Shown here: piece by piece, positions 1 through 45,908 of the stretch
How the letters are laid out: each line of letters starts with the position of its first letter
Position numbering within the stretch: the first letter of the stretch is position 1
Source: a virus
Virus record (IMG/VR): IMGVR_UViG_3300017643_000011
Coordinates: 1 to 45,908 of that record
DNA: 45,908 nucleotides
Strand: one strand, 5' to 3'
The notes under the pieces: model-generated
What the model saw: only the letters and a program-made list of their open reading frames with translations
What the model was told of the DNA's origin: nothing
Databases searched by the model: none
Made by a program: the position numbers and the translations under genes

Positions 1-127
1 CTCGGCGCCTGCCTTGGCGACCTCCAAAGCCGCTTGTCTGGTCGCAGCACCCACGTGGAGGGCGTACTCGTTCAGTTGGTCTTGCAGACCCGCGAGGGAA
101 TCGGTTGATAGTTTGATAGTAAAGGTA
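1..127. repeat. Terminal overlap: nt 1-127 identical to nt 45782-45908 (circular closure)
   Basis: Direct comparison of both window ends (ctcggcgcctgcc...gatagtaaaggta at both termini). Confidence 0.95.
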
Positions 128-133
128 GGCATG

Positions 134-496
134 TCAGACCCGCCCCTTCACGGCGGTGAGGCCGACCGCGACCGAGTTGAGGCTCGGGGCGACCTTCACC
201 ACCTCGTAGGCGTCCTCGGGCGAACCGTTCTTCGGACACTCCCCCAGATACACTCTGTCGCCCTCTGTCACAATCTGTTTGTCGAGGACGAGCGAGAGGT
301 CGTACTGGGCGTCGGTACCGAACGGGCTGCTGGCGGCGTCGCCACCGGAGACGGCCCAGTTCGTCATGAGAAGGACCGGGGCGGCCCAGGTCTGGGCGTG
401 ATGGCCCGTCCTGTGCCCCTCGGCGTCAACGGTCTCGACCTGTCCGAGGTCACGGACGAGCCACACGGGTCGCTTGTTGCGCTCCATGCACCGCAC
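134..496 (-). CDS. head closure / head-tail adaptor protein (putative)
   Basis: 120-aa ORF placed between the gp6-like connector and the gp10-like gene. Its stop lies 1 nt from the next start (TGAcATG). Assignment is by synteny only. Confidence 0.45.
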   Translation of the reverse strand: MRCMERNKRPVWLVRDLGQVETVDAEGHRTGHHAQTWAAPVLLMTNWAVSGGDAASSPFGTDAQYDLSLVLDKQIVTEGDRVYLGECPKNGSPEDAYEVVKVAPSLNSVAVGLTAVKGRV

Positions 497-497
497 G

Positions 498-821
498 TCA
501 ATCAGGGACTCCCGCGAACGGTATGACGCGCCTGAGCATGGACGTGGGGATGCCGTCCGTGGCCCAAACGCGGTCGATGCCGTTCTCCTTGTGGGATGTC
601 TCGCCCTCGGCCCCGCGCTTGCCGATGAGGAACGCCGCTATCTCGCATTGGAGCGAGTCGTAGCGGGTGGGCCACTCGCAGGCCGAGGGGTCGGCCACGA
701 AGGGGAATCGACGGGCGAGGATGGTGTCCTTGGCCCGCGCGAGGGCGGAGGCCACCAACGCATCGGTGACCTCCTCCCCGCAGGAGAGCTTGACCTCGAC
801 TATCTTCTCCGCGTCGCTCAT
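498..821 (-). CDS. head-tail connector protein (gp6-like)
   Basis: Internal ATG at 821 (MSDAEKIVEV...) lies just after the capsid stop. 'KRGAEGETSHKENGIDRVW' resembles gp6-type connector proteins. Position after the capsid gene fits. Confidence 0.55.
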   Translation of the reverse strand: MSDAEKIVEVKLSCGEEVTDALVASALARAKDTILARRFPFVADPSACEWPTRYDSLQCEIAAFLIGKRGAEGETSHKENGIDRVWATDGIPTSMLRRVIPFAGVPD

Positions 822-829
822 GGCCGGGC

Positions 830-1840
830 CTAGACCGCGAACCCGGGGGTGATGAGCTTGGCGATGGGCACGGCCGCGGCATCGGCCACGAGGGACCAGT
901 TTCCCTTGGCCGCGAGCTGGGCGTCCGTAGGGGACACGCAACTGGCCGGGAGCTTGTAGGAGAAGCCGTTGGGATGGATGGTCTCGCGCTCACGGGTGAA
1001 CAGCATGTCGACGCCGCCGCGAGTCTTGGGGTCACGGAAGAGTTCGACGGGCTGAGTGACCGGGGCGGACGCATGCCTGAGGGACCCGTTGGCAAGGAGG
1101 TAGGTGTTGTAGGTGGCGGGGGTCGTGACATTGCCCGTGGAGGGGTCGGTCACGGCTGCGGTACCACCGACGCCATCATCCACGATGACGGTGAGACCGT
1201 TCACCTGATAGATGGGCAGGGCACGCTGGATGCCGTTGGCGTCGGTCTGCTTGAGATACTCGACCCGTTCCATGTCCTCGAAGGCCTGGGCGACGTTGGA
1301 GTGCATGATGGCGAGGGCGAGCTGGTCCTTGTGCTGACCGTAGATGCTGCAAGCGGCATCGGAGACCGTGGTGGCGGTGAGGGAGGCGGCCGTGACCGTA
1401 TGGGTGGACATGCCGGAGACGCCCAGAACGGCCTCAAGGATAGAGATGATGGTGTTCTGACGGTAGTGGCTCCAATAGCCCGCGACCTTGCCTGCGATGG
1501 CACCCATGGGGTTCACGCCCGTGCCGAAGTCACCAACGAACTGGTCGGCAGACCAACCGTGCATACGGCCGAACACGACGCCGGACTCGCTGGTACCGGA
1601 GAGGGTGTCGGTCTTGATGTCGGTCGCGCCGTCGTAGTTCTCGGGTGCGTTCTGGGCGAGAAGGCCGTAGAAGGGTGTGGTGTAGGTGTTGGAGCCACCT
1701 GCAATCTGGGAGGCGATTGCGGAGTCCTCGACCATGGCACCGGAGGTCAGAAGAGCCGTGGACACGAGGTCGGGCACGGACTGCCAAGTGCGGTTGAAAA
1801 TCTCCTCATCGAACGGAAAACCACCGAATGTACCAGGCAT
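830..1840 (-). CDS. major capsid protein
   Basis: 336-aa ORF directly after the scaffolding gene and before the connectors. Size and composition are typical of an HK97-fold capsid protein. Confidence 0.75.
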   Translation of the reverse strand: MPGTFGGFPFDEEIFNRTWQSVPDLVSTALLTSGAMVEDSAIASQIAGGSNTYTTPFYGLLAQNAPENYDGATDIKTDTLSGTSESGVVFGRMHGWSADQFVGDFGTGVNPMGAIAGKVAGYWSHYRQNTIISILEAVLGVSGMSTHTVTAASLTATTVSDAACSIYGQHKDQLALAIMHSNVAQAFEDMERVEYLKQTDANGIQRALPIYQVNGLTVIVDDGVGGTAAVTDPSTGNVTTPATYNTYLLANGSLRHASAPVTQPVELFRDPKTRGGVDMLFTRERETIHPNGFSYKLPASCVSPTDAQLAAKGNWSLVADAAAVPIAKLITPGFAV

Positions 1841-1855
1841 TGTGAATCCTTTCGT

Positions 1856-2440
1856 TTAGGCGAGCTTGGAGAGGATGCTGGGGTCCTGCCTCTTAAGCTC
1901 AATCTGTTTGCTGTCAGGGAGTTTGCTGAACTCGGCGAAGGTCTTGGGGAGCGCGTCGGGGTCATCGCCCGCAGGGGGGCGTGGGGTACCCGCGAGAATC
2001 TCCTTGCGGACCGTCTCCTCCGTGGTAGCCACCGTGGACTTGAGCAACGCCGCGATGGCCTCGGCCACCGTCTTGCCCTGCGTCTCGTCCGAGAAGTCGA
2101 AGGCGTCGAGAAGCGCGTTGGCCGACTCGTCCGCGACCCCGGCCCCTGCGAGGACCTGACCCGCCGAGAGACGTGCCACACGCTTGGCGTAGTCGGCCTG
2201 GACGGAGTTGGCCTTGTCGAGCGCGGCCTGCCACTTCTCCTGCTCGGACATGTTCTCGGCCTTGGCCCTCTCGTACTCGGCGTTCGCTGCGGCAAGTTCG
2301 CCGTTCGTCGCCTTGAGCCTGTCGAGCTGGCCCTTGAAGCCTCCGATGTCCTTGGAGTGAGCGTTCAGAATCGCGTCGATGGCCTCGTCCGTGGCGGTCT
2401 CGCCAAGGATTGCCCTGACATCTTCCCTAGTCATTGCCAT
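1856..2440 (-). CDS. capsid scaffolding protein
   Basis: 194 aa, Ala/Glu/Lys-rich with predicted coiled coil. Located between portal and capsid genes, overlapping the portal stop by 14 nt. Confidence 0.7.
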   Translation of the reverse strand: MAMTREDVRAILGETATDEAIDAILNAHSKDIGGFKGQLDRLKATNGELAAANAEYERAKAENMSEQEKWQAALDKANSVQADYAKRVARLSAGQVLAGAGVADESANALLDAFDFSDETQGKTVAEAIAALLKSTVATTEETVRKEILAGTPRPPAGDDPDALPKTFAEFSKLPDSKQIELKRQDPSILSKLA

Positions 2441-4007
2441 TTCCAGTCCCTTCGGTCGGGTTCGCTTTGGTATCGCGGGTCGCGTCCGCTCCCCCTGCGA
2501 CGGATGCGCCGTCGCCCGCTATGGAATCGCCGTCTCCGGCGTCGTTCCCCTGTGGTGATGCGAACAAGGCCTGGGCCGTCGCGGCCTTGGCCTCGGAGTA
2601 GGACTTGGAATCCGCGTAGGCGGTCTCGGGGTCCGAGAAGAGGCCGCAGTACTCGAATGCGAGCCTCGGGTGCAGCCCGGCAACGCCCATGAGCGTCGAG
2701 AAGACCTGGGCCTTGCTCTGTATGGCCTCGTAGTTTCTGCGGGTGAACTTGATGTCGACGTTCCGCTGGGACAGCTTGAGGTGCTCCGCCGTGTCACAGA
2801 TGCCGAGCACGATGCCGAGGAACCGTCGTTCGCTGCGCTTGAAGGTCAGCTCGCTGTCCTTGGCACGGGTCTCGGCGAGGCTCCATCCGTCCCTGAGCAT
2901 GACGGCGGCCCCGGTGTCGGAGGTCGACGCGCCGCCGCCCTGGTTGCGAGGCATCCCGCATATGTCGAGGGCCGTGCTGTAGAGGTTGTCCACAAGGACC
3001 TGCGTTTGGCCCTGGTCGAGGGTCGAGACGAGCATGTCCACGCTCCCGTCGACCCCCTCGGCGGAGTTTATCTTGATGGCACCGAGGGCCAGCATCTCCC
3101 GATAGTTCTTGGCGTCGATGTCGACGTTCTTGAACACCATCAACGCCTGTACGAACTGCTCCACCCCGTCGAGCCGGTTGGACTCCATGAGGTTTATCGC
3201 GTTGAGCAACGGCAGGACCGCCTCGAAGCAACCCATGCGCTCGGGGTTCGCCGGGTACTCCACGATGGGTATCGCCCCGAGGGAGTGTGGCTGCTCGCTG
3301 ACTATCTGATGGTTGGTTATCGTGAACATGGTGGTGTCCGTGTAGCAGGAATATATCTCTCGGCTCGTCTGCTCGTCCTTGACGTAGGTGACGCCGAGCA
3401 CAGGCTCCTTGGCAACGTCGTTGCAGTAGACCACGAACGTGTGGCGGGGGTCGAGGGTGTGAATCTCGAACGGGACATCATCGGGTCGGGTGTTCAGGTC
3501 CTTGTCGGGAAGCACGAGCCTGTAGCTCGTGCCGCACACCATCTGCCACTGTACGAGGTCCCGGTCCTCGGCCGCCTTGTCCTCGGCAACCATCATGTCG
3601 TTGAGTCTCTGGACCCTGCGGGACATCTCGTCATCGGCCTCGCCGGACGCCTCGGAGTCGGCCCCGGAACGAGCCGTGTACACGACGGGTTCGCCCACGA
3701 GGTAGCCGACCTTGAAGGACACTATCTGGTTGGCCCGGTTCTCCACGACCCTGTTGCAAATCTCGGGCCGGACATCCTTGGTCCTGTCCAGAATCGGCTG
3801 CCAACCCTTGTAGTAGCGCCACAGCCAGTCCTCGTCCATGGCGTTCGTCTTGTGGATGCCGAGCGCGATGTCGAGCACCTCAAGGATGTTGGTCCTGTTG
3901 ATGTCGGTGTTGGAGGTGAGCAGACGATGCCGCCCGTCGTACGTGACGGGGACGGGCTGCGCCTCCGCGACGGGTGTGGTCGTGCTGTCGGTCGTGTCCT
4001 CTGCCAA
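2427..4007 (-). CDS. portal protein (SPP1 gp6-like)
   Basis: 526 aa. 'YYKGWQPILDR' and 'NRANQIVSFKVGYLVG' are portal-type motifs. TTG start at 4007 is preceded by GGAGGAGGG. Lies downstream of terL. Confidence 0.85.
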   Translation of the reverse strand: MAEDTTDSTTTPVAEAQPVPVTYDGRHRLLTSNTDINRTNILEVLDIALGIHKTNAMDEDWLWRYYKGWQPILDRTKDVRPEICNRVVENRANQIVSFKVGYLVGEPVVYTARSGADSEASGEADDEMSRRVQRLNDMMVAEDKAAEDRDLVQWQMVCGTSYRLVLPDKDLNTRPDDVPFEIHTLDPRHTFVVYCNDVAKEPVLGVTYVKDEQTSREIYSCYTDTTMFTITNHQIVSEQPHSLGAIPIVEYPANPERMGCFEAVLPLLNAINLMESNRLDGVEQFVQALMVFKNVDIDAKNYREMLALGAIKINSAEGVDGSVDMLVSTLDQGQTQVLVDNLYSTALDICGMPRNQGGGASTSDTGAAVMLRDGWSLAETRAKDSELTFKRSERRFLGIVLGICDTAEHLKLSQRNVDIKFTRRNYEAIQSKAQVFSTLMGVAGLHPRLAFEYCGLFSDPETAYADSKSYSEAKAATAQALFASPQGNDAGDGDSIAGDGASVAGGADATRDTKANPTEGTGNGND

Positions 4008-4127
4008 GGTTTAGCCCTCCTCCGAACGTCTCGCCCGCACCCTCCCCGAAGGAGGGACGGGGAGGGTCTCCGAGCGATTGGGGGCGGCGTCCCCCACCCG
4101 TAGACTTTCGCACTCCATAAGAAGTGA

Positions 4128-4144
4128 AACGTATCGGTCTTACG
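4128..4144 (-). repeat. 17-nt intergenic hairpin motif, copy 1 (AACGTATCGGTCTTACG on + strand)
   Basis: Identical 17-mer also at 34064-34080; shorter copies at 5843-5855 and 45038-45047. The minus-strand RNA could fold as ACGTA-AGACCGA-TACGT. Confidence 0.7.
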
Positions 4145-4145
4145 C

Positions 4146-5840
4146 TCAGAAGGGGCGGCGCACGGCCTGCACCTTGGCCTTGCGCTTGCGCGACGCGAAC
4201 TCGGACAGCATCGACAGGGCGTCCGGCGCGTCATCGTGGCGGTTCTTGCCCTGGAGGGCGTAGCTCGTGAGCTGGGACAGGAACCGCGAGTAGTCGGACC
4301 CCGGTTTGACCTCGGACTCGTCGAGGAACAGGCAATGCTCCATAATCCAGGGGGAGGCGGCCAGTATGCGCGTCTCCTTGTTGCTGCTCGTGTACTTGGT
4401 GGTGATGGCGGTCTGGCCCTCCCGCGCGACGAGCATGTTCGACACCTCACGGGCCGTCGCGCCGCCCGCCGAGTTGCTCTCGAACCTGGCCTGCTGCACG
4501 CCGTTGCGCATGAGGCACTGGACCAGCCTCTCGCGCACCAGCTCGGGGGCCGCATCGTCACACACCACATCGCCTATGTACCAGTCCTGGCCGTACACGT
4601 AGGCCACGGGCATCACGCAGAAGTCGATGCCCCGGTCCTTGGTGTCTGCCACGGCCACCACCGCGTCGGGTGGGTCGGAGGGCATGGACAGGAACCGCCT
4701 CAACTGGTCGGGCGGGAAGAGCTGTCCCTGACGGACGTACGGCGCACCCTCGTACTTGGCGCACCACGTCGCATCATCGGTCATCCTCTTCATATCAATA
4801 TAGTAACTTGTCGAGAACCCCAGCCCGTACTGGTACTCGAAGTTGCTCTCACCCGTCGACGGGTCGAGCGCGGGTATCACCAGCTCGCGGTAGCCCGGCT
4901 CCCCACGGTGCATGTCGAGCATCCGTCCCTCGGGGTCGGCCACGTCCCAGCGGGTGCCGACCATGAGTATCTTGGTCCCGTCCTTGCGGCGGTCGTAGGC
5001 CTGGTTGACGAACGCGCCCCACTTCCGGTCGAGGCGGGCGGGACTCATGGCCTCCTCCAGGTCCTCCACGAGGTCATCGGCATAGAGCCAGCCGTGCTCG
5101 CCGACCTCGACCGCGCCCGTGAGCGTGCCCTCGATGGAACGACACGTGAGGGTGGGGAACCGCCGCCTCGCGCGAAGGGCTATCGCCTCGTCCTCCGAGG
5201 AGTCCCACACGTAGGGCGACTCGGGGAATATCTCGTGGTAGTTGTACCGCTCCTCGGTCATCATCGACTTCGACTCGCCGTAGAAGCCCTTGGTGAGCTT
5301 GTCGGAGTGGCCCGTCATGAGGTTGGCGTCGAGCGGGTGGCGGCCCATGTGCCAGTTGAGGCCCATGATGCAGGTGGTCGACTTGCCGACGCGGGGCGGG
5401 CAGGACACTATGAGCATCCGCTCGTTGGGGTCGTCCTCCAGCCGCTGTATCCCCTGGCAGAGCGGCATGAGCTGGCGTCGCCTCGGCAGCCAGAACCGCT
5501 GCTCGGGGGGACGGTCGAACTCCATGGCCTGCATGTAAGCGTCGAAGTCGTCGTGGGCGTCGACGATGAGCTGCCCGCGCAGCAGGTCGCCGAGCCGCTG
5601 CACGACCCCCGCGTCGCGGGTACCCGTTATGCCCCGTCCCAGGAGCCTGCGCAGCTCGGCCCCCGCCGCACGGTCGGTGCGCCCACGGGCGTCCCTCACC
5701 GACCTGAGCCATGAGCATGCGTCCTCCGCGACCGACACATCGCATGTGTCGTGCCCGTAGGCGTCGAGCACGCCCCTGGTCACCCTGTCCTGTTCCAGAA
5801 CATCCATGCCCCCGAGCGTCACATGGACGCCCGGGGGCAC
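4146..5840 (-). CDS. terL: terminase large subunit
   Basis: 564-aa ORF with Walker A-like 'SCPPRVGKST' in the N-terminal ATPase half, followed by a nuclease-sized C-terminal half. Sits immediately upstream of portal. Start is ambiguous (GTG 5840 or ATG 5807). Confidence 0.85.
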   Translation of the reverse strand: MPPGVHVTLGGMDVLEQDRVTRGVLDAYGHDTCDVSVAEDACSWLRSVRDARGRTDRAAGAELRRLLGRGITGTRDAGVVQRLGDLLRGQLIVDAHDDFDAYMQAMEFDRPPEQRFWLPRRRQLMPLCQGIQRLEDDPNERMLIVSCPPRVGKSTTCIMGLNWHMGRHPLDANLMTGHSDKLTKGFYGESKSMMTEERYNYHEIFPESPYVWDSSEDEAIALRARRRFPTLTCRSIEGTLTGAVEVGEHGWLYADDLVEDLEEAMSPARLDRKWGAFVNQAYDRRKDGTKILMVGTRWDVADPEGRMLDMHRGEPGYRELVIPALDPSTGESNFEYQYGLGFSTSYYIDMKRMTDDATWCAKYEGAPYVRQGQLFPPDQLRRFLSMPSDPPDAVVAVADTKDRGIDFCVMPVAYVYGQDWYIGDVVCDDAAPELVRERLVQCLMRNGVQQARFESNSAGGATAREVSNMLVAREGQTAITTKYTSSNKETRILAASPWIMEHCLFLDESEVKPGSDYSRFLSQLTSYALQGKNRHDDAPDALSMLSEFASRKRKAKVQAVRRPF

Positions 5841-5842
5841 GT

Positions 5843-5855
5843 GTATCGGTCTTAC
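5843..5855 (-). repeat. intergenic motif, copy 2 (GTATCGGTCTTAC)
   Basis: 13-nt match to the 17-mer at 4128/34064, located 3 nt upstream of the terL GTG. Confidence 0.6.
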
Positions 5856-5877
5856 TTGTTAGGTAGAACCATCCAGG

Positions 5878-6510
5878 CTATGCGAAGGTGAGCGAGTCGA
5901 GCAGGACCTGATAGGTCGCGTGAGTGAACGCCCCATCCTCGGCCGAGCCTATCACGGCCACGGTATATATTCCACCATCCTCGGGCGAGCCGAACGATAT
6001 GATATCGCCTTTCAGATGATAGCCACCCTTGATGTCGAAAGACCCGCTGTCGTGGAAGGCAGTACGCCCGGCGAACGTGACGGCCCCGCAGGGCGACGCC
6101 GGGTCGAGGTTGTCGGTCTCGTCCCACAGCGCGTCCGTGTCCGTCCCCGTGACGCTCTGCTCGTATGATTCCGCCGCGAGTTCGACATCGGCAGTATCCT
6201 CGGTGGCGATGAATGCCACTACGGCGATATACGTCTTGCTCCCCGAGCTTTGCATCTGGCACGACTGGTTCCCGCGATCGTTCGCCTTCCTCTTCTGGGT
6301 CCAGCCGTCAGGCACCTCGAACGTGACCTTGCCGACGGTAGCGGTCTTGGGGACCGGAGCCGGGGTCGGTTCCTCGCTCGTCTCGGTGCTCGTCGCCGCG
6401 TCCTGCGACGTCGATGCCGCCGGACTCGCGCAACCTCCCAGTGCCACTCCCAACGCCAACGCCACTCCCAGCACCGCAGCACCCATCGTCACGAATCGGT
6501 CCCGTCCCAT
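5878..6510 (-). CDS. secreted lipoprotein (moron; possible superinfection-exclusion factor)
   Basis: N-terminal signal peptide with lipobox 'GVALGGC', followed by a Ser/Thr/Pro-rich linker. An AT-rich patch and AAGGGG SD lie upstream at 6511-6553. Confidence 0.7.
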   Translation of the reverse strand: MGRDRFVTMGAAVLGVALALGVALGGCASPAASTSQDAATSTETSEEPTPAPVPKTATVGKVTFEVPDGWTQKRKANDRGNQSCQMQSSGSKTYIAVVAFIATEDTADVELAAESYEQSVTGTDTDALWDETDNLDPASPCGAVTFAGRTAFHDSGSFDIKGGYHLKGDIISFGSPEDGGIYTVAVIGSAEDGAFTHATYQVLLDSLTFA

Positions 6511-6553
6511 GCGCCGCCCCTTTTCGATATGATTCCGAAGTGCTTTCAGAATA

Positions 6554-7177
6554 CTACAAGGAAGCGGGCCGGTCGGGTTCCACTTCCCGTCCCCAGGCCT
6601 CGGCGGGCACCGCCTTGTGTCGGTACCACGTGCTCCTGCCTATCCCCATGTCCGCGCACGCCTGCGCCACCGTCTCCTCCCCCCTGCCTATCCTGTCCTC
6701 GTGCCACGCCCTCGGGTGTCCATGGGACGTCGCCCTCGGCCTGCCCTCGCGCCAACCCGGGCGCTCCCGCGCCCTGCGCTTGCCCTCGGAGGTCCTCTCG
6801 GCGATCATGTCGCGCTCGAACTCGGCCACGGCGAGCATCACGTTGCGCAGCAGCCTCGACGCGGGGTCGCCCGCGAGCGTGCCCACGTTGAGCACCGTCA
6901 CCCTCACCCCGCGCCCGTCCATCTCGTCAAGCAGCGTGAGGCCGTCCGACAGCGAGCGCGCGAAGCGGTCCATCTTGGTCACCACCAGCTCGTCTCCCGA
7001 CGTGAGGCGTGCCATGAGGGCGTCGAGCGCGGGCCTGTGCTCCGAATGGCCGGTAAACGCCTCCCGCACGACCTCGGTGCACCCCTGCTCGCGCAAGGTG
7101 GCCTCCTGGGTGTCGAGAGACGTGCCGTCCGCCGCCTGCCCACGAGAACTGACACGGGCGTAGCCGTAACGGGTCAT
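6554..7177 (-). CDS. small serine recombinase (resolvase/invertase family)
   Basis: 'YGYARVSSRGQ' catalytic-Ser motif, 'VVTKMDRFARS', and a C-terminal HTH 'GIGRSTWYRH'. About 207 aa. ATGA overlap with the upstream ORF. Confidence 0.85.
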   Translation of the reverse strand: MTRYGYARVSSRGQAADGTSLDTQEATLREQGCTEVVREAFTGHSEHRPALDALMARLTSGDELVVTKMDRFARSLSDGLTLLDEMDGRGVRVTVLNVGTLAGDPASRLLRNVMLAVAEFERDMIAERTSEGKRRARERPGWREGRPRATSHGHPRAWHEDRIGRGEETVAQACADMGIGRSTWYRHKAVPAEAWGREVEPDRPASL

Positions 7178-7452
7178 CACCACACCCCCCGCTTCCGCCA
7201 ATCAATCTGCGGGTATCCCGGCGTGTCCCAGTCGGTCGTACCACGACATTTGGTCCAACCGCCGGCGGGAGTCTGGCCGCACGAGGGGCACCAGACGCGG
7301 GCCTCGGTGAGAGGGTCATCGACCCCCTCGGACGATGCAGTGAGACGGCCGCCGCACACGAGGCATGGGTGGATTCCCTCGGGATGGGCGTTGAGCCACT
7401 GGGCGTAGGTCATACGGGACGGAAGGCCACCGTCAATCAGCGTCAGCGACAT
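7177..7452 (-). CDS. zinc-ribbon protein (CxxC...CxxC), unknown function
   Basis: 'CLVCGG...WCPSCG'. Translationally coupled (ATGA) to the recombinase and overlaps the HTH gene end by 20 nt. Confidence 0.5.
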   Translation of the reverse strand: MSLTLIDGGLPSRMTYAQWLNAHPEGIHPCLVCGGRLTASSEGVDDPLTEARVWCPSCGQTPAGGWTKCRGTTDWDTPGYPQIDWRKRGVW

Positions 7453-7702
7453 CGTTCCCTGCCTCCCCGCAACCAATCGGGTCGACGCGCCTGGCCTCGG
7501 GCGGGAGCTTCGTCCCCCGAGGGACCGCCACGAGGTCGTAGCCAAGCACGTCGAGTATCTGCCATAGGGTCTTGGCGGTCATGTTGCCACGACGAAGTGC
7601 GACCGCGATGGACGGAGGCTTCACGCCGAGCCGCTCCGCCACATCCTTCTGTGAACTGCCACGTGAGGCTATCAGCTCACGAATGGCGTCCGAAATGTAC
7701 AT
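7433..7702 (-). CDS. XRE/Cro-type HTH transcriptional regulator
   Basis: 'SQKDVAERLGVKPPSIAVALRRGN' HTH. SD GAGAGGA upstream of ATG 7702 (alternative ATG at 7708). Divergent from the plus-strand operon. Confidence 0.7.
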   Translation of the reverse strand: MYISDAIRELIASRGSSQKDVAERLGVKPPSIAVALRRGNMTAKTLWQILDVLGYDLVAVPRGTKLPPEARRVDPIGCGEAGNDVADAD

Positions 7703-7741
7703 ACGCATGTCCTCTCTGTGATTACATCGGCGTTTACGTTT

Positions 7742-8045
7742 GTCTAACACAATAATGCATAGTCATACGTCTAACAAGTCCTTTTTAGATTTTTTTCTCC
7801 TCGCGGTACTCAACAGGCGGATTCTACCTAGGATCAATCCCTGCCCGGTACCCTTGCCATAACGTTATTGCTGGTACACGTGTAGTGCGTCTCGTTACAC
7901 GCCTATGCATCTATTGCGTAGCTCAAAACTGTTGAGTATAGAGACACTCATATTGGTTAGACGTTCGTTTATGTAGATAATGTGAACCACTGGACACAAA
8001 TTAGACGCTTGCTTAATCTATAGTCATGTTAAACGAACGTCTAAC
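7742..8045. promoter_or_regulatory. divergent promoter/operator region with five ACGTCTAAC-type sites
   Basis: GTCTAAC at 7742 and 7767-7775. Exact 15-bp inverted pair GTTAGACGTTCGTTT (7956-7970) and AAACGAACGTCTAAC (8031-8045). TTAGACG at 8001. The surrounding sequence is AT-rich. Confidence 0.55.
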
Positions 8046-8058
8046 GAACGGAGTCACG

Positions 8059-8397
8059 ATGCATACAGTCCAAGCTTACATAGGCCACAACGTGCACGAC
8101 GTACCGACTCTCTCAACGCGCGAGGTATGCGACGCGGTAGAGAAGGGACTGAACGCCCGGCCTATCCTCGCGCCGGCCTACACGACCCAGGACGCGCGGG
8201 GCATGTGGCAGGGCGTGGCCGAGGACACGACGATCGTGACGCTTGCACTACTTGAGACACGCGACACACTGAACGCGGCCCTCGACCTCGTGCAAGACGT
8301 GTGCGACGCGTGCGAGCAAGACGCGGTGCTGGTAGTGGTAGACGGCTCCTCACAGCTCATAGAGGCCACACGCAAGCCCATGAAGAAAGCACTCTAG
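8059..8397 (+). CDS. hypothetical protein (island 2, gene 1)
   Basis: ATG 8059 preceded by GGAG. The upstream ATG at 8026 lies inside an operator repeat. No family recognised. Confidence 0.55.
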   Translation: MHTVQAYIGHNVHDVPTLSTREVCDAVEKGLNARPILAPAYTTQDARGMWQGVAEDTTIVTLALLETRDTLNAALDLVQDVCDACEQDAVLVVVDGSSQLIEATRKPMKKAL

Positions 8398-8412
8398 AGA
8401 GAGAAGGACATC

Positions 8413-8805
8413 ATGTACGACTATGAAGCAAGCCGCCCGTACTGTAGCGAACAATTGACCGGACGCGCCGCAACCCGATTCTATCGCGCAACAAGTGCTT
8501 ACGACCTTGCCACGAGGATCAAGGAAACGCCGCTGGAGTCCGACGTAAGAGCCGCGCGCGACTTGCTTGACCGTGTGACGCGCTACGCGCTTGCAGAAGG
8601 CCGTGCGTGCGAGGTCGACAACGACTCTAGCCGATACGACGAAGCACGAAGCAAGCACACGGAAGACCTGCTAGCAAAACGCCGCGCGCGTCTTGTGGCA
8701 GAACTCACGGCGTACGGCGCAACGCTGGAAGACTACGGAGTCTATCCGTCAGTGATTGACGCCACGACGCATCAAGACTTGTATGCCATTCATTTCTACG
8801 ATTGA
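8413..8805 (+). CDS. hypothetical protein (island 2, gene 2)
   Basis: 130-aa ORF with SD GAGAGAAGGA upstream. No family recognised. Confidence 0.6.
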   Translation: MYDYEASRPYCSEQLTGRAATRFYRATSAYDLATRIKETPLESDVRAARDLLDRVTRYALAEGRACEVDNDSSRYDEARSKHTEDLLAKRRARLVAELTAYGATLEDYGVYPSVIDATTHQDLYAIHFYD

Positions 8806-8900
8806 TGCATTGTAGACGACTATGGAAGTTACGTTATTGATAGTTGGCTATCTATTGGGCGGATTGGGCATGTGGTGGAGCCTCAAGGGAGAGAAATAAG

Positions 8901-9578
8901 ATGTTCGATATCAACGCATCAAGTTTCAAGCCGATTAAGTCTGTGGCCGGACTTTGTAGTTGCGAGAACCGTCCGATATACGACACGATCGCGCTTCTCG
9001 TGCGCGACGGTTCGGCCATGTGGTGGGGCGGTAGTCCCTACATACAGGCGCGCGCCATTCTCACCGGCAAGCTGAAAGACGAACCGGACACGTTTCACAG
9101 GTACGACGCCAACACACTATTGTCAGTACTCAAGCCAAAGTCGCACATGACAATCACGGACGCCGGGGACATCGAGATTCGTACCGGCGCTAGCGTCGTG
9201 ACTATCCCCGACACGGCCACCACCGGAACAACGGGCCACGACTACCGGACCACTGACAAGGCCCTTGAGTTCTGGGGAACGAGTCGCGAGATTGACGGTG
9301 TGCCCGCCTATGACCCGAAGATTCTCGCCAAGGTCATGAAAGCACTCACTAGTGCCGGCGTGACGCGCACGTCGATTGATCTGATACATTCCCCAGCGCA
9401 CGTGTACGGAGAAGCGTATCGCGTGGGCGCGCGCTTGCAGATTCTCATGATGCCATGCCAAGCGCTTCCACTGACATATGAGGCCATGGGCCGCCTCATG
9501 TGCGACATCAAGGGCGACAGCAAGGGCATCACCGACTACGTGACGCGAGAGGATGATACGAAAAATGATAATTTCTGA
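8901..9578 (+). CDS. hypothetical protein, possibly sliding-clamp-like fold (island 2, gene 3)
   Basis: ATG 8901 after AAGGGAGAG. The sequence pattern (N-terminal 'F.I....F...I..V', 'RPIYDTIALLV', C-terminal 'LQILMMP') loosely recalls DnaN-type beta-clamp domains. Recall by eye only. Confidence 0.55.
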   Translation: MFDINASSFKPIKSVAGLCSCENRPIYDTIALLVRDGSAMWWGGSPYIQARAILTGKLKDEPDTFHRYDANTLLSVLKPKSHMTITDAGDIEIRTGASVVTIPDTATTGTTGHDYRTTDKALEFWGTSREIDGVPAYDPKILAKVMKALTSAGVTRTSIDLIHSPAHVYGEAYRVGARLQILMMPCQALPLTYEAMGRLMCDIKGDSKGITDYVTREDDTKNDNF

Positions 9579-9897
9579 CCCGTGGGGCATAGGCCGGACG
9601 CTTGAGGACAAAGAGACGGAAATCAAGGACCTAACCACGTACGACCTCGCACGTAAGTGTGGGCTACCGGACGACGCCGCCCGGTTCGTGGACGAATGGC
9701 TACCGGAGTATCGCGCGACTCTGACTTTGTACCTCGCCTATTGGCCCTACTCGTGGCTTACGATCGCAGTCATGGATGATAAAGAGTTGAACGATTGGCT
9801 TGCATGCTATCCAATTACGCGCGAAAAGTTCGAGGAAGAGCGCGGATCGATCTACGAGGACGCGAGCTTTATAGGCCATTTGGTGATAGGGAAATGA
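9553..9897 (+). CDS. hypothetical protein (island 2, gene 4)
   Basis: 114-aa ORF overlapping the previous gene by 26 nt. Alternative ATG at 9565. Confidence 0.5.
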   Translation: MIRKMIISDPWGIGRTLEDKETEIKDLTTYDLARKCGLPDDAARFVDEWLPEYRATLTLYLAYWPYSWLTIAVMDDKELNDWLACYPITREKFEEERGSIYEDASFIGHLVIGK

Positions 9898-9898
9898 C

Positions 9899-10237
9899 AT
9901 GAGAAGCGACTGGTACGAGGGATTTTCGATTGTTGACCCGGACAACGGGGAACAGGTAAGCATGTACAGGGTCTACGAGCGCGACGAACCTATTGGCATC
10001 CGACGCCACGGACACACAAAATGGTATCGCACAACGTATTCCAGAAAGTCACTTATCAAGGTGAACAAGACGTGCATATCGACCTGCTCACAATCCGAAT
10101 TATTTGAGTTTCTTTCCGACCTATGCACACCACGTGGCGCGTTCCGGTTCATCCGCGCGATATGCGAGCACACAAAGCCCACGCGTTGCCCGATCCTACC
10201 CGAATACCTTACAAACTACCCCGAACTTGGAGAATAA
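9899..10237 (+). CDS. hypothetical protein (island 2, gene 5)
   Basis: 112-aa ORF starting 1 nt after the previous stop. Confidence 0.55.
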   Translation: MRSDWYEGFSIVDPDNGEQVSMYRVYERDEPIGIRRHGHTKWYRTTYSRKSLIKVNKTCISTCSQSELFEFLSDLCTPRGAFRFIRAICEHTKPTRCPILPEYLTNYPELGE

Positions 10238-10238
10238 G

Positions 10239-10457
10239 ATGTCTAAGAACGTAATGTCTCCCGACAAGCTACCCGCCTATTTCAATAGCACCGACGGCTG
10301 GTACAAGGACAAGCGCGCCTACGCCTACACGCTCTGTGACCGACTCACCGACGCACAGAAGACGAAACTGCTCGAGAACGAGGACGTACGTCTCATAACC
10401 TGCCACCATCGCTACGCGCCGGAACTGGTATATGATGTCGTTGTCGTTCTCCATTAA
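10239..10457 (+). CDS. hypothetical protein (island 2, gene 6)
   Basis: ATG 10239 after GGAGAATAAG, 1 nt after the previous stop. 72 aa. Confidence 0.55.
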   Translation: MSKNVMSPDKLPAYFNSTDGWYKDKRAYAYTLCDRLTDAQKTKLLENEDVRLITCHHRYAPELVYDVVVVLH

Positions 10458-10487
10458 GATAGCCAAACGGACGAGGGAGAATTCATT

Positions 10488-10559
10488 ATGATTTACATTC
10501 TGATATCAATCCTGCTGTTTCCCCTTGCGGTCATTGTAGGTATCCTCAAGTCGCACTAG
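10488..10559 (+). CDS. possible 23-aa hydrophobic peptide (MIYILISILLFPLAVIVGILKSH)
   Basis: ATG preceded by GAGGGAGA. One predicted TM-length hydrophobic stretch. It is the last ORF before the terminator and too short to be certain. Confidence 0.3.
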   Translation: MIYILISILLFPLAVIVGILKSH

Positions 10560-10587
10560 CAAATAAGAAAGTTAACCACATACCGTA

Positions 10588-10627
10588 GAAAAAGACCCGC
10601 TAGGCAAACGCCCGGCGGGTCTTTTCG
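10588..10627 (+). terminator. rho-independent terminator closing the plus-strand operon (bidirectional shape)
   Basis: AAAAAGACCCGC...GCGGGTCTTTTCG: GC stem flanked by an A-run and a T-run. Confidence 0.6.
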
Positions 10628-10826
10628 TGTGAAAATGGCCCTCGTTGATCCACGGAGGGCCGTTTTCGGGCCGTTCTAAGGCATTCTAAGCCCTCGGGAG
10701 TGCCATTATGGACAATCCCACCACATAGGCCCATACGTGGCGTGAAAATGGCCTCAGAACGTCACAAAGTGGCATCCTCATGCCTCACGGATAGCCCACG
10801 AGACCACCAGACGCCACGAGGGCCAC

Positions 10827-10862
10827 GAAAAAGCCCCTCGCGACCATGAGGCCACGAGGGGC
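10827..10862 (-). terminator. rho-independent terminator directly after terS
   Basis: Minus strand reads GCCCCTCG-(14 nt)-CGAGGGGC followed by TTTTTC, beginning 10 nt after the terS stop. Confidence 0.55.
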
Positions 10863-10872
10863 GAGGGCTACG

Positions 10873-11922
10873 CTAGCGGGCCTTGCGCGGTCCCGTCTTG
10901 AGGGCGGGCACGCCCTTGTTCGTCATGCGCACGGTACCGTCTGGTAGCACGTGCGGCTCGTGGCCCATGAGGGCCTCAAGGTCCGCCAACTGCGAGGGCG
11001 TGGCGGCGCGTCCCGCGTCCGGGAGTATGCGCGCCACGGCCGCACGGACGGCCGCGTTGGCGGCGCGCTCCCGGTTGGTCCACGACATCGCCGCCCATTC
11101 CTCGGTCGGGACGTCCAGGGGGCGGCCCGTCCTCGCGTCTATCCCGAAGCGTTCCGCGTATTCGCCGGCCGTTCCCACCGTCTTCCGGTGGGATCGCCGC
11201 GTATTCGCCGGCTTTCGGGCGGTATTCGCCGGCTTCCGGGCGGTATTCGCCGGGTCTTTTCCGGTATTCGCCGGATATTCGCCGGGCTTTTCCCCACGTT
11301 CGCCCGTATTTGCCAGGCCCGGGGCGGTATTCGCCGGCATCGGGGCCTCGTATTCGCCGGCCTCGTATTCGCCGGCCTCCTCGGCGGGGACCTCCACGCG
11401 GACGTCCTCGGCAGGGAGGGCCGACGCGTACCTCGCCATGATCTGCGCGGGCGAGCGGGACTCGGACCCCTGTATCTGCACGTTGATGTTCTCGGTCGTG
11501 TCCTTGTAGCCGAAGTTGTTCTTGCCTAGGAATATGCCCGTGACCGGGTTGCGGAACTCGTCGTTGGCGAAGGCGTACTCCCAGTAGGTTGACATAAGAT
11601 TGAGTGCGTTTTTGATGATAAGGCTGGACTCGGGCGTAAGCTGGGCGGCCCATGTGCCCGTGTTGTCCCCGTTGGTCCAGCGCATGAGGCCGTCCCTCGT
11701 CGTGTTCAGCGCCATGCAGAACCCGCTCAGCAGCGGCTTGCTCCCGTGCCTCTCGCACAGGTCGAGGTACCAGTCTATCCTCTCCCGCACCGCGTCGGCG
11801 TCACCCAGATCGACCCTCCTCAACCCCAACAGCTCTCGGCCCATCTGGATGCACTCGCTGTTCTGCTCCCTGCTCATGGCCCTCGCGTTCGGCGGGTTCC
11901 CCTTCAGACTCCTCTCGCCCAT
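10873..11922 (-). CDS. terS: terminase small subunit with long repeat-containing C-terminal extension
   Basis: The N-terminal 170 aa show TerS (Terminase_2-type) features: 'KPLLSGFCMALNTTRDGLMRW' HTH and 'GIFLGKNNFGYKDTTE'. The C-terminal part contains the GEY/PANT repeats. Confidence 0.8.
   Translation of the reverse strand: MGERSLKGNPPNARAMSREQNSECIQMGRELLGLRRVDLGDADAVRERIDWYLDLCERHGSKPLLSGFCMALNTTRDGLMRWTNGDNTGTWAAQLTPESSLIIKNALNLMSTYWEYAFANDEFRNPVTGIFLGKNNFGYKDTTENINVQIQGSESRSPAQIMARYASALPAEDVRVEVPAEEAGEYEAGEYEAPMPANTAPGLANTGERGEKPGEYPANTGKDPANTARKPANTARKPANTRRSHRKTVGTAGEYAERFGIDARTGRPLDVPTEEWAAMSWTNRERAANAAVRAAVARILPDAGRAATPSQLADLEALMGHEPHVLPDGTVRMTNKGVPALKTGPRKAR
11169..11386. repeat. 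array of about 10 copies of GTATTCGCCGG inside terS, mostly 21-bp phased
   Basis: Copies start at 11169, 11212, 11233, 11254, 11275, 11287 (variant), 11317 (variant), 11338, 11361 and 11376. Confidence 0.9.
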
Positions 11923-12256
11923 GTCGTGTCTCCTCTCTCGTTCGTTGCGTTATGCGTTCACACGAGATGTGGGTGCAGTCTCGTCAAAACTCCCTATCCT
12001 CTTTCTATATATATATTTTTCTCTTTGCTAGGCTCAACAGTAGGACTTCGTTGGAAGTTGCACCGGTAGAGTGTTTCTCATGGGTACTCACCAGGCCTTT
12101 CGTTCTTCAAAAGTGGGTGCATTGAGGTCACACCCCGGCTGCACCCCAAACACCCTCGGAACGCTTCGAAGTCGCTTCGGCGTCGGTCGATTCGTTTCGC
12201 CACGGTCGTCCGGGTGATTTGGGTGCTCGGGTGGTGTATTTTGCGAGCACCCCACT

Positions 12257-13840
12257 TTATGCACTCTGGCTCTCGTTCAATGCAATATCGGCAAGCATCC
12301 GCGTTCCCCGGACGATCTTCTGCCGAACCCTGTGCTCTTCCAGGGTCTCGTAGAAGGCTCCCGCGGTGAACGGTTTCGTGTCCTCCTTGCGACACCAGGA
12401 GAGGTACGTCTCGTATATGGCGGTGCGAGGCGTCCTCGCACCCCTCTCGCATCGGGTGCGCTCCGAGAGGAAGCGTCCCACCGGGTCCTGTGCCTGCTTC
12501 CACTCGGCGGTCGCGTCGGCGACGCAGGCAGGCTCGGGCAGGCCGTGGCGCTCGTAGGACACCGCGCCCTGGATCATCCACCACAGCACGTAGCGCAGCA
12601 CGTCGTGGCGCGACAGGCGGCGCTTCAGCCCCGGGTCGGCGTCGGCCTCGTGGTGGTTGTCGCAGCGCATGACCCTCACGCGGTTGGCGGTGAAGAGTGT
12701 CGTGTCCGTGACCCTGGGGAGCGTGTTGCAGGAGAGCCACATGGTGAAGCGCGGGACCTTGCGGACGGGACGGCTGTAGAGGGCGCGGACGAGCAGCGTG
12801 TCGCCGCCCGTGTAGGCCTTGACCGCCGCCACGTCCACGTGGCTGCCCTTCGTCGGCTCGGAGAGCGTCACGAGGCGCTCGTCCACCACCGAGGCCATCT
12901 TCGGCTGCGCCGACTCCGTGTCGTGCGCCCCCTCGCGGCCCACGAGCGTGACGAACGAGGCATCGAGGGGACCTGCGTAGGCACCGAGGGCGTGCTCCAC
13001 CGTCGTGGTGAGGACGCCCTTGCCGTTGCGCCCCGTGGGGCCGTAGAGGACGAACATCTTCTCCTCGGGGTTGTCGCCGCGCAGGGAGAGGCCCATCGCC
13101 ACCTGGAGCCAGCCGGCCTTCGCCCCGTCGCCCTGCGTGAGGTCGCGCACGAAGTCGAGCCACGGACCGGGGTCGGCCCAGTCGCTGATGTCGTGGTCAT
13201 CGCCGCCGGAGTCCGGCCGCACGCCCGTGTCGAGGCGGCACAGGTCCTCGGGCCTGGTCATGCGCCACTCCCCCGTGCGCAGGTCGTAGAGCCTCCCGTG
13301 GCAGTTGAGCGAGAGCGGGTCGGCGTCGAACCCCGTCACGGCCATGGTCACGTCGTCCGAGAAGGAGGACATGAGGTTGCGTATCTTGGTGATGGAGCCG
13401 TAGGCGTCGAGGCCCTTGGCCCAGTCCTTGAGTTCGGTCGCGTCTGGGCCGCCCTCCAGGGCGTCCGTCGCCATGTGGATGCGCAGGGCCGCGATCAGGG
13501 CCTTGGCCCTCTCCGACACCTCGCCTCCGCCCACGTCGGCGACCCACGTGCCGGAGCCGTCGCGGCACCAGACGTACCACATCCTCTCGTCGGGGCACCA
13601 GCGGGTCCACGCGCCCCACACCTGGCACATGAGGGTGCCGAGGCCCACGTCGTTCGCGGGGTAGTCGACGGCCCTGGCGGGGAGGCGCAGGGGCCGTATC
13701 GCGTCGAGCGCGTCGAGCGCGTAGCCGACCTCGCCCCCTATGGCGGGCGTCCCGTAGACGTCGGTCAGGGCGTCGGGCAGGGCGTGGCCCAGGTCCGGGT
13801 CGTAGGTGTCGGTCCTCAGCCACTCGTCGTCGCAGGCCAT
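12257..13840 (-). CDS. SF3 replicative helicase (D5 / P4 primase C-terminal type)
   Basis: Walker A 'LYGPTGRNGKGV' and Walker B-like 'RLVTLSEP'. ATG 13840 forms an ATGA overlap with the upstream gene. Confidence 0.85.
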   Translation of the reverse strand: MACDDEWLRTDTYDPDLGHALPDALTDVYGTPAIGGEVGYALDALDAIRPLRLPARAVDYPANDVGLGTLMCQVWGAWTRWCPDERMWYVWCRDGSGTWVADVGGGEVSERAKALIAALRIHMATDALEGGPDATELKDWAKGLDAYGSITKIRNLMSSFSDDVTMAVTGFDADPLSLNCHGRLYDLRTGEWRMTRPEDLCRLDTGVRPDSGGDDHDISDWADPGPWLDFVRDLTQGDGAKAGWLQVAMGLSLRGDNPEEKMFVLYGPTGRNGKGVLTTTVEHALGAYAGPLDASFVTLVGREGAHDTESAQPKMASVVDERLVTLSEPTKGSHVDVAAVKAYTGGDTLLVRALYSRPVRKVPRFTMWLSCNTLPRVTDTTLFTANRVRVMRCDNHHEADADPGLKRRLSRHDVLRYVLWWMIQGAVSYERHGLPEPACVADATAEWKQAQDPVGRFLSERTRCERGARTPRTAIYETYLSWCRKEDTKPFTAGAFYETLEEHRVRQKIVRGTRMLADIALNESQSA

Positions 13841-14073
13841 CAGTCGGTTCCTCCCTGTCCGCTCGCGGCGAGGGCGAACCCGATGTAGTCGGCCGCCTTC
13901 ATGAGGTCGACGTCGGCCCCCTTGTGTCCCTCTCGCCACATATATTTGATGACGGTCCCCTTGCACCAGCCCCGGAACTCCTCGGGCGTCAGCGCGGCGC
14001 GGATCGCGTCCTTGCACTCGATGTCGCCGTGGCAGTATCTGGCCGGACGGTCCCCGGCATAGGTGTCAGCCAT
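13840..14073 (-). CDS. DUF3310-like phage protein
   Basis: 77 aa. 'GTVIKYMWREGHKGADVDLMKAADY' matches the remembered DUF3310 pattern. Confidence 0.55.
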   Translation of the reverse strand: MADTYAGDRPARYCHGDIECKDAIRAALTPEEFRGWCKGTVIKYMWREGHKGADVDLMKAADYIGFALAASGQGGTD

Positions 14074-14350
14074 CGTTCCTCCCCTTCCCGTGCGTCAGGT
14101 AGTATGCGTGGGAGGCGACGGTGCGGGGCGTGGTGCCCCATCGCCTCGCCACGGCTTCCACGAGGTCGAGGAGGGCCTTGTCCCTCGCGTCGTCCCAGCG
14201 GAACCTCCCCCAGCCCGTCCTCTCCCTCAGCTCCTGCGAGACCGCGCCCACCGTGCGCTCGCTGCATCCCATGGCCCTCGCCACGGCCGCGGGCGGGTTG
14301 CCGTCCAGCAGGAGCCGGGTGATCCTCCCGCGGTCGTACCGCCTAGTCAT
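14066..14350 (-). CDS. HTH DNA-binding protein (sigma-70 region 4 / LuxR-like HTH)
   Basis: 'PPAAVARAMGCSERTVGAVSQELRER'. 94 aa. Confidence 0.5.
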   Translation of the reverse strand: MTRRYDRGRITRLLLDGNPPAAVARAMGCSERTVGAVSQELRERTGWGRFRWDDARDKALLDLVEAVARRWGTTPRTVASHAYYLTHGKGRNDG

Positions 14351-14564
14351 CGGTCGCCACTCCGACGGCCGGGTCCGGGGTGTGCATGTGCTGCCTCGTC
14401 ATCTCGTCCACGAAGGCCGCGGCCTCGCCTTGGGAGAACACGATCGAGTACTCGGCGTAGGCCGAGCAGAACCTCACGCACGCCTCCGTCAGCCCCTTGG
14501 TCGCGTCCTCCCGCATGTGCCTTATCATGGTGTCCCTCAGCGAGTCGAACCCCATCTCGTCCAT
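14343..14564 (-). CDS. hypothetical protein
   Basis: 73-aa ORF with GGGAGGAACC SD; overlaps the downstream gene by 8 nt. Confidence 0.5.
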   Translation of the reverse strand: MDEMGFDSLRDTMIRHMREDATKGLTEACVRFCSAYAEYSIVFSQGEAAAFVDEMTRQHMHTPDPAVGVATDD

Positions 14565-14640
14565 GGTTCCTCCCGTCCGGTTCTGACACGTTCCGAACCG
14601 ATTGTATGTTTGATGTCAGTTGGTTTCACGTTCTATTCAT

Positions 14641-14988
14641 TCAGCACAGCCCGTACCTCTTGACCTGCTCCTTCGCTTTATCAAAGTCGCAATTTGTCTC
14701 AACCAGCGCCCGCTTGCATTCGACCATGGGCGCATCCGTCGCGTCGCGGAGGCGTCGCACCATGTCGGCCGTGACGCGCATCAACGCCCCCTTGTTCCAT
14801 GCGTCGATGGCTGCGATTGCTCCGGGGTTCTCGATGGTCCAGTTCAACGAGTCACTCTTTGTGATCGGGCCGCGCGCCCCGCACCTCGGGCAGCAGACGT
14901 AGAACCTCAGCGGTTCCCCGAAGATGCCTCGGACGACCACCTCGTCGTTGCCGCAGAAGCGGCACGCCCCTCGTTCCGTCGCGGGCAC
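14641..14988 (-). CDS. Lar-like zinc-ribbon (restriction alleviation family) fused to EF-Ts N-terminal (UBA-like) domain
   Basis: GTG 14988 after GGAGG. 'CRFCGN...CCPRCGARG...AIDAWNKG' resembles the Lar family. The C-terminal 'TADMVRRLRDATDAPMVECKRALVETNCDFDKAKEQVKRYG' aligns by eye with E. coli EF-Ts residues about 4-45. Confidence 0.6.
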   Translation of the reverse strand: MPATERGACRFCGNDEVVVRGIFGEPLRFYVCCPRCGARGPITKSDSLNWTIENPGAIAAIDAWNKGALMRVTADMVRRLRDATDAPMVECKRALVETNCDFDKAKEQVKRYGLC

Positions 14989-14989
14989 G

Positions 14990-15247
14990 TCACTCGCCTC
15001 CCAGCGTCTTCTCGGCCCTGAGCAGCAGGGCGCGGGCCTCGGAAATCGAACGCCTGAGCTGCGTCGGCAGGATTCCACGGCCGCGATCCAGAGTGCCGCT
15101 CGTCGGTGCGTAGGACATCCGGCGCGCCTCCGCGACGTCGGCGAGCGAGGACGCCCGAACTGCCACGTCCGTGGTCAGCTCGGACGCGAGACCCAGCAGG
15201 TCCCGCGCCTCCCTCGCACGGACGCAGAACGGCCTGTCATCCCTCAT
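14990..15247 (-). CDS. hypothetical protein
   Basis: Internal ATG 15247 (MRDDRPF...) overlapping the upstream stop. Compact operon context. Confidence 0.4.
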   Translation of the reverse strand: MRDDRPFCVRAREARDLLGLASELTTDVAVRASSLADVAEARRMSYAPTSGTLDRGRGILPTQLRRSISEARALLLRAEKTLGGE

Positions 15248-15500
15248 GGCTCTCTCCCCTCGTCCCGGCGGCACCGTCCGTGGCCACGGCAATGCGAGGT
15301 TCCCCGTACAGCGGCACCCACCTCACTTGCAGGAGCATGTAATGGCCGCAGCGCGGGCACTGCATCCACCAGGTAGCGTCGTGCGGATCGTCTCCCGGAA
15401 ACCTCATGGCCGGGTCCTGGGTATCCCTCTCCTCCACGTCGAGCCTCGCCCCGCAATGCGGGCAGCGGACGTCGGGGAACAATCTGTCTGTTGCGATCAT
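15237..15500 (-). CDS. zinc-ribbon protein
   Basis: 'CPHCG...CPRCG'. 87 aa. Confidence 0.55.
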   Translation of the reverse strand: MIATDRLFPDVRCPHCGARLDVEERDTQDPAMRFPGDDPHDATWWMQCPRCGHYMLLQVRWVPLYGEPRIAVATDGAAGTRGESHEG

Positions 15501-15548
15501 GATATCAATCCTCTCACCATCTGTTCCAGTCTCCTGGTAGGTCTATCC

Positions 15549-15833
15549 TCATGACCCGTCTCGTCCGCAGGGTCGTTTGCCGAACGCCCTCGCAAGGACG
15601 CATGTCTTGGCGGTTCCGGCGAGCGGGCAGCCGGACAGACGGGCCACGGGACAGTCCTCGGGACCATGAATCTTGCGCCCGCCGATCTTTCGGGCGAGGT
15701 AGTCGGCCTCGGCACTGAGGTGTTGTGGACTCGTGAGGGTTCTTCTGCTCATATCAGCCCCTGTCTGTTGAGTTCCGCCATCCTGCGGAACGTGCCCTAT
15801 GGCGTCGTGGTCGTACTCCCTAGGACGTGACAT
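15549..15833 (-). CDS. hypothetical protein
   Basis: 94-aa ORF. An alternative ATG at 15752 has a better SD. Confidence 0.4.
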   Translation of the reverse strand: MSRPREYDHDAIGHVPQDGGTQQTGADMSRRTLTSPQHLSAEADYLARKIGGRKIHGPEDCPVARLSGCPLAGTAKTCVLARAFGKRPCGRDGS

Positions 15834-16086
15834 CGGCGGACACCTCCTTCGGCTCGGCCAGATAGCAAAAGCCGTCTATATCAACGAAAACGTAGAATCC
15901 CTCTTCAATGTCGGATGATTCGAGACAAATTCCTCTACATCTCGTGTGCACCTTGTACTTTTGGCAGTCCCGACACCGTATGACGCGCTCTCCCAGCGGC
16001 CCGCATATGACAGGCTCCGAGTAGCGCGGGATGCGCTGGCCTACGGCGGGGACGACGTACTCCCGTGGCTCAGTGAGTGCGCTCAT
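15820..16086 (-). CDS. Cys-rich small protein
   Basis: 'CRDCQKY...CRGIC'. 88 aa. Confidence 0.5.
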   Translation of the reverse strand: MSALTEPREYVVPAVGQRIPRYSEPVICGPLGERVIRCRDCQKYKVHTRCRGICLESSDIEEGFYVFVDIDGFCYLAEPKEVSADVTS

Positions 16087-16331
16087 GATTGGTCACCTAC
16101 CCCGTTGTCAACTTCCAAGTCGAAGTGCGGGAGAAACGTCCGTGTGACCTTGATGGTGGCACCGCAATAAGGGCAGTCGCTAGAGTCAATCTCGTTGTCC
16201 CTGCCCCGGCCATCCCAGTCGAAGTCGTCTATGAAGACCTTGCGATGGCACGATGGGCATACCGCATTGTGGGTACTCCTGCTGGAATGTCGAAACCCGC
16301 TGACGTTCGCACTTCTGATGCTCACGCTCAT
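16083..16331 (-). CDS. zinc-ribbon protein
   Basis: 'CPSCH...CPYCG'. 82 aa. 4-nt overlaps on both sides. Confidence 0.55.
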   Translation of the reverse strand: MSVSIRSANVSGFRHSSRSTHNAVCPSCHRKVFIDDFDWDGRGRDNEIDSSDCPYCGATIKVTRTFLPHFDLEVDNGVGDQS

Positions 16332-16993
16332 GCCAGCCCACCTGCCCCGTCACGAAAGCCGGCGATGTATCCTCGCTTCGCGAAGATTCGCTTGTTGGCC
16401 TTGATAATTCTCATTGCCACAGGGGACAGATTGACCGAGGTGCCATCTTCGGTGATGGTCTTCGTGGGTCCGATGTCAGCGTCTCTGAGGATGTCCTCGA
16501 TGGTCTCGGACGGCTCAGGAGCGGCGTGCGTCCAGCGCGATGGTTCGCGGCCACCCACAACGCGAGGTGCGAGCACCCCATTGCCGTTGATGACGATGCC
16601 GATGACATTGCCGCTGCAATGGGTCTCAGGCGCGTCGTCCCAATAGATGGTATCTTCGATGGCCGTAGGCACCCCGTCCGCGTCCACCGGCAGAGGGATG
16701 GATGCGTCGAGCTTGGCTTTCAGGTCTCGAACCCTATGCTCCAGCTTCAAGATGTCGTCAGTCTGTTTGGACGCAAGTTTTTCCCGCTCACCAATCTTAG
16801 CGCGCAATGCAGTATTATCATCTTTCAAACCGTCTATCTCTTTCTGCTTGGCACGAAGCTCGTGGTCGAAACACTCGTCAATGTCATCGGCGATATATGT
16901 AAAATCGACCCTGTACTCGTAAATGGTGTCACGACGGTCTGCACTCTTGATCCGCTTCCGCAGCTCCTCGGTGATGCTATCTGTCTCGTTCAT
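16328..16993 (-). CDS. coiled-coil protein, unknown function
   Basis: 221 aa. The central region 'ELRAKQKEIDGLKDDNTALRAKIGEREKLASKQTDDILKLEHRVRDLKAKL' looks like a coiled coil. Confidence 0.6.
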   Translation of the reverse strand: MNETDSITEELRKRIKSADRRDTIYEYRVDFTYIADDIDECFDHELRAKQKEIDGLKDDNTALRAKIGEREKLASKQTDDILKLEHRVRDLKAKLDASIPLPVDADGVPTAIEDTIYWDDAPETHCSGNVIGIVINGNGVLAPRVVGGREPSRWTHAAPEPSETIEDILRDADIGPTKTITEDGTSVNLSPVAMRIIKANKRIFAKRGYIAGFRDGAGGLA

Positions 16994-17045
16994 CTTCTCC
17001 TAGCCTTTCTGAGCCGGTTTGCGGCCCTATGAGTCTGTCTGACGT

Positions 17046-17285
17046 TCATGCGATTTGCTCCTCCACCCTGAAGGCGAGCAGCCTCTGGCCCCGGTCCCGC
17101 CTCTGAGAGGCGGGGCTTGCCAACCACCTGATGGACGCAGCCTTGACGCCCCTTCTCCCGGCAAGCTCGTTCGCCGTGCCGACGTCCACGAAGTCCTCGC
17201 CCCTGTAGAGCGCGTATACGGCCGTCCGATCGGTCCTCCGCACGTGGTCCCGAGGCTCTTCGGCCGTCCTCTCGTGCCCGACCAT
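17046..17285 (-). CDS. hypothetical small protein (possible HTH)
   Basis: 79-aa ORF in the operon; 'GTANELAGRRGVKAASIRW'. Confidence 0.45.
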   Translation of the reverse strand: MVGHERTAEEPRDHVRRTDRTAVYALYRGEDFVDVGTANELAGRRGVKAASIRWLASPASQRRDRGQRLLAFRVEEQIA

Positions 17286-17287
17286 CG

Positions 17288-17482
17288 CTAGACCTCCTCG
17301 GTGAGGGCGTTGTATATGTGCGATGCCAGCTCCAGCACCGTGCCGCGGTCCTCCGCGCTGTCATCCACCAGCACCCGGGTGTCACCGTTCGGCGTGACCA
17401 TGCCGACGGCCACTATCCGACAGCCCCGGGACGCCTCGACGTCACCCACGTACAGGGTCATTCTTTGCAGGTCAGTGCTCAT
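17288..17482 (-). CDS. hypothetical small protein
   Basis: ATG 17482 (MSTDLQRMTLYVGD...). 64 aa. Confidence 0.45.
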   Translation of the reverse strand: MSTDLQRMTLYVGDVEASRGCRIVAVGMVTPNGDTRVLVDDSAEDRGTVLELASHIYNALTEEV

Positions 17483-17933
17483 GATTTCTCCTTTGATTCC
17501 TTGGTCTGGGGTGCGCCGCACGCTCGTGTCTCTCCCGCTCGCATCTCGCCATGTCGGCGTAGGACTCCCCGCCGTGGGCCATAACCTGGAAGGCAAGCTC
17601 CCCGAGGTGCGTGAGCGTCCAGCGTCCGTCCGTGTCCCTCTCGATGTACGAGGGCATCGTGCAGAGCAATGCCTCGACGCACTCAAGTGGGATGCCAGCA
17701 CCGAAGCTCCTTTCCAGTCGCTGTCGTGTCGGCCACGTGTCGAAGGGTCTCTCGCCGTTCGCCCACCAGTCCTCACGGAAGGTACGCAGAATCTGCCGCT
17801 GGCCCACCGTGAGGTCATGTACGTCGATCCTCCGGGTCTCGATGGCCGCGGCCTCCGTCGGGGTGAGAGGCCGCCCCGCGTTGGTCTTGTAGCTGTTGCC
17901 CTCGGAGAACCAGGTGCCGCGCCTATCTGTCAT
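17472..17933 (-). CDS. hypothetical protein
   Basis: 153-aa ORF overlapping the primase-polymerase stop by 11 nt. Confidence 0.55.
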   Translation of the reverse strand: MTDRRGTWFSEGNSYKTNAGRPLTPTEAAAIETRRIDVHDLTVGQRQILRTFREDWWANGERPFDTWPTRQRLERSFGAGIPLECVEALLCTMPSYIERDTDGRWTLTHLGELAFQVMAHGGESYADMARCERERHERAAHPRPRNQRRNHEH

Positions 17934-18726
17934 ATCGGCTCACCGTCCTCGCTATCCGCTCTATCTCCCTGTCCGGGAGGGGTGGCCTGCACGCCTCGCG
18001 GTTGGCGCGGCGAAGCTCGGCCAGCAACCCCTCGTAGGGCCGACCGGCGCTCCTGAGGGACCCGGCGAGGCTCACCATCGTGGTGTGCCTTCCGCCCGAC
18101 TCGACGGGCGGGTAGGCGGGGCGCAGCCTCCCCGGCGTCCAGACGGGGTGCCACGACGTGCCCCGGTCGTCCGGGACACGTCCGGCCTCGGTCCCCGCCA
18201 GCTCGCGGAGCCAGGCCTCGTCCCGGCCCGTCATGACGCCCGAGAGCGGCTCGTGCGCGTTGCACCGCACGCTCCGCCCCGTCACGATGAAGTACCGTTC
18301 CGTGTCGTAGGCCTCGACGCCGTTGGCCTTGATGGCACCGTCCCCCAGCCTTCCCCTGAGGTAGAGGTGCAGCCCGTGCCCGCTGCGGCTGACCTCGGCG
18401 TAAGTCTTCGGGAAACGTTCGAGCACGAGCCGTGCCCTCTCGGTCACCTCGCCCTCGTCGGTGAGGCAGCCGTCGAGGTCGACCCCGACGATGCCCGAGC
18501 GGTCGAACACGAAGCCCGGGTAGTCGTAGGGTCCCTCCTCGACGGCCTGTAGCGCCTCCTCGAACGTGCCCCAGGTGAGCCGCTCGGTGGTCGATGCCGG
18601 ACGGTGCTCGAATGCCCGCCACGGCCGCTTGGAGTCCTCCTCGTCCCCTCCCCGCCCCGGGGCGTAGGCGCACACCCAGGTGTCCCTCTCAGCGAGGTCG
18701 GAAGGGACGGCGTATTCCCGCGTCAT
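17923..18726 (-). CDS. AEP-type primase-polymerase with PriCT-like C-terminus
   Basis: 'VGVDLDGC' (DxD) and 'SRSGHGLHLY' AEP motifs. C-terminal 'GRHTTMVSLAGSLRSAGRPYE...IERIARTVSRY'. Confidence 0.8.
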   Translation of the reverse strand: MTREYAVPSDLAERDTWVCAYAPGRGGDEEDSKRPWRAFEHRPASTTERLTWGTFEEALQAVEEGPYDYPGFVFDRSGIVGVDLDGCLTDEGEVTERARLVLERFPKTYAEVSRSGHGLHLYLRGRLGDGAIKANGVEAYDTERYFIVTGRSVRCNAHEPLSGVMTGRDEAWLRELAGTEAGRVPDDRGTSWHPVWTPGRLRPAYPPVESGGRHTTMVSLAGSLRSAGRPYEGLLAELRRANREACRPPLPDREIERIARTVSRYDR

Positions 18727-19009
18727 GCTGCACCCCCTCCATGAAGTACCGGAAGCCCTCGAACGTGTCGACGCACGCCCACGAGCCGCCCGCCGCCACG
18801 ATGCGCTTCGACCATATGCGCTGGGCCGCCGACATTCGGCCGCCCGGCACCTTGAGTTCGACGGCCCAGAAGCGGCCGTCCAGGCATCCCACGAGGTCGG
18901 GGAAGCCCTTCGCCGTCCATCCGCCGCCGTGCACGTTGAGCACGAGGGCACCCGCGAAGGTGCCCTCGTACCAGTCGATGCACGTGGCCTGTAGGTCACG
19001 CTCGTGCAT
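18689..19009 (-). CDS. VRR-NUC domain nuclease
   Basis: 'GFPDLVGC...WAVELKVPGGRMSAAQ' PD-(D/E)XK pattern. ATGA overlap at 19009. Confidence 0.7.
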   Translation of the reverse strand: MHERDLQATCIDWYEGTFAGALVLNVHGGGWTAKGFPDLVGCLDGRFWAVELKVPGGRMSAAQRIWSKRIVAAGGSWACVDTFEGFRYFMEGVQHDAGIRRPFRPR

Positions 19010-19509
19010 CAGAGGTCGGCCAGCATGGCGTCGAGGTCGTCGTCCTCGTCCTCGGCCGGCTGCGCGGGTTCGGTCTCGGCCTCGGGCTGGGGGGCGCTCG
19101 CCGCGGCCCAAGCGGCAGCCACCTCCTCGTCCAAGCCGAGGGCCTCGATGTTCGCGTATCGGGCGTTCTTGTAGACCTTGCCCGGCTCCTTGGTCGACGG
19201 GACCGCCTTGATCTCGATGTCCGCCTCGAAGCGACGGCCCACGAGGTCATCAAGTTCGATGTCCTCCGACGCCCAGTTGTCGTCCATCACGCGGTGCACG
19301 AACGCCGAGAAGGCCTGGTTCGCGCCGTCGTTGGGCTGCCCGTTGTTCTTGAGCAGGTGGTACGTCTCGGTCTGGTAGTCGCCCTCCTCGGTGCGGCTCT
19401 TCACCTCGATCTTCTTGAATGTGTCCTCCCCCGACACCGCGACGATGGTGAACGTGTAGTGCCCCTCGGGGAGCGAGGCGAACTGGCCCTTGGCAAGTGT
19501 GACCTTCAT
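19009..19509 (-). CDS. putative ssDNA-binding protein (DUF669-like) with acidic C-terminal tail
   Basis: 166 aa ending in '...EDEDDDLDAMLADL'. Lies between the exonuclease and VRR-NUC genes. Confidence 0.45.
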   Translation of the reverse strand: MKVTLAKGQFASLPEGHYTFTIVAVSGEDTFKKIEVKSRTEEGDYQTETYHLLKNNGQPNDGANQAFSAFVHRVMDDNWASEDIELDDLVGRRFEADIEIKAVPSTKEPGKVYKNARYANIEALGLDEEVAAAWAAASAPQPEAETEPAQPAEDEDDDLDAMLADL

Positions 19510-20558
19510 TACTGGTTGTCCTCTCGGTTGGAAGTGGTGAGTCGGATGGACTCGCTCGTCTTGCAGAACTCCTGGTAGGTCCTGGGGTCGGCCTTCTTGA
19601 AGGCTGTGCCGTCGAACCTCGTGCTCTCTGTGCGGGAGAGCCTCCACACGAGTGTCTCCCCCGCGTACTCGGCCTTGGTATCACCCTCACCCATGCTCTC
19701 GGCGAGGGCGGTCTTGATGGCGTCCTTGAGGCCCGCGAGCCGCTCCTCCTTGGGGGCAAGCTCGGCCCCGAGGGCCTCGGCCTCGGCAACGAGTCCGGCT
19801 ATCCCCGTGTCGGCGGACGGGATGGCCGTGCGGAGGGCGTCGAGGTACTCCTTGTCGGTGCGCTCGTCGTAGTCGGGTGATTTGCCCGCCATGACGTGCT
19901 CGAACCACCAATCGCGTACCTGACCCATCCATATCTCGAAGTCCGGATACCTCTCGGCCATGGAGAACTCGACGGTGATGGTGTTGTCGCTTGAAATCGC
20001 CACGTCGGCCGGGTGCTCGTAGTCCTCGTCCTTGAGGAACGTGCAGACCATCACCACGTCATCGACGTGGAGGAGCGCGGCGTAGAGCGCGGCCTGCTCG
20101 GCGTAGTACTCGGGAACGCCGTCCTCCCAGTCCTCGGCGCGCTTCGTGGTCTTGCACTCGATGACCGTCTGGGGCACCCTGTCCTCGTCCACCACGAGGT
20201 AGTCCCACATGCCCCCGAAGATCGCATCGTCGGGGAAGAAGTCCCACCCGGCGTTGCGCGCCGGGTCGGGGCCGCCGTAGACGTCCTCGGGACGCAGGAG
20301 CGAGGACCCCAGGCCCATCGTCCCCTGCAACCAGTCGGCCTGGTGAGGCTCGATGGCCCGTCCCGCGACCGTGTAGATGGTGTCCTCGAATGGCGGCTTG
20401 TAGGTCCTCGTGACCTCGCACCACGCCTGGAAGGGGCTGCTCCAGCGGTTCAGGCCCCGCACCGCGGCGAACCGTGTGCCCGTGAGCTTGAGGGGTCGCC
20501 TCGGCTGCGCGACCTCGAGGTGCCGGTCGACCCATTTTCCCTTTGGCATACTACGCAT
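19509..20558 (-). CDS. YqaJ/lambda-Exo-like PD-(D/E)XK recombination exonuclease
   Basis: 'MWDYLVVDE...VIECKTTK' catalytic pattern. Adjacent to the Erf domain. Confidence 0.75.
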   Translation of the reverse strand: MRSMPKGKWVDRHLEVAQPRRPLKLTGTRFAAVRGLNRWSSPFQAWCEVTRTYKPPFEDTIYTVAGRAIEPHQADWLQGTMGLGSSLLRPEDVYGGPDPARNAGWDFFPDDAIFGGMWDYLVVDEDRVPQTVIECKTTKRAEDWEDGVPEYYAEQAALYAALLHVDDVVMVCTFLKDEDYEHPADVAISSDNTITVEFSMAERYPDFEIWMGQVRDWWFEHVMAGKSPDYDERTDKEYLDALRTAIPSADTGIAGLVAEAEALGAELAPKEERLAGLKDAIKTALAESMGEGDTKAEYAGETLVWRLSRTESTRFDGTAFKKADPRTYQEFCKTSESIRLTTSNREDNQ

Positions 20559-21414
20559 CCATCCTCTCGGTGACGGCCGCGATAAGCGTCTCGACGGTCT
20601 TGGTCGTGCCCGTGGTGAACTTCTCGGTCTTGTCCATGCAGAGCTTGGCGAGCTTGGTGGCCTTCTCGTCGTCGGGCTTGGCCTTGTGGAGCGCGGCCAC
20701 GTTCCTCTTGAGGCTGTTCAGGAGGAGCTTCGGGGCGGCGTTCCCCTCCGTCTGGGCGTCGGCGCTCGCCTTACGCTCGGTGGGCGTCGCGGGGGCCTTG
20801 TGGGACCTCTGGGCCGCGACGGGTGCCGCGACCGCCTTGGCGGGCGTCTCGCCCGTGCCCTGCCCCGCCTTCGGGTTGCCGATGTTGGAATCGATGGCGT
20901 CGGCCTCCACGAGGTCGAGGGCGATCATCCAGAAGTAGCGACGGTAGTAGGTGATGCTCGACCCCGCCGCCTGGCAGGGGTTCGTGGCGTTCTTGCCCGC
21001 GTTCGAGACGATGACGTCCATCGGGTCGTACGCCCCTTGGAACGCGATCCTCTCGGACGGCTCGTCCGCGTTCACGACCTCGAAGCCGTAGTTCTTCGGG
21101 GATTCCTTCGAGTAGGTGTATCCGAGGTTGGTGACGACCAGCACGAGGCCGAGGTCCTGGAACGTCTCCTCGGCCACGGGAACGATGTCCTCGAGCGAGT
21201 AGTAGGTGAACTCCAGGAACATGTTCTTGCCCGTCTTCTTGATGCCCTTGTGGAGCACCGTCGTTCGTGCGAGGGCGAGCTTCTGGTACACGTTGAGGTC
21301 ATGGGGGTTGGTGACGGCCTCGGTCTCGACCTTCTTGGTCGCTGTTCGCTTGCGTGGGGCGGTCTTGGGGGCCGTCTCGTTCTCTGTGGTTTCATTCTTG
21401 ATTGTCTCGGTCAT
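20551..21414 (-). CDS. possible independently translated Erf-family annealase (internal start)
   Basis: In-frame ATG at 21414 preceded by GAAGGAGAAGGAC (strong SD), exactly at the polymerase/Erf boundary. Confidence 0.4.
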   Translation of the reverse strand: MTETIKNETTENETAPKTAPRKRTATKKVETEAVTNPHDLNVYQKLALARTTVLHKGIKKTGKNMFLEFTYYSLEDIVPVAEETFQDLGLVLVVTNLGYTYSKESPKNYGFEVVNADEPSERIAFQGAYDPMDVIVSNAGKNATNPCQAAGSSITYYRRYFWMIALDLVEADAIDSNIGNPKAGQGTGETPAKAVAAPVAAQRSHKAPATPTERKASADAQTEGNAAPKLLLNSLKRNVAALHKAKPDDEKATKLAKLCMDKTEKFTTGTTKTVETLIAAVTERMDA

Positions 21415-23250
21415 GTCCTTCTCCTTCGCTGGCAGAAACTCGGCCACCCGTCTTTCGGCGAGTGCCACGTACCATGCCTTGTCGATGTCTTTGATGTCGG
21501 GGTTCTTCTCGTTGGCTACGAGACAGTGCTCGGGGAGGCTCGCTATCTTGGCGACTCCGCCCGTCTCGGCCTTGACCTTGTAGAGCGTGCCGAGGCCGTC
21601 ATACGTGGTGGCGAACACCCGGTTGCACTGTTGTCTGTCAACCTCGTCGTACACGTCCCGTCCCACCAGCTGGTAGACGCGGCTGTACTTGTGCGAGGCC
21701 TTGGCCGTGATCTGGTAGTCGGTGGGGTCGTCGTCCGCCGCCACGGTCTCGGAGGGCGGCGTCCCGTCGAGGATGGCGTGATGTATCGCCTCGGCGACCA
21801 CCCTGGCGTCGTTGGAGACGCCCCAGCCCCCGCCGCTCTTGACGCCACGAGCGAGGGTGCCGCCCTTGGTCTTGTCATGACCGTCGGTGAAGCGGGCGGC
21901 GTAGTTGTTCACGTCGCGCTGGGCCACCTTGGACAAATCGTCGCGTTCGAGCACGAGACCCGTCGCGTCCATCCACTCGCGGATGATGTCGTTCGTGGCC
22001 TCGGCGTCGGTCTTGGCTACGCGGAACATGATGCCGTCCGTGTTGAGCTGGATCAATTCGAGGCTCGGGGTGTCTCGCACCAGTCGGCAGGCGAGTCCCA
22101 GCATCACGACCTGGCCGCTCACGCACACCGAGCGGGCCATGCGAGGGTCGTACAACTTCGAGAACCTCTGGCGCATGACGCCGTATGTCGTGTTGAGCAC
22201 CAGCTTGAGGGCGTCGCTCAGGGCCTTGTCACCCGTGCGCTTGGCTTCGAGCCTTGCGTGGTAGGTGTCCTCGTAGCGTTTTGGTTCGGGGCAGTGACGG
22301 CTCATGAGGCCGTACCCGATGATCAGGGACGGGTACAGGCTTGCCACGTCCCAGTTGGCTATCACGTGCTCCGAGTCTGTCTCCCACATGGACCTCGGCA
22401 CCGCGCCGTGGATTCCCCCGAACGCAAGGGTCACAGGACAGCCGCCCACGTTCAGGTCGAGACTTGACGAGAACAGCTCGTCGTATGCCACGTTCGGGTC
22501 CTTGCCACGTCCGAAGAACGCCGCAGCAGCATCAGGTATCGGGAACGAGTCGAGCAGGGGCCACGTGTAGTCGCGTTCGTCGGCCTCTCGCTCCTCCGTC
22601 GTGCCCTCCGCGTCGGCGCGCAGGTACTCGGCGGTGAGCCTCCCGTTGGTCATGCCCAGGGCCTTCCACCCCTCCAGCCCCGCCATCGTGCCCAGCCGCG
22701 TCTTGGTCTCCAGGTAGTCCTTGCGCAGCACCGCGAGCCTGGCCGTGGACTCCACGTCATAGGCGCAGTAGCGCAGGACCTCCGCCATCTCGGCGTCCGT
22801 GAGGGCGCGGTCGATGTCGAACGGCACCGTGGACTCCCGGATGGGCCAGCCCATCTGCGACTCCACCGACTTGAGGCTCGTGCCCATCATGGTGTCGTCC
22901 ATGAGGTCGGTGTCGGGGTACCAGTACCTCTGGCCCCCGAACCCGGGCCAGTCCCAGTAGTTGTTCCCGTCCTTGATGATGAAGTCGTTCAGGTCGTGGG
23001 CCTCCTCGGGCGACGCCCCGAGGCAGAGGGCCGAGACGATGCCCCGGTCGTAGTGCTTGGAGTTGAACCCTGCTAGTGTATGGTCCTGTTTGATGACTCC
23101 CATGAAGTCGAGTAGGTCTTGGTTCTGGCCCGTCTGGAAGCCCCACGTGCGAGGCTCGCCCTCGGGTGGTGCGACCTCCCGGAAGCACACGCACCAGTCG
23201 TGCCGAAAGCACTCGCAGTCGTAGGCGACGAGGCCCCCTAGTCCTCCCAT
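20551..23250 (-). CDS. family B DNA polymerase fused in frame to an Erf-family single-strand annealing protein
   Basis: Exo motifs 'AYDCE', 'NSKHYD', 'YCAYDVEST'. Pol motifs A 'DVASLYPSLI', B 'KLVLNTTYG', C 'QLNTDGIMF'. The C-terminal ~290 aa show an Erf signature ('LNVYQKL...FTYYSLEDIVP...QAAGSSITYYRRY'). No stop codon separates the two parts. Confidence 0.8.
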   Translation of the reverse strand: MGGLGGLVAYDCECFRHDWCVCFREVAPPEGEPRTWGFQTGQNQDLLDFMGVIKQDHTLAGFNSKHYDRGIVSALCLGASPEEAHDLNDFIIKDGNNYWDWPGFGGQRYWYPDTDLMDDTMMGTSLKSVESQMGWPIRESTVPFDIDRALTDAEMAEVLRYCAYDVESTARLAVLRKDYLETKTRLGTMAGLEGWKALGMTNGRLTAEYLRADAEGTTEEREADERDYTWPLLDSFPIPDAAAAFFGRGKDPNVAYDELFSSSLDLNVGGCPVTLAFGGIHGAVPRSMWETDSEHVIANWDVASLYPSLIIGYGLMSRHCPEPKRYEDTYHARLEAKRTGDKALSDALKLVLNTTYGVMRQRFSKLYDPRMARSVCVSGQVVMLGLACRLVRDTPSLELIQLNTDGIMFRVAKTDAEATNDIIREWMDATGLVLERDDLSKVAQRDVNNYAARFTDGHDKTKGGTLARGVKSGGGWGVSNDARVVAEAIHHAILDGTPPSETVAADDDPTDYQITAKASHKYSRVYQLVGRDVYDEVDRQQCNRVFATTYDGLGTLYKVKAETGGVAKIASLPEHCLVANEKNPDIKDIDKAWYVALAERRVAEFLPAKEKDMTETIKNETTENETAPKTAPRKRTATKKVETEAVTNPHDLNVYQKLALARTTVLHKGIKKTGKNMFLEFTYYSLEDIVPVAEETFQDLGLVLVVTNLGYTYSKESPKNYGFEVVNADEPSERIAFQGAYDPMDVIVSNAGKNATNPCQAAGSSITYYRRYFWMIALDLVEADAIDSNIGNPKAGQGTGETPAKAVAAPVAAQRSHKAPATPTERKASADAQTEGNAAPKLLLNSLKRNVAALHKAKPDDEKATKLAKLCMDKTEKFTTGTTKTVETLIAAVTERMDA

Positions 23251-23459
23251 AGGACCGCCGCCCCGCAGCACTCGCCGCCGAGTTCCGTGAGGCCCATCGT
23301 GGCACCGAAGGCACCGTCGCACATCCCGAGGTCGGAGACTATCGTCCGGGCGGCGTCGGCCCCCACGTGGTCCGCCAGAAGGCGCTCGTCCTCGGTGCCG
23401 AACGGCACGCAGTGGTTGCAGTCCCCGCAGCAGCCAGGCTGCCGCTTCATACGTCTCAT
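23238..23459 (-). CDS. Cys-rich small protein
   Basis: ATGA overlap with the SNF2 stop. 'CCGDCNHC...C...CC'. 73 aa. Confidence 0.5.
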   Translation of the reverse strand: MRRMKRQPGCCGDCNHCVPFGTEDERLLADHVGADAARTIVSDLGMCDGAFGATMGLTELGGECCGAAVLWED

Positions 23460-24799
23460 TTCCATTCTCCCTTCGCGCATTCCTCCATGTGCTGCTCGAA
23501 GAAGCTCACCGAGAAGTCCTGGTAGCCCCGCAGGGCCTTGTATATGGACTCCTCTATCGAGCCTGCGCACATGAGGTACAGGTATGAGCAGGCCGATCCC
23601 TGGCCTATACGATGGATTCGGTCCCGGGCCTGCTGGTTGAGGTTGCTTGACAACGTCGGTTCGTAGAAGAGGCACGTCGAGGCCGCCGTGAGGTCGATGC
23701 CCGCGCCGCCGCTCTGGTACTGGCAGACGATGCCACGAACGTCGGGCATGTGCTGGAACAGCTCCCAGCAGCCCTTGTCGGTGGTCCGTCCGTCGAGGAT
23801 GATGGGGTTCATGTGCGCCTTGGTCATGGCATCTGCCACGACATCCACGCTGTGGCGGAAGTCGCAGAAGACCACGAGCTTCCCGTCGAAGTCCTTGAGG
23901 AACTCTCTGAGCCATGTGGCCTTCGGGTCCTTGAGGCCTGTTACCGTCCCATCCTGCGTGACGAAGCCCGAGCATATCTGCCTGAGTGCGAGCAGCCTCG
24001 TGAGACTGTTCTCGCACAGGATGTCATGCTCCACGTCCGCGCTCTCGCGGGCGATGTTCCGGTAGAGCCTCGTCTCACCGTCCGGCACCCTCAGAATCTC
24101 GTCCGGGAGCACCTCAGGCAGGTCGAGGCATTCGGCCTTGGTGATGCGGTAGGCGTGCTCCCCCACAATCTTCTGTATGGTGGACACGTCCCGGTATCCG
24201 TAGGGCTTGTGCCATTGGTCGAGACGGGCGAAGCGGTTCAACCACTCGTAGTAGCCACCACGTCCCGTATATGGCTCCCATATGTTCGAGAGCGTCAATC
24301 CCTCGCGGGAACCGGGCCTCGGGTCGAGGAAGCAAAGTTCGCTCCATAGGTTGGATAGCTGTCCGTTGGAGGTCGGCGTCCCGGTAAGGAGGTATTTCAA
24401 GTCAGCGTCGCACGCCATGACACGGGCACGTTTCGACCGTTTCGCCGTGGCCGACTTGATGTAGTGGCCCTCGTCAAGCACGAGCATGTCCCAATGACGC
24501 GAGAACCCCGGACGTGCGGACATCTCGTAGCTCGTCACCGTCAGATGGGATCGGAGCGTCTCCTGGTCCCGGGGGTCGAAGTAGTCACTGATCTTCGAGA
24601 GCCACCCGGCGCACACTGCGGCGGGGGCCACCACGAGGCATTCGCCTCCCCGGCGCGCCACGTCCAGGGCGCGCATCAGGGTCGGGAGCGTCTTGCCCGT
24701 CCCCATCTCGGCGAACAGGGCGAGGCCCTCGTTGGCCCGCATGAGGCCGAGCATCGTCCTCTGGTGCTGGTAGAGGTCAACCTTGGGCGACATCCCCAC
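23456..24799 (-). CDS. SNF2-family DNA helicase/translocase
   Basis: 'FAEMGTGKT' (motif I), 'LVLDEGHYIK' (motif II), 'LLTGTP', 'QARDRIHRIGQ' (motif VI). Confidence 0.85.
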   Translation of the reverse strand: MGMSPKVDLYQHQRTMLGLMRANEGLALFAEMGTGKTLPTLMRALDVARRGGECLVVAPAAVCAGWLSKISDYFDPRDQETLRSHLTVTSYEMSARPGFSRHWDMLVLDEGHYIKSATAKRSKRARVMACDADLKYLLTGTPTSNGQLSNLWSELCFLDPRPGSREGLTLSNIWEPYTGRGGYYEWLNRFARLDQWHKPYGYRDVSTIQKIVGEHAYRITKAECLDLPEVLPDEILRVPDGETRLYRNIARESADVEHDILCENSLTRLLALRQICSGFVTQDGTVTGLKDPKATWLREFLKDFDGKLVVFCDFRHSVDVVADAMTKAHMNPIILDGRTTDKGCWELFQHMPDVRGIVCQYQSGGAGIDLTAASTCLFYEPTLSSNLNQQARDRIHRIGQGSACSYLYLMCAGSIEESIYKALRGYQDFSVSFFEQHMEECAKGEWK

Positions 24800-25268
24800 C
24801 TCCCCTCGCCAGACCGAGACGGGAGGCCTTTATCTTGACGGCCGACTCGGTCCGGCCGAGCGCCGCGGCGCACTCGCGCACGCCGTGGTCGTGGTAGTTC
24901 TCCCCGAGCCATTCGGTCTCCTCGGGGGTCCAGCCCTGCTCGAGCGTGAAGTGCATCTGCGAGAGCGCCTTGTAGACGGTCCCGGGCGTGCGGCCAAGCT
25001 CCCGCGCTATCGCGTAGACCGTCATCCCTCGACGGCGCATCTCGGTGAGCCTCGCGCGTTCCCCCGTGGTCCAGGGGCGCGTCCGGCCCTCGTGGCCCGT
25101 GGCGTCCAGCTCGCGCAGGGCCTCCATCGCCCTCTCGCGGTCGGTGCCAAGGTCGATCCGTATGTTGGTGGGTCCCGTGGTCGAGCCGAGCCGTTCCGGC
25201 TCCACCGGGACGTCGGCGACCCAGTGGCCGTCCTCCCGCAGCCTGGGGAGTGTGACGCCCGCAGACAT
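24777..25268 (-). CDS. DNA-binding protein with two Myb/SANT-like HTH repeats
   Basis: 'WTTGERARLTEMRRRGMTVYAIAREL' and 'WTPEETEWLGENYHDHGVRECAAAL'. ATG 25268 forms an ATGA overlap. Confidence 0.5.
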   Translation of the reverse strand: MSAGVTLPRLREDGHWVADVPVEPERLGSTTGPTNIRIDLGTDRERAMEALRELDATGHEGRTRPWTTGERARLTEMRRRGMTVYAIARELGRTPGTVYKALSQMHFTLEQGWTPEETEWLGENYHDHGVRECAAALGRTESAVKIKASRLGLARGGGDVAQG

Positions 25269-25417
25269 CACAGCACCCATGCCAGTACGAACGGCGAGAG
25301 GATTCCGGCCCAGATCAGTACGGCTTCCATCCAATCGCGTATACAATGCTTGTTGTCCATTGGCTTCTCCGGTTCTTTGGACACGGCCCTCCGTGGTTGC
25401 ACCCACGTGAGGGTCAT
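25268..25417 (-). CDS. possible small membrane protein
   Basis: C-terminal hydrophobic stretch 'AVLIWAGILSPFVLAWVL'. Its stop overlaps the next start (ATGA). Start uncertain. Confidence 0.3.
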   Translation of the reverse strand: MTLTWVQPRRAVSKEPEKPMDNKHCIRDWMEAVLIWAGILSPFVLAWVL

Positions 25418-25560
25418 CTGCTTTTCATCTCGGCTCTTTCCGAGGGCCGAAGACGTGCGTCGATCAGCCGCCACAGGTTCCCCCTGCTCGCGGTTCGACG
25501 GTATGCGGCTGTCAAGGTGCGATGGTGCTTTTCTGATGTATCGAGGAGCCAGTCGGTGGA

Positions 25561-25782
25561 TTATCCGAACTTCAAACTGCGCTTGATGCTGACGCCTACT
25601 AGCTCTTCCATCGAGCAGTTGTAGAGCTGCGCCATAGCCGCAACCACATCAACACGTGGGGCCTTCTCGTGACGCTCGTAGCTGCTGATTGCTGCCTGGG
25701 AGATTCCGAGCCTTTCCGCCGCCTCCCTTTGTGTCAGTTCGGCAGACTTACGAAACGCTCGGTAACGTGTCTTGTTTTCCAT
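25561..25782 (-). CDS. Cro-like XRE HTH regulator (heads the early operon)
   Basis: 'LTQREAAERLGISQAAISSYERHEK'. SD AAGGAGG. Divergent from the second HTH gene. Confidence 0.8.
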   Translation of the reverse strand: MENKTRYRAFRKSAELTQREAAERLGISQAAISSYERHEKAPRVDVVAAMAQLYNCSMEELVGVSIKRSLKFG

Positions 25783-25933
25783 CTTCGCCTCCTTTCACCA
25801 TTCTCATAATATCATCTAAATAGTATCACGCAAGTATTTTTTTTCTTTGTAAATATCGGCTACGCGATATTGTTTTTTTGGTACTAGGTATATAGTGTGT
25901 AGCTACAGCAAGATATGGGGCAAGGAGGCCGTT
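25783..25933. promoter_or_regulatory. immunity switch intergenic region with palindromic operator candidates
   Basis: AT-rich 151 bp. Palindrome AATATCG-6 nt-CGATATT at 25852-25871. Further ATATC/GATAT half-sites near 25808 and 25911. Confidence 0.5.
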
Positions 25934-26170
25934 ATGTCCTATCACTTCAATACTGAGCTGTTTGGTCGCAGGATGCGGGAGGCTCGTCTCAACGCCCATC
26001 TCACACAGGACGAGGCGTCTGCGAAGTCTGGCATATCACAGAGCAACATCAGCACCTATGAGCGCGGTGCGCTTCCCATCATCGATACTGCCATGGCTCT
26101 TGCCGATCTCTATGGGGTTTCAGTGAGTTGGCTCGCTGGCATGACCGATGATCCCAAAGGGACGCGGTAG
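25934..26170 (+). CDS. CI-like XRE HTH repressor (short, no peptidase domain)
   Basis: ATG 25934 after AAGGAGG. 'LTQDEASAKSGISQSNISTYERGA'. Confidence 0.8.
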   Translation: MSYHFNTELFGRRMREARLNAHLTQDEASAKSGISQSNISTYERGALPIIDTAMALADLYGVSVSWLAGMTDDPKGTR

Positions 26171-26304
26171 GCGGGGCGTTCGAGTATGTGCGTGGGCTGT
26201 CCATGTATAGAACACTAGTTCTAATGCCGGACAGAAATGTTTCAGACAGGGGAAGTCTCGGTCAGCGGTATAAGACTCCTCGCGATGCACGCATCTGAGA
26301 TTTT

Positions 26305-26337
26305 TGCTGCCAAATCTGCTGCCAAGTTGCTGCCAAA
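26305..26337 (+). repeat. three direct TGCTGCCAA(A) repeats (candidate integrase arm-type sites, arm 1)
   Basis: Copies at 26305, 26317 and 26328. The same 9-mer is repeated three times at 26533-26565. Confidence 0.7.
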
Positions 26338-26342
26338 CAAAA

Positions 26343-26372
26343 GAGGTCACGGGAAACATAGCCCGTGACCTC
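26343..26372 (-). terminator. hairpin terminator following the tRNA 3' fragment
   Basis: 11-bp perfect stem GAGGTCACGGG/CCCGTGACCTC, followed on the minus strand by TTTTGTTT. Confidence 0.55.
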
Positions 26373-26380
26373 GTCATTTA

Positions 26381-26430
26381 TGGTGGGCGTTGCAAGATTT
26401 GAACTTGCGACCTCTTCCGTGTCAGGGAAG
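26381..26430 (-). other. attP core: 3' portion of a long-variable-arm tRNA (variable arm, T-arm, acceptor 3' strand, CCA)
   Basis: Minus strand reads CTTCCCTGACACGGAAG-AGGTC-GCAAG-TTCAAAT-CTTGC-AACGCCC-A-CCA. No matching 5' acceptor strand or D-arm lies upstream. Confidence 0.65.
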
Positions 26431-26532
26431 TTAGGGTATAGTCGATTATCTGCCGACACTGCATCTACCTGCTAATATGTTGAGCACGAAAGAGGTCATA
26501 GGTGCTAGAATCGTCTAAAAACGGAGATGATT

Positions 26533-26565
26533 TGCTGCCAAATCTGCTGCCAAATCTGCTGCCAA
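26533..26565 (+). repeat. three direct TGCTGCCAA(A) repeats (arm 2), abutting the int ribosome-binding site
   Basis: Copies at 26533, 26545 and 26557 with 12-bp spacing. The int ATG is at 26586. Confidence 0.7.
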
Positions 26566-26585
26566 AAAAGGAGGACATATAAAAT

Positions 26586-27689
26586 ATGGAACTCGGTGGG
26601 GACTATCTCAGAAAGCGTGGCGACAAATGGCAACTGTGCATAAGATATCGAATCGATGACAATGACACGTGGCACATCAAGACGCACACGAGTGCGGCCA
26701 CCACGAAGCGTGACGCGAAGGCAGACATGCGCCAATGGCGAGACACGCTTGAAGGGCAAATCATCGCCGGTGATACCGCCGCCTACATCGCCGACTACGT
26801 GGATCGCTATGTGGACATGCTGGAGTCGGCCCATACCATCCGTCCGAACACGGTGGAGGGCTACCGATATGCGGCACTGCACATTCGCAAGGCTTTCGCC
26901 ACGACCCCACTGGACCGTCTGACAGCTCAGAAAGTGCAGAAGTGGGAAGCGTCCATGCTCTCCACCGGAAAATCCGTGGAGACCGTCACGAAGACCCACA
27001 GACTACTCAAGGCCGCCCTCGCGTATGCCGTGGAGGTGGACGACATCACCAAGAACCCCGTAGCTGCCGTGAAGCCACCGAAGATGCCGGCAAGACACCC
27101 GAACGCCCTCGATGCAGCAACGCGCAAGCGTCTCATGGAATCCCTCGACATGATGGGAGACTCCCCCGTCACGATGGCCGCGTGGATCGCCATGTGCGGC
27201 GGGCTTCGCGAGGGCGAGATATGTGGCCTCCGATGGGATGACGTGGACATGCGGGACGGCACGATGTGGGTCCGACGCGCGATAGCCCATACCAAAGCCG
27301 GAATGTACGTCAAGGAACCCAAGTCAGGACATGCACGAGACGTACCCATCACCGACACGCTCATGCGTCACCTCAAGGCGTGGCATGAGTACAGCACGTC
27401 CATCTACGTCATAGGCAAGGGCAAGGACTACCACAACCCGGCCATGCTCGGCAAGGAGTGGCGCACGATCTCGCGGGCACTCAACCTCGTCGGCACCGAA
27501 GGCCGGACCTGCACCTTCCATGACCTGCGCCACACCTTCGCCACCGCCGCCATAGCAGCGGGAGTGGACGTCAAGACGGTCTCGAGCATCCTGGGACACG
27601 CCAACGCCGCCATGACGCTCAACGTCTACGCGTCGGCCGACCCAGACGCGAAGAGGCGAGCGGCGAGTGTCATCGACGCCGCCATATGA
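26586..27689 (+). CDS. int: tyrosine integrase
   Basis: 'GLREGEICGLRW' (Arg), 'FHDLRHTFAT' (H-x-x-R), 'LGHANAAMTLNVYAS' (His...Tyr). SD AGGAGG. Confidence 0.9.
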   Translation: MELGGDYLRKRGDKWQLCIRYRIDDNDTWHIKTHTSAATTKRDAKADMRQWRDTLEGQIIAGDTAAYIADYVDRYVDMLESAHTIRPNTVEGYRYAALHIRKAFATTPLDRLTAQKVQKWEASMLSTGKSVETVTKTHRLLKAALAYAVEVDDITKNPVAAVKPPKMPARHPNALDAATRKRLMESLDMMGDSPVTMAAWIAMCGGLREGEICGLRWDDVDMRDGTMWVRRAIAHTKAGMYVKEPKSGHARDVPITDTLMRHLKAWHEYSTSIYVIGKGKDYHNPAMLGKEWRTISRALNLVGTEGRTCTFHDLRHTFATAAIAAGVDVKTVSSILGHANAAMTLNVYASADPDAKRRAASVIDAAI

Positions 27690-27746
27690 TTCATGTCCCA
27701 CTCATGTGCTATAAGGTCCGTGTCGTTCTCGAAGGGAGGCGTTCAT

Positions 27747-27846
27747 ATGAAATGTCCGAAGTGCGGCAGGCGGTGCCATCATGGGCAAGAAGGGCAAATA
27801 CGAGCTGGTCTGCAACAAGTGCGGCCATCGTTGGTCGGCAAGATGA
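27747..27846 (+). pseudogene. possible frameshifted mini zinc-ribbon gene
   Basis: MKCPKCG... (frame of 27747) and ...KGKYELVCNKCGHRWSAR (frame of 27781) are offset by 1 nt. Together they would form a CPKC...CNKC ribbon. Confidence 0.3.
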
Positions 27847-27927
27847 CGAATCGGGCGAAAGTTCGGCATGCGATAAGATATAAAATTTAGTATTTTCAGA
27901 TGCCGTGAGAATGACAGGCCATACGAA

Positions 27928-28875
27928 ATGAATAGATATGACAAGCTATACATAATCGGCAATGGACTCGATTTGCATTGTGGTATGCCGACCAAATACA
28001 GTGATTTCAGGGAGTATATGTTTGATACCCTCGACAAAACATATGGATACGACGGTTTCGGGCAGTTCATAGATAGGTATCCTAATCTTTGCCCCGATTG
28101 GCATAATTTCGAAGATGCGTTGGGACAGATTACCTGTCAGCCTATCAGTGATAGTTTTGAGGAATATCACGATATGTATGAAGCTGAAGTCGATCCAATG
28201 GATGACCCCGACTATGCAGTAGTAAATGCGTCAGAAAACACAGAAGAGGAGGTCAGCTCCTTCGACGAAGAGTCACTTAGAAAATACCTGCGGGAATGGG
28301 TTAGGAGTATTCCATTACCATCAGGTTTGTCCTTCGAGACACTTGGCATCATCGATACAGAAGGCACGCTATATATTAGCTTTAATTATACAAAAACTCT
28401 TGAGCAGGCGGGTGTCGATTCATCTCGAATCTGCCATATCCACGGTGCAATTTCAGATGAAAGTAATGATCTTGTCATAGGTCACGCCGCCCCAACTGGC
28501 AACATTAAAAAGTCAATCGATGACGCTGACACGAAATACTGTCCTTCCATTGAAGACAGACAACAGGATTTCTTTCCACATGGTGCATTCGACAAGGCAA
28601 ACCGCATTGTCGATGCAACCGAGAAACAAACGTTTGATCTCATCGCCGCGCACAAGGACTTTTTTGAACTCATCTCGGGTGTCAAGACAATCGAGACTCT
28701 TGGCTTTGGCTTTGGCGAGGCAGATATGCCGTACATCGAGAAAATCGCTTCCATTGCTTCAAAATCTGTCTCGTGGGAAATACGCTGTCATGACACAACC
28801 GCACGTGACGAGGCACAAAAGATGCTACAGAAGCATTCTCTCGAGTTATCCGCACACATTAGCGAGAGTTACTAG
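27928..28875 (+). CDS. AbiH-family abortive-infection protein
   Basis: 'KLYIIGNGLDLHCGMPTKYSDF', 'ISFNYTKTLE', 'ICHIHG', 'LVIGH', 'LGFGFGEADMPYI' follow the AbiH family pattern. AT-rich codon usage. Confidence 0.75.
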   Translation: MNRYDKLYIIGNGLDLHCGMPTKYSDFREYMFDTLDKTYGYDGFGQFIDRYPNLCPDWHNFEDALGQITCQPISDSFEEYHDMYEAEVDPMDDPDYAVVNASENTEEEVSSFDEESLRKYLREWVRSIPLPSGLSFETLGIIDTEGTLYISFNYTKTLEQAGVDSSRICHIHGAISDESNDLVIGHAAPTGNIKKSIDDADTKYCPSIEDRQQDFFPHGAFDKANRIVDATEKQTFDLIAAHKDFFELISGVKTIETLGFGFGEADMPYIEKIASIASKSVSWEIRCHDTTARDEAQKMLQKHSLELSAHISESY

Positions 28876-28933
28876 GCGGCAGAAGTAGCAGAACAATATA
28901 TGGCATAGGCCACCAATCCAAGGAAGTCAGGTT

Positions 28934-29047
28934 ATGTATAACCCCTTTCACGACGAGAGCGGAAACGAAATCGACCTTCACAAGGTCTCGTTTGGCGTGC
29001 TCTCCCTCCTAAGCAAGGTCGAGAAAGACTACTTGAACGAATACTGA
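28934..29047 (+). CDS. possible 37-aa ORF downstream of abiH
   Basis: ATG after AAGGAAG. Followed by hairpin CGGGATT...AATCCCG (about 29064-29098) and T-rich sequence. Very short, so speculative. Confidence 0.2.
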   Translation: MYNPFHDESGNEIDLHKVSFGVLSLLSKVEKDYLNEY

Positions 29048-29264
29048 AGCGTCTGCCGATAAACGGGATTATGTCTTGTCGGTTTGCGGGAAATCCCGTG
29101 TATGTTTGTCCGAATCTCCAGCGAACAGGCCTTAGAACGCCTTACAGCAAGCCATCTACCTGGCATTTTGCCATATAGTTTGAGAGTACTTCATTACATA
29201 GAAACAGTGTCGATATTCGGTATTATTTTGAAAGAACATGTCTCGTTAAAACAGACGGGTGAAT

Positions 29265-29852
29265 ATGGATATCGGACAAATCATCTCCGTACTAACGTTA
29301 TTTTTTATTGTTGGCGGATACTTGCTCAAGAGAGTTCTGGAAAAAACAATCGACGCCGCAGTGACCTCATCATTTGAAAAGCATCTTGAATACTATCGAG
29401 ACGATCTTTCGCGAGCGTTCGTTGCACGGAAGTTTATGCTCAGCCGCGAAATGAAGTTTTTTGATCTGGCCGATAGGCAGCTTGCCGAACTGATTCCTCT
29501 AATTCAGGATCTAAATCGGACAGTCCAGGATGGGTCCTTTAATGCGTTCGATAAGAAGTGCTATATAAGATATACCGAGCTGATTCTTGCGATGAAAAAC
29601 ATGTGGTTAACATATGAATCATATATAGAAGATAGAAACGTCTGCCAAGGCTATGTTGAGCTTGTGTCTCAAATGCAGGAGGATGCTCCCATGTGGATGG
29701 GCTGGGCGGAAGCACTTTCCGGTAAACGAGAGATCACCGCGGAAATGAAAACTGATGCGGGGCGTCTTTGCGATGGCTTGCTAAAGAACATTGCCCATAT
29801 TCGCTGTGACCAACGTGATTACTTGAAATCAATATCGAGTAAGGGAAAGTAG
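29265..29852 (+). CDS. single-pass membrane protein, unknown function (island 1)
   Basis: N-terminal TM 'IISVLTLFFIVGGYLL' followed by about 170 aa of helical-looking sequence. AT-rich. Confidence 0.6.
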   Translation: MDIGQIISVLTLFFIVGGYLLKRVLEKTIDAAVTSSFEKHLEYYRDDLSRAFVARKFMLSREMKFFDLADRQLAELIPLIQDLNRTVQDGSFNAFDKKCYIRYTELILAMKNMWLTYESYIEDRNVCQGYVELVSQMQEDAPMWMGWAEALSGKREITAEMKTDAGRLCDGLLKNIAHIRCDQRDYLKSISSKGK

Positions 29853-29926
29853 TATTTTGCCGCTGGTCTGAGAAACTCACATCAGTGATGCAATTCCATT
29901 TTCAATAACCGCGATGGTAGGCAGTG

Positions 29927-29960
29927 AGCATCGTTCGACCAGTGGTGAACGATGCTTTTG
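29927..29960 (+). terminator. rho-independent terminator
   Basis: AGCATCGTTC-(10 nt)-GAACGATGCT followed by TTTTG. Confidence 0.55.
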
Positions 29961-30316
29961 CGCGCGACACACGAGAATGTTGCTACGCCACTCTCGCGTC
30001 GAACGATTACGGCAACGGCCCCAGCCGGTCCCTTCGGTTCGGTGCTCACAACCCAAGACGTGAACAGAGTCCGGCTACGGTCATAATCTCACGCCCGGCA
30101 TGGACTTCGAGCATGATCCAGGTTGCAGGCGTCACGGTTGCTATGTAATTGGTCATGAACAGGACGAATTGGATGCACGAGAGGAATTAGCTGAGATACA
30201 ACAGGGCCTGGTTTCAATTGCTGCTGTTTATGCTGGCAGTGATAGTGATATGATTTCAAACAGATGTGGGTACCAGTGCAGATTGGAGAACATCTGTGGA
30301 CCAGAACACAGCCACT

Positions 30317-31120
30317 ATGATTGCTGCACTTGCTGCTTGCGGCGCTGCAGTATTTTCCTTTTTTCAGACGAAAATGATGTACAAGGCTTCGAAACATGAT
30401 GCATATGTGCAGAAGAATTTACAGTCTGCATCACTTGCGTTATTCTATGCAACTCAAATAATTCCTAGATGCTCCTATATGCATATGGCACTTGCACACT
30501 CAGATGCGTATGCATCACTTAAGAGTGACCTTTCAAAGAGCTACTATCGAAAGGGTCCGGTTAAGTTCGATTCGGATGAGTTTAAATGCATCACTGGGAA
30601 AACTCCTTTTGACTTCACGAAAGCACTTTGGAAGGAATTGGAAACAGATGATAGCAACGTCTTTCATGACACGATGAGAGCGCATATATATCTGCAAATT
30701 TCCTATCCATCGATTGGAAGCCAGATTAACCCCACTATTCCCGATCAGGATGAAGAAACTGACAAAGTAGCATGTGATAAAACTAATGTGTTCCTGCTAA
30801 AAGAAGAATTTTCCACAATAGCTGTTGAGTTACTTAATGACCTTGAGTATTTCAGCATGTCAATAAACACCGGAGTCGCGGATAGCGATACTTTGTATCC
30901 GTCAATACATCAGACTTTCTTTGATATTGCAAGAGAGCTGTATTGGTGCATCTGCAATACAAATAAGACAACGGAAAAGGCAGCGGATAGATATTACACA
31001 CATGTTATAGATTTATATAACTCATGGCAGGAGGAATGTGATAGCTGCTCAAAAAGACTTGATAACGAGAAAACTACTTCAAATGAAATATATAAAATAA
31101 ATAGGGATGCTGCTCTGTAA
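30317..31120 (+). CDS. single-pass membrane protein, unknown function (island 1)
   Basis: TM 'MIAALAACGAAVFSFF' followed by about 250 aa. Alternative GTG start at 30266. The segment 'LNDLEYFSMSINTGVADSD...' faintly recalls DUF4760-type proteins (memory only). Confidence 0.6.
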   Translation: MIAALAACGAAVFSFFQTKMMYKASKHDAYVQKNLQSASLALFYATQIIPRCSYMHMALAHSDAYASLKSDLSKSYYRKGPVKFDSDEFKCITGKTPFDFTKALWKELETDDSNVFHDTMRAHIYLQISYPSIGSQINPTIPDQDEETDKVACDKTNVFLLKEEFSTIAVELLNDLEYFSMSINTGVADSDTLYPSIHQTFFDIARELYWCICNTNKTTEKAADRYYTHVIDLYNSWQEECDSCSKRLDNEKTTSNEIYKINRDAAL

Positions 31121-31132
31121 TGCAGCATCCCT
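31103..31132. terminator. bidirectional hairpin terminator
   Basis: AGGGATGCTGC-(8 nt)-GCAGCATCCCT, spanning the stop codon, with T/A-rich flanks on both sides. Confidence 0.5.
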
Positions 31133-31159
31133 ATTTGCCAACCTATTGCTAAGAAACCA

Positions 31160-31408
31160 TCACTCCTTGGAATCTTCCTCTTTAGCATTAGATTCAGATT
31201 CACTCTTCGCAGCTTCACTGTCCGACTTTTCCCAGTCCTCTACGAAAGAACCCCACATATCTTGCACTCCTTTCAGCAGAAGCGACCTTGTGGACCAAAT
31301 TGATTCGTTTCCGCAAAACCAGGGGCGAATCAATTGACCTCTTAATACTATAGACCAAACACACGATTGTGATAGGCGATCTTCGTCAAGAACTCGGCGC
31401 AAATACAT
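31160..31408 (-). CDS. possible small acidic protein
   Basis: 82-aa ORF ending at the bidirectional terminator. C-terminal 'EKSDSEAAKSESESNAKEEDSKE'. Weak evidence. Confidence 0.3.
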   Translation of the reverse strand: MYLRRVLDEDRLSQSCVWSIVLRGQLIRPWFCGNESIWSTRSLLLKGVQDMWGSFVEDWEKSDSEAAKSESESNAKEEDSKE

Positions 31409-31473
31409 ACGAACAAACTCGACCCACTTTCCACACCCAACCTAACACAAAAGGGACCTGTTCGAAAGCTCTC

Positions 31474-32271
31474 CTATTTCTGCCTATCCTCGGTCTCCAC
31501 GTCACTCAGCGCCCACAGGTCGTAGGTGAGGTCCGCGTCGAGCAGGTAGGCCTCGGGGAGCCAGAAGTTGCCGTGGTCGCCCCATGCCGCGCCCCACGAG
31601 TTGCGGAGCAGCCAGAGGAGCGCCCCCGTGTCGGCACGCTTCCAGCCCATGAGCCACACCTCATGGCCGCCGAGGCTTCGCTCCCTCGCCCTGGGCAGCG
31701 GCACCAGCCCGGTCCTCGTCACCTCGTCGCTCTCGAACGACTCGTAGACGCCGATGCCGACGCAGGGCGGGCGGTCCGCGAGGATGGCCTGCATGATGGC
31801 ACCCTCGTCCATAGGCACGCGCTCGTGGGTGATGCCCTGGTTCAGAAGGGCCTCGGCGTATGCCTCGTCGGGGGGCCTGACGCCGAAGGTCTCCTTGCAG
31901 TAGGGCACGGTGCTCTCCAGGCATATGCCCCGCGTCTCGGCCGCCGTGACCATCGAACGCCCCGTGCTGCCGACATCCAGCCCTGCGTTCCCGTCAAGCT
32001 CAAGCTCGTTGTTGTACTGGAAGTTGCGCGAGAAGGTCTTGAACCCCCCGCCCTCCTCGCGCTGCTGCCTGTAGGCCATGTCGACGCAGAGGGCGTTGGC
32101 CGTGCAGCTCCCCTCGGCGTCGGGAACGTTCTGGTCGAACACGAGGACGGGTGCCCGGTTCGCCACGTCGAGGTAGGTGTCGGGGACGGGAAGCTCGGGA
32201 CCCGCGAGACGGAGGAGCCTGTCCTGCTCGGGGTGCTCGTCCCGATGTGCGCCGTACAGGTATCTCGACAT
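31474..32271 (-). CDS. papain-like (C1 family) cysteine peptidase
   Basis: 'EGSCTANA' (Cys), 'LGGHEVWLMGW' (His), 'RNSWGAAWGDHGNFW' (Asn-Ser-Trp block). ATG 32271. No signal peptide seen. Confidence 0.75.
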   Translation of the reverse strand: MSRYLYGAHRDEHPEQDRLLRLAGPELPVPDTYLDVANRAPVLVFDQNVPDAEGSCTANALCVDMAYRQQREEGGGFKTFSRNFQYNNELELDGNAGLDVGSTGRSMVTAAETRGICLESTVPYCKETFGVRPPDEAYAEALLNQGITHERVPMDEGAIMQAILADRPPCVGIGVYESFESDEVTRTGLVPLPRARERSLGGHEVWLMGWKRADTGALLWLLRNSWGAAWGDHGNFWLPEAYLLDADLTYDLWALSDVETEDRQK

Positions 32272-32387
32272 GCGGTCTCCAATCAAGAAAGAGGAGGGAC
32301 GCCCTCCCGGACGGCCTTCCTCCTGTTTCACTCGCCTTGCTGTAAGGCTCTCTAAGCCCTTGTGATGGATGGTGTGGGGCAGTGGGC

Positions 32388-33371
32388 CTAGAACCTCTCG
32401 CTGTTGAGCGCCCTTTGCAGCGCCTTGGTGGTCTCCGCTCCCCAGGAGCCGTCGAGGACGCACCACTGGCGCACTCCGTTGGCATCTACGTACCAGTAGT
32501 AGCCCAAGTCCTTGGTGCATCCCTGCAAGGCGAGGACGGACTTGCTGCCGAAGTCGCCATCGATGAGATACCCTTGGTAGTAGCCCTTGCGCTGGAGGTA
32601 CTGCTGGAGCGCCTTGGCGGTAAGCGTGCCAAAGCTACCATCCACGACGCATCCCTGGTAGAGACCGTAGAACTGCAGGGTGCGCTGTACGTCCTTGACG
32701 GTGATTGGGCCGAAGTCTCCATCCACGAGCAGCTCGCCCGTCTCGCCGTCGAGAAGCCCGACGCTACCATCATCGGCGGGTGCAGGTGCCTGCCCGTCGT
32801 AATCCGGCCTGATGGCCATGAGCACGTCGCTGTGGTAGCGCGAACGGTTCCCGACCGAGTTGCTGACGTTGCCCTCAACGGTATCCATCCAACCGTCATG
32901 ATTGGCGACACAGAAGCCGATGTGGTCTCCGACGCCGTTCTTGTTCCAGTCAAAGATGATTGCGTCGCCTTCGATGGCGTCCACGGGGCTGAGGGCCTGC
33001 CCCGCGCCCGCCGCTGCGGCCTGGATGGACGGCACATAGGATGACGGCACTCCCTCGCAGGCCACCCCGAGCTGGTCGAGGCACTTCGAGACGAAGCAGG
33101 CGCACCATGGGGTCTGTGCGCCGTTGACGTAGCCGCTGCCGAAGTACCAGTCCCAGAAGGTCTCGCCGTCCTCGCCCAGGTAGGACTCGGCGAGGTCGAT
33201 GGCCTCGTTGCTGGCCGCAGCTCGCATCGCCACCGGGGTGGCGTGTGCTGCCTTGTACTCGTCGGTTACGTCGGCGGGGCCGTCCCCGTCGCATCTGCCA
33301 CGAGCGGCCGCGGCCAAGAGTTTTTGCATCTCTTCGGCGGTACCGAGAACCTTGGTCTCGTCGTCCGCCAT
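32388..33371 (-). CDS. endolysin: CHAP domain plus four peptidoglycan-binding repeats
   Basis: 'TPWCACFVS' (Cys), 'GDHIGF' (His), 'VEGN'. C-terminal repeats 'DGDFGPITVKDVQ', 'DGSFGTLTAKALQ', 'DGDFGSKSVLALQ', 'DGSWGAETTKALQ'. Confidence 0.85.
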   Translation of the reverse strand: MADDETKVLGTAEEMQKLLAAAARGRCDGDGPADVTDEYKAAHATPVAMRAAASNEAIDLAESYLGEDGETFWDWYFGSGYVNGAQTPWCACFVSKCLDQLGVACEGVPSSYVPSIQAAAAGAGQALSPVDAIEGDAIIFDWNKNGVGDHIGFCVANHDGWMDTVEGNVSNSVGNRSRYHSDVLMAIRPDYDGQAPAPADDGSVGLLDGETGELLVDGDFGPITVKDVQRTLQFYGLYQGCVVDGSFGTLTAKALQQYLQRKGYYQGYLIDGDFGSKSVLALQGCTKDLGYYWYVDANGVRQWCVLDGSWGAETTKALQRALNSERF

Positions 33372-33373
33372 GG

Positions 33374-33625
33374 CTACTCCTTCTTGCCCGCGAGACGTGC
33401 CATGCGAGCGGTCTGAATCTTGATGGTGCCGTTGCGCAGGGCGTCCGCGAGGGCGGAGAGACCTGCGGCGAGGGCCGACACCGCCAGACCCATGAGTGCC
33501 GTCCTGATGGATACGGCATCGTTCGCGCCCGCGAGCGCGGTGCCGATACCGGCGATGATGCAGCCTCCGAACGCCAGCCCGAAGGTCTTACCGGCCGAGA
33601 TGATGATGTCCTCTAGATGCTTCAT
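33374..33625 (-). CDS. holin (two TM segments)
   Basis: ATG 33625 after GGAGGA. Two hydrophobic helices and a basic C-terminus 'RMARLAGKKE'. Directly upstream of the endolysin. Confidence 0.65.
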   Translation of the reverse strand: MKHLEDIIISAGKTFGLAFGGCIIAGIGTALAGANDAVSIRTALMGLAVSALAAGLSALADALRNGTIKIQTARMARLAGKKE

Positions 33626-33636
33626 TGTCGTTCCTC

Positions 33637-34002
33637 CTAGTTCCCTATGGCGGTCTTGTCGCAATGAATCTCGATGCGATGAAGCCTGTCCTCGATGGCA
33701 CCCAGTTCCGTCTTCTGAGCCGACACTTGACCCTCGACGGCCCGGATGCGGCCGTCGTAGTTCTTGACGACACCGAGCTGCGTCGCCTGGGCCGTCTGGT
33801 TGCTCTCGACGGTACGGATACGAACGTCGTAGTCATCGAGCCGCTGGTTGATTTTCGCCACCCCGGCCGCCGTGCTCTTGACGGTCGCCTCGATGCTCAC
33901 GAGCCGTTCCGTGGCGTCATCGTGGCCGCCCACGCTCTGTTGAACGAGTTCGAGGGCGGCAACCAGCAATGCCAGAAGCGCGATAAGCGTCATCCAGTCC
34001 AA
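33637..34002 (-). CDS. XhlA-like membrane/coiled-coil lysis-associated protein
   Basis: N-terminal TM 'MTLIALLALLVAALELV' followed by a coiled coil. First gene of the lysis cassette. Confidence 0.5.
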   Translation of the reverse strand: MDWMTLIALLALLVAALELVQQSVGGHDDATERLVSIEATVKSTAAGVAKINQRLDDYDVRIRTVESNQTAQATQLGVVKNYDGRIRAVEGQVSAQKTELGAIEDRLHRIEIHCDKTAIGN

Positions 34003-34063
34003 CTCGCGTCCTTCCGGCCATGACAGAACCTACGAATACATGTTGGCAGACACATAAACAAAG

Positions 34064-34080
34064 AACGTATCGGTCTTACG
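34064..34080 (-). repeat. 17-nt intergenic hairpin motif, copy 3
   Basis: Identical to 4128-4144. Lies between the fibre gene stop and the lysis cassette. The minus strand follows it with TCTTTGTTTAT. Confidence 0.7.
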
Positions 34081-34132
34081 TGACGAGGGCCTAGGCCGTT
34101 CGCAGCCAGAAGTAGGCCACGACGAATGGCTC

Positions 34133-35449
34133 CTATACCTCGTGTGCTATCCAGTTGGGCTTGGCAAAGTTGCCGAGCGTGTTATGGTCGCCATCGACGG
34201 TCAGCGTATAGGAGAAGGTGTAAGAAGTACCGGCCCTTGCCCCAGAAACCACGAGCCGAGCGTTCAGCAACCTCCCGACAGTATCGCCACCGAGCAACGC
34301 TCCGGTATAGTAGGCTACCTTGGTGAGTCCGGCCGGGGCGTTGATACTGAGATGCGTCAGGTTTCCAGCCCAACCCCACGTGGAATCAAACGCCAAGCAC
34401 ACGTCAAGGGTGCAATCCCGGGGAGGCACGATGGTGATGGTACTGTTGCCATGCGCTTCATGCCAGCGGTCTGCGGAAGAGATATATGCAGTATCCGCGG
34501 CACCAAGAGCCTGTCTGGCCGCGCTCGCCGTCGCTCCTCCGGTTCCTCCTTGCGTGATTGGCAGTGTTCCGCTCGTGATGTCAGCGGCGCTATGTTGGTG
34601 GAGGAGCGGGGCGAACGCGCCCTTGAGCTTCGACCAGAGGTACGTGAGGCCCGTGGCGTTGAGGTACTTCGTCCCCGCCACCTGGCCGTTGGCGCACACC
34701 GAGTCGATGTCCGCGGTCGGGATGCCGACGGGCGTGGGGGCGGCGGGGCCGAACTCCTCCCATGCGCTGCCGATGTAGGCCCACTCGTTGTACTTGTTGT
34801 CCCCCGTACCCGACGTGTCGGGGGTGAGGTAGAGCACGCCCGGCGTTCCCGTGACGGTCGGCTCGCCCGTCGAGGCGTTGTACTGCCCGCTCGAGAGCAC
34901 CGTGAACTTGAGGTTCTGGGCCGCGTCCATCATCTGGGTGAACTCGGACGCCCTTGAGCTTTCGGCACCCACACGGGCCGTCTCGGCGCTCGCGCGGGAG
35001 GTCTCCGCCGAGGCACGGGCCGTCTCGGCGGTCTTCCGCGCCGACTCGGCCGTGACACGAGCGGTCTCGGTGCTCACACGAGAGGACTCCGCGCTCTTGC
35101 GGGCCGTCTCCGCCGTGACGCGCGCGCCCTCGGCGCTCGCACGGGAGGTCTCGGACGTCTTTCGCGCCGTCTCGTCGGTCACACGAGAGGCCTCCACCGA
35201 CGCACGGGAGGTCTCGGCCGTGGCACGTGCCGTCTCCGCGTTCTCGCGGGCCGTTTCGTTGGCGGTCACGCTGGCCTCGAAGTGGTCCTGGTAGCCCTTG
35301 AAGAAGGCCGCGTTGAGCTTCGTCCCCGCGGTCCCGTCCCCCGGTTGGCGGGTCATGTCGTAGACCCCGTGCGGGGCGTCCACCGCGGTGAGCTTGATTC
35401 GGTTGGGATAGGGGTAGGCCTCGTCTACGTAGGTGGGTGTGTCAGCCAT
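34133..35449 (-). CDS. tail fibre / receptor-binding protein with about 15 heptad repeats
   Basis: 438 aa. Residues 63-168 are repeats of [AT]E[TS][AS]Rxx. Last structural gene before lysis. Confidence 0.7.
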   Translation of the reverse strand: MADTPTYVDEAYPYPNRIKLTAVDAPHGVYDMTRQPGDGTAGTKLNAAFFKGYQDHFEASVTANETARENAETARATAETSRASVEASRVTDETARKTSETSRASAEGARVTAETARKSAESSRVSTETARVTAESARKTAETARASAETSRASAETARVGAESSRASEFTQMMDAAQNLKFTVLSSGQYNASTGEPTVTGTPGVLYLTPDTSGTGDNKYNEWAYIGSAWEEFGPAAPTPVGIPTADIDSVCANGQVAGTKYLNATGLTYLWSKLKGAFAPLLHQHSAADITSGTLPITQGGTGGATASAARQALGAADTAYISSADRWHEAHGNSTITIVPPRDCTLDVCLAFDSTWGWAGNLTHLSINAPAGLTKVAYYTGALLGGDTVGRLLNARLVVSGARAGTSYTFSYTLTVDGDHNTLGNFAKPNWIAHEV

Positions 35450-35450
35450 G

Positions 35451-37805
35451 TCATGCCTTCCAATCGTTGAGGGTGTCGTTCCAGTCGGCGGTGGGTGACG
35501 CGAGGGCGTCGGAGCGTGCCGAGTGCTGGGCAGACCGCATGAGAGCCACCTTGGCCTTGCTCACGCCCCCGACGAGCAGCTCGACGCTGAACCCTGCCCG
35601 GCCGTCGTAGGCAAGGGGCACGTTGGCCCCGCGCATGGTCATGAGGGTTCCCGAGTCCACGAGGGTCCCGTCCTCGTAGAGCCTGACGACGACGGAGCCG
35701 GGAGAGACGCCCGCCGCCACGAGGGCGGTATCGTCGGGTACGAGGTGAATGTCCACCGATGGGCTTCCGTCCCCCGTGCGCCATTCGAACGTACCGGAAA
35801 GCGCAATGGAGTCCGGTATCACCTTCACTCCCGTGTCGGCGAGCAGGACCGCCGTGACGGTGGCCGTGGCCCCGCCGTTGAACGTCCGGTCCACCTCGGT
35901 TATCAGCACGTTCTTGTAGGTGGTGTCCACCTGCAACTGTACTGTCATGCCGGCCTCAAGACTCGGGTCATCCCTGATGTCGAAAGTATACAGGTTGCCA
36001 AAGTCGCGGCAGACGCCTGCCAGTACAGCGCTCACGGAGCTTGTCACGACGAGAAGCGGGTTGTCATAAAGCCGCGCTCCTCCTACGGCGACAGACTGCG
36101 AGACATAGTCCTGCATCGTGGGCCGGTAGATAGTCACCGAGGCGGTACCGAGCGAGCTAAGCACGTCGGCGTAGATATCGGCGTCGTAGGTCAAGGAGCG
36201 AAGGGTCTGGGTTGAGTGGGGGAATCCGAGCCAACCAACCGAAGGGGAGGCGGTCATCGCCTCACCGCGCTTTACCGCGCAGAGGCCCGCCGCCGTGCAT
36301 GTGTCCTGCTGGAACACCACAGTGCCCCCGGTTGGCAAGAGCGTCGCGTCCGCTGAGGTATACTGGTTCGACGCCGAGCGCAGCCGGTAGTCGTGAACCT
36401 TGGCGTCGGAGAAGACATTGGGCACGAACGCCTTAACCCCGAGCGAGTCACGTAACATACCGTAATTGATGCTATAGTCGGAAGGCTTGGCAGTGCCTGG
36501 CGTAGCCACCGAGACGTGAAGTGCGCCGTCTGTCCCGGGGACCAGTGACGAACCGGTGAGCGCGAGATGGTACGTTATGGCGTCAAGGAGCGTCATTGTA
36601 GACGGGATGTAGCCAACCCCCGCGTAGAACAGTCTGTCGCCTGTCCCATCCGAGACGATGAGCGGAAAGGGGGCCAGCTTCTCGTTCGTTGAGTCGGGTG
36701 CCCATAGCACGACAGCCCATACGTTTGGTCTCGCGGGATATTCGAGCGACCCTGTCTGGGCGTGCGTGGATATACCCGCGATGCCGTGAGACCTATCGGC
36801 GACAGGACCCACGAGCACGATGTCCGCAATCCTGCTGACGAGGGTCGATGGATACCACTGAGGCGTCCCACCAAGCAAGTCCAAGGGGTCGCACGTCGTG
36901 TCCTGGAGCAATCCGCGCAGGTCTTGCGCGATGATTGTTACATGGCCTCCCACACGGTCGTAGGTGGCGCTCTCCACGAACCAATAGCTCGTGGAAGTTG
37001 CTTCGCTGTCAGTGGTCGCAAGTTTCGCCGCGAGACGCAGCGGAGAGCCTAGGCTGAAACTCGACACATATGCGTCTATCTCCGAAGTGCTGCCGAGCGC
37101 CGACGGCGGACGGAGCCTTATGGTGGCGGTGGAGGCCACGCTCTTATCGTTTGTGGCCGAGACGATTTCCCTAGTCTGCATATCAAGCAGGGACCCGACC
37201 GGTGTCCCTTCCTTCGTAAACGTCCTCACGAGCAGGTCTGATGGCGTCGAGGAACCCGCCCCCGAATCACTGGTGGCCGTGGGAAAGGTGGCGGTCCAGT
37301 GCGTCAGCGTCCAAGTCGCAGAAGCCATGAGGGTCTTCTGCTGCTCGTCGTGCCACCGACTGAGAGGAGTCGTGAGAGACGACACAGGAACAAGGCCGGA
37401 CAGTGCCCAAAGGCCCGTGCGCTCGTCCGCAGGCCAGACCTTGCGCGACGTGCCCCACTTTGTATAGAGGAACGCCACGGGGGTTGACAACAAACCGGGA
37501 CTGGTGACCGTCACAATGGGCGACGAGGCTAAGGCCGCGAAGGACAATGTGATGTCGACGGTCGCCGAGTCTTTGGTGATGGTGACAGGGAACCCGGGGT
37601 CGTTGAAGACCTCGGACAATTGTTCCTTGGACGTCTCTGGCGACTCGTAACACACTTTGAGCAAGCTCGCGCCGCTATCGACGTAGAAGACGAGCGCCCA
37701 GTCGCCGAGGTTGACCGAACCCCTCCAAAGGGTCAAGCCAGATTTGTAAAGGGACATTTTCACCACAAAAGGCTTCGAGCTGTCCTCGATTTCGTAGACG
37801 TTCAC
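35451..37805 (-). CDS. tail-tip / baseplate protein (Tal-like minor structural protein)
   Basis: GTG 37805 after GGAGGTG, 4 nt after the upstream stop. 784 aa. Lies between the Dit-like and fibre genes. Confidence 0.55.
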   Translation of the reverse strand: MNVYEIEDSSKPFVVKMSLYKSGLTLWRGSVNLGDWALVFYVDSGASLLKVCYESPETSKEQLSEVFNDPGFPVTITKDSATVDITLSFAALASSPIVTVTSPGLLSTPVAFLYTKWGTSRKVWPADERTGLWALSGLVPVSSLTTPLSRWHDEQQKTLMASATWTLTHWTATFPTATSDSGAGSSTPSDLLVRTFTKEGTPVGSLLDMQTREIVSATNDKSVASTATIRLRPPSALGSTSEIDAYVSSFSLGSPLRLAAKLATTDSEATSTSYWFVESATYDRVGGHVTIIAQDLRGLLQDTTCDPLDLLGGTPQWYPSTLVSRIADIVLVGPVADRSHGIAGISTHAQTGSLEYPARPNVWAVVLWAPDSTNEKLAPFPLIVSDGTGDRLFYAGVGYIPSTMTLLDAITYHLALTGSSLVPGTDGALHVSVATPGTAKPSDYSINYGMLRDSLGVKAFVPNVFSDAKVHDYRLRSASNQYTSADATLLPTGGTVVFQQDTCTAAGLCAVKRGEAMTASPSVGWLGFPHSTQTLRSLTYDADIYADVLSSLGTASVTIYRPTMQDYVSQSVAVGGARLYDNPLLVVTSSVSAVLAGVCRDFGNLYTFDIRDDPSLEAGMTVQLQVDTTYKNVLITEVDRTFNGGATATVTAVLLADTGVKVIPDSIALSGTFEWRTGDGSPSVDIHLVPDDTALVAAGVSPGSVVVRLYEDGTLVDSGTLMTMRGANVPLAYDGRAGFSVELLVGGVSKAKVALMRSAQHSARSDALASPTADWNDTLNDWKA

Positions 37806-37809
37806 CGTC

Positions 37810-38232
37810 TCACACCTCCACGAGGTTGCACTGCACGTCGACCCACATGGTCGCCCTGCCCGACGAGTCGGCCATGTAGGGGGTCGCCTTGCGGTCGCCC
37901 ACGTACATCTCGCGCACGACGCGACGCCCGTAGCGCGGGTCGTAGAACTCCACATACCAGACGTACGAGCCGCCCTGGTCCCGGTCGAAGAGCGCGAGGA
38001 GGTTGTGGAATGCATCATCCTCAAGTGCCGCCCACGAACAATCAATCTTGCACTTATCCGACCCTATGGGCTGGCCGATGAAGTCGCCATTCGCGTTGCG
38101 GCCACCGTTCACGGTGGTCTGCACCTGGAACGTTCCCGACCCCTTCTTGGGGGTCGGGAGCGAGGTCCAATCGGTCCCGTTCTGGGACAGCCGTATATAT
38201 CCCTCGTTCTTGGCTTGGAACACCTCTACCAC
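37810..38232 (-). CDS. distal tail protein-like component
   Basis: 140-aa ORF immediately after the tape measure gene. Assignment by synteny only. Confidence 0.4.
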   Translation of the reverse strand: MVEVFQAKNEGYIRLSQNGTDWTSLPTPKKGSGTFQVQTTVNGGRNANGDFIGQPIGSDKCKIDCSWAALEDDAFHNLLALFDRDQGGSYVWYVEFYDPRYGRRVVREMYVGDRKATPYMADSSGRATMWVDVQCNLVEV

Positions 38233-41200
38233 TCCCCTGCCTTCTTCATCGCGTAGTCGATGCGCTTGCCCACGTCCACCCCGTCGAGTTCGGTCGTGAA
38301 CACGCCGGACTTCTTCTCGATGGCCGAGACCATGGCCCGCTCGATGGTGTCGAACAGACGGTCCTGGTCGAACGTGAACGTCTGCGAGCTGCTCGAACTG
38401 ACGCTCACGGCGGGCGTGCCCAGGGAGAGCGCGCCGGAGCGGAGGGCGAAGGACGCGCTCTGGTTGGCCGCGGTGATGGCCCCCTTCGCCATGCTGCCCG
38501 CGCTCGTGGCCACGTCATCGGCCATGTAGTCGATGCCGTTTATCATGCCCATGTCGAACCACTTGCCCTGCTGGAAGGTGGCCTTGGAGGGCGACCCCTC
38601 CTGGGCACCGTCATGGGAGCCTTGCACGGCTCTCTCGCCCACGCGGTGTGCAGCCCAGTAGACCGCGCCGCTCTGGGCGTTGATGCCGTTGACCATGCCC
38701 CAGTCAAGGTTCTTGCCCGCGTCGTATGCGCCCCAGTAGTGGTCGCCCATGCCGTTCACGGCGTCCTGGCCCCGGTCGCTGCCGACCCAGAAGAGGCCCA
38801 TGCTGCCAACGCCATCGCCGAACCCGCCCGCGAGGTTGCGCCCGGCGTCGTACGCGCCCCAGTGCTTGCTACCGAGACCAGCCACGACCTGTTGCGCAAC
38901 ATCGCTGCCGACGTTGGCGAGGGTGTACCTGGTGTCGGAGATGCCGTCGCCGAAGCCGCCACCGAGGTTCCTGCCCGCGTCCTCGGCCGCGCCGTGCCTG
39001 GACCCGAGGCCGCCCACGGCGGTGTCGGCCAGGTCGCTGCCCGTGGCGTGGACCTTGCTGCCGTAGGACTCGATGCCGTCGCAGTAGCCGCCCGACATGT
39101 TGCGTCCGGCGTCGTTGGCCTGCTTGTATCCAGCCCCTCCGTTGAAGCCCTCGACGGCCTTGCGCATCATCGAGGCCGCCTCGTTCACCGCGCGCTTCCC
39201 CACGGTGTCGATGCCGTCGCAGAAACCTCCTCCCAGGTTCTTGCCTGCGGAGAGGGCCTCGTTGTAACCGTTGCCGCCGTTGAGGCTGTCGATGATGGTC
39301 TGACGAACGGCGGCCATGCTGCCCATGTTCTCGTTCGCGGCCTCGGTGATGCCGTCGAAGTAGCCACCTGAGAGGTTGCGACCCGCGCTCTTGGCCGCGT
39401 CATAGCCCGCGCCGCCGTTCATACCCTGGACCGTGGCGGTCTGGACCGCTTGTCCCTGCTTGTTACCCGCGTCCGTCGTGCTCGCGAGTCCGTCGTTGTA
39501 CGCGGTGCCGCTGGCCTCGCCCGACGCCCTGAAATCGGGGTCGTGGAGCGTGGTGCTCTTCGCGGCTGCGGTGCTCAAGCCGGCCATGGCCTTGGTGAGG
39601 TCGGAGGTGTCCCCGTTGTTGTTCACCCCGTCCACGAAGCTCTGGTAGCCTTCGGTGCCTATCTGCTTGTCGTCGGCGACTATCTGGGCGCGGGCGTCCT
39701 CGTTGCCGTCGGCCACGAGGTCCCGGAGGGTCTTGCTGTACTTGGTCGGTCCGCCCTCTTCCAGGGCCTTGATGAAGTTGCTTTGGGCACCCAGCCCGGT
39801 CTCCGACATGAGCGTTTGCAGGTTCGCGGACCAGTCGGCGGTCGCCGCCACGTTGCTGTTGAGGCTGTCCACCATCTCGTCGACGGATATCTGGGAGGAC
39901 TCGTCTATCTTGCCGAAGTCGTTGACGGTGGCGGTGGCGAAGTCGTCGGCCGCCTGGGCGGCGTCATCGAAGGCATCCTCGTCCCCGCCCACCTTGGCGG
40001 CGAGGTCGTCGGCGCTCACGCCGTTGGCGTCCATGGCGTCCTTGAGCCAGCCGTGGCTCTTCGCGTAGTCCTCGATGCTGCTAGTGGTCTGCTTGAGCTG
40101 GTCCGCCTGCTCCTGGGCCGCCTGCGTGTTCGCGTCGGTGGCATCGGTGGCGTCCTGCGTGTCGGAAGCGGTGTCGCTCGTGGTGATGCCGAGGGCGGAG
40201 AGCACGCTGTTGATGCCGCTGAACAGCGGGGCGAGCGGGGTCGAGGTGGCGAGCCAGTTGACGAACCCGCTGACCATGTTGCCGAGCAGGGGCACGAGCG
40301 CCCCGAGTATGCTCACCAGCGCCATGCCGGGGATGGCGTCCATGGCTGCGGCCAGGAGGCTCGACGCGGCGGCCCCCGCCGTCTCGGCCACGTTGGCTGC
40401 AATCTGGGCGATGGTGTACGCGCCCTTGGTTCCCGTCGCCACGACGGTCTGAGCCGCTGCGGTGCCGAGAAGGCCGGCCTGCTCCTTGAGGCTCGCCTTG
40501 GAGGTCCCGGTGGCCGCTGTGGCCGCAATCTCCGCGTCCTTGGCGGCCTGCGTAGCCGTCTTGTACTTCTCCCTGAGGCGCGATGCGAGGGTCAGCCCCT
40601 CGCCGTTCGCCTTGGTCGCCCGTGTGTCCGAGGTGATGCTCTCGGTGAAGTCATGCACCTGCGTCTTGGCTGCGGCGAGCTTGGCCTTGAGGGTGCCGAG
40701 GTGGGAAGCGAATCCCATCTGGGCCTCCGCCGCCCGTGCCGTGTTGCTGGCGAGGGATGCGAGGCCCGTCCTGAACGTGGCCGTCTCGGAGACGCTGCTC
40801 TGCATGGTCTCGCGGCTGCCCGACACGACGCTGTTGAAGGTCCTCGCCATGGCCGATGTGTTGGCGAAAGCCTCGCCGAGCGTTCCCTTGAGCGCGGTGC
40901 CGAGACTTCCGGCCTGCGCGGTCGCGGTCGTGGAGGACGCGAGCACCCGGTTGCCCATCAGCTCGAACGCCGTTCCGAGCAGGCTGACGCCCGCGATGAC
41001 CGCCTGGTTGACGATGTATGCCCCGAGCACGACACCGAGACCCTGGACTATCGGGGTGGCCTGGCCGAGGCTCACGAGCATGGTGGCGAGGCCCATGACT
41101 GCTGAGCTGATGCCCTCGACGGTCCCCGCGATGGCATTGAGGATGGGTGTGGCGAGGGCGGCGGCGAACCCGAGCACGAGACTCGTGCCCTGCCCCAGCG

Positions 41201-43691
41201 CGCCGCCGAGCCTACCGAGCGCGTCGCAGTTGTTCGAGAACCACGTCTGCCATTGCTGCGCCACGTCGATGACGAGGACCATGGCCCCTCTGAGTTCGCT
41301 ACCTATCCACGCGACGGCGGGTACCACCGCGAGGTTGGTGAACCCCCTGAGGAACGACCCCGCCGCGTCGATTCCCGTGGAGAGCGTCAGGAACAGTTGG
41401 GTCACGGTGGCGAGGGCCAGCGTGAAGGTCTCGGGGACGTTGAACGCCACGAGGATGTTCCCCAGGATGGTGGTCGCCTGGATGCCGAATGCCGAGAACG
41501 CGGTAAGGCCCGCGAGGACGGCCCCGCCAAACGCACCTGCGATGTCGAGACCCTTGGCCTGAGCCGCTATCCTGTTGCAGACATCGGCGAACATCCCAAC
41601 GAGAGGCTGCATGATGGTGCCCGCTTTATCGACACCAGACATCATCTCGCTAAGGATGCCGTCCGTCATGTTCTGGGCCGCACCGAGGAAGTCGTAGGTG
41701 GGCAGGTCGAGGTCGAGGGCATCGAGGGCACCCGTGTCTATGCCAGCACCACCGACACCGCCCCCGGCTCCGCCACCAGAACCCCCACCACCGGAAGAAC
41801 CGGAAGATGCCGTCTCATAGGGGTCGTTCACGTGCAGCTCGTCAAGGCTGAGGGTGTAGTCTCGTATCTCCTTTATCTTCTTGGCCGCCGTGGCCGCACT
41901 GATGGCGAGTTGGTCGAAGCTCATGGTGAGACTCTTGACCGCAGCCGTCTCGCCGGAACCTCCGGTCGCAGCGACCCCGAGCACAGGTGCGGTCGCCGCC
42001 ATGAGGGGCGAGACCGCACTCATGAGCGGGGCACCCGCCGTCAGTGCGGGGCCAGCCGCCTTGGCCCCCATAGCGGCGGGAGCGGCCGCCTTGGCCTTGG
42101 GACCCGCCAACGAGGTCTTGGTACCCGACTTGTTGGACGAGTAGTTGATGCCCGCTATGACCTTGCCGCCCGTGATGGCGGCGAGTGCCGATGCGAGCTT
42201 CTCTATCACGCGCATGACGGCGATGGCGATGGGGACGATGGCCGTGAGGGCGGGGAGGAACGCCTCGCCCACGGCGCGTGCAGTGACCTCGAACTGGGCC
42301 TGGAGGATGCGGAGCTGGTTGGCCGGGGACGCGAGCGTGCGGCTCATGTCGCCCTGGACGAACGTGCACTGCGAGAGCATCTCCTTGTAGCGTAGGGTGG
42401 CCTTCTGGGCCTGGGTCATGGTATCGACGTTTTGGCTGATGCCCCACCCGAGGGCGTCCTCCTTGAGGCGAGCATCAGAGAGGTCGTAGCCGAGCTGGCG
42501 CAGGGGTCTGAGCTGTCCCGCGAGGCCCGCCTGGACCTTGGTGCTCGCGTCCTCGACGCTGATGTTGTAGTAGGAGGATATGTCGTAGGAGAGCTGGGTG
42601 AGCTGCTGGGACATCTCCTTGGCGCGGTCGGTGGCGATTCCCATGCCCTGCGCCATGGTGTCGTAGACGCCCTGGTTCCGCATCCAGTCCTGGACGTTGA
42701 TGCCCATGACGGACGCGACCCTCTCGGCGTAGGTCTGCGCGTTCGACGCGTAGGAGCCGAGGGCCACGTTGAAGATGTTCATGTCCTCGATGTAGCTGTT
42801 CACCTGGGTGACGCAGTACGACACGGCCTGCGACGCCTGCTGGAACGACGCCACCACGCCGGCGACGCCCGCGCCGATGCCGACGATCCTGCCGAGCGAC
42901 TCCGAGAGCGCGTTGCCCTCCGACGCCGCGCCGGACATGCTCCCCACGGAAGCCGACCTGAGCGCCCTCAGTCCCGACCCGACCGACTCCAGCTTGGTGG
43001 GGAGCGTGCCGAGCGCCGCCGAGAGCCGCTGGCAGTCGGACGCGAAGCTGGCGAAGTCGAGCGAGTGCAGCCCGGCGGCCGCCTCGGGCAGCTTCCTGAG
43101 GGCGTTGACGAGCGAGGTGATGTTGCTCTTCGGTATGGTGGAGAGCGAGCTGAGGGCGACGTTGAGCCTGTCGAACTGCGCGGTGTCGATGTCGACCGAG
43201 TTGAGTTCGGGGATGGCTTTGGCGATGCTTCTTATCTGGTTGGCGACGGACGAGGATATCTTGACGCCCGAGAGTCCCGAGACACCGCTGGCGATGGAAG
43301 CTATCGCGGCCCCCGCCTCGCCCATGCCCGCCGTGTCGAGGCCCGAGGTCGCGGCAGCTATCTTGGAGAGCTGAGAGCCGATGGACGAGGATACCTTGAG
43401 GCCGTTGAGACCGCTCAGGCCTTGGGCGAGTGCGGTGATGTTGTTGGCCGAGGACCCCAACGAGTTGGCGGCTTCGGCTATCGCATGGAGTTGGGTTCCT
43501 ACCGTGGGCGAGACCTTGGCGTCCTTGAGAGCGTTGATGTCCTTGGCGAACGCACTGAGGTCGGAAGTCCCGCCGCTCAACGCGCTCTTGAGAACACCCA
43601 CATCGGCCGCGAGAGCGCGAATGCTGCTCTGGGCAGCACTCGCGTCGCTCTCGACTTCGATTCTGAGTTCGTCTATGGTTCCCTCGGACAT
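38226..43691 (-). CDS. tape measure protein
   Basis: 1821 aa, Ala/Gly/Ser-rich with hydrophobic central segments and a poly-Gly tract. Six C-terminal repeats of about 45 aa. Follows the G/GT chaperones. Confidence 0.9.
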   Translation of the reverse strand: MSEGTIDELRIEVESDASAAQSSIRALAADVGVLKSALSGGTSDLSAFAKDINALKDAKVSPTVGTQLHAIAEAANSLGSSANNITALAQGLSGLNGLKVSSSIGSQLSKIAAATSGLDTAGMGEAGAAIASIASGVSGLSGVKISSSVANQIRSIAKAIPELNSVDIDTAQFDRLNVALSSLSTIPKSNITSLVNALRKLPEAAAGLHSLDFASFASDCQRLSAALGTLPTKLESVGSGLRALRSASVGSMSGAASEGNALSESLGRIVGIGAGVAGVVASFQQASQAVSYCVTQVNSYIEDMNIFNVALGSYASNAQTYAERVASVMGINVQDWMRNQGVYDTMAQGMGIATDRAKEMSQQLTQLSYDISSYYNISVEDASTKVQAGLAGQLRPLRQLGYDLSDARLKEDALGWGISQNVDTMTQAQKATLRYKEMLSQCTFVQGDMSRTLASPANQLRILQAQFEVTARAVGEAFLPALTAIVPIAIAVMRVIEKLASALAAITGGKVIAGINYSSNKSGTKTSLAGPKAKAAAPAAMGAKAAGPALTAGAPLMSAVSPLMAATAPVLGVAATGGSGETAAVKSLTMSFDQLAISAATAAKKIKEIRDYTLSLDELHVNDPYETASSGSSGGGGSGGGAGGGVGGAGIDTGALDALDLDLPTYDFLGAAQNMTDGILSEMMSGVDKAGTIMQPLVGMFADVCNRIAAQAKGLDIAGAFGGAVLAGLTAFSAFGIQATTILGNILVAFNVPETFTLALATVTQLFLTLSTGIDAAGSFLRGFTNLAVVPAVAWIGSELRGAMVLVIDVAQQWQTWFSNNCDALGRLGGALGQGTSLVLGFAAALATPILNAIAGTVEGISSAVMGLATMLVSLGQATPIVQGLGVVLGAYIVNQAVIAGVSLLGTAFELMGNRVLASSTTATAQAGSLGTALKGTLGEAFANTSAMARTFNSVVSGSRETMQSSVSETATFRTGLASLASNTARAAEAQMGFASHLGTLKAKLAAAKTQVHDFTESITSDTRATKANGEGLTLASRLREKYKTATQAAKDAEIAATAATGTSKASLKEQAGLLGTAAAQTVVATGTKGAYTIAQIAANVAETAGAAASSLLAAAMDAIPGMALVSILGALVPLLGNMVSGFVNWLATSTPLAPLFSGINSVLSALGITTSDTASDTQDATDATDANTQAAQEQADQLKQTTSSIEDYAKSHGWLKDAMDANGVSADDLAAKVGGDEDAFDDAAQAADDFATATVNDFGKIDESSQISVDEMVDSLNSNVAATADWSANLQTLMSETGLGAQSNFIKALEEGGPTKYSKTLRDLVADGNEDARAQIVADDKQIGTEGYQSFVDGVNNNGDTSDLTKAMAGLSTAAAKSTTLHDPDFRASGEASGTAYNDGLASTTDAGNKQGQAVQTATVQGMNGGAGYDAAKSAGRNLSGGYFDGITEAANENMGSMAAVRQTIIDSLNGGNGYNEALSAGKNLGGGFCDGIDTVGKRAVNEAASMMRKAVEGFNGGAGYKQANDAGRNMSGGYCDGIESYGSKVHATGSDLADTAVGGLGSRHGAAEDAGRNLGGGFGDGISDTRYTLANVGSDVAQQVVAGLGSKHWGAYDAGRNLAGGFGDGVGSMGLFWVGSDRGQDAVNGMGDHYWGAYDAGKNLDWGMVNGINAQSGAVYWAAHRVGERAVQGSHDGAQEGSPSKATFQQGKWFDMGMINGIDYMADDVATSAGSMAKGAITAANQSASFALRSGALSLGTPAVSVSSSSSQTFTFDQDRLFDTIERAMVSAIEKKSGVFTTELDGVDVGKRIDYAMKKAGEW

Positions 43692-43700
43692 GAGCTGCCC

Positions 43701-44117
43701 CTATCGTTCCTCGAACTGATGCGCGAAGTTCATAAGGGCTGCCGCCACCTGGCTATTCGCTACGCGGGCTTCCTCCTGCCGCTTGCTCTCCTTGGATTCC
43801 AGCGTTTCCTCCATGCCGAACGGTCTCTCCCGCCATGGTTCCGGACTGGTCTCCTCGGTGTGGAACGTGAGAACGGGGGCGCACCGAAGTATTGCCTCGT
43901 AGACATACGCACCGAGTCTCCATTGCTCGGCGTTGAGCCTCTCCTGGCGCAGCCTCTCCCGTTCGCGGTAGGCCGCCGCCAACCATGGGTCTCCCTCCCA
44001 GAACTCCTCGGGGGTCATGCCTATGAGGAGATAGGTGGGAAGAACGCTGTCGAAGATTCTCCCGTTGGATACGTCGGCGGGAAGCTCCTCGGCCGGCCCC
44101 TCTAGACCAGCCGCCAC
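43701..44117 (-). CDS. tail assembly chaperone, -1 frame extension (gpT-like; probably made as a G-T fusion)
   Basis: This ORF overlaps the end of the gpG-like ORF in the -1 frame, and that frame stays open upstream through the heptamer A-AAC-CCT. Confidence 0.6.
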   Translation of the reverse strand: MAAGLEGPAEELPADVSNGRIFDSVLPTYLLIGMTPEEFWEGDPWLAAAYRERERLRQERLNAEQWRLGAYVYEAILRCAPVLTFHTEETSPEPWRERPFGMEETLESKESKRQEEARVANSQVAAALMNFAHQFEER

Positions 44118-44464
44118 TTCATGCGGCTCGTCGCTTCCCCGGTAGGGTTTGCAATGAGGGCATTGGCGGGAACGCTGTAGAGCTTGACCAGCTCCATGAG
44201 AAGGTCCTGGGGGTCATCGAAGGTGGCCCATGCGTCGAGGCACTGCACGGGGGTCATCTTCGGCTGCTTCCACTTGAAGGCGTTGATGATGAGAATCTCC
44301 ATCATGGTGTTGGGCTTGGTGTCCAACTCACGGGCGTCGAAGCCCTGGCTCTCCATCGACTTCACGACGGCTCGGTTGAAGCCGAGGGTGTAGGCGGTCT
44401 TGCCGTCCACATCCTCGACTTCGATGAAGCTCTTGGTCTCGTCCATCAGTTTCAGTTCTGACAT
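44102..44464 (-). CDS. tail assembly chaperone (gpG-like)
   Basis: 120 aa, located between the major tail and tape measure genes. Confidence 0.7.
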   Translation of the reverse strand: MSELKLMDETKSFIEVEDVDGKTAYTLGFNRAVVKSMESQGFDARELDTKPNTMMEILIINAFKWKQPKMTPVQCLDAWATFDDPQDLLMELVKLYSVPANALIANPTGEATSRMKWRLV

Positions 44465-44504
44465 GCTTCCTCCTTGTTGGGTGACGCCGCTGGTCGAATG
44501 CCGA

Positions 44505-44978
44505 TTACTCGGTCACGAGGGCGGGTGCGTCTTCCTCGGCGAGGCCCACGGGGTCGAGGACGGCATCGATGGCCGGAGCGGTGCTGGCGGCGATGGAGAG
44601 GTCCATCTCAATGGGGTCGTTGACCTTTCCGCTCTTGAGGTAGACGGAAATCTCGCCACGGAACTTGAAGATGCCGTTGTGGCCATCGGGGGTTCCGGTC
44701 GGGGTCGCGCCCAGGACGACGGCCCACGACTGGTCGGTGCCCTCCAGGGCGACGACCTTGGCGTAGTCATCCTTGTCGAAGTTGGCGGTGAACGCGAGGG
44801 CGCTCATCTTCTGGATGCCCGCGAGGTTCTTCTGAACGTGGTCGCTGAGCGTGGTCACGTCGATGGTCTCGGGGGCACCGCCGAGGTCCGGGAAGGTCTT
44901 GATGTCGAGCAGCTTCTCGAACTTCTTGGTTGTGGCGTTGAGGTTCATGAGGAATGTATCGATGCTGGCGATAGCCAT
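44505..44978 (-). CDS. major tail protein
   Basis: 157 aa. Position and sequence style match TP901-1-type major tail proteins. Confidence 0.75.
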   Translation of the reverse strand: MAIASIDTFLMNLNATTKKFEKLLDIKTFPDLGGAPETIDVTTLSDHVQKNLAGIQKMSALAFTANFDKDDYAKVVALEGTDQSWAVVLGATPTGTPDGHNGIFKFRGEISVYLKSGKVNDPIEMDLSIAASTAPAIDAVLDPVGLAEEDAPALVTE

Positions 44979-45037
44979 AAAAGGCTCCTTTCGTGAGGTC
45001 CTTAGTGATAAGTTTGATGTCTGCGGGCATGACCGAG

Positions 45038-45047
45038 GTATCGGTCT
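45038..45047 (-). repeat. intergenic motif, copy 4 (GTATCGGTCT; local palindrome GACCGA-GGTA-TCGGTC)
   Basis: 10-nt match to the 17-mer core, in the gap between the tail-completion and major tail genes. Confidence 0.45.
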
Positions 45048-45050
45048 GAA

Positions 45051-45443
45051 TCAGGCCGAGGCCTCCCCGCGCGCGTTGATGCGTGCCCGCCAACGTGCGA
45101 CCATACGGAACGTCGAACCATCCGCCGCATTGGCGACACGCTGCATCATCTGTCGTGTGAAACCCATCCTCGATAGCGTCGAATCGACGTTCTTGAGGAT
45201 GGCCTTGCATTCCATGTATCCGGTCGAGCTGTACGCCTGGGCCTCGAACTGGTGCCACGTGAACACCTCGTGGTCACCGCTCACAGCGGTCTTGGTGTCG
45301 GGCGTCTGGTCAATCAGGACAATCTGGACGGCGGGCAGGGCCGGCTCTCCCGTGAGGTCATCGGCGGAGCATGTGATGCCGGGGAACGAGGCCTCAAGGC
45401 TTCTCACGGCAACGTCGTATATCTCGTACTCGAAGTCGTTCAT
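45051..45443 (-). CDS. tail completion / tail terminator protein (putative)
   Basis: ATG 45443 (MNDFEYEIYD...). 130 aa. Assignment by synteny. Confidence 0.45.
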   Translation of the reverse strand: MNDFEYEIYDVAVRSLEASFPGITCSADDLTGEPALPAVQIVLIDQTPDTKTAVSGDHEVFTWHQFEAQAYSSTGYMECKAILKNVDSTLSRMGFTRQMMQRVANAADGSTFRMVARWRARINARGEASA

Positions 45444-45908
45444 CGCCTGACCTCCCGTGCGACCGTCTCGGATAGCTGGCTGCGCATGAGCTGGCTCGCC
45501 TTGTACATGAATCCGCGCCCGTTCTGTCCTGTGGTCGTTCGCCAATCACCCGCCATGAGGGAGAAGAAGGGCCAGCCGTTCGCCCAGTCCTGGTGTCCCA
45601 GCGTTCTCGGACCGACCCCGAGCCTCGCGGCGTCGGGTCCGGCGTTCCCGAGTCCGGTGCCGAACTCCACGAACGCAGCCTCCCGCGAAGCGGCCACCAC
45701 GGCGGCGCCCCTCGCGGTCGGCACGGCGCGGATGGACGAACGAAGGCCACCGATGCCCACGGGGACCGTCTCTCGCGCATCCTCGGCGCCTGCCTTGGCG
45801 ACCTCCAAAGCCGCTTGTCTGGTCGCAGCACCCACGTGGAGGGCGTACTCGTTCAGTTGGTCTTGCAGACCCGCGAGGGAATCGGTTGATAGTTTGATAG
45901 TAAAGGTA
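45440..45908 (-). CDS. HK97 gp10-family head-tail joining protein (5' end continues across the circular junction; ATG at 130-132)
   Basis: 'REAAFVEFGTG' gp10-type motif. The reading frame runs through the window end, and the duplicated copy at 1-132 supplies 'MPTFTIKLSTDSLAGLQDQLNEYALHVGAATRQ'. Confidence 0.6.
   Translation of the reverse strand, partial: TFTIKLSTDSLAGLQDQLNEYALHVGAATRQAALEVAKAGAEDARETVPVGIGGLRSSIRAVPTARGAAVVAASREAAFVEFGTGLGNAGPDAARLGVGPRTLGHQDWANGWPFFSLMAGDWRTTTGQNGRGFMYKASQLMRSQLSETVAREVRR

Follow-up and report, generated by a model that had tools for sequence, protein, structure and literature searches.

Several described systems share parts of the organization examined here. 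The immI region of P22 (mnt, arc-ant) is a second control region placed among late genes, with ribbon-helix-helix repressors and an antirepressor operon. In acr-aca operons, the gene for a small HTH autorepressor lies downstream in the same operon, and the operon may be embedded among structural genes. The resolvases of Tn3 and gamma-delta are serine recombinases of ~190 aa that act with res, and phage P1 carries the tyrosine recombinase Cre with loxP near pac.

The window analysed here is a 45,908-nucleotide stretch of a gut phage (IMG/VR record IMGVR_UViG_3300017643_000011), in which terL and terS, both on the minus strand, lie 5 kb apart. As in P22 immI, an operon that encodes an antirepressor in many relatives faces a small repressor gene, with the candidate operators in the shared divergent promoter region; unlike immI, the regulator is an HTH_3-family protein encoded first in the terL operon, the arrangement includes a serine recombinase, and the window's own cassette is without a recognisable antirepressor. 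As in acr-aca operons, counter-defence genes lie behind a promoter with inverted-repeat operators, predicted here, for a small HTH autorepressor, but the HTH gene is divergently transcribed and the cargo is broader than anti-CRISPR. The recombinase has the same motifs as the Tn3 and gamma-delta enzymes and its gene adjoins the divergent promoter region, which holds a single-copy conserved element, whereas the locus has no transposase, no terminal repeats and no demonstrable three-subsite res, and operator binding appears to be supplied by the separate HTH protein. As in P1, a site-specific recombinase and a putative single site lie a few kb beyond the packaging start, on the side towards which packaging proceeds, but the enzyme is of the serine type and the phage integrates via its own tyrosine integrase.

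Accessory regions flanked by conserved genes are a concept presented in bioRxiv 10.1101/2023.04.06.535777. As in phage accessory hotspots (morons, anti-defence accessory regions, P2/P4 hotspots), conserved flanks here enclose unrelated, fast-changing genes in close relatives, and the counter-defence content is shared (SAM lyase in the window, ArdA and an AcrIC5-like protein in relatives). The slot differs from these hotspots in lying between terS and terL on the opposite strand, and in having a dedicated HTH gene, conserved non-coding elements, a conserved terminal micro-ORF and a terL-linked serine recombinase.

Layout of the terS-terL interval and its conservation

The terL side of the interval contains the following features.

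4146-5840, minus strand: terL, large terminase (phrog_38, E 3e-56)
5878-6510, minus strand: lipoprotein gene (lipobox LGGC), in a second variable slot, the recombinase-terL gap
6554-7177, minus strand: serine recombinase of the resolvase/invertase type, 207 aa (PF00239, E 4e-34)
7177-7452, minus strand: small ORF of 91 aa with two Cys pairs, zinc-ribbon-like (CLVCGG and CPSCGQ in the translation)
7433-7702, minus strand: HTH_3 regulator of 89 aa, first gene of the terL operon (PF01381, E 2e-6; the ORF extends to 7750)

The preliminary description had located these genes correctly, together with the terL start at 5840, the end of terS at 10873 (stop codon TAG at 10873-10875) and a hairpin with a T-run 10 nt past that stop; its non-coding stretch of 310 bp measured 313 bp (10560-10872). 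The AT-richer opposite-strand block it reported was also confirmed, the plus-strand genes at 8059-10559 having a GC content of 48-60% versus 62-72% in the flanks, and its divergent operator-like region corresponds to 7703-8058, which holds, within 7742-8045, every one of the genome's four copies of GTCTAAC. The TerL of the window was 51-57% identical to those of high-GC (Coriobacteriia-type) relatives, which align from about residue 24-34; the true terL start may be the ATG at 5808. An HTH homologue occupied the same position in every relative with this layout. The lipoprotein gene was restricted to this phage and near-identical copies of it, and other lineages carried 0-10 unrelated genes in that slot. 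The ORF at 7177-7452 was called as a gene in twin contigs and is lineage-specific, with only a weak Lar-like match (E 0.007).

The expectation of neighbouring terS and terL genes fails in this TerL clade, and 2.6 kb separate the two genes even in the distant Clostridium phage Maintenon. Diverged relatives, more than 12 in number and drawn from gut metagenomes as well as from Collinsella, Olsenella and Clostridia genomes, kept the scaffold, in the order terS with repeat array and terminator, reverse-strand cassette, divergent control region, small HTH, small serine recombinase and terL; about 75 of 80 sampled IMG/VR loci did too. The same order recurred in independent lineages (L001/2, L004, L008, L014, L016, and Collinsella and Clostridia genomes) and in L098 and L100, whose recombinase is more distant, and the layout spans TerL identities down to ~33%. 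In the IMG/VR sample, a reverse-strand gene block lay upstream of the recombinase in 62 of 70 loci, with 0-2 forward genes directly upstream of the recombinase in 58 of 70. Exceptions included L054 and L055, which lack the recombinase, and L061, which lacks the whole arrangement. By this comparison, the terS-terL interval is an old, widely conserved layout and not a recent insertion.

The idea of an integrated hitchhiking cassette, that is, a transposon, satellite or integrative element with HTH and serine recombinase genes inserted between terS and terL, is quite improbable on these data. The cassette GC below that of the flanks, the recombinase gene in the interval, the resemblance of a conserved element (block 1, below) to a tRNA-Gln 3' end, a typical attachment-site core, the tyrosine integrase fragment between recombinase and terL in L016, and the tRNA-Trp and tRNA-Gln genes in the interval of Maintenon are together compatible with a very ancient insertion into a tRNA gene carried by a phage. 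But no direct or inverted repeats bounding the interval were found in the seven lineages compared, turnover was limited to the coding part of the cassette with boundaries at or near gene ends, and the real integrase of the phage, a tyrosine type, lies with attP elsewhere (26381-27689). These observations, with the scaffold shared by diverged relatives and the co-variation of recombinase and TerL, leave the insertion reading unsupported: the split, the HTH gene and the recombinase are ancestral. The comparison of relatives thus cut both ways for the preliminary description, since the arrangement was kept, against insertion, whereas the cassette gene content was not conserved, in favour of cargo.

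We therefore favour, with a probability of about 0.65, an ancestral layout with a guarded accessory slot and with the terminase genes in separate transcription units. Such a layout would be typical of a large group of temperate gut siphophages of Coriobacteriia and Clostridia. The terS gene would close one unit, followed by a repeat array (candidate pac) and a strong terminator, and the terL operon would begin anew ~3 kb on, with the small HTH regulator and the small serine recombinase among its first genes. The cassette would lie between both units on the opposite strand, its promoter diverging from that of the HTH operon, and would supply brief early functions, either counter-defence (SAM lyase here; ArdA or an AcrIC5-like protein elsewhere) or antirepressors (Ant, Bro, Rha). 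The HTH protein would bind lineage-specific palindromic operators overlapping both promoters, keeping the cassette off and limiting its own synthesis. Cassette genes would be swapped by ordinary recombination at gene boundaries, while the conserved flanks hold the slot in place.

The reverse-strand cassette and the divergent control region

The cassette and the control region contain the following features.

7749-7777, minus strand: candidate sigma-70-type promoter of the HTH-recombinase-terL operon (TTGTTA, 17 nt, TATTGT)
7780-7853, minus strand: conserved non-coding element of three blocks, with fixed spacing between blocks in high-GC lineages (block 3, an A-tract, 7780-7799; block 2, 7799-7816; block 1, GGGTACCGGGCAGGGA, 7838-7853)
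7953-7971, 8000-8016 and 8030-8048: three near-palindromic operator-like sites around the candidate cassette promoter
8019-8024: -10 hexamer TATAGT of the candidate cassette promoter, within the operator-like cluster 7953-8048
8059-8397, plus strand: gene F, SAM-lyase-like (family profile match to Svi3-3, 6ZM9, E 4e-5)
8413-8805, plus strand: gene G
8901-9578, plus strand: gene H
9565-9897, plus strand: gene I
9899-10237, plus strand: gene J
10239-10457, plus strand: gene K
10488-10559, plus strand: micro-ORF for a 23-aa hydrophobic peptide (MIYILISILLFPLAVIVGILKSH), last cassette gene
10590-10625: hairpin between an A-run and a T-run (inverted repeat I25, 16-nt arms, 88% complementary)

A function was assigned to one of the seven cassette genes in the window. 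The AlphaFold model of the gene F product (pLDDT 92.6) has the SAM-lyase fold, with 6ZNB and 6ZM9 as best matches (TM 0.83 and rmsd 2.1 Å to 6ZNB), and the protein probably has a counter-defence function. Genes G-K gave no family match in Pfam, PHROG, PADLOC or NCBIfam and were found only in near-identical copies of this phage. Judged by eye, gene G looks similar to a cassette protein found in an unrelated group of phages. Peptides of 23-35 aa similar to the micro-ORF product ended the cassettes of L001, L004, L014, L048, L052/L057, L056 and L059, and the micro-ORF was called as a gene in L097. The hairpin at 10590-10625 is a candidate bidirectional terminator ending the cassette.

Between lineages the cassette genes were non-homologous, 200 cassette ORFs forming 74 clusters, and the exchanges among the close relatives L050, L052 and L057 had their boundaries at or near gene ends. 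The cassettes of other lineages encoded ArdA, an AcrIC5-like protein, AntA/ORF6C, Bro-N/ANT and Rha. These comparisons support a fast-turnover slot for counter-defence genes or antirepressors. The "cargo hotspot" of the preliminary description is borne out to this extent: both the reverse-strand cassette and the recombinase-terL slot differ completely among relatives that share the flanking genes.

The candidate promoter at 7749-7777, which is overlapped by two GTCTAAC operator half-sites, matches 8 of 12 sigma-70 consensus positions, below the threshold of the promoter scan, in which the candidate promoters were unlisted; equivalent hexamers align in 11 lineages, a match of position. Every relative had its own repeated palindrome at the operator position, and the clusters differed by lineage. 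Late transcription would have to read through the interval or restart at the terL operon's own promoter, and restart seems likelier because of the conserved promoter-like element upstream of the HTH gene and the similar element upstream of terS. No terminator was found between the HTH/recombinase genes and terL, so an autorepressed promoter seems ill suited to driving the structural genes, barring an activator that works through the conserved element upstream.

The small serine recombinase

The recombinase aligned over its full length to the Tn3 and gamma-delta resolvases (best PDB matches, E about 1e-17 to 1e-18) and looks catalytically intact, with the motifs YARVSS and DRFARS present and the catalytic residues conserved. 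Of 80 sampled IMG/VR loci, 75 (~94%) had it upstream of terL, and its pairwise identities followed those of TerL (Spearman 0.84, 66 pairs), so that from its sequence it is co-inherited and co-diverging with terL. This most conserved component is given no role in the guarded-slot reading, which was counted against that reading.

Like Hin, Gin and Cin, the protein is a small serine recombinase with "DNA invertase" as its best PHROG match (phrog_125, E 1e-45), and the cassette adjoins its operon on the opposite strand. A phase switch in which it flips the cassette or its promoter (cf. Hin, Gin, Cin, Mpi) might use the 19-nt inverted repeat 7953-7971/8030-8048 (95% complementary), which flanks 58 bp with the candidate promoter and whose core, AGACGTTCGT, fits the Mpi site consensus ARACGTWCGT. 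Each 19-nt arm is itself near-palindromic, however, as expected for an HTH operator, and 58 bp is very short for inversion. Moreover, no inverted repeats were common to both cassette flanks in seven lineages, the cassette had one orientation in all relatives and in the four distinct places shown among nine contigs of this phage, and no minus-strand homology was found among the 80 IMG/VR loci. Inversion is accordingly the most improbable role.

A role in packaging or entry is unlikely but conceivable. The recombinase would act at one site within the divergent region, either circularising terminally redundant first-headful DNA (cf. Cre-loxP of P1) or fusing and resolving genome circles to adjust the packaging substrate, and the cassette would merely fill the space between pac and site. 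No other feature is as tight as the linkage between recombinase and terL, the candidate pac repeats are found 2.5-8 kb upstream, in the terL direction, and each genome has one conserved single-copy element adjoining the recombinase operon. Block 1 of this element is nearly invariant across high-GC lineages, and in reverse complement it is identical to the 3' end of a tRNA-Gln family; in L054 and L055, both without the recombinase, it has several substitutions at otherwise invariant positions. But the element thus persists, degraded, without the enzyme, and block 1 occurs in the high-GC subgroup only (13 of 76 loci), whereas the recombinase extends beyond it. The element also lacks clear dyad symmetry, the pac-to-site distance of up to 8 kb in L053 is long for terminal redundancy, and the phage already encodes an ERF-type recombinase.

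The terS gene, its terminator and the candidate pac repeats

The terS side of the interval contains the following features.

10670-10697, minus strand: tandem element GGGCTTAGAATGCCTTAGAACGGCCC, kept downstream of terS in L001, L002, L003 and L008
10833-10862, minus strand: intrinsic terminator of terS (13-bp stem with 10 G-C pairs, 4-nt loop, TTTTT tail)
10873-11922, minus strand: terS, with a P22 gp3-type core of ~190 aa and a C-terminal extension running through the repeat array
11154-11379: repeat array inside terS, tandem and dispersed, with GCCGGCGAATAC core and 21-nt and 15-nt periods
12005-12045, minus strand: element upstream of terS, resembling blocks 2 and 3 upstream of the HTH gene

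The protein encoded at 10873-11922 (349 aa, versus ~200 aa in relatives), whose identity the preliminary description had treated as decisive, fell below the Pfam cut-off for PF16677 (GP3_package) by itself (E 5e-5), but 14 of 16 members of its family matched (best E 2.8e-13), supporting TerS. Terminator-like sites in the region (4 found, 4.2 expected from shuffles) were not above shuffles; the terS terminator is nonetheless unusually strong, and an equivalent hairpin with T-run lay 3' of terS in L001, L004, L016, L048 and L052. The window's terS unit has its own promoter-like element, whereas most relatives have terS at the end of the replication operon.

The repeat array is a candidate pac or TerS-binding array. 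A twin genome differed in it by one 15-nt unit, and relatives had similar arrays directly 3' of terS. It bears on whether the virion DNA ends lie instead in the divergent region (cos or pac, 7780-7860), so that terS and terL stand at opposite linear ends and are "split" only on the circular map. Such ends would suit the rigidly spaced, single-copy element with its G+C-rich block beside an A-tract, immediately ahead of the late operon's first gene. This possibility is nevertheless improbable, as TerS is of the P22 gp3 type and TerL is weakly related to characterised TerLs including that of the P335-group lactococcal phage Tuc2009 (26% identity), each of which presumably indicates a headful mechanism whose pac lies within or close to terS. 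The repeat arrays, further, track terS and not the replication module. The element upstream of terS, 71% identical over 41 nt to the HTH-upstream element (family D5) and at equal distance to the start codon, is what would be expected of a promoter element rather than of a cleavage site. As for GGGCTTAGAATGCCTTAGAACGGCCC, variants were present in L004 and L014, and two further copies lay at 29131 and 32343 of the window.

Organization of the split terminase region

The window phage was a temperate siphophage whose first and last 127 nt (1-127 and 45782-45908 of the window) were identical, which gave a circular genome of 45,781 bp. It was carried by nine contigs, one of which, 254 kb in length, was probably an integrated prophage. 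Relatives of this phage were held by Collinsella and Olsenella genomes, and its host was probably a member of the Coriobacteriia.

Main features of the window phage
4146-5840, minus strand: terL (phrog_38, E 3e-56)
7703-8058: divergent region of 356 bp
8059-10559, plus strand: accessory cassette with seven ORFs
10862-10833, minus strand: terminator of terS
10873-11922, minus strand: terS
26300-26590: attP region of the tyrosine integrase; two sets of TGCTGCCAAA arm repeats flank a tRNA 3' half in reverse complement (26381-26430)
26586-27689: tyrosine integrase
27928-28875: AbiH gene
Minus strand: structural genes, including terL, the SPP1-type portal and the tape-measure gene (38226-43691)

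As proposed in the preliminary description, terS was separated from terL by about 5 kb of accessory DNA, and all of the elements described between them were present. The terminator started 10 nt past the terS stop codon and consisted of a 13-bp stem with 10 G-C pairs and a T-run. It lay in a non-coding stretch of 313 bp, which was followed by the lower-GC genes of the opposite strand, the divergent region, and then an HTH_3 gene, a Cys-pair ORF, a PF00239 serine recombinase gene (E 4e-34) and a lipoprotein gene, in this order, upstream of terL. The Cys-pair ORF (7177-7452, minus strand), located between the HTH and recombinase genes, weakly resembled Lar-like restriction-alleviation proteins (E 0.007). 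Elsewhere in the genome, about fifteen tandem 21-nt units (34929-35257) were found within a minus-strand ORF (34133-35449, 438 aa) containing an MSP1 jelly-roll domain.

The window terS protein matched PF16677 with an E value of 5e-5, short of the Pfam cut-off, and the same family was matched by 14 of the 16 aligned terS homologues with a best E value of 2.8e-13. The homologue of one relative, L098, had an outright Pfam match. Judged by its family, the window terS is thus assigned to the P22 gp3-type small terminases. Homologues of this protein were rare, forming 13 clusters among 5.8 billion proteins. Small terminase genes of this type usually adjoin terL, with pac inside or close to the gene. 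The distance between terS and terL, 5 kb in the window, ranged from 2.2 to 8 kb in the relatives, and repeat arrays were located in or beside terS.

Conservation of the layout and replacement of the cassette

Of six lineages recovered through the terS protein, five shared one gene order, which was also that of two IMG/VR loci found by TerL. This order started with terS, a gap of 0.3-1 kb, two to six reverse-strand genes and a divergent region, and ended with the HTH gene, the recombinase gene, zero to three more genes and terL; the sixth lineage, L011, was differently arranged. The TerL alignment added Collinsella aerofaciens, C. ureilytica, a Collinsella MAG and several Clostridia MAGs with the same order, and the TerL identity among the genomes sharing it went down to about 33%. 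Recombinase homologues of merely 49-51% identity occupied the equivalent position in phages with other capsid types. In the best 80 of at least 480 IMG/VR loci confirmed as matches in a search by recombinase alignment, terL lay downstream of the recombinase gene on the same strand, within 55-3573 nt, in 75 loci, and among the 70 loci whose upstream sequence extended to 3 kb or more, 62 had the reverse-strand block there. The pairwise identities of the recombinase and TerL were correlated (Spearman 0.84, 66 pairs). As exceptions, the relative L061 was without the whole arrangement, and L054 and L055 were without the recombinase. In Clostridium phage Maintenon, whose TerL was 38% identical, the annotated terS and terL were 2.6 kb apart, with small genes and two tRNA genes between them.

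The suggestion that a hitchhiking element had been integrated into the packaging module did not hold. In seven lineages, no inverted or direct repeats above chance bounded the interval, and the arrangement was nearly universal. By these comparisons a recent insertion between terS and terL is excluded, because the layout is widely conserved, the recombinase co-diverges with TerL, and bounding repeats are absent. Our literature search found no account of the terS-cassette-HTH-recombinase-terL layout or of the linkage between recombinase and terL. Separate transcription units for terS and terL can apparently persist over long evolutionary distances, and such split terminase units are relevant to automated phage annotation, pac-site prediction and transduction.

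The other suggestion, a cargo hotspot, was supported by conserved flanks with unrelated gene content among the relatives. The same gene arrangement in the relatives agreed with an ancestral layout, but the content of the cassette was not conserved, as expected of a hotspot. Homologues of the window cassette genes, the Cys-pair ORF and the lipoprotein were found solely in near-identical copies of the window phage. With one exception, the cassette ORFs were unrelated between lineages, and 200 cassette ORFs from 62 loci fell into 74 clusters. In three close relatives, L050, L052 and L057, the flanking DNA was 80-92% identical and the coding part of the cassette had been replaced; the breakpoints were at or near gene ends, with the right-hand break just upstream of the first cassette gene, pointing to mosaic recombination of the ordinary kind and away from a site-specific exchange. 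Taken together, the layout is an accessory-gene hotspot whose conserved frame is more elaborate than usual and includes a tight but puzzling linkage of the recombinase to terL.

The cargo of the cassettes was examined by family and by structure. The first window cassette gene, gene F (8059-8397), was found alone by a word-indexed homologue search, and an exhaustive search placed it in a small family whose members are about 100 aa long and whose profile matched the phage SAM lyase Svi3-3 (E 4e-5). The single-sequence AlphaFold model of this protein (pLDDT 49) was replaced by an alignment-based model (pLDDT 92.6), with 6ZNB as its best match (TM 0.83, rmsd 2.1 Å), and gene F is accordingly modelled as a SAM-lyase fold. 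SAM lyases are anti-restriction and anti-BREX proteins. The promoter-proximal cassette gene of relative L100 encoded ArdA, and the cassettes in IMG/VR included AntA/ORF6C, Bro-N/ANT and Rha antirepressors, an FtsK-like ATPase, GP88 and an AcrIC5-like protein (E 2.8e-7). Owing to the SAM-lyase fold, ArdA, the AcrIC5-like protein and the antirepressors, the cargo is considered to serve largely counter-defence and lysis-lysogeny control, with the recognizable families making up a minority of it. PADLOC defence models matched none of the cassette genes; the HTH gene alone was matched, by PDC-M64 HTH components. In a large human-gut phage group of Collinsella, Olsenella and Clostridia, the reverse-strand genes bounded by a gp3-type terS on one side and an HTH-recombinase-terL operon on the other give gene hunters a fixed place to look, where further genes for counter-defence and lysis-lysogeny control will probably turn up.

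Each reverse cassette ended with a micro-ORF encoding a hydrophobic peptide of 23-35 aa, located at 10488-10559 (plus strand) in the window and also seen in L001, L004, L014, L048, L052, L056 and L059. In the high-GC and low-GC groups alike, these peptides had a short Pro-containing motif and a C-terminal Lys in common. A 28.5-kb contig of the window phage, L097, recovered from two samples, had its position 1 at about 10560 of the window, so that the contig stopped precisely where the micro-ORF does, within the non-coding stretch that follows terS; repeats may have broken the assembly here, or the position may be a genuine DNA terminus. Within the same stretch lay the first of three copies of CTTAGARNGSCTTA (10677-10690, minus strand), which was conserved downstream of terS in several lineages. 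The other two copies (29131-29144, plus strand; 32343-32356, minus strand) were within a 25-nt inverted repeat, 88% complementary, on either side of 3.2 kb of plus-strand accessory DNA that separates AbiH from the endolysin. All three copies had the same orientation relative to local transcription. Marking of an invertible or mobile segment and a repressor or roadblock site are both possibilities for this motif.

The divergent control region

All four genome copies of GTCTAAC were located within 7742-8045, and two of them overlapped the candidate HTH-operon promoter TTGTTA-17 nt-TATTGT (7749-7777). The candidate cassette promoter was surrounded by three near-palindromic sites. Each lineage had its own repeated palindrome at the equivalent positions, as expected if a co-varying HTH protein represses both promoters, and we infer that the HTH protein is a repressor of the two divergent promoters acting at these putative operators. 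The predicted arrangement resembles the acr-aca loci and P22 immI, where a dedicated small repressor controls an antirepressor gene through operators in a divergent promoter region. Antirepressor domains were common in the cassettes of the relatives, and none was found in the window cassette.

Upstream of the HTH gene, the candidate promoter hexamers and an A-tract could be aligned in 11 lineages, and the window terS had a similar element upstream at a distance equal to that at the HTH gene. Late transcription had been thought either to read through the cassette or to restart past it. A restart at the terL operon appears likelier, because of the conserved hexamers and A-tract at the HTH gene and the similar element at terS, and the terS and terL units may use one promoter type. 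No terminator was found between the HTH and recombinase genes and terL. Rfam searches of the whole window at the gathering threshold, and of 7400-11000 by E-value, gave nothing beyond terminator-like noise.

Between the two promoters there was a single-copy conserved element consisting of GGGGTACCGGRCAG, a spacer of about 25-30 nt, CTWAGCCCC and an A-tract. It was confined to the high-GC subgroup (13 of 76 loci), and a degraded form was retained by L054 and L055, the lineages without the recombinase. Block 1 (7838-7857, minus strand), the first of the three conserved non-coding blocks that make up this element upstream of the HTH gene, corresponded when reversed to the T-stem and acceptor 3' strand of a tRNA-Gln family, and 17 of the 28 metagenome matches to its extended pattern were at tRNA-Gln 3' ends. 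In IMG/VR the block 1 motif gave 29 matches, of which 3 were relatives known from the other searches and the rest were chance. No intact tRNA was found in the loci of the relatives. The likeness could have been left by an ancient event involving a tRNA, or could have arisen by convergence. Two other roles for block 1 were rejected. As the attP of the phage, it was dismissed since the region was intact in the apparent integrated prophages L052 and L095 and the real attP, at 26381-26430, adjoined the tyrosine integrase; as a crossover site for cassette exchange, it was dismissed since the homology between L050, L052 and L057 broke about 180 nt away.

The small serine recombinase and the terS-linked repeats

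Residues 11-194 of the recombinase aligned to Tn3 resolvase, and its best PDB matches were the Tn3 and gamma-delta resolvases and a DNA invertase, with E values of about 1e-17 to 1e-18. Y6, R8 and S10 were present in at least 90% of 12 homologues, and R71, R74, E121 and R122 were invariant. Enzymes of this kind have about 190 aa, with a nucleophilic Ser and conserved Arg and Asp residues in an N-terminal catalytic domain and an HTH at the C terminus. By these residues and alignments, the protein is classed as a canonical small serine recombinase of the resolvase/invertase type. In Hin/Gin/Cin-type systems, a segment is inverted between two recombination sites of opposite orientation. Inversion of the cassette in this way is unlikely, because the cassette flanks shared no inverted sites in the seven lineages and a single orientation was seen everywhere, namely in all relatives, in four distinct places among the nine contigs of the window phage, and in the 80 IMG/VR loci; a minor orientation could still be hidden by the assemblies. 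A Tn3-type transposon was also rejected, as there was no transposase among the ORFs and there were no terminal repeats. A res site is composed of several subsites for resolvase dimers beside the resolvase gene. The divergent region did contain a conserved element in three blocks, which was without clear dyads and persisted where the recombinase was absent.

The putative operator core AGACGTTCGT (7953-7971 and 8030-8048) fitted ARACGTWCGT, the consensus of the Bacteroides Mpi invertase sites; the recombinase scored 40 bits against the Mpi NCBIfam model, the cut-off of which is 272, and the fit is probably a coincidence. In L016, a 73-aa fragment of a tyrosine integrase (11910-12131, minus strand) lay between the recombinase gene and terL.

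A role of the recombinase in packaging is a speculative and rather improbable reading. Acting at a single site in the divergent region, the enzyme would either circularize the first headful after injection, as in a Cre-loxP-like module with its site inside the terminal redundancy of that headful, or build and trim multimeric packaging substrates; the accessory cassette would then occupy the stretch from pac to the recombinase site. If true, this enzyme at the head of the terL operon in hundreds of gut phages would be the serine-recombinase equivalent of P1 Cre-loxP, permanently coupled to the terminase genes.

Direct-repeat arrays of 3-10 copies, with the consensus GCGACTTTCGCG-N5-CTACAC, were located immediately after terS in the relatives, where they were non-coding. 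A similar tandem array with a GCCGGCGAATAC core was found in the window (11154-11379) inside the extended terS ORF, and this array probably explains the 349-aa length of the protein and its PANTARK and GEY low-complexity peptide repeats. The copy number differed by one 15-nt unit between the window and its twin, a near-identical genome. The terS-linked arrays are candidate pac sites, a role favored because their occurrence follows terS and not the kind of replication module. In L011 (10598-20597), the array consisted of about ten copies of an 11-nt unit directly after terS. Past this array, the lysis and tail genes were on the opposite strand, so the whole late module of L011 was inverted relative to terS.

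Follow-up and report, generated by a model that had tools for sequence, protein, structure and literature searches.

An operon of deviant composition with a SAM-lyase-like protein and its own HTH regulator in a mosaic slot of a gut prophage

We have analysed a stretch of viral DNA of 45,908 nucleotides (IMG/VR record IMGVR_UViG_3300017643_000011; hereafter the window), which is a complete temperate siphophage that is also found integrated in a Collinsella-like chromosome. It contains a genuine gut prophage operon of eight plus-strand ORFs (Table 1), i.e., g1 to g6, the 23-codon g7, and an additional hydrophobic ORF of 25 codons. An initial annotation, made from the sequence alone, had described six packed ORFs followed by the 23-codon one; all of these are present, but the 25-codon ORF was overlooked, and the total is eight rather than seven. 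Independent gene calling on four public contigs has given the identical six genes g1-g6. The gaps between genes are short (1 nt each at g4/g5 and g5/g6, 15 nt at g1/g2, 30 nt at g6/g7), and g3 and g4 overlap by 14 nt. The 25-codon ORF occupies the gap between g2 and g3, with its stop 1 nt ahead of the g3 start codon. Each gene from g1 to g7 is preceded by a Shine-Dalgarno sequence, as the initial annotation had noted for the six; we read it as GGAG-type and weaker at g5. Its remark on visibly lower GC also agrees with our figures, since GC across 8001-10500 is 0.51-0.59 compared with 0.68-0.71 in the flanks, and GC3 is likewise lower (0.58-0.76 in the operon vs 0.86-0.94 in core genes). The GC3 of the HTH gene is low, too (0.71). 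On the other hand, the operon was said to lie on the strand opposite to the rest of the phage; it is indeed on the plus strand, but so is the lysogeny module.

Table 1 Features of the operon, its borders and the lysogeny region in the window
Feature	Position	Strand	Details
Lipoprotein gene	5878-6510	-	near the operon
Small serine recombinase (resolvase/invertase type)	6554-7177	-	207 aa; PF00239 Resolvase E 3.8e-34; phrog_125 'DNA invertase' E 1.2e-45
CxxC...CxxC protein, between HTH and resolvase genes	7177-7452	-	91 aa; gene call on contigs L001-L003, translation
HTH_3 (Cro/CI-type) regulator	7433-7702	-	89 aa; divergent from operon; PF01381 E 2.1e-6 and PHROG repressor families
Two operator-like sites	7733-7747, 7760-7775		ACGTCTAAC / GTCTAAC half-sites; overlap candidate HTH promoter
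Candidate HTH promoter	7777-7749	-	TTGTTA-17-TATTGT; promoter scan
Candidate operon promoter	7953-7981	+	TTGGTT-17-GATAAT; promoter scan
Candidate operon promoter	7991-8019	+	TGGACA-17-TAATCT; promoter scan
Three 16-bp imperfect palindromes	7957-7972, 8001-8016, 8029-8044		TTAGACGTTCGTTTAA-type; repeat search; overlap candidate operon promoters
g1	8059-8397	+	112 aa
g2	8413-8805	+	130 aa
Hydrophobic mini-ORF	8822-8899	+	25 codons; MEVTLLIVGYLLGGLGMWWSLKGEK
g3	8901-9578	+	225 aa; ORFan
g4	9565-9897	+	110 aa; acidic ORFan
g5	9899-10237	+	112 aa; ORFan; five cysteines
g6	10239-10457	+	72 aa; ORFan
g7	10488-10559	+	23-aa single-pass hydrophobic peptide; strong SD GAGGGAG
Main operon terminator hairpin	10590-10625	+	-25.8 kcal/mol, z = -5.4, then UUUU; inverted repeat I22
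Second operon terminator hairpin	10637-10661	+	-18.4 kcal/mol, z = -2.4
Convergent terminator	10833-10862	-	13-bp stem; -29.3 kcal/mol, z = -6.0
TerS-like protein, right slot border	10873-11922	-	GP3_package N-terminal domain, PF16677 E 2.2e-4
Primary CI/Cro/integrase region	25.5-27.7 kb		CI-like protein at 25895-26170
Lysogeny module	25.9-31.2 kb	+	CI-like HTH, tyrosine integrase, AbiH

The clean terminator reported behind the operon is found as the main hairpin in Table 1. It is bordered by an A-run and a U-run and is therefore potentially bidirectional; in the variant contig L003 its outer stem is kept and its inner stem altered. The convergent terminator closes the minus-strand early/replication operon after the TerS-like gene, homologues of which border the slot in related phages too. 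If packaging started near terS and the pac end entered last, other DNA would reach the cell before the operon, which speaks against an early-entry view. Overall, the data support a self-contained transcription unit of deviant composition, with its own HTH regulator and predicted operators. It is separate from the true lysogeny module (CI, integrase, AbiH).

The HTH-operon intergenic region thus has five operator-like sites, and all three exact copies of ACGTCTAAC in the window fall within it. A scan of the whole window with the operator consensus has given matches confined to this region, except a weak one with 4 mismatches at 25561. The candidate promoter hexamers in the window are weak (8/12 matches), and a standard promoter scan of the intergenic region found no promoter. 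In related phages, HTH homologues sit in the equivalent position, with two sites at the HTH promoter and three to four at the operon promoter. The palindromes are phage-specific, and the local operator sequence varies together with the recognition helix of the HTH protein. That is, L103 and L195 have the common recognition helix QSNITGLLNN and the common operator AATAGAAAAAxCTATT, while operators differ in phages whose recognition helices differ. In L103, the operator-like sites flank a consensus TTGACA-16/17-TATAAT promoter. A dedicated repressor-type gene with operators had been proposed before; this is borne out, and strengthened by the layout and the helix/operator co-variation in relatives.

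We infer that the HTH protein binds these palindromes. The adjacent serine recombinase, whose gene is conserved downstream of the HTH gene and does not belong to the plus-strand operon, could in principle be the binder instead, though 16-bp palindromes better suit an HTH dimer. In Tn3, resolvase acts as a repressor at res. The locus resembles the tnpA-res-tnpR region of Tn3/gamma-delta in that a small serine recombinase gene adjoins a divergent control region of repeated palindromes. In contrast to that region, the phage locus lacks a transposase, has a separate HTH protein that co-varies with its repeats, and has repeats of 16 bp, whereas res subsites span roughly 25-34 bp. The 91-aa CxxC...CxxC protein has no match in family searches.

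In related uncultured phages, the equivalent slot is also filled by an opposite-strand operon, with TerS on one side and HTH-resolvase-TerL on the other. In L103/104, L105/106, L107, L108, L194 and L195, portal-TerL-...-resolvase-HTH is followed by an opposite-strand operon with a g2 homologue and then by TerS-primase. L102 follows this gene order as well, but Pfam gives no match for the two genes that it has at the resolvase and HTH positions (215 and 98 aa); L098, L109 and L196 are variants of this layout. A Resolvase-domain gene follows the HTH-position gene in L098, L024, L103-L108, L194 and L195. L196 has a larger recombinase in the vicinity but no HTH-position gene, and L109 has a g2 operon with neither HTH nor resolvase partner. 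The slot of L024 contains putative amidoligase-like and GATase-like genes instead (names from our reading of the sequences), and partner genes in relatives include LPD15, FtsK-like, GP88 and AntA. Among the operon genes only g2 recurs in relatives, and its partners vary from phage to phage; therefore the slot is a mosaic, exchangeable cargo site, and there is no fixed six-gene system. Conserved co-occurrence of the six genes, by which the initial annotation had proposed to judge its idea of a system, thus fails or cannot be judged.

The g2 protein is a member of an uncharacterised family that is widespread among phages and acts as the anchor of the TerS/HTH-resolvase-TerL slot, with homologues in the equivalent position in 10 related contexts. 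The family comprises at least 136 clusters, none of which has a Pfam domain, and 21 of 62 members match phrog_2602 weakly. The AF2 model (pLDDT 92.3) consists of three helices and a beta-hairpin, and its structure search against PDB and BFVD has given no match with E < 0.1. The g2 loci of relatives have a GC of 48-54%, compared with 65% here. These relatives presumably infect different hosts, and g2 could have a role internal to the phage instead of a host-directed one.

For g1 and g3-g6, the clusters have only 1-3 members, all from near-identical copies of this one phage lineage. Searches of Pfam, PHROG, NCBIfam and PADLOC have linked g2-g6 to no characterised family, anti-defence families included, and the PADLOC check for known defence systems suggested earlier has given no meaningful match for any of the six proteins. 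For g3, PDB adds no match either, and a search of 5.8 billion clusters plus 1.84 billion representatives has returned only g3 itself and one spurious repeat-protein match. The contig L003 carries a recombination patch over g6-g7 that is 17-19% divergent. In g6, the alignment differs in 38 columns (29 substitutions and, at the 3' end, 9 gap columns), which lead to only 7 amino-acid changes. The neighbouring spacers of g7 are scrambled, while 14 nucleotide differences within g7 lead to a single conservative change, I4V. This shows that g7 is truly coding and under purifying selection. Its mean Kyte-Doolittle hydropathy is 3.04. The 25-codon mini-ORF has a weak SD and is likely coding; comparable hydrophobic ORFs in the relatives' operons have 29 codons (L103/L107), 33 (L194) and 35 (L195).

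Sequence comparisons place g1 in the SAM-lyase (PII-like) superfamily, as a short and distant member near DUF3574-like cyanophage proteins. The closest known enzymes are the T3 gene 0.3 SAMase and the environmental phage lyase Svi3-3 (PF23780; PII-like trimers), a group to which phage SAM-AMP lyases also belong. Its top PDB sequence match is the Svi3-3 SAM lyase, over the full length (E 0.014). PHROG matches are phrog_16022 (E 1.9e-5) and phrog_2226, the T3 SAMase family (E 0.0045), and the match to Pfam S-AdoMet_lyase PF23780 (E 0.0016) scores 18.9 bits, under the 28-bit gathering score. With hhalign, g1 aligns to the cyanophage DUF3574-like family at 91% (E 9e-7), and its family profile aligns to T3-type SAMases at 86% (E 5e-6), over the catalytic core. 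The Svi3-3 alignment pairs IGHNV/VGLNV, G-x-W/G-x-Y, E55/E69 and QD/QE. In g1, G48, E55 and Q87 correspond to the strictly conserved active-site residues Gly56, Glu69 and Gln104, and g1 also retains the next acidic residue (D88 for Glu105) and the N-terminal GxN loop, although Tyr58 is replaced by Trp. On the other hand, g1 has only 112 aa compared with 146-152 aa for the T3 and Svi3-3 lyases and is nearer to the short cyanophage proteins; its lyase activity is a prediction. In S-CBP1, which has a T7-like genome, the homologue is gp2. It comes second in the gene annotation and lies at the extreme left end, where the SAMase gene of T3 is also located. Like T3 gene 0.3, g1 is the first gene in a promoter-proximal unit; unlike it, g1 belongs to a temperate actinobacterium siphophage and lies under a dedicated repressor.

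Based on the above analyses, we tentatively consider the operon to be an early counter-defence or host-takeover cassette, which is expressed in a burst and then repressed (probability about 0.45). The initial annotation had inferred an acquired conversion, defence or counter-defence operon. The deviant composition, the mosaic slot and the SAM-lyase likeness of g1 agree with this, but no conserved system and no PADLOC match are found. Of the two times of expression it had allowed, from the prophage or very early, an early burst is favoured. Prophage expression is less likely, because with this operator layout the operon is predicted to be repressed as long as HTH protein is available and because AbiH, the evident defence gene expressed from the prophage, lies in the separate lysogeny module. 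A close parallel is offered by anti-CRISPR (acr) operons with Aca HTH autorepressors, which share small, fast-evolving, mostly ORFan genes, palindromic operators of a small HTH protein overlapping the promoter, a layout giving an early burst and then shut-off, and variable cargo around one conserved anchor gene. Unlike in those operons, the HTH gene here is divergent rather than co-transcribed at the operon end, it heads a unit running into the serine recombinase gene, and the anchor is g2 within the operon rather than the HTH gene. Pfam, PHROG, NCBIfam and PADLOC give no match to known Acr or Aca families.

Phage morons and accessory hot-spots, e.g., the lambda lom and bor genes, also offer a comparison. 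If the operon were a moron that is expressed from the prophage and serves lysogenic conversion or superinfection exclusion, the lysogen would be protected or modified by its micro-peptides and other proteins, with the HTH protein only tuning their level. Its anatomy is classic for this (an independent unit with its own promoter region, strong terminators, GC under that of core genes, and content mosaic among related phages); moreover, two hydrophobic single-pass peptides are encoded, a lipoprotein gene lies nearby on the other strand, and the phage is temperate and found integrated. We nevertheless regard it as unlikely. Three operators over the operon promoter, compared with two at the HTH promoter, predict tight repression once the HTH protein is made. 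The operon differs from morons such as lom and bor in its control by a dedicated repressor with a conserved multi-operator layout and in its anchoring by a gene family conserved across many phages. Lysogen-expressed defence cargo (AbiH and low-GC ORFs) is already located beside the integrase, a SAM-degrading enzyme would be an unlikely constitutive lysogen product, PADLOC models give no match, and the occurrence of g2 in loci of such different GC suggests a phage-centred rather than host-adaptive role.

Somewhat less probable still is a secondary immunity region like immI (mnt / arc-ant) of P22. In this case, the HTH protein would serve for maintenance in the manner of the Mnt repressor, an antirepressor (g2 being the candidate) would inactivate CI or resident-prophage repressors, and the rest would be passengers. 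The divergent repressor and operon with overlapping operators do lie at a long distance from the primary immunity region, surrounded by packaging and late genes, and transient expression on infection with silence in the lysogen is predicted for both. In addition, no operon gene other than g2 is conserved, L196 has an AntA/ORF6C antirepressor-type gene 1.4 kb upstream of its g2-like gene (same strand, with a minus-strand gene between), and in L107 a Bro-N gene adjoins the resolvase. However, g2 matches neither the Ant, AntA, Bro, KilAC and ORF6 families nor solved structures, there is no Ant, Arc or Mnt homology, an Arc-like second repressor is absent from the operon, and the regulator is HTH_3 rather than ribbon-helix-helix. 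L109 keeps its g2 operon without HTH or resolvase, and the eight ORFs here include the SAM-lyase-like g1, which would be left unexplained. A phage-internal module for replication, recombination or packaging, with g3 as a clamp-like processivity factor or g2 as a terminase or resolvase partner, seems very improbable to us. The site between TerS and TerL, adjoining the serine recombinase, and the conservation of g2 there would fit it. The faint clamp-like pattern earlier seen in g3 would as well, and the low-confidence AF2 model of g3 does alternate beta strands and helices. This model is unusable (pLDDT 31), and a sliding clamp finds no support, as g3 matches no DnaN, PCNA, gp45 or other family at E <= 1 and no PDB sequence at E <= 10; a core replication factor would hardly be expected to lack any homologue. 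The operon is also opposite-strand, terminator-insulated and of foreign composition, a full replication module (primase-helicase, SNF2, ERF, YqaJ) is located elsewhere in the phage, and the g2 partners vary freely.

As an early counter-defence or host-takeover cassette, the operon would be repressor-gated accessory cargo in a conserved hot-spot between TerS, at the end of the early operon, and the HTH-resolvase-TerL block. Its two face-to-face promoters would use a common control region of 356 bp, where the Cro/CI-type HTH protein may bind two palindromes at the promoter of its own gene and three across that of the operon. In a naive cell without HTH protein, host RNA polymerase would transcribe the operon in a burst; the build-up of HTH protein would then turn it off, and it would remain off in the lysogen. 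The strong convergent terminators would shield it from neighbouring transcription. This timing is deduced from promoter and operator geometry, and the functions of all proteins, including the enzymatic activity of g1, are predictions. The cargo would target the host early in infection, with g1 cleaving SAM or a SAM-derived molecule and thereby blunting SAM-dependent restriction, BREX or SAM-AMP signalling. The g2 protein would be the conserved new-fold core protein of the slot, and g3-g6 together with the two membrane micro-peptides would be lineage-specific add-ons.

Overall, five of the six proteins are lineage-restricted and a recombination patch covers g6-g7, which is a signature of an arms race. 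The operon is thus a plausible source of new counter-defence proteins, for which g1 offers one concrete lead.

The window corresponds to a 45,908-bp JGI contig in rotated form and holds a complete temperate siphophage, which carries an SPP1-type portal, a Gp13-like capsid, a TerL with a T7-type nuclease domain, the replication genes D5 primase-helicase, SNF2, ERF and YqaJ, and an endolysin. Along the minus strand, the order is replication genes, a TerS-like gene with its terminator, a small Cro/CI-type (HTH_3) regulator gene (the HTH gene), a gene for a 91-aa Cys-rich protein, a small serine recombinase gene (the resolvase gene), a lipoprotein gene, TerL and the portal. Between the TerS-like gene and the HTH gene lies, on the opposite strand, an operon of six larger genes (g1-g6), with a 25-codon hydrophobic ORF between g2 and g3 and a 23-codon ORF (g7) at its end.

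Positions of the operon, its control sites and the other phage features discussed in the text
Feature	Position	Strand	Remark
Lipoprotein gene	5878-6510	-	between resolvase gene and TerL
Resolvase gene	6554-7177	-	small serine recombinase
HTH gene	7433-7702	-	divergent from the operon
Two palindromes beside the HTH gene	7733-7747 and 7760-7775		overlap candidate promoter TTGTTA-17-TATTGT
Three palindromes beside g1	7957-7972, 8001-8016, 8029-8044		overlap candidate promoters TTGGTT-17-GATAAT and TGGACA-17-TAATCT
g1	8059-8397	+	112 aa
g2	8413-8805	+	130 aa
Hydrophobic ORF	8822-8899	+	25 codons
g3	8901-9578	+	225 aa
g4	9565-9897	+	110 aa
g5	9899-10237	+	112 aa
g6	10239-10457	+	72 aa
g7	10488-10559	+	23 aa
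Operon-end hairpin	10590-10625	+	-25.8 kcal/mol, z = -5.4
Convergent terminator	10833-10862	-	-29.3 kcal/mol
TerS-like gene	10873-11922	-	N-terminal GP3_package domain
Gene with weak Lar_restr_allev match	14641-14988	-	early operon
ERF-domain protein gene	20551-23322	-	899-923 aa
CI-like HTH	25895-26170	+	lysogeny module
Tyrosine integrase	26586-27689	+	lysogeny module
AbiH	27928-28875	+	lysogeny module; PF14253, E 3e-43
Two ORFs, no family	29259-29852 and 30266-31120	+	40-47 % GC

The six larger genes were reproduced by independent gene calls on four public contigs. Neighbouring ORFs are 1 nt apart or overlap by 14 nt; only g2, with 15-16 nt on either side, and g7, with 30 nt in front of it, stand further off. 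GGAG-type ribosome-binding sites are found upstream of every ORF except the 25-codon one. The operon-end hairpin is followed by a U-run, with a second hairpin further 3', and faces the convergent terminator that closes the TerS-like gene; an Rfam scan of the window detected no RNA family. In composition, the GC of the operon is 0.51-0.59 against 0.68-0.71 in the flanks, and its GC3 is 0.58-0.76 against 0.86-0.94 in the terminase, primase and resolvase genes.

We have compared the window with L003, a variant among the near-identical phage contigs, and have observed a recombination patch with sharp edges (L003 5217-5860, window 10239-10872), which is 17-19 % divergent while the flanks are 98-100 % identical on both sides. 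The patch takes in g6, g7 and the spacer between the two terminators, which differ by 14-19 %. In g6, 29 substitutions and 9 gap columns at the 3' end give 7 amino-acid changes. In g7, 14 nucleotide differences lead to a single conservative amino-acid change, and the spacers on either side are unalignable or contain indels; judged from this substitution pattern, the 23-codon ORF is a real gene. The operon terminator in L003 has an altered inner stem and a retained outer stem. A long low-complexity tail, in which GEYEAGEYEA and PANTARKPANTARKPANT are repeated in tandem, follows the N-terminal domain of the neighbouring TerS-like protein. In L003 this protein is shorter by 5 aa, and its homologues in relatives have only 166-204 aa.

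The first gene gives a lead on function. We have found that g1 matches the S-AdoMet_lyase model PF23780 with 18.9 bits (E 0.0016, residues 39-108 on model positions 30-101 of 133), which is below the Pfam gathering cut-off of 28 bits. It also matches phrog_2226, the family of the T3 SAMase, whose name 'methyltransferase' is wrong according to the T3 RefSeq annotation, and scores better against phrog_16022. BLASTP against the T3 SAMase itself gives E 0.003 on the EQDxVLV motif. When g1 alone was searched by tblastn against cultured phages, it gave a weak match, at just E 0.6, to gp2 of Synechococcus phage S-CBP1, through which a small cyanophage family was traced and which profile methods later validated. 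S-CBP1 gp2 matches DUF3574 (E 5e-9) and S-AdoMet_lyase (E 5e-4), hhalign of g1 against the cyanophage family reaches a probability of 91 % (E 9e-7), and the joint g1 and cyanophage profile reaches 86 % (E 5e-6) against six T3-type SAMases. Among 177,635 PDB sequences, the best match is the phage SAM lyase Svi3-3 (6zm9), at E 0.014 and over the full length (profile positions 5-96 on chain residues 14-118).

In active SAM lyases, only Gly56, Glu69 and Gln104 (Svi3-3 numbering) are strictly conserved (Guo et al. 2021, PMC7877911). The residues G48, E55 and Q87 of g1 fall in the columns of these three ligand-binding residues and are invariant in g1 and its five cyanophage homologues, and their equivalents are invariant in the six T3-type enzymes. 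The alignment further places I8-G-H-N-V12 of g1 on the active-site loop V17-G-L-N-V21, G48-x-W50 on G56-x-Y58, E55 on E69, and Q87-D88 on Q104-E105. Tyr58 of Svi3-3, whose partner is Glu105, makes a cation-pi contact with the sulfonium, and the Y58F mutant loses only fivefold in activity (PMC7877911); g1 has Trp50 (aromatic, not Tyr) and Asp88 at these positions. Based on the profile matches and the aligned active-site residues, g1 can be placed in the SAM-lyase superfamily with moderate-to-good confidence, and SAM or SAM-AMP (PMC12255297) are candidate substrates. SAM lyases of this family form PII-type trimers of ferredoxin-like subunits, whose interfaces house the active sites, and they split SAM into MTA and homoserine lactone. 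In addition, the cyanophage proteins (93-98 aa; S-CBP1 L198 406-687, and L199-L202), whose gene in S-CBP1 is the second annotated one at the extreme left genome end, match both DUF3574 and the SAM-lyase HMM and share the active-site motifs, so DUF3574-like phage proteins may be unrecognised minimal SAM lyases.

The second gene belongs to a family of its own. A profile search with g2 collected at least 136 clusters of 130-147-aa proteins on phage-sized contigs (E <= 1e-3), in none of which a Pfam domain or a name was found, and g2 fits the family profile over its full length at E 4e-53. Over 62 members, 17 columns are invariant, including the L-D-x-V-x-R and Y-G-x-Y-P motifs, and 21 of the 62 give weak matches to phrog_2602, which has no assigned function. 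The AlphaFold model of g2 (pLDDT 92.3) contains three long helices and ends in a beta-hairpin. Foldseek returned nothing at E < 0.1 in PDB or BFVD, the best matches being uncharacterised phage proteins with TM 0.52-0.56, and no PDB sequence matches g2. With a confidently modelled, conserved fold that has no structural relative, g2 would be a well-defined target for functional work.

For g3-g6, searches of Pfam, PHROG, NCBIfam, PADLOC and PDB have given nothing informative. Among 5.8 billion clusters, and again when 1.84 billion representatives were scanned exhaustively with HMMER, g3 retrieved no protein but itself, apart from one spurious match, a Calx-beta/RTX repeat protein. The single-sequence AF2 model of g3, for which there were no homologues to align, has a mean pLDDT of 31.2 and no confident residue, and hhalign of g3 gave no match to the 176-185-aa proteins that follow a micro-ORF in L103, L107 and L109. 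Comparison of g5 and g6 with the 67-70-aa 'DINGN' proteins that recur in relatives revealed no relation. The operon proteins had also been proposed for a screen against known anti-phage defence systems, and PADLOC-DB v2 gave no match for g1-g4 and g6, and for g5 a marginal partial match to Dsr1 (E 0.015, 11 bits, 65 of 1227 positions) that counts as no defence-system match.

The predicted control of the operon can be read from the 356-bp divergent intergenic region, in which a 16-bp imperfect palindrome of the type TTAGACGTTCGTTTAA occurs five times; every exact ACGTCTAAC copy within the 46-kb window falls in this region. The relatives share the design: the HTH promoter has two sites and the operon promoter three or four, and in L103 the operator-like sites bracket the consensus promoter TTGACA-16/17-TATAAT. 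The palindromes themselves are AATAGAAAAAxCTATT in L103 and L195, CAAGAAAACxCTTGA in L105, ACAACGAAAACGTGGT in L194 and ACTAGATATATTTAGTG in L108. The HTH proteins of the window phage and its relatives are homologous; the recognition helix QSNITGLLNN is identical in L103 and L195, which also share the operator, while phages with other operators have other recognition helices. This co-variation is the main argument for the HTH protein as the predicted operator-binding regulator, and we infer that it binds the palindromes. The initial annotation took the operon for an accessory one, horizontally acquired and with a repressor of its own, and this view stands.

The centre of the control region (window 7780-7900; L103 5535-5625; L105 5680-5850; L195 5680-5830; equivalents in L107, L108, L194 and L102) shows two features in the relatives, namely a conserved T-run, CTTTTTTATTTTTTC, and a GC-rich core of 100-200 nt with 70-85 % GC in phages of 48-54 % GC. 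The core has a CTAACCCCGCCC-type motif with hairpin potential around an AT centre, and between L103 and L107 it is more conserved than the operators. Candidate roles for it are an origin, a cos/pac site, or the res-like crossover site at which the neighbouring serine recombinase would act. We have also considered whether the operon is an invertible DNA segment (Gin/Cin/Hin type) of this invertase-type recombinase and have rejected it, as there is no convincing flanking inverted repeat; the best one, 22 nt with 77 % complementarity, lies inside the resolvase gene, and the operon orientation is constant in all contigs and relatives examined.

Ten further g2 contexts (L098, L102, L103/104, L105/106, L107, L108, L109, L194, L195 and L196) were compared through exact-protein look-ups. 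In six of them (L103/104, L105/106, L107, L108, L194 and L195), the g2 homologue belongs to an operon transcribed in the opposite direction from the genes around it, with a GP3_package (TerS) gene on one side and small HTH, resolvase, TerL-sized and portal genes on the other. The layout of L102 is identical to these six, with two genes lacking a Pfam match in the resolvase and HTH positions. Among the companions of g2, which vary by phage, are unknowns of 60-100 aa and of 176-185 aa, GP88-domain proteins, AntA, and an LPD15 protein with an FtsK-like ATPase. The operons of relatives repeatedly contain hydrophobic micro-ORFs of 29-35 codons, and in L103 and L107 such an ORF lies directly upstream of a larger gene, like the 25-codon ORF and g3 in the window. 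L024 (IMGVR_UViG_3300044856_000276), a relative with no g2, keeps the frame of TerS and HTH-resolvase-TerL and has other opposite-strand cargo; this cargo (1406-3683) appears by eye to comprise a 475-aa zinc-ribbon-rich, amidoligase-like protein and a 267-aa class-II glutamine amidotransferase-like protein. Since the companions vary while the frame and g2 recur, the sequence comparison indicates a conserved slot with one anchor gene (g2) and exchangeable cargo, not a conserved six-gene system. The undescribed six-gene system of the initial annotation is thus not borne out, as only g2 was found elsewhere in the co-occurrence survey, with differing companions.

Against 50,697 GenBank phages, the operon DNA and 25 kb of the genome have no DNA match, and the six operon proteins have no tblastn match at E <= 0.1. 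Each of the six belongs to a cluster of just 1-3 sequences, which come from a few near-identical contigs. From scans for g2 and g3 homologues in IMG/VR, GTDB genomes and JGI metagenomes, tblastn confirmed only one weak IMG/VR locus (L193, 28 % identity). We have found no description of the slot or locus in the literature.

On the far side of the resolvase, the lipoprotein (signal peptide and Cys) has weak matches to DcrB, LpqN and a T7SS-associated domain, and relatives have different small genes (PH_gly_zipper, Bro-N, YjcQ) at this position, which on these comparisons looks like a second variable cargo site. The ERF-domain protein is unusually large, with its single-strand-annealing domain only near the C-terminus and no family match for the N-terminal ~670 aa.

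The true lysogeny module is located elsewhere, at 25895-31120. The phage was found integrated in a 254-kb ENA contig (ERZ2606006 NODE_113; L111 1-9500), in which host genes stand in place of the CI/Cro side beside the integrase. These genes are GH1, PTS EIIBC, an RpiR-type regulator and IS21 IstB, and the GH1 protein is 81-82 % identical to those of Collinsella tanakaei and C. stercoris. As the host genes abut the integrase, attP must sit between the CI gene and the integrase gene (26170-26586). Because this module is also on the plus strand, the earlier statement that the operon is opposite to the rest of the phage holds in part, for the minus-strand neighbours, but not for the lysogeny module. 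AbiH and the low-GC ORFs look like a prophage-borne defence island, with an AT content well above that of the operon. One gene of the early operon weakly matches Lar_restr_allev (restriction alleviation), a family also present in L105 and L106, so this phage group has anti-restriction functions outside the operon too.

Taking these data together, we favour, with a probability of about 45 %, a repressor-gated, burst-expressed accessory cassette that acts on the host early in infection and has a SAM-lyase-like first gene. From the operator geometry, the operon is predicted to burst in a cell free of the HTH protein; repression would follow the burst, and the operon would be silent in a lysogen making the HTH protein. 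A rival reading, a moron expressed in the lysogen, we consider unlikely. In logic, the operon resembles T3 gene 0.3. It is also like acr-aca loci in that a small HTH regulator is linked to the cargo and putative palindromic operators lie over the cargo promoter, but the HTH gene is divergent and not co-transcribed, and g1 alone has a homology-based anti-defence link, through the SAM-lyase superfamily, while g2-g6 have none in Pfam, PHROG, NCBIfam and PADLOC.

The gated layout would also suit a secondary immunity region like P22 immI, with g2 as the antirepressor. However, the repressed operon has no antirepressor-family gene, and in Pfam and PHROG no protein of the window belongs to Ant, AntA, Bro or KilAC, AntA/ORF6C being present only in the relative L196; we regard this explanation as rather improbable. 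A role as a replication or packaging accessory would draw on the faint clamp-like pattern once seen in g3, but the searches with g3 gave no sliding-clamp family (DnaN, PCNA or T4 gp45) at E <= 1 in Pfam, PHROG and NCBIfam, no PDB sequence at E <= 10 and no homologue, so the clamp idea is not supported; we regard the accessory role as very improbable. The probability left over belongs to an explanation that we have not considered.

As a kind of element, such cassettes, accessory or anti-defence, regulated and mosaic, are already known from phage hot-spots. What appear to be undescribed are the terS/terL slot, the g2 family and its new fold, the arrangement of a divergent HTH gene with 2 + 3-4 operators, and the link between short DUF3574-like proteins and SAM lyases. 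A bolder proposal, which we offer only tentatively, is that the g2-anchored, HTH-gated terS/terL operon is a widespread anti-defence or host-takeover locus, so far undescribed, of uncultured gut siphophages. Here g2 would be a new-fold effector with a conserved host target, its lineage-specific partners (g3-g6 and the two membrane micro-peptides) would be novel inhibitors of host immunity, and short DUF3574-like proteins such as g1 would be new minimal lyases of SAM or SAM derivatives.

If true, the slot would provide a positional rule for finding new counter-defence genes, that is, on the opposite strand between TerS and HTH-resolvase-TerL and beside a g2 homologue, in uncultured gut phages, whose lack of matches to known families makes them difficult to mine. 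The control region would represent a compact natural gene switch, in which the operator sequence co-varies with the recognition helix. Finally, DUF3574-like phage proteins would be tied to the SAM-lyase superfamily, and SAM-targeting counter-defence would reach enzymes of ~100 aa and phages of Actinomycetota.

Follow-up and report, generated by a model that had tools for sequence, protein, structure and literature searches.

The array-bearing locus

The window analysed here, a stretch of 45,908 nucleotides, is the whole of IMG/VR virus record IMGVR_UViG_3300017643_000011 and represents a circular genome of 45.8 kb, the contig carrying a 127-bp overlap. It is the genome of a gut phage, with Collinsella as the probable host, and it encodes a tyrosine integrase and a CI-like repressor. 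A circular contig is compatible with headful packaging, but is not diagnostic of it. The features discussed below are listed in Table 1.

Table 1. Features of the array-bearing locus and of the region towards terL (positions in the window).
Feature	Position	Strand	Remarks
Large terminase (TerL)	4146..5840	-	5 kb downstream of array, same strand
Small serine recombinase (resolvase/invertase)	6554..7201	-	between array and terL in most readable relatives
HTH_3 regulator gene	7433..7750	-	own palindromic candidate operators at 7758-8048
Intrinsic terminator, 13-bp stem then T run	10833..10862	-	directly 3' of the stop of the 349-aa ORF
ORF of 349 aa, comprising a core resembling small terminases, the array-encoded linker and a C-terminal orphan domain	10873..11922	-	
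C-terminal domain, aa 251-349	10876..11172	-	GC3 0.90, coding-like; AlphaFold2 pLDDT 83-90
Predicted disordered linker encoded by the array, aa 181-250	11173..11382	-	codon-position GC flat, 0.67/0.59/0.73
Array, 10 copies of CCGGCGAATAC	11158..11375	-	codons 183-255 of the 349-aa ORF
Perfect 15-bp tandem duplication, 2.4 units, within array	11344..11379	-	one unit absent in L001
Small-terminase core (P22 gp3 / Pfam GP3_package), aa 1-180	11383..11922	-	~200-aa homologues end within ~15 aa of its end

The array is built from the word GTATTCGCCGG on the plus strand, which reads CCGGCGAATAC on the minus (coding) strand. Eight exact and two degenerate copies lie within 218 bp, in agreement with the initial annotation, which had reported about ten copies of an 11-bp word. 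The coordinates given there, including a range of 11169-11386, were all 11 higher than the true value, and the array in fact spans 11158-11375; the 21-bp spacings had been described correctly. Exact copies start at plus-strand positions 11158, 11201, 11222, 11243, 11264, 11327, 11350 and 11365, and the degenerate copies at 11275 and 11306 have one and two mismatches respectively, so that the spacings are, in order, 43, 21, 21, 21, 11, 31, 21, 23 and 15 bp. No further exact copy was found on either strand of the whole window (0.033 expected from base composition), and matches with up to two mismatches outside the array are at chance level. The information content is 1.5-2 bits per column over the 11-mer and drops to 0.03-1.1 bits in the 12 nt on either side. 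The placement of the copies follows a 10.5-bp phase with a resultant of 0.74, a value matched by 0.17% of random placements. Tandem duplications are evident within the array, with 21-bp units that are 84% identical and 15-bp units that are 100% identical. An independent assembly encoding a 98% identical protein (L001) has the same array structure minus one 15-bp unit, so that the copy number is polymorphic.

Six of the copies fall at codon phase 0 and are translated as P-A-N-T, while four fall at phase 1 and are translated as G-E-Y, confirming that one word is read in two frames. As the word is free of stop codons in all six frames, the ORF reads through the whole array. Codon-position GC is flat over the array only; both flanks are coding-like in the same frame, with GC3 of 0.90-0.91. 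In the AlphaFold2 model residues 20-120 have a pLDDT of 84-95, residues 124-156 are low when modelled as a monomer, and the linker falls to 31-36, so that the disorder ascribed to it earlier is also what is predicted here. The C-terminal domain is confidently predicted to fold, and the only relative found for it in sequence or fold is in L001. For these C-terminal 100 residues no relative was found by tblastn on the loci of related phages, in a word-indexed search of 5.8 billion proteins, or by exhaustive phmmer against 1.84 billion representatives, where a candidate (P0014) proved to be a spurious repeat match; Foldseek gave no match in the PDB.

Probable assignment of the gene to the P22 gp3 small-terminase family

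The window protein matches Pfam PF16677 (GP3_package) with 21.8-24 bits (E 2e-4 to 4.5e-5), which is below the gathering threshold of 29.4 bits. Among its aligned relatives, 33 of 35 match the same family at E <= 0.01, the best with E 6.3e-15. The best Foldseek match in the PDB was 3p9a, the P22 gp3 nonamer (E 1.1, probability 0.77, TM 0.49). The TerS-like structure 2ao9 was also among these matches, and it was the sole match (E 0.055) when a profile was searched against PDB sequences. The combined evidence supports membership of the 349-aa ORF in the P22 gp3 small-terminase family through remote homology, and the designation terS in the initial annotation can be retained at this family level. 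Among 50,697 deposited phage records the protein has a single weak match.

The terS-like gene and terL do not form an adjacent pair, since an opposite-strand cassette, the HTH gene, the resolvase gene and a lipoprotein gene lie in the 5 kb between them. Likewise, in relatives where terL is contained in the available stretch the two genes share a strand but are never adjacent, terL lying 2.7-4.7 kb further downstream. ORF210 (5878..6510), directly upstream of terL, was considered as the true TerS and rejected, as it has a lipobox signal peptide and lacks a family match; it occurs in the window and L001 only. No alternative TerS candidate was found in the window. The nearest characterised relatives of the TerL protein, at 24-26% identity, are those of the Lactococcus phages TP901-1, Tuc2009, ul36 and P335 and of the Streptococcus thermophilus 987 group. 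TP901-1 and Tuc2009 are pac-type phages; an identity this low does not permit their packaging mode to be transferred. The TerL of the cultured Eggerthella phage EL753P1 is 34% identical, and the layout of the window is not visible from the annotation of that phage, in which everything from the start of the record to the terL homologue is hypothetical except nrdD.

Most related phages carry arrays at the end of the terS-like gene

The terS-like proteins of relatives are ~200 aa long and end just before the point at which the array starts in the window. At or just after the stop codon, ~37 of 51 non-redundant viral loci carry an array on the same strand, usually composed of CGACT(T/A)T heptamers, while no array is evident in ~14. 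It can be seen that the first 100 bp after the stop contain 143 CGACTWT matches in the 51 loci (2.8 per locus), compared with 0 to 0.2 per locus in background bins and almost none on the reverse strand. A set of 52 prophage loci from bacterial genomes, which possibly overlaps the viral set, gave 148 matches on the forward strand against 0 on the reverse, and 37 of the 52 have at least three copies. The reverse search was also informative: where (CGACTTT)3 occurs in evaluable viral loci, a TerS-like ORF lies upstream on the same strand in 40 of 46, with its stop codon 0-199 bp before the array in 33 of those 40. At 6-7 (CGACTTT)n loci no TerS-like gene was found in the available stretch.

The window array is a unique site for its word that lies inside the terS-like ORF, whereas the arrays of relatives lie at or after the stop codon. 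A series of words connects the two, running from GCGACTTTCG (L002/L012) through GCGAATTCCG (L010, 8/10 matches) to GCGAATACCG (window, 9/10 matches to L010), with the L010 word as the link between the window word and the CGACT(T/A)T core. The window array is a local, diverged form of a family-wide direct-repeat array and is not peculiar to this phage. When the pair of window 11-mers was searched for in metagenome and viral contigs, five unrelated coding repeats were recovered and no further relatives. The initial annotation had proposed to compare whether related phages keep the DNA word and not the peptide; in the relatives the array is kept and the peptide is absent, with words that are the core or diverged forms and not the same 11-mer.

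Arrays with at least three copies have a median copy number of 8 and a range of 3-15 (a hand tally of the listing). TerS rings have 8-11 subunits, beside which this median may be set. The modal spacing in relatives is 7 bp, and many arrays are made of tandem 7-bp units, up to 9-12 of them contiguous and head-to-tail. The description of the array as phased consequently holds for the window and not as a general trait, and we rejected helical phasing as a rule of the family.

The surroundings of the arrays are variable. Upstream replication genes differ among relatives (D5 primase, PrimPol/VapE, DnaD/DnaC-like), as do the downstream genes, which form cassettes on either strand and in L005 are lysis genes. 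Some relatives have the order stop-array-terminator and others stop-terminator-array; in the window's nearest clade, which is high in GC (L007, L009, L010, L014, L026), the array follows the terminator hairpin, and in low-GC relatives it lies between stop codon and terminator and is hence transcribed. By these locus comparisons, the linkage of array and terS persists while the neighbouring genes change.

The array as a candidate packaging recognition site

Because relatives carry an equivalent array just after the terS-like stop codon, we read the array as a DNA signal. The claim that conservation acts on the DNA and not on the peptide agrees with this, since the relatives lack the peptide and have an orthologous, non-coding array right after the stop. 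A protein tandem repeat or low-complexity linker conserved in one frame was rejected, as the word occurs in two frames and the peptide is absent from relatives. The comparative data show the array to be homologous among these phages and positionally linked to their terS-like genes, and to act at the DNA level. We conclude that, on sequence evidence, it is a conserved cis-acting DNA element tied to the terS-like gene and not a peptide repeat.

As to what this element does, the best-supported reading, which we hold to be somewhat probable, is that the array is a candidate TerS recognition (pac) site, TerS as the binder and the initiation of packaging being the inferred parts. A TerS oligomer would assemble on the array to start packaging of the genome, with each head-to-tail copy contacted by one DNA-binding domain of the cyclic oligomer. 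In the lineage of the window the ancestral terS stop codon is gone, and the ORF extends through the array, which is translated in two frames as a predicted disordered linker between the TerS core and an orphan domain acquired in addition. Several observations weigh against the packaging reading: the TerS assignment depends on remote homology, terL lies 3-5 kb away throughout the family, ~14 of 51 relatives have no evident array, and 6-7 (CGACTTT)n loci have no TerS-like gene in the available stretch. The tandem spacing of 7 bp in many relatives also misfits one repeat per subunit on DNA wrapped round a ring ~95 Å in diameter, and in SF6/SPP1, the one well-studied case with pac repeats, the isolated DNA-binding domain of TerS showed no specificity for them (PMC4737164).

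Some other phage protein might bind the array, either a regulator acting where the early operon ends or the small serine recombinase, for which the array would be an accessory or recombination site in cassette exchange. Such a binder, which we consider unlikely, would fit with the conservation of HTH_3 and resolvase genes 2-4.5 kb downstream in most loci, with the variable content and strand of the intervening cassette, and with the few (CGACTTT)n arrays that have no TerS-like gene nearby. However, arrays are kept at loci where no resolvase is detectable within 5 kb (L127, L142, L143, L146), and in L005 the genes 3' of the array are convergent lysis genes. Sites for resolvases and invertases consist of half-sites paired in inverted orientation; the arrays, by contrast, are strictly head-to-tail and strand-specific, and the HTH protein has palindromic candidate operators of its own with a different sequence. 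There are also no inverted repeats flanking the cassette, and for that reason a resolvase-controlled invertible segment was rejected. An iteron-type replication origin embedded in coding sequence is, in our judgement, improbable. The model here is lambda ori, whose iterons lie inside gene O and are translated as a linker between two domains of the initiator; the window array resembles it in being a set of direct repeats inside a gene that encodes an inter-domain linker. The phasing of the window repeats at 10.5/21 bp and the position of the array, which closes the replication/early module and in both the window and L091 comes immediately behind a gene for a D5-type primase-helicase, would suit such an origin. 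Lambda ori is bound by a replication initiator, though, whereas the gene conserved together with the array encodes a small terminase. Replication genes do not accompany the array consistently: the upstream ones vary in kind and distance and the CGACTWT core stays constant, so that the binder must be some conserved protein. Furthermore, a scan for AT-rich stretches found no 40-bp window with GC <= 0.35 up to ~600 bp from the array, the extrema of GC skew lie elsewhere, and the tandem 7-bp units of relatives are not helically phased.

An origin by replication slippage or unequal crossing-over, with the array as a by-product that has no function as DNA and that a disordered, low-complexity linker can accommodate, would account for the recent tandem duplications in parts of the array (21-bp, 84%; 15-bp, 100%), for the difference in copy number between the window and L001, and for the PANT-like or GEYE-like repeats that unrelated genes elsewhere encode with the same word. 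We find this very improbable, since the spacers vary around a conserved word, the reading of that word in two frames excludes selection on the peptide, the irregular spacings (43, 31, 23, 11) have no single slippage period, and in ~70% of over 100 distant relatives a homologous array occupies the same position, in most cases outside the ORF. There is little to commend a plasmid-type partition centromere comparable to the omega heptads of pSM19035 or to 11-bp ParR iterons. The parS sites of pSM19035 consist of contiguous 7-bp units, ~7-10 per array, bound by omega (PMC9499535), and the contiguous units of many relatives (up to 9-12) resemble them. That plasmid system, however, combines partition and repression through a ribbon-helix-helix binder with a ParA partner, whereas the window phage has no ParA, ParM or TubZ gene among the scanned ORFs and integrates, having a tyrosine integrase and a CI-like repressor; moreover, array-bearing relatives include prophages integrated in bacterial chromosomes, and the array is linked to terS. 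Equally remote is an action as RNA, in which the motif in the terS mRNA or 3' UTR would be bound by a ring-shaped protein to control translation or stability. The strict conservation of array orientation relative to the gene and the transcription of the array in low-GC relatives are what this would predict, but the same orientation is equally expected of an asymmetric DNA site in a conserved gene order, and the array lies 3' of the terminator hairpin in the high-GC clade nearest the window. This lack of a conserved position relative to the terminator argues for a role at the DNA over the RNA level. No Rfam match was obtained at gathering thresholds, the two sub-threshold matches near a terminator being chance matches.

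Comparison with known packaging sites

If the array is a pac site, its closest counterpart in gene family is that of P22. The P22 protein and, by remote homology, the window protein belong to GP3_package, and in both cases an asymmetric signal is embedded in the coding sequence. The P22 pac, whose annotation we checked in NC_002371 (positions 4-25), is a single 22-bp site in the middle of a gene that adjoins terL, whereas the array consists of 10 copies, against 3-15 in relatives, and lies at the 3' end of the gene or after its stop, with terL 3-5 kb away. The reverse complement of GAAGATTTATCTGAAGTCGTTA contains CGACTTC, but kinship with P22 pac was rejected and this occurrence treated as chance, since it amounts to one 7-mer, in the opposite orientation.

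Lambda, a cos phage, has three 16-bp R sites in cosB upstream of Nu1, and the P1 pac contains 4+3 hexamers and is regulated by Dam methylation. Both resemble the array in having several copies of a short word, bound by the small subunit, beside the site of terminase cutting, but neither is translated in two frames. The pac region of SPP1 and SF6 comprises the direct repeats boxA, boxB and boxC around the start of gene 1, which are the proposed sites of a ring-shaped TerS with peripheral HTH domains (PMC4737164). These too are sets of direct repeats in and beside terS. They differ in belonging to another TerS family and in being few, poorly conserved and at the 5' end of the gene, whereas the word of the array is sharply conserved and its core is common to phyla of hosts. 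A literature search returned no paper that contains CGACTTTCGACTTT or links a small terminase with heptamer repeats.

Variation in the word and distribution of the arrays

Among loci of the high-GC clade, the position two residues ahead of the invariant Arg in the putative recognition helix is occupied by Thr in 3/3 loci with altered words and by V/M/F/I in the four CGACTTT carriers, a correlation with n=7 and no correction for phylogenetic relatedness or for how many columns were examined. The Thr loci are not monophyletic in a neighbour-joining tree, where support is weak.

A more detailed form of the packaging reading, which we regard as rather unlikely, is that the arrays are sequence-specific docking tracks for the ring of a gp3-type TerS, with about one repeat per subunit, a code that can be switched through the recognition helix, and possible feedback by TerS. 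The track would be made of 7-bp units in most relatives and of an 11-mer in the window, and a Thr-Thr-Arg recognition helix would go with the altered words. The window TerS would be translated through its own binding site, and occupancy of that site by TerS could then stop its C-terminal domain from being transcribed or translated, so that assembly of the packaging complex and production of TerS isoforms would be coupled by feedback.

For the question of how small terminases select viral DNA, this TerS-like family provides a candidate site that is unusually easy to read, with 3-15 head-to-tail copies of a sharply conserved word at the end of terS and a few lineages in which the word has switched. 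Together these features make binding stoichiometry, geometry and the switching of specificity directly testable. The window is also a clear natural case in which a cis element takes precedence over protein coding, with one word in two frames of one gene; a single experiment with synonymous codons could tell its role as DNA from its role as peptide. For uncultured gut phages the array could serve as a simple sequence marker to predict where packaging starts, and hence hot spots of transduction. More than a hundred gut phages and prophages have arrays of this kind; most are from Clostridia, one clade is from Collinsella, and MAGs classified as Succinivibrionaceae, Bacteroidaceae and Sphaerochaeta contribute single loci.

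The array lies inside the terS-like ORF

An exact search placed GTATTCGCCGG at 11158, 11201, 11222, 11243, 11264, 11327, 11350 and 11365, with degenerate copies at 11275 (one mismatch) and 11306 (two mismatches), giving ten copies over exactly 218 bp (11158-11375) at spacings of 43, 21, 21, 21, 11, 31, 21, 23 and 15 bp. The initial annotation had counted about ten copies in 218 bp and had the spacings right; however, all of its coordinates were too high by 11. Outside the array no exact copy occurs on either strand of the whole window, with 0.033 expected from base composition. Across the ten aligned copies the information content was 1.5-2 bits per column in the 11-mer as against 0.03-1.1 bits in the 12-nt flanks, and the copy starts follow a 10.5-bp phase (resultant 0.74, attained by 0.17% of random placements). 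As L001, a second, independent assembly from another sample, is almost identical and has one 15-bp unit fewer, we conclude that the array structure is real and its copy number polymorphic; the degenerate copy at 11275 is perfect in L001. On the coding (minus) strand the word reads CCGGCGAATAC, and as claimed it is translated in two frames, six copies in codon phase 0 encoding Pro-Ala-Asn-Thr and four in phase 1 encoding Gly-Glu-Tyr.

The ORF that holds the array has three parts, and the array-encoded segment is predicted to be the disordered linker that had been proposed. The core matched Pfam GP3_package with E of 2e-4 to 4.5e-5, below the curated cut-off, and the same family was matched by 33 of 35 aligned relatives (best E 6e-15). 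The small-terminase assignment is thus firmer at the family level than for the window protein alone. The best Foldseek PDB match of an AlphaFold2 model was the P22 gp3 nonamer 3p9a (probability 0.77, TM 0.49, E about 1), and the TerS-like protein 2ao9 was also among the matches. Codon-position GC is evidence that the 349-aa ORF is really translated throughout, with values for the core (0.53/0.46/0.91) and the C-terminal part (0.74/0.60/0.90) that both resemble those of confident genes of the phage; over the array segment it is flat (0.67/0.59/0.73). The C-terminal domain is an orphan: no relatives were found in the loci of the homologues, among 5.8 billion proteins or among 1.84 billion representatives read exhaustively, and no fold match in the PDB.

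Features of the terS-like ORF, the neighbouring region and the integration module
Feature	Position	Strand	Remarks
TerL	4146..5840	minus	
Lipoprotein ORF, 210 aa	5878-6510	minus	signal peptide, LGGCAS lipobox; directly upstream of terL
Small serine recombinase (resolvase/invertase)	6554-7201	minus	
HTH_3 gene	7433-7750	minus	
Cassette of small ORFs	8026-10457	+	lower GC (about 55%); transcribed against flanking operons
Intrinsic terminator, strong	10862-10833		3' of stop codon of the 349-aa ORF
terS-like ORF	10873..11922	minus	349 aa, three parts
Core	residues 1-180		matches Pfam GP3_package (P22 gp3 small terminase) below the cut-off
Array-encoded segment	residues 179-250		predicted disordered, pLDDT 31-36
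C-terminal domain	residues 251-343		predicted folded, pLDDT 83-90; 77 overall when folded alone
Tyrosine integrase, CI-like repressor, AbiH	25.9-28.9 kb	+	
Integrase gene	26586..27689		

Arrays follow the stop codon in relatives

Homologues other than that of L001 are about 180-230 aa long and end within about 15 residues of the start of the window's array. We scanned around the stop codon in 80 viral loci and in loci fetched by exact protein; most carried a head-to-tail array with the core CGACT(T/A)T, beginning at or just past the stop. Within 100 bp past the stop, 51 non-redundant viral loci held 143 forward-strand matches (2.8 per locus), compared with 0 to 0.2 per locus in background bins and essentially none on the reverse strand. 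A set of 52 prophage loci taken from bacterial genomes, which may include loci of the viral set as the two were not deduplicated, gave 148 forward and 0 reverse matches over the same distance, with at least three copies in 37 of them. Where at least three copies were present the median was 8 (range 3-15, hand tally), and the commonest spacing was 7 bp, that is, contiguous heptamers, up to 9 in L052 and 12 in L166. Several relatives have copies that reach into the end of the ORF (within its last 20-120 nt in L029, L045 and L049, encoding an Asp-Ser tail), so the window is an extreme case of a common overlap.

In the converse search, viral contigs were scanned for three tandem CGACTTT units. This gave 50 loci, 46 with enough upstream sequence, of which 40 had, upstream and on the array's own strand, a TerS-like ORF (HMM E of 1e-40 or better); its stop lay 0-199 bp before the array in 33 of those 40. 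Tandem CGACTTT with no TerS-like ORF in the available stretch was seen at six or seven loci (L151, L159, L163, L174, L175, L176 and L187). The array abuts an opposite-strand gene start in L163, L175 and L187, and L176 has two arrays in opposite orientation. In some relatives a second tandem array, unrelated to the first, lies past the terS terminator: GGTTCCGGCNNNC x10 (13 bp) at about 4735-4865 in L077, GGAGCTGGT x8 (9 bp) at about 4690-4770 in L040, and GGTACTAGTNC x8 (11 bp) at 8758-8853 in L005 and also in L007, where it is the sole array of either locus.

The window array and the family array are homologous. They agree in orientation and in where they sit with respect to the TerS core, and the words form a series from GCGACTTTCG (L002 and L012) to GCGAATTCCG (L010), with 8 of 10 positions in common, and on to GCGAATACCG in the window, which has 9 of 10 in common with L010. 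A bipartite unit with a second conserved half (CTACAC) is present in L010, L012 and L026. No other sequence in viral or metagenome collections had the window word in such an arrangement, five two-copy matches being unrelated coding repeats. The window word itself was thus found in no further relatives; what they have at that position is a diverged DNA array. As translation of the word uses two frames and the peptide is missing from relatives, selection on the peptide is excluded, and conservation acts on the DNA, as the initial annotation had held.

A candidate site for TerS assembly

We conclude that the array is very probably a cis-acting DNA element linked to the gene for the small terminase. 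Since the core word is common to phages of hosts from several phyla, whatever protein binds it must be conserved throughout the family, and the only constant neighbour of the array is the terS-like gene. The strict head-to-tail orientation would favour a cyclic oligomer over a two-fold symmetric dimer. At the second residue N-terminal to the invariant Arg in the putative recognition helix, Thr is found in the window, L010 and L007, which have altered words, and V, M, F or I in four CGACTTT carriers of the same high-GC clade; the three Thr loci do not form a clade in an NJ tree with weak support. This co-variation of residue and word in the high-GC clade (n=7, with no correction for phylogeny or for columns examined) is small and no more than a hint.

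The likeliest reading, at a little better than even odds, is that the array is the site on which TerS would assemble to start packaging. This would fit established knowledge, as pac signals lie in or beside terS both in P22, where we checked the annotation, and in SPP1/SF6 (PMC4737164). However, the TerS assignment depends on remote homology, terS and terL are never adjacent in the family, about a quarter of the relatives have no array, and the six or seven heptamer arrays lacking a TerS-like gene in the available stretch also count against a TerS site. So do the 7-bp period, which misfits one repeat per subunit of ring-wrapped DNA, and the finding that the isolated SF6 DNA-binding domain ignored pac repeats (PMC4737164).

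That the array serves another phage protein, such as a recombinase or regulator, is unlikely: several good arrays have no recombinase gene within 5 kb, the array of L005 is followed by convergent lysis genes, and the HTH_3 protein has palindromic candidate operators of its own with a different sequence. An iteron origin is less likely again, as the initiators are not conserved among relatives (D5 primase-helicase, PrimPol/VapE, or DnaD-like plus DnaC-like proteins, at distances of 0 to 7 kb), no AT-rich element lies within about 600 bp of the array, and the array is not at a skew extremum. We give still less credence to a neutral product of slippage, given that the word is conserved and the spacers are not, and that the array position is family-wide.

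Two further possibilities are highly improbable, and about equally so. A heptad partition centromere like that of pSM19035 (PMC9499535) is at odds with a phage that integrates and in which no partition ATPase was found. An RNA element is disfavoured because the order of elements differs between clades, being stop, array, terminator in low-GC relatives and stop, terminator, array in the high-GC clade closest to the window (L007, L009, L010, L014 and L026), which leaves the array past the terminator, and because there was no Rfam family match.

Repeated small-subunit binding sites beside terminase genes are known (lambda cosB, SPP1 pac boxes, P1 pac hexamers), as are cis sites within coding sequence (P22 pac, lambda ori). 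What appears undescribed is a set of 3-15 sharply conserved, strand-specific heptamers fixed to the stop codon of a gp3-type terS in many uncultured gut phages, the occasional word switches in these arrays, and, in the present phage, the capture of the whole array into the ORF, with one word in two frames as the linker to an orphan domain. No mention of the heptamer array was found in the literature searched, and relatives of the terS-like protein were detectable in a single unannotated record among 50,697 deposited phage genomes.

Genome context

The first 127 bases recur exactly at the window end (1-127 = 45782-45908), and the contig is therefore circular with a unit of about 45.78 kb (about 45,781 bp). 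The phage is temperate, with a tyrosine integrase, a CI-like repressor and AbiH on the + strand. Genes for YqaJ-type and ERF-type recombination proteins, an SNF2 helicase and primases are present as well. In the 923-aa ERF ORF (20551-23322, minus) the single-strand-annealing domain is limited to residues 679-818, and the first about 680 residues had no family match. Just upstream of the integrase gene are two short tandem arrays, TTGCTGCCAAA / TGCTGCCAAATC, at 26304-26337 and 26533-26566, which may serve as arm-type sites for the integrase or as sites for a repressor. The AbiH abortive-infection gene (27928-28875, +; E 3e-43) adjoins the integrase within a 44-46% GC island.

The minus-strand structural genes encode TerL, an SPP1-type portal, a scaffold protein and the major capsid protein. 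The stretch from the terS-like gene to terL contains the opposite-strand cassette and the HTH_3, small serine recombinase and lipoprotein genes. The cassette varies among relatives in content and strand, and may therefore be an accessory or anti-defence hotspot; a weak SAM-lyase-like match (E 0.002) was obtained for its first ORF (8026..8397), and no inverted repeats flank the cassette in the window. Most members of the family with a readable stretch (window, L002, L008, L010, L091, L092 and L095-L146) have HTH_3 and small serine recombinase genes a short way upstream of terL, and in this phage the recombinase occurs in addition to a tyrosine integrase. Where the HTH gene and the + strand cassette diverge, there are three copies of a palindromic motif, TTAGACGTTCGTTTA (7758-7775, 7953-7971 and 8030-8048), and these are probable operators for the HTH protein. 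Among all loci fetched, the lipoprotein ORF was seen solely in the window and L001.

The host is probably in Coriobacteriia, as the nearest relatives of the terS-like protein are from Collinsella prophages (42-45% identity). The nearest characterised relatives of TerL are from lactococcal P335-group phages, for example TP901-1 and Tuc2009 (24-26% identity), which package by the headful mechanism. ORF 34133..35449, whose C-terminus carries an MSP1 jelly-roll domain, contains a further, long tandem repeat of 21/42/63 bp (about 14 units of 21 bp, 34971-35258), which probably forms the repeated stalk of a tail or receptor-binding protein.

Follow-up and report, generated by a model that had tools for sequence, protein, structure and literature searches.

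Prophage cargo beside the integrase gene is a main source of new immunity genes. In the phage genome analysed here (the window, meaning the whole stretch of 45 908 nucleotides), this position is occupied by abiH and by two further genes of low GC content, ORF1 and ORF2. The locus raises the question of what these two genes encode and whether they act together with abiH. A sequence-only reading had described them as single-pass membrane proteins forming a candidate defence or exclusion module, possibly a multi-gene system with abiH. The analysis presented here leads us, with slightly better than even confidence, to regard them as two independent, horizontally acquired morons: ORF1 would be a stand-alone anti-phage gene and ORF2 an exclusion or defence gene expressed in the lysogen.

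The phage and its cargo slot

The window phage has a circular genome of 45.8 kb with about 64% GC; it is temperate and its host is a high-GC Gram-positive bacterium. Its endolysin has its nearest named relative in Bifidobacterium phage Bbif-1 (31% identity), the same endolysin used as a query found no relatives in IMG/VR, and the phage database contained no DNA match to the window phage. The gene order is attP, int, abiH, ORF1, ORF2 and then the convergent lysis genes, which agrees with the cargo position between int and the lysis genes that had been noticed earlier. The attP core is tRNA-like (26384–26454, minus strand; 26.7 bits against the Rfam tRNA model, below the gathering score of 29) and has TCTGCTGCCAAA repeat arrays on both sides. 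In integrated copies the junction with host DNA lies at about 26380, and the sequences of the loci L002 and L003 part from the window leftward of about 26380–26409. An Rfam scan of the intergenic stretches returned this tRNA-like att core and no other RNA family. The core is followed on the plus strand by the tyrosine integrase gene (26586–27689; Pfam Phage_integrase, 6e-27) and by abiH (27928–28875; Pfam AbiH, 3.4e-43; PADLOC AbiH, 8.2e-18), which is the first cassette in the low-GC island.

The GC content is 37–49% from about 27875 to 31470, compared with 61–71% across most of the genome, so that the low GC said to be common to abiH, ORF1 and ORF2 is borne out. The part of the island that holds ORF1 and ORF2 has 44–46% GC; the ORF1 gene itself has 44% and the ORF2 gene 40%, in a surrounding locus of 60–61%. 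The same depression is seen in the families at large, with gene GC below that of the surroundings for all ORF2 relatives and for seven of eight ORF1 family genes. By composition, ORF1 and ORF2 are foreign cargo. A GC-rich spacer (29900–30125, 58% GC) interrupts the low-GC island between the ORF1 and ORF2 cassettes, which suggests two separate acquisitions. Beyond ORF2, an uncalled reading frame of 82 aa (31160–31408, minus strand), uncertain as a gene and convergent with ORF2, occupies the last low-GC and strongly C-skewed part of the island; it matched nothing in PADLOC or PHROG.

ORF1 gene and predicted architecture

ORF1 encodes 195 aa from an ATG (29265–29852, plus strand), with an alternative GTG start at 29259. 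A promoter-like site, TAGAAA-16-TATTAT, lies upstream on the same strand (29199–29226; 9/12 consensus matches), but is weak evidence since the region is no richer in such sites than shuffled sequence. Downstream, a hairpin followed by UUUU (29921–29961, core 29926–29957, plus strand; −25.1 kcal/mol, z −2.96) is the likely intrinsic terminator of ORF1.

The membrane helix of ORF1 comprises residues 3–21 (mean Kyte–Doolittle hydropathy 2.09), and a hydrophobic segment above the cut-off of 1.6 is found in 35 of the 39 aligned family members. The AlphaFold2 model (pLDDT 96.3) contains helices at residues 3–89, 94–120, 124–152 and 159–193, arranged as a membrane helix that leads through a helical stalk of about 30 residues into a four-helix bundle; the N-terminal tail is short and acidic. 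In 37 of 38 family members the lysine and arginine residues that follow the membrane helix outnumber those that precede it, and the positive-inside rule accordingly predicts that the tail lies outside and the bundle in the cytoplasm. Conserved polar residues give the bundle a signature consisting of Lys39, Arg50, Glu62, Asp82, Lys111, Tyr120 and Gln138.

Exhaustive HMMER searches recovered relatives in 57 representative clusters, each of about 200 aa, whereas a word-indexed protein search had returned ORF1 alone. The constant length of these relatives and the confidently predicted fold together establish ORF1 as a real gene and not a chance reading frame. The relatives are mostly chromosomal, and a search of IMG/VR with ORF1-family alignments gave no related loci. 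A degenerate DNA pattern, R50..A54..E62..AxL[IV]PxxQD, picked out 14 stretches in genome contigs and 16 in metagenome contigs, all of which hmmsearch exposed as chance matches.

ORF1 has no match to any Pfam, NCBIfam, PHROG or PADLOC model and is, for the purposes of this analysis, the founder of an unannotated protein family. In a scan of PADLOC-DB v2.0.0 (5027 models), neither ORF1 nor ORF2 gave a hit even at E values up to 1; abiH, included as the positive control, was scored. Structure searches of ORF1 against the PDB and BFVD and of ORF2 against the PDB produced best E values of 0.07 or higher, none of them significant, and profile searches against PDB sequences gave no match. A BFVD match of ORF1 to a Haemophilus phage HP1 protein, whose gene lies between int and cI, did not stand up to an hhalign comparison and was rejected. 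Neither protein shows a catalytic motif, a known fold or a likeness to a known defence model.

Genomic neighbourhoods of the ORF1 family

The contexts of ORF1 family genes were chosen by availability and number eight with the window, the other seven being all of those with at least 2 kb of flanking sequence. Restriction–modification, Abi, Gabija, Septu-like or PDC genes are present in all seven as well as in the window, in what is a small sample without a background set. One context combines Mrr, MmeI, a PtuA-like ATPase (2e-38), GmrSD and PDC-M41A, and another contains a PDC-M49A-like gene and an LlaJI restriction–modification system. In a third the order is HsdR-HsdM-HsdS-[ORF1 homologue]-AbiJ. 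Elsewhere the homologue is directly followed by Abi_alpha/PDC-S47, directly preceded by AbiU/AIPR (1e-156) in the company of a HEPN-like Ymh protein, placed downstream of GajB (1.6e-81) or situated close to PDC-M09A; in the window it stands with abiH. With defence genes present in every usable context, ORF1 is likely to be a new defence gene of the stand-alone kind. The contexts have no partner gene in common, and this includes the small ORFs upstream of ORF1 relatives. A 267-aa neighbour of the homologue in locus L040 has the size of ORF2 and proved to be unrelated to it.

Non-defence hitchhikers also occur in defence islands, and the ORF1 family might consist of generic membrane adaptors or hitchhikers, from addiction or stress modules for instance, that gather in variable islands. 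The neighbours do differ from context to context, several of them are themselves uncharacterized membrane proteins, and a four-helix bundle is a generic fold. Against this, the architecture and the polar signature are strongly conserved over the 57 clusters, and an Abi or restriction–modification gene directly adjoins the ORF1 family gene in five of the eight contexts. Furthermore, the ORF1-type bundle also occurs in fusion with another kind of anchor, one that crosses the membrane several times, and this suggests that the bundle is a functional module tethered to the membrane. We consider the hitchhiker explanation improbable.

ORF2 and its relatives

ORF2 encodes 274 aa from a GTG at 30296 (30296–31120, plus strand), with the sequence GGAGA (30285–30289) six bases upstream of this codon. 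Alternative starts are a GTG at 30266 (284 aa) and an ATG at 30317 (267 aa); among cluster members, P0068 has the 274-aa length and P0002 the 267-aa length. The consensus scan found no promoter-like site for ORF2. A perfect hairpin with a 15-bp stem (31099–31136; −27.2 kcal/mol, z −7.8) overlaps the stop codon, and the T-run that follows it is better on the minus strand; on both grounds it is regarded as a bidirectional terminator-like element. Relatives in 26 viral contigs and a predicted fold with a pLDDT of 75 argue that ORF2, too, is a real gene and not a chance reading frame. The earlier view of the locus as two plus-strand genes of 195 and 267–284 aa, each followed by a terminator-like hairpin, is thus upheld by the reading frames, relatives, folds and folding energies.

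The N-terminal helix of ORF2 is Ala-rich and weaker than that of ORF1 (hydropathy 1.41), whereas those of four relatives are clearly hydrophobic (1.99–2.38). The excess of lysine and arginine after the membrane helix recurs in all five ORF2 family members, the same pattern as in ORF1, and both proteins are predicted to be single-pass membrane proteins with an N-out/C-in orientation. The predicted structure of ORF2 has an all-helical body (pLDDT 75, with three of the five models at 53–55). Hydropathy and the all-helical predicted structures hence agree with the one N-terminal hydrophobic helix and helical body that had been attributed to each protein. The conserved core motif of ORF2 is LLNxLEYFSMxINTGVADxxxLYPSxHQTFF.

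Profile comparisons relate ORF2 to gp73 of staphylococcal phage 80alpha. ORF2 matches phrog_9659 with an E value of 2.7e-12 (48 bits) over residues 181–263 only; gp73 matches the same profile at 2.5e-190, and every ORF2 relative tested matches it too. In the reverse direction, gp73 is recovered at 2.1e-25 by an HMM of the ORF2 family. The alignment of ORF2 itself is confined to the C-terminal part; the relative in L020 aligns to phrog_9659 positions 9–263. The sequence likeness to Pfam DUF4760 (PF15956), a family of uncharacterized bacterial and phage proteins, is as faint as it had appeared earlier: the E value is 0.042 and the score 14.4 bits, below the gathering score of 25, and the aligned residues 179–254 cover only the model's C-terminal half (positions 68–141). 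DUF4760 is matched by four of five ORF2 family members (best E value 7.9e-6). Proteins of the ORF2 type are about twice as long as the DUF4760 model (141 positions), and their N-terminal half falls outside it. Judged from these matches, ORF2 is a divergent member of PHROG 9659 and a distant, marginal relative of DUF4760, of which it is not a member by Pfam's rule. A literature search for DUF4760, PF15956 and phrog_9659 turned up no functional study. A DUF4760 protein has been reported beside a recombinase in a Serratia genomic island (PMC9964261).

ORF2 relatives occur in 26 viral loci, and the family extends over phages of Firmicutes and Actinobacteria. Neighbouring genes encode amidases, holins, integrases, a serine recombinase, cI/ImmA-type regulators and Fic, and one relative adjoins an M23 lysin beyond which a host gene follows. 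The matches among 74 neighbours in 16 loci are mostly to lysis and lysogeny genes, those of defence type being one SoFic, one methyltransferase and capH/capP-type regulators. The many MTase-model matches near ORF2 relatives correspond to a single methyltransferase. The family is thus a prophage-end moron family of many Gram-positive prophages. The neighbourhood comparison proposed earlier accordingly favours a defence link for the ORF1 relatives, in every usable context; the ORF2 relatives have mainly lysis and lysogeny neighbours.

80alpha is one of the most widely used model phages of staphylococci. Its gp73 resembles ORF2 in length (278 aa, compared with 267–306 aa for ORF2 and its relatives), in the N-terminal hydrophobic helix, in the conserved C-terminal core and in its location, next to the lysis genes at the att-proximal end of the prophage, where ORF73 adjoins attR (PMC9040582). 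The two differ in that only about 80 C-terminal residues align, with about 39% identity over 66 aa by tblastn, and in that the host of the window phage is of the high-GC actinobacterial type and not Staphylococcus.

The location of the family next to lysis genes leaves room for an accessory of the lysis module, such as a membrane-anchored regulator of holin/endolysin timing, as the function of ORF2, gp73 and PHROG 9659. Members are predicted to be membrane anchored; gp73 lies downstream of the 80alpha holin–endolysin pair on the same strand, with the minus-strand gp72 between the endolysin gene and gp73, and in L014, L015 and L011 the relative is just downstream of a same-strand lysin gene. 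In the window, however, ORF2 and the lysis genes converge, with the bidirectional hairpin between them, in contrast to the co-oriented gp73. Relatives abut recombinases in L020 and L022, and that in the P0003 phage stands by itself next to the terminase gene, on the opposite strand. The GC content of the family gene is below that of the phage in every case. Finally, gp73 is one of the 80alpha genes transcribed in lysogens, where most lytic genes are low (PMC6107660). A lysis accessory seems a poor bet on these observations, and ORF2 probably serves exclusion or defence and is expressed in the lysogen.

Independence of abiH, ORF1 and ORF2

The sequence-only reading had allowed for a stacked defence island or a multi-gene system. 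The former stands, in that ORF1 and ORF2 are autonomous, compositionally foreign genes beside a bona fide abiH. In the latter, AbiH would act as effector, with ORF1 and ORF2 as its membrane-bound sensors or anchors. The three genes lie side by side on one strand and are alike in low GC, and the trio is kept in all near-identical copies of the phage; these copies, however, are essentially one phage, with 99.9–100% DNA identity. When all fetched loci were searched in six frames with hmmsearch, copies of the window phage were the only ones to contain both the ORF1 and the ORF2 family, and the neighbours of the two families elsewhere are different: the seven other ORF1 contexts present seven different sets of defence genes, and other phages carry ORF2 relatives on their own. 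An hhalign comparison of the two family alignments detected no relation. Each of the three genes has a separate hairpin at its 3′ side, that between abiH and ORF1 being terminator-like and at 29085–29100, and one prophage variant retains ORF1 and ORF2 next to an abiH that is missing its 5′ two-thirds. ORF1 and ORF2 are two independent single-gene cassettes and not parts of a conserved system with abiH; we regard the multi-gene system as very improbable.

A moron is an autonomous prophage cargo cassette, a definition established on the lambdoid phages HK97 and HK022. Compared with this definition, the composition of both genes is unlike that of the phage backbone (40–44% versus 60–61% GC) and hairpins are present 3′ of both, while a promoter-like site, at chance density, was found for ORF1 alone. 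As regards expression from the repressed prophage, the evidence is indirect and consists of the transcription of the relative 80alpha gp73 in lysogens (PMC6107660).

Proposed functions

For both proteins we infer a sensor or effector role in abortive infection or exclusion, together with the mechanism that follows. Because the relatives of ORF1 lie in chromosomal defence islands, we read it as an anti-phage protein that would act on its own and from the inner membrane face. Its bundle would bind a phage or host protein, and ORF1 would then either block an early membrane-associated step or trigger membrane damage, as in abortive infection. ORF2 would have a membrane-anchored superinfection-exclusion or defence function and would be expressed in the lysogen.

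A more far-reaching version of this reading is speculative, and we would give it a minor share of belief. It takes ORF1 to be an uncatalogued, self-sufficient immunity protein, which would sense a phage component at the inner side of the membrane and by itself block genome entry or collapse the membrane, or else a portable co-factor that would potentiate whichever defence gene adjoins it. Under the same proposal gp73/PHROG 9659 would be a determinant of superinfection exclusion that is widespread in Gram-positive prophages and was overlooked in 80alpha.

The prophage-end slot often holds lysogenic-conversion cargo in staphylococcal and streptococcal phages, and one or both genes could instead serve stress tolerance, surface properties or competition and not act against phages at all. 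The lack of a defence-model match for ORF1 and ORF2 fits this explanation. So does the altered host transcription and biofilm formation on 80alpha lysogeny, in a study in which gp73 was not tested (PMC6107660). The location of both genes directly beside abiH speaks for defence, as do the mostly chromosomal ORF1 relatives with their dense defence islands and no PHROG match. We think lysogenic conversion unlikely, though it deserves some weight.

Returning to the reading of two independent morons, the ORF1 family is compact, confidently folded and unannotated, and represents a candidate new single-gene membrane defence; the clear set of conserved polar residues available for mutation makes it a tractable one. 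ORF2 ties an uncultured phage to gp73 of 80alpha, an att-proximal gene transcribed in lysogens. Should neither gene protect, low GC and adjacency to defence genes would be seen to over-predict immunity functions when taken alone.

Comparison with known systems

The single-gene Abi and candidate genes in PADLOC (AbiH, AbiJ, AbiU and PDC-S47 among others) adjoin ORF1 relatives and have the island habitat and low GC in common with them, but no PADLOC model matches ORF1 or ORF2. The superinfection-exclusion protein Sie2009 (orf2 of Tuc2009) is likewise a small single-pass membrane protein encoded beside int, in a lactococcal temperate phage, and the analogy is functional only; homology to ORF1 or ORF2 was ruled out by hhalign (probability 0.1–0.4%). 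Sie2009 has a Lys-rich N-terminal tail, a Ser/Thr-rich linker and a C-terminal domain that is not helical-looking, whereas ORF1 and ORF2 have acidic or short N-terminal tails and all-helical bodies predicted to be cytoplasmic.

An architectural parallel to ORF1 is that of the chemoreceptor ligand-binding domains of Tar, Tsr and PcaY, in which a membrane helix also runs straight into an up-down four-helix bundle. Target-normalized TM-scores are 0.5–0.63, with E values of 0.2 or higher and no sequence relation. The Tar, Tsr and PcaY domains lie in the periplasm, and a second membrane helix and a signalling domain come after them in the chain, whereas the bundle of ORF1 is predicted to be cytoplasmic and ends the protein.

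Organization of the low-GC island

The window carries the same 127 bp at both ends (1–127 identical to 45782–45908), so that the contig represents a circular assembly and a complete 45.8 kb phage genome; JGI record Ga0183098_10654 is identical to it. The host is an uncultured high-GC Gram-positive bacterium, as read from the endolysin, the sole named relative of which comes from Bifidobacterium phage Bbif-1 (31% identity). The GC content is mostly 61–71% and falls to 37–49% in an island extending from ~27875 to 31470, which is broken by a patch of 58% GC at 29900–30125.

A tRNA-like attP core is located at 26384–26454 on the minus strand (full-length Rfam match of 26.7 bits, just under the gathering score; ARAGORN calls no tRNA in this region), and two integrated copies of the phage (L002 and L003) pass into host DNA at this core, at ~26380–26409. 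The TCTGCTGCCAAA repeat arrays that flank it (26303–26349 and 26531–26589) are probably integrase arm-type sites. After the core come the tyrosine integrase gene (26586–27689), abiH (27928–28875; Pfam AbiH, 3.4e-43; PADLOC AbiH, 8.2e-18), ORF1 (29265–29852) and ORF2 (ending at 31120), followed by convergent minus-strand lysis genes encoding a papain-like peptidase, a CHAP/PG-binding endolysin and small membrane proteins. Both the low GC that ORF1 and ORF2 share with abiH and their position between int and the lysis genes, as proposed in the sequence-only reading, are therefore borne out. Between abiH and ORF1, every public copy has a gene call for a plus-strand ORF of 37 aa (28934–29047), for which PHROG gave no match and which is unlike all genes flanking ORF1 relatives elsewhere. 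The last low-GC stretch, which has a strong C skew on the plus strand, holds a minus-strand ORF of 82 aa (31160–31408) that is not called as a gene and has an acidic tail rich in Ser and Glu; it matches neither PADLOC nor PHROG. Outside the island, an unusually long protein of 899 aa (minus strand, ~20551–23250, equivalent to 235–2934 of database locus L001) carries an ERF single-strand-annealing domain; its gene adjoins those for an SNF2-type helicase and a YqaJ-like exonuclease in a replication/recombination module.

ORF1 and ORF2 are genes in separate cassettes

Both ORFs are real genes: ORF1 (195 aa) because its 57 representative relatives are constant in length and its AlphaFold2 model has a pLDDT of 96.3, and ORF2 because it has relatives in 26 IMG/VR contigs and a model with a pLDDT of 75 and a pTM of 0.69. 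Translation of ORF2 from the first GTG gives 284 aa, from the GTG at 30296 (GGAGA six bases upstream) 274 aa, as long as cluster member P0068, and from the ATG at 30317 267 aa, in agreement with P0002. Each protein has one N-terminal hydrophobic helix, which is strong in ORF1 and Ala-rich and weaker in ORF2 (clearly hydrophobic in four of four ORF2 relatives), and the remainder of each is all-helical. All elements of the two plus-strand genes originally described were thus found, as was a hairpin after each. That at 29921–29961 (−25.1 kcal/mol, z −3.0) is followed by UUUU. The second, at 31099–31136, is a perfect 15 bp stem (−27.2 kcal/mol, z −7.8) that overlaps the ORF2 stop codon and is best called bidirectional because its T-run is better on the opposite strand; it would also serve as the terminator of the 82-aa ORF.

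The two genes had been read as a candidate defence module, either stacked with abiH in one island or acting with it as a multi-gene system. The stacked defence or cargo island is supported, and the three-gene system is largely excluded. When every fetched locus was translated in six frames and searched with HMMs of the ORF1 and ORF2 families, joint matches were confined to near-identical copies of the window phage. The two families are mutually unrelated, abiH has its own terminator-like hairpin (29085–29100) separate from those of ORF1 and ORF2, and the patch of backbone-like GC lies between ORF1 and ORF2. In the variant locus L005, two-thirds of abiH, from its 5′ end, have given way to unrelated DNA (1–499, joining the window sequence at 28579), which codes for a zinc-ribbon protein whose tail is hydrophobic; both ORF1 and ORF2 remain intact, and identity to the window is 99.98% over these genes and the remainder of the phage. 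On this evidence, the island consists of independent cassettes stacked together.

The ORF1 family

ORF1 lies outside every described family. ORF1 and the relatives tested matched none of the Pfam, NCBIfam, PHROG and PADLOC models, a word-indexed search of 5.8 billion proteins recovered only ORF1 itself, and profile searches of PDB sequences returned nothing. An exhaustive HMMER search of 1.84 billion representatives defined a family of 57 clusters, nearly all of 190–210 aa. In the AlphaFold2 model, residues 3–89 form one unbroken helix comprising the membrane segment (3–21), then a stalk, then the first helix of the bundle, and helices 94–120, 124–152 and 159–193 complete an up-down four-helix bundle. 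The N-terminal tail of family members is short (mean of seven residues) and net-acidic, and in 37 of 38 members it holds fewer Lys and Arg residues than the 15 residues past the membrane helix (0.6 versus 2.7), a bias which, by the positive-inside rule, would make the bundle cytoplasmic. Conservation is highest at polar positions (Lys39, Arg50, Glu62, Asp82, Lys111, Tyr120 and Gln138, each present in 87% or more of members), which, together with Ala54, centre on an AELIPLIQD-like segment. P0025 and P0034 (390 aa each) are natural domain fusions, with the ORF1-type bundle at the C-terminus of a different, multi-pass anchor of about three membrane segments, which argues that the functional unit is the membrane-tethered bundle.

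Nine ORF1 relatives were looked up, seven of which had usable flanks. Defence genes surround the relative in all seven (eight of eight counting abiH in the window), and proximity to defence genes, the relation to be checked, therefore holds for ORF1 in this small sample. The P0007 locus encodes Mrr, an MmeI-type enzyme, a PtuA-like ATPase (2e-38), the ORF1 homologue, GmrSD and PDC-M41A with a radical-SAM partner. The P0008 homologue lies between a PDC-M49A-like gene and an LlaJI-type restriction-modification system, and that of P0021 begins 11 bases after HsdR-HsdM-HsdS and precedes AbiJ (1e-26). The gene after P0010 is Abi_alpha/PDC-S47 (1e-61), the gene before P0011 is AbiU/AIPR (1e-156), with an HEPN-like Ymh protein also present, GajB (1.6e-81) is upstream of P0009 and PDC-M09A is near P0012. 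These islands encode further unannotated membrane proteins (L079 2043–3092, L040 5902–6705 and L045 1750–2460), among them a 349-aa multi-pass protein next to AbiU that carries RYRNYLVH, an Rx4H HEPN-like motif, in its C-terminus.

A rival explanation is that ORF1 is a hitchhiker or adaptor in such islands. No partner gene is common to the contexts, the family gene has a lower GC content than its flanks at seven of the eight loci measured (window copy included), no relative was found in IMG/VR and none of those tested matched a PHROG. Taken together with the defence contexts, these features are those of a gene that works alone, resides in defence islands and was captured by this phage; the association, drawn from eight contexts, is strong although short of proof, and makes ORF1 a credible new single-gene defence candidate.

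The ORF2 family

Sequence comparison places ORF2 in PHROG 9659 as a divergent member (2.7e-12) and makes it a sub-threshold relative of DUF4760, the faint likeness noted earlier amounting to 14.4 bits against a cut-off of 25 bits. The Staphylococcus phage 80alpha protein gp73 matches PHROG 9659, its own family, at 2.5e-190. Relatives of ORF2 from iterated searches (26–44% identity) all match PHROG 9659 where tested, and four of five family members match DUF4760. The family core consists of LLNxLEYFSMxINTGVADxxxLYPSxHQTFF and a conserved Trp; the PDB gave no match, whether searched by fold or by sequence.

Across 26 viral contigs, 18 staphylococcal phage records and one faecal phage contig, the gene always has a lower GC content than its locus and sits at the prophage end in varied arrangements. 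That ORF2 might be a lysis accessory is a rival reading, and several relatives do follow lysis genes: gp73 follows the endolysin gene and adjoins attR (PMC9040582), and others lie straight after an amidase gene (L015), after an amidase gene with one small gene between (L014) or after an M23 lysin gene and straight before a host aminotransferase gene (L011). Others are found between integrase and Fic genes (L020) or beside a serine recombinase gene (L022). The closest relative (L007 10001–10834; 44% identity, 46% GC in a 62% GC phage) is the sole plus-strand gene in a 20 kb minus-strand run, between the large terminase and early genes. Few phage genes are transcribed in 80alpha lysogens, gp72 and gp73 among them (PMC6107660). 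The literature searched for the DUF4760/PHROG 9659 family yielded no paper assigning a function; the family is widespread, uncharacterised and located at prophage ends, with ORF2 a new divergent member.

Proposed roles and comparison with known systems

Both proteins are devoid of catalytic signatures and, from the predicted topology, would be anchored at the membrane on its inner side. For ORF1, the proposal is that the bundle binds a phage or host protein there by its conserved polar face, and binding may either halt an early membrane-associated step or lead ORF1 to oligomerize through its stalk and membrane helix, damaging the membrane in the manner of abortive infection. The chromosomal defence-island habitat of ORF1 favours general defence over phage-specific exclusion. 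In the case of ORF2, that the family is strictly phage-borne, att-proximal and expressed in lysogens favours superinfection exclusion or another function benefiting the lysogen. A rival for one or both genes is non-defence lysogenic conversion.

Candidate defence genes are numerous and the mechanism here is a proposal; both genes are open to direct test, in the case of ORF2 by way of gp73 from the model phage 80alpha. With regard to known systems, neither protein is related to any PADLOC model, and Sie2009 is unrelated to both. Foldseek matched the ORF1 model to generic four-helix bundles only (E at least 0.07); these include the ligand-binding domains of chemoreceptors, which ORF1 resembles at the level of the fold only.
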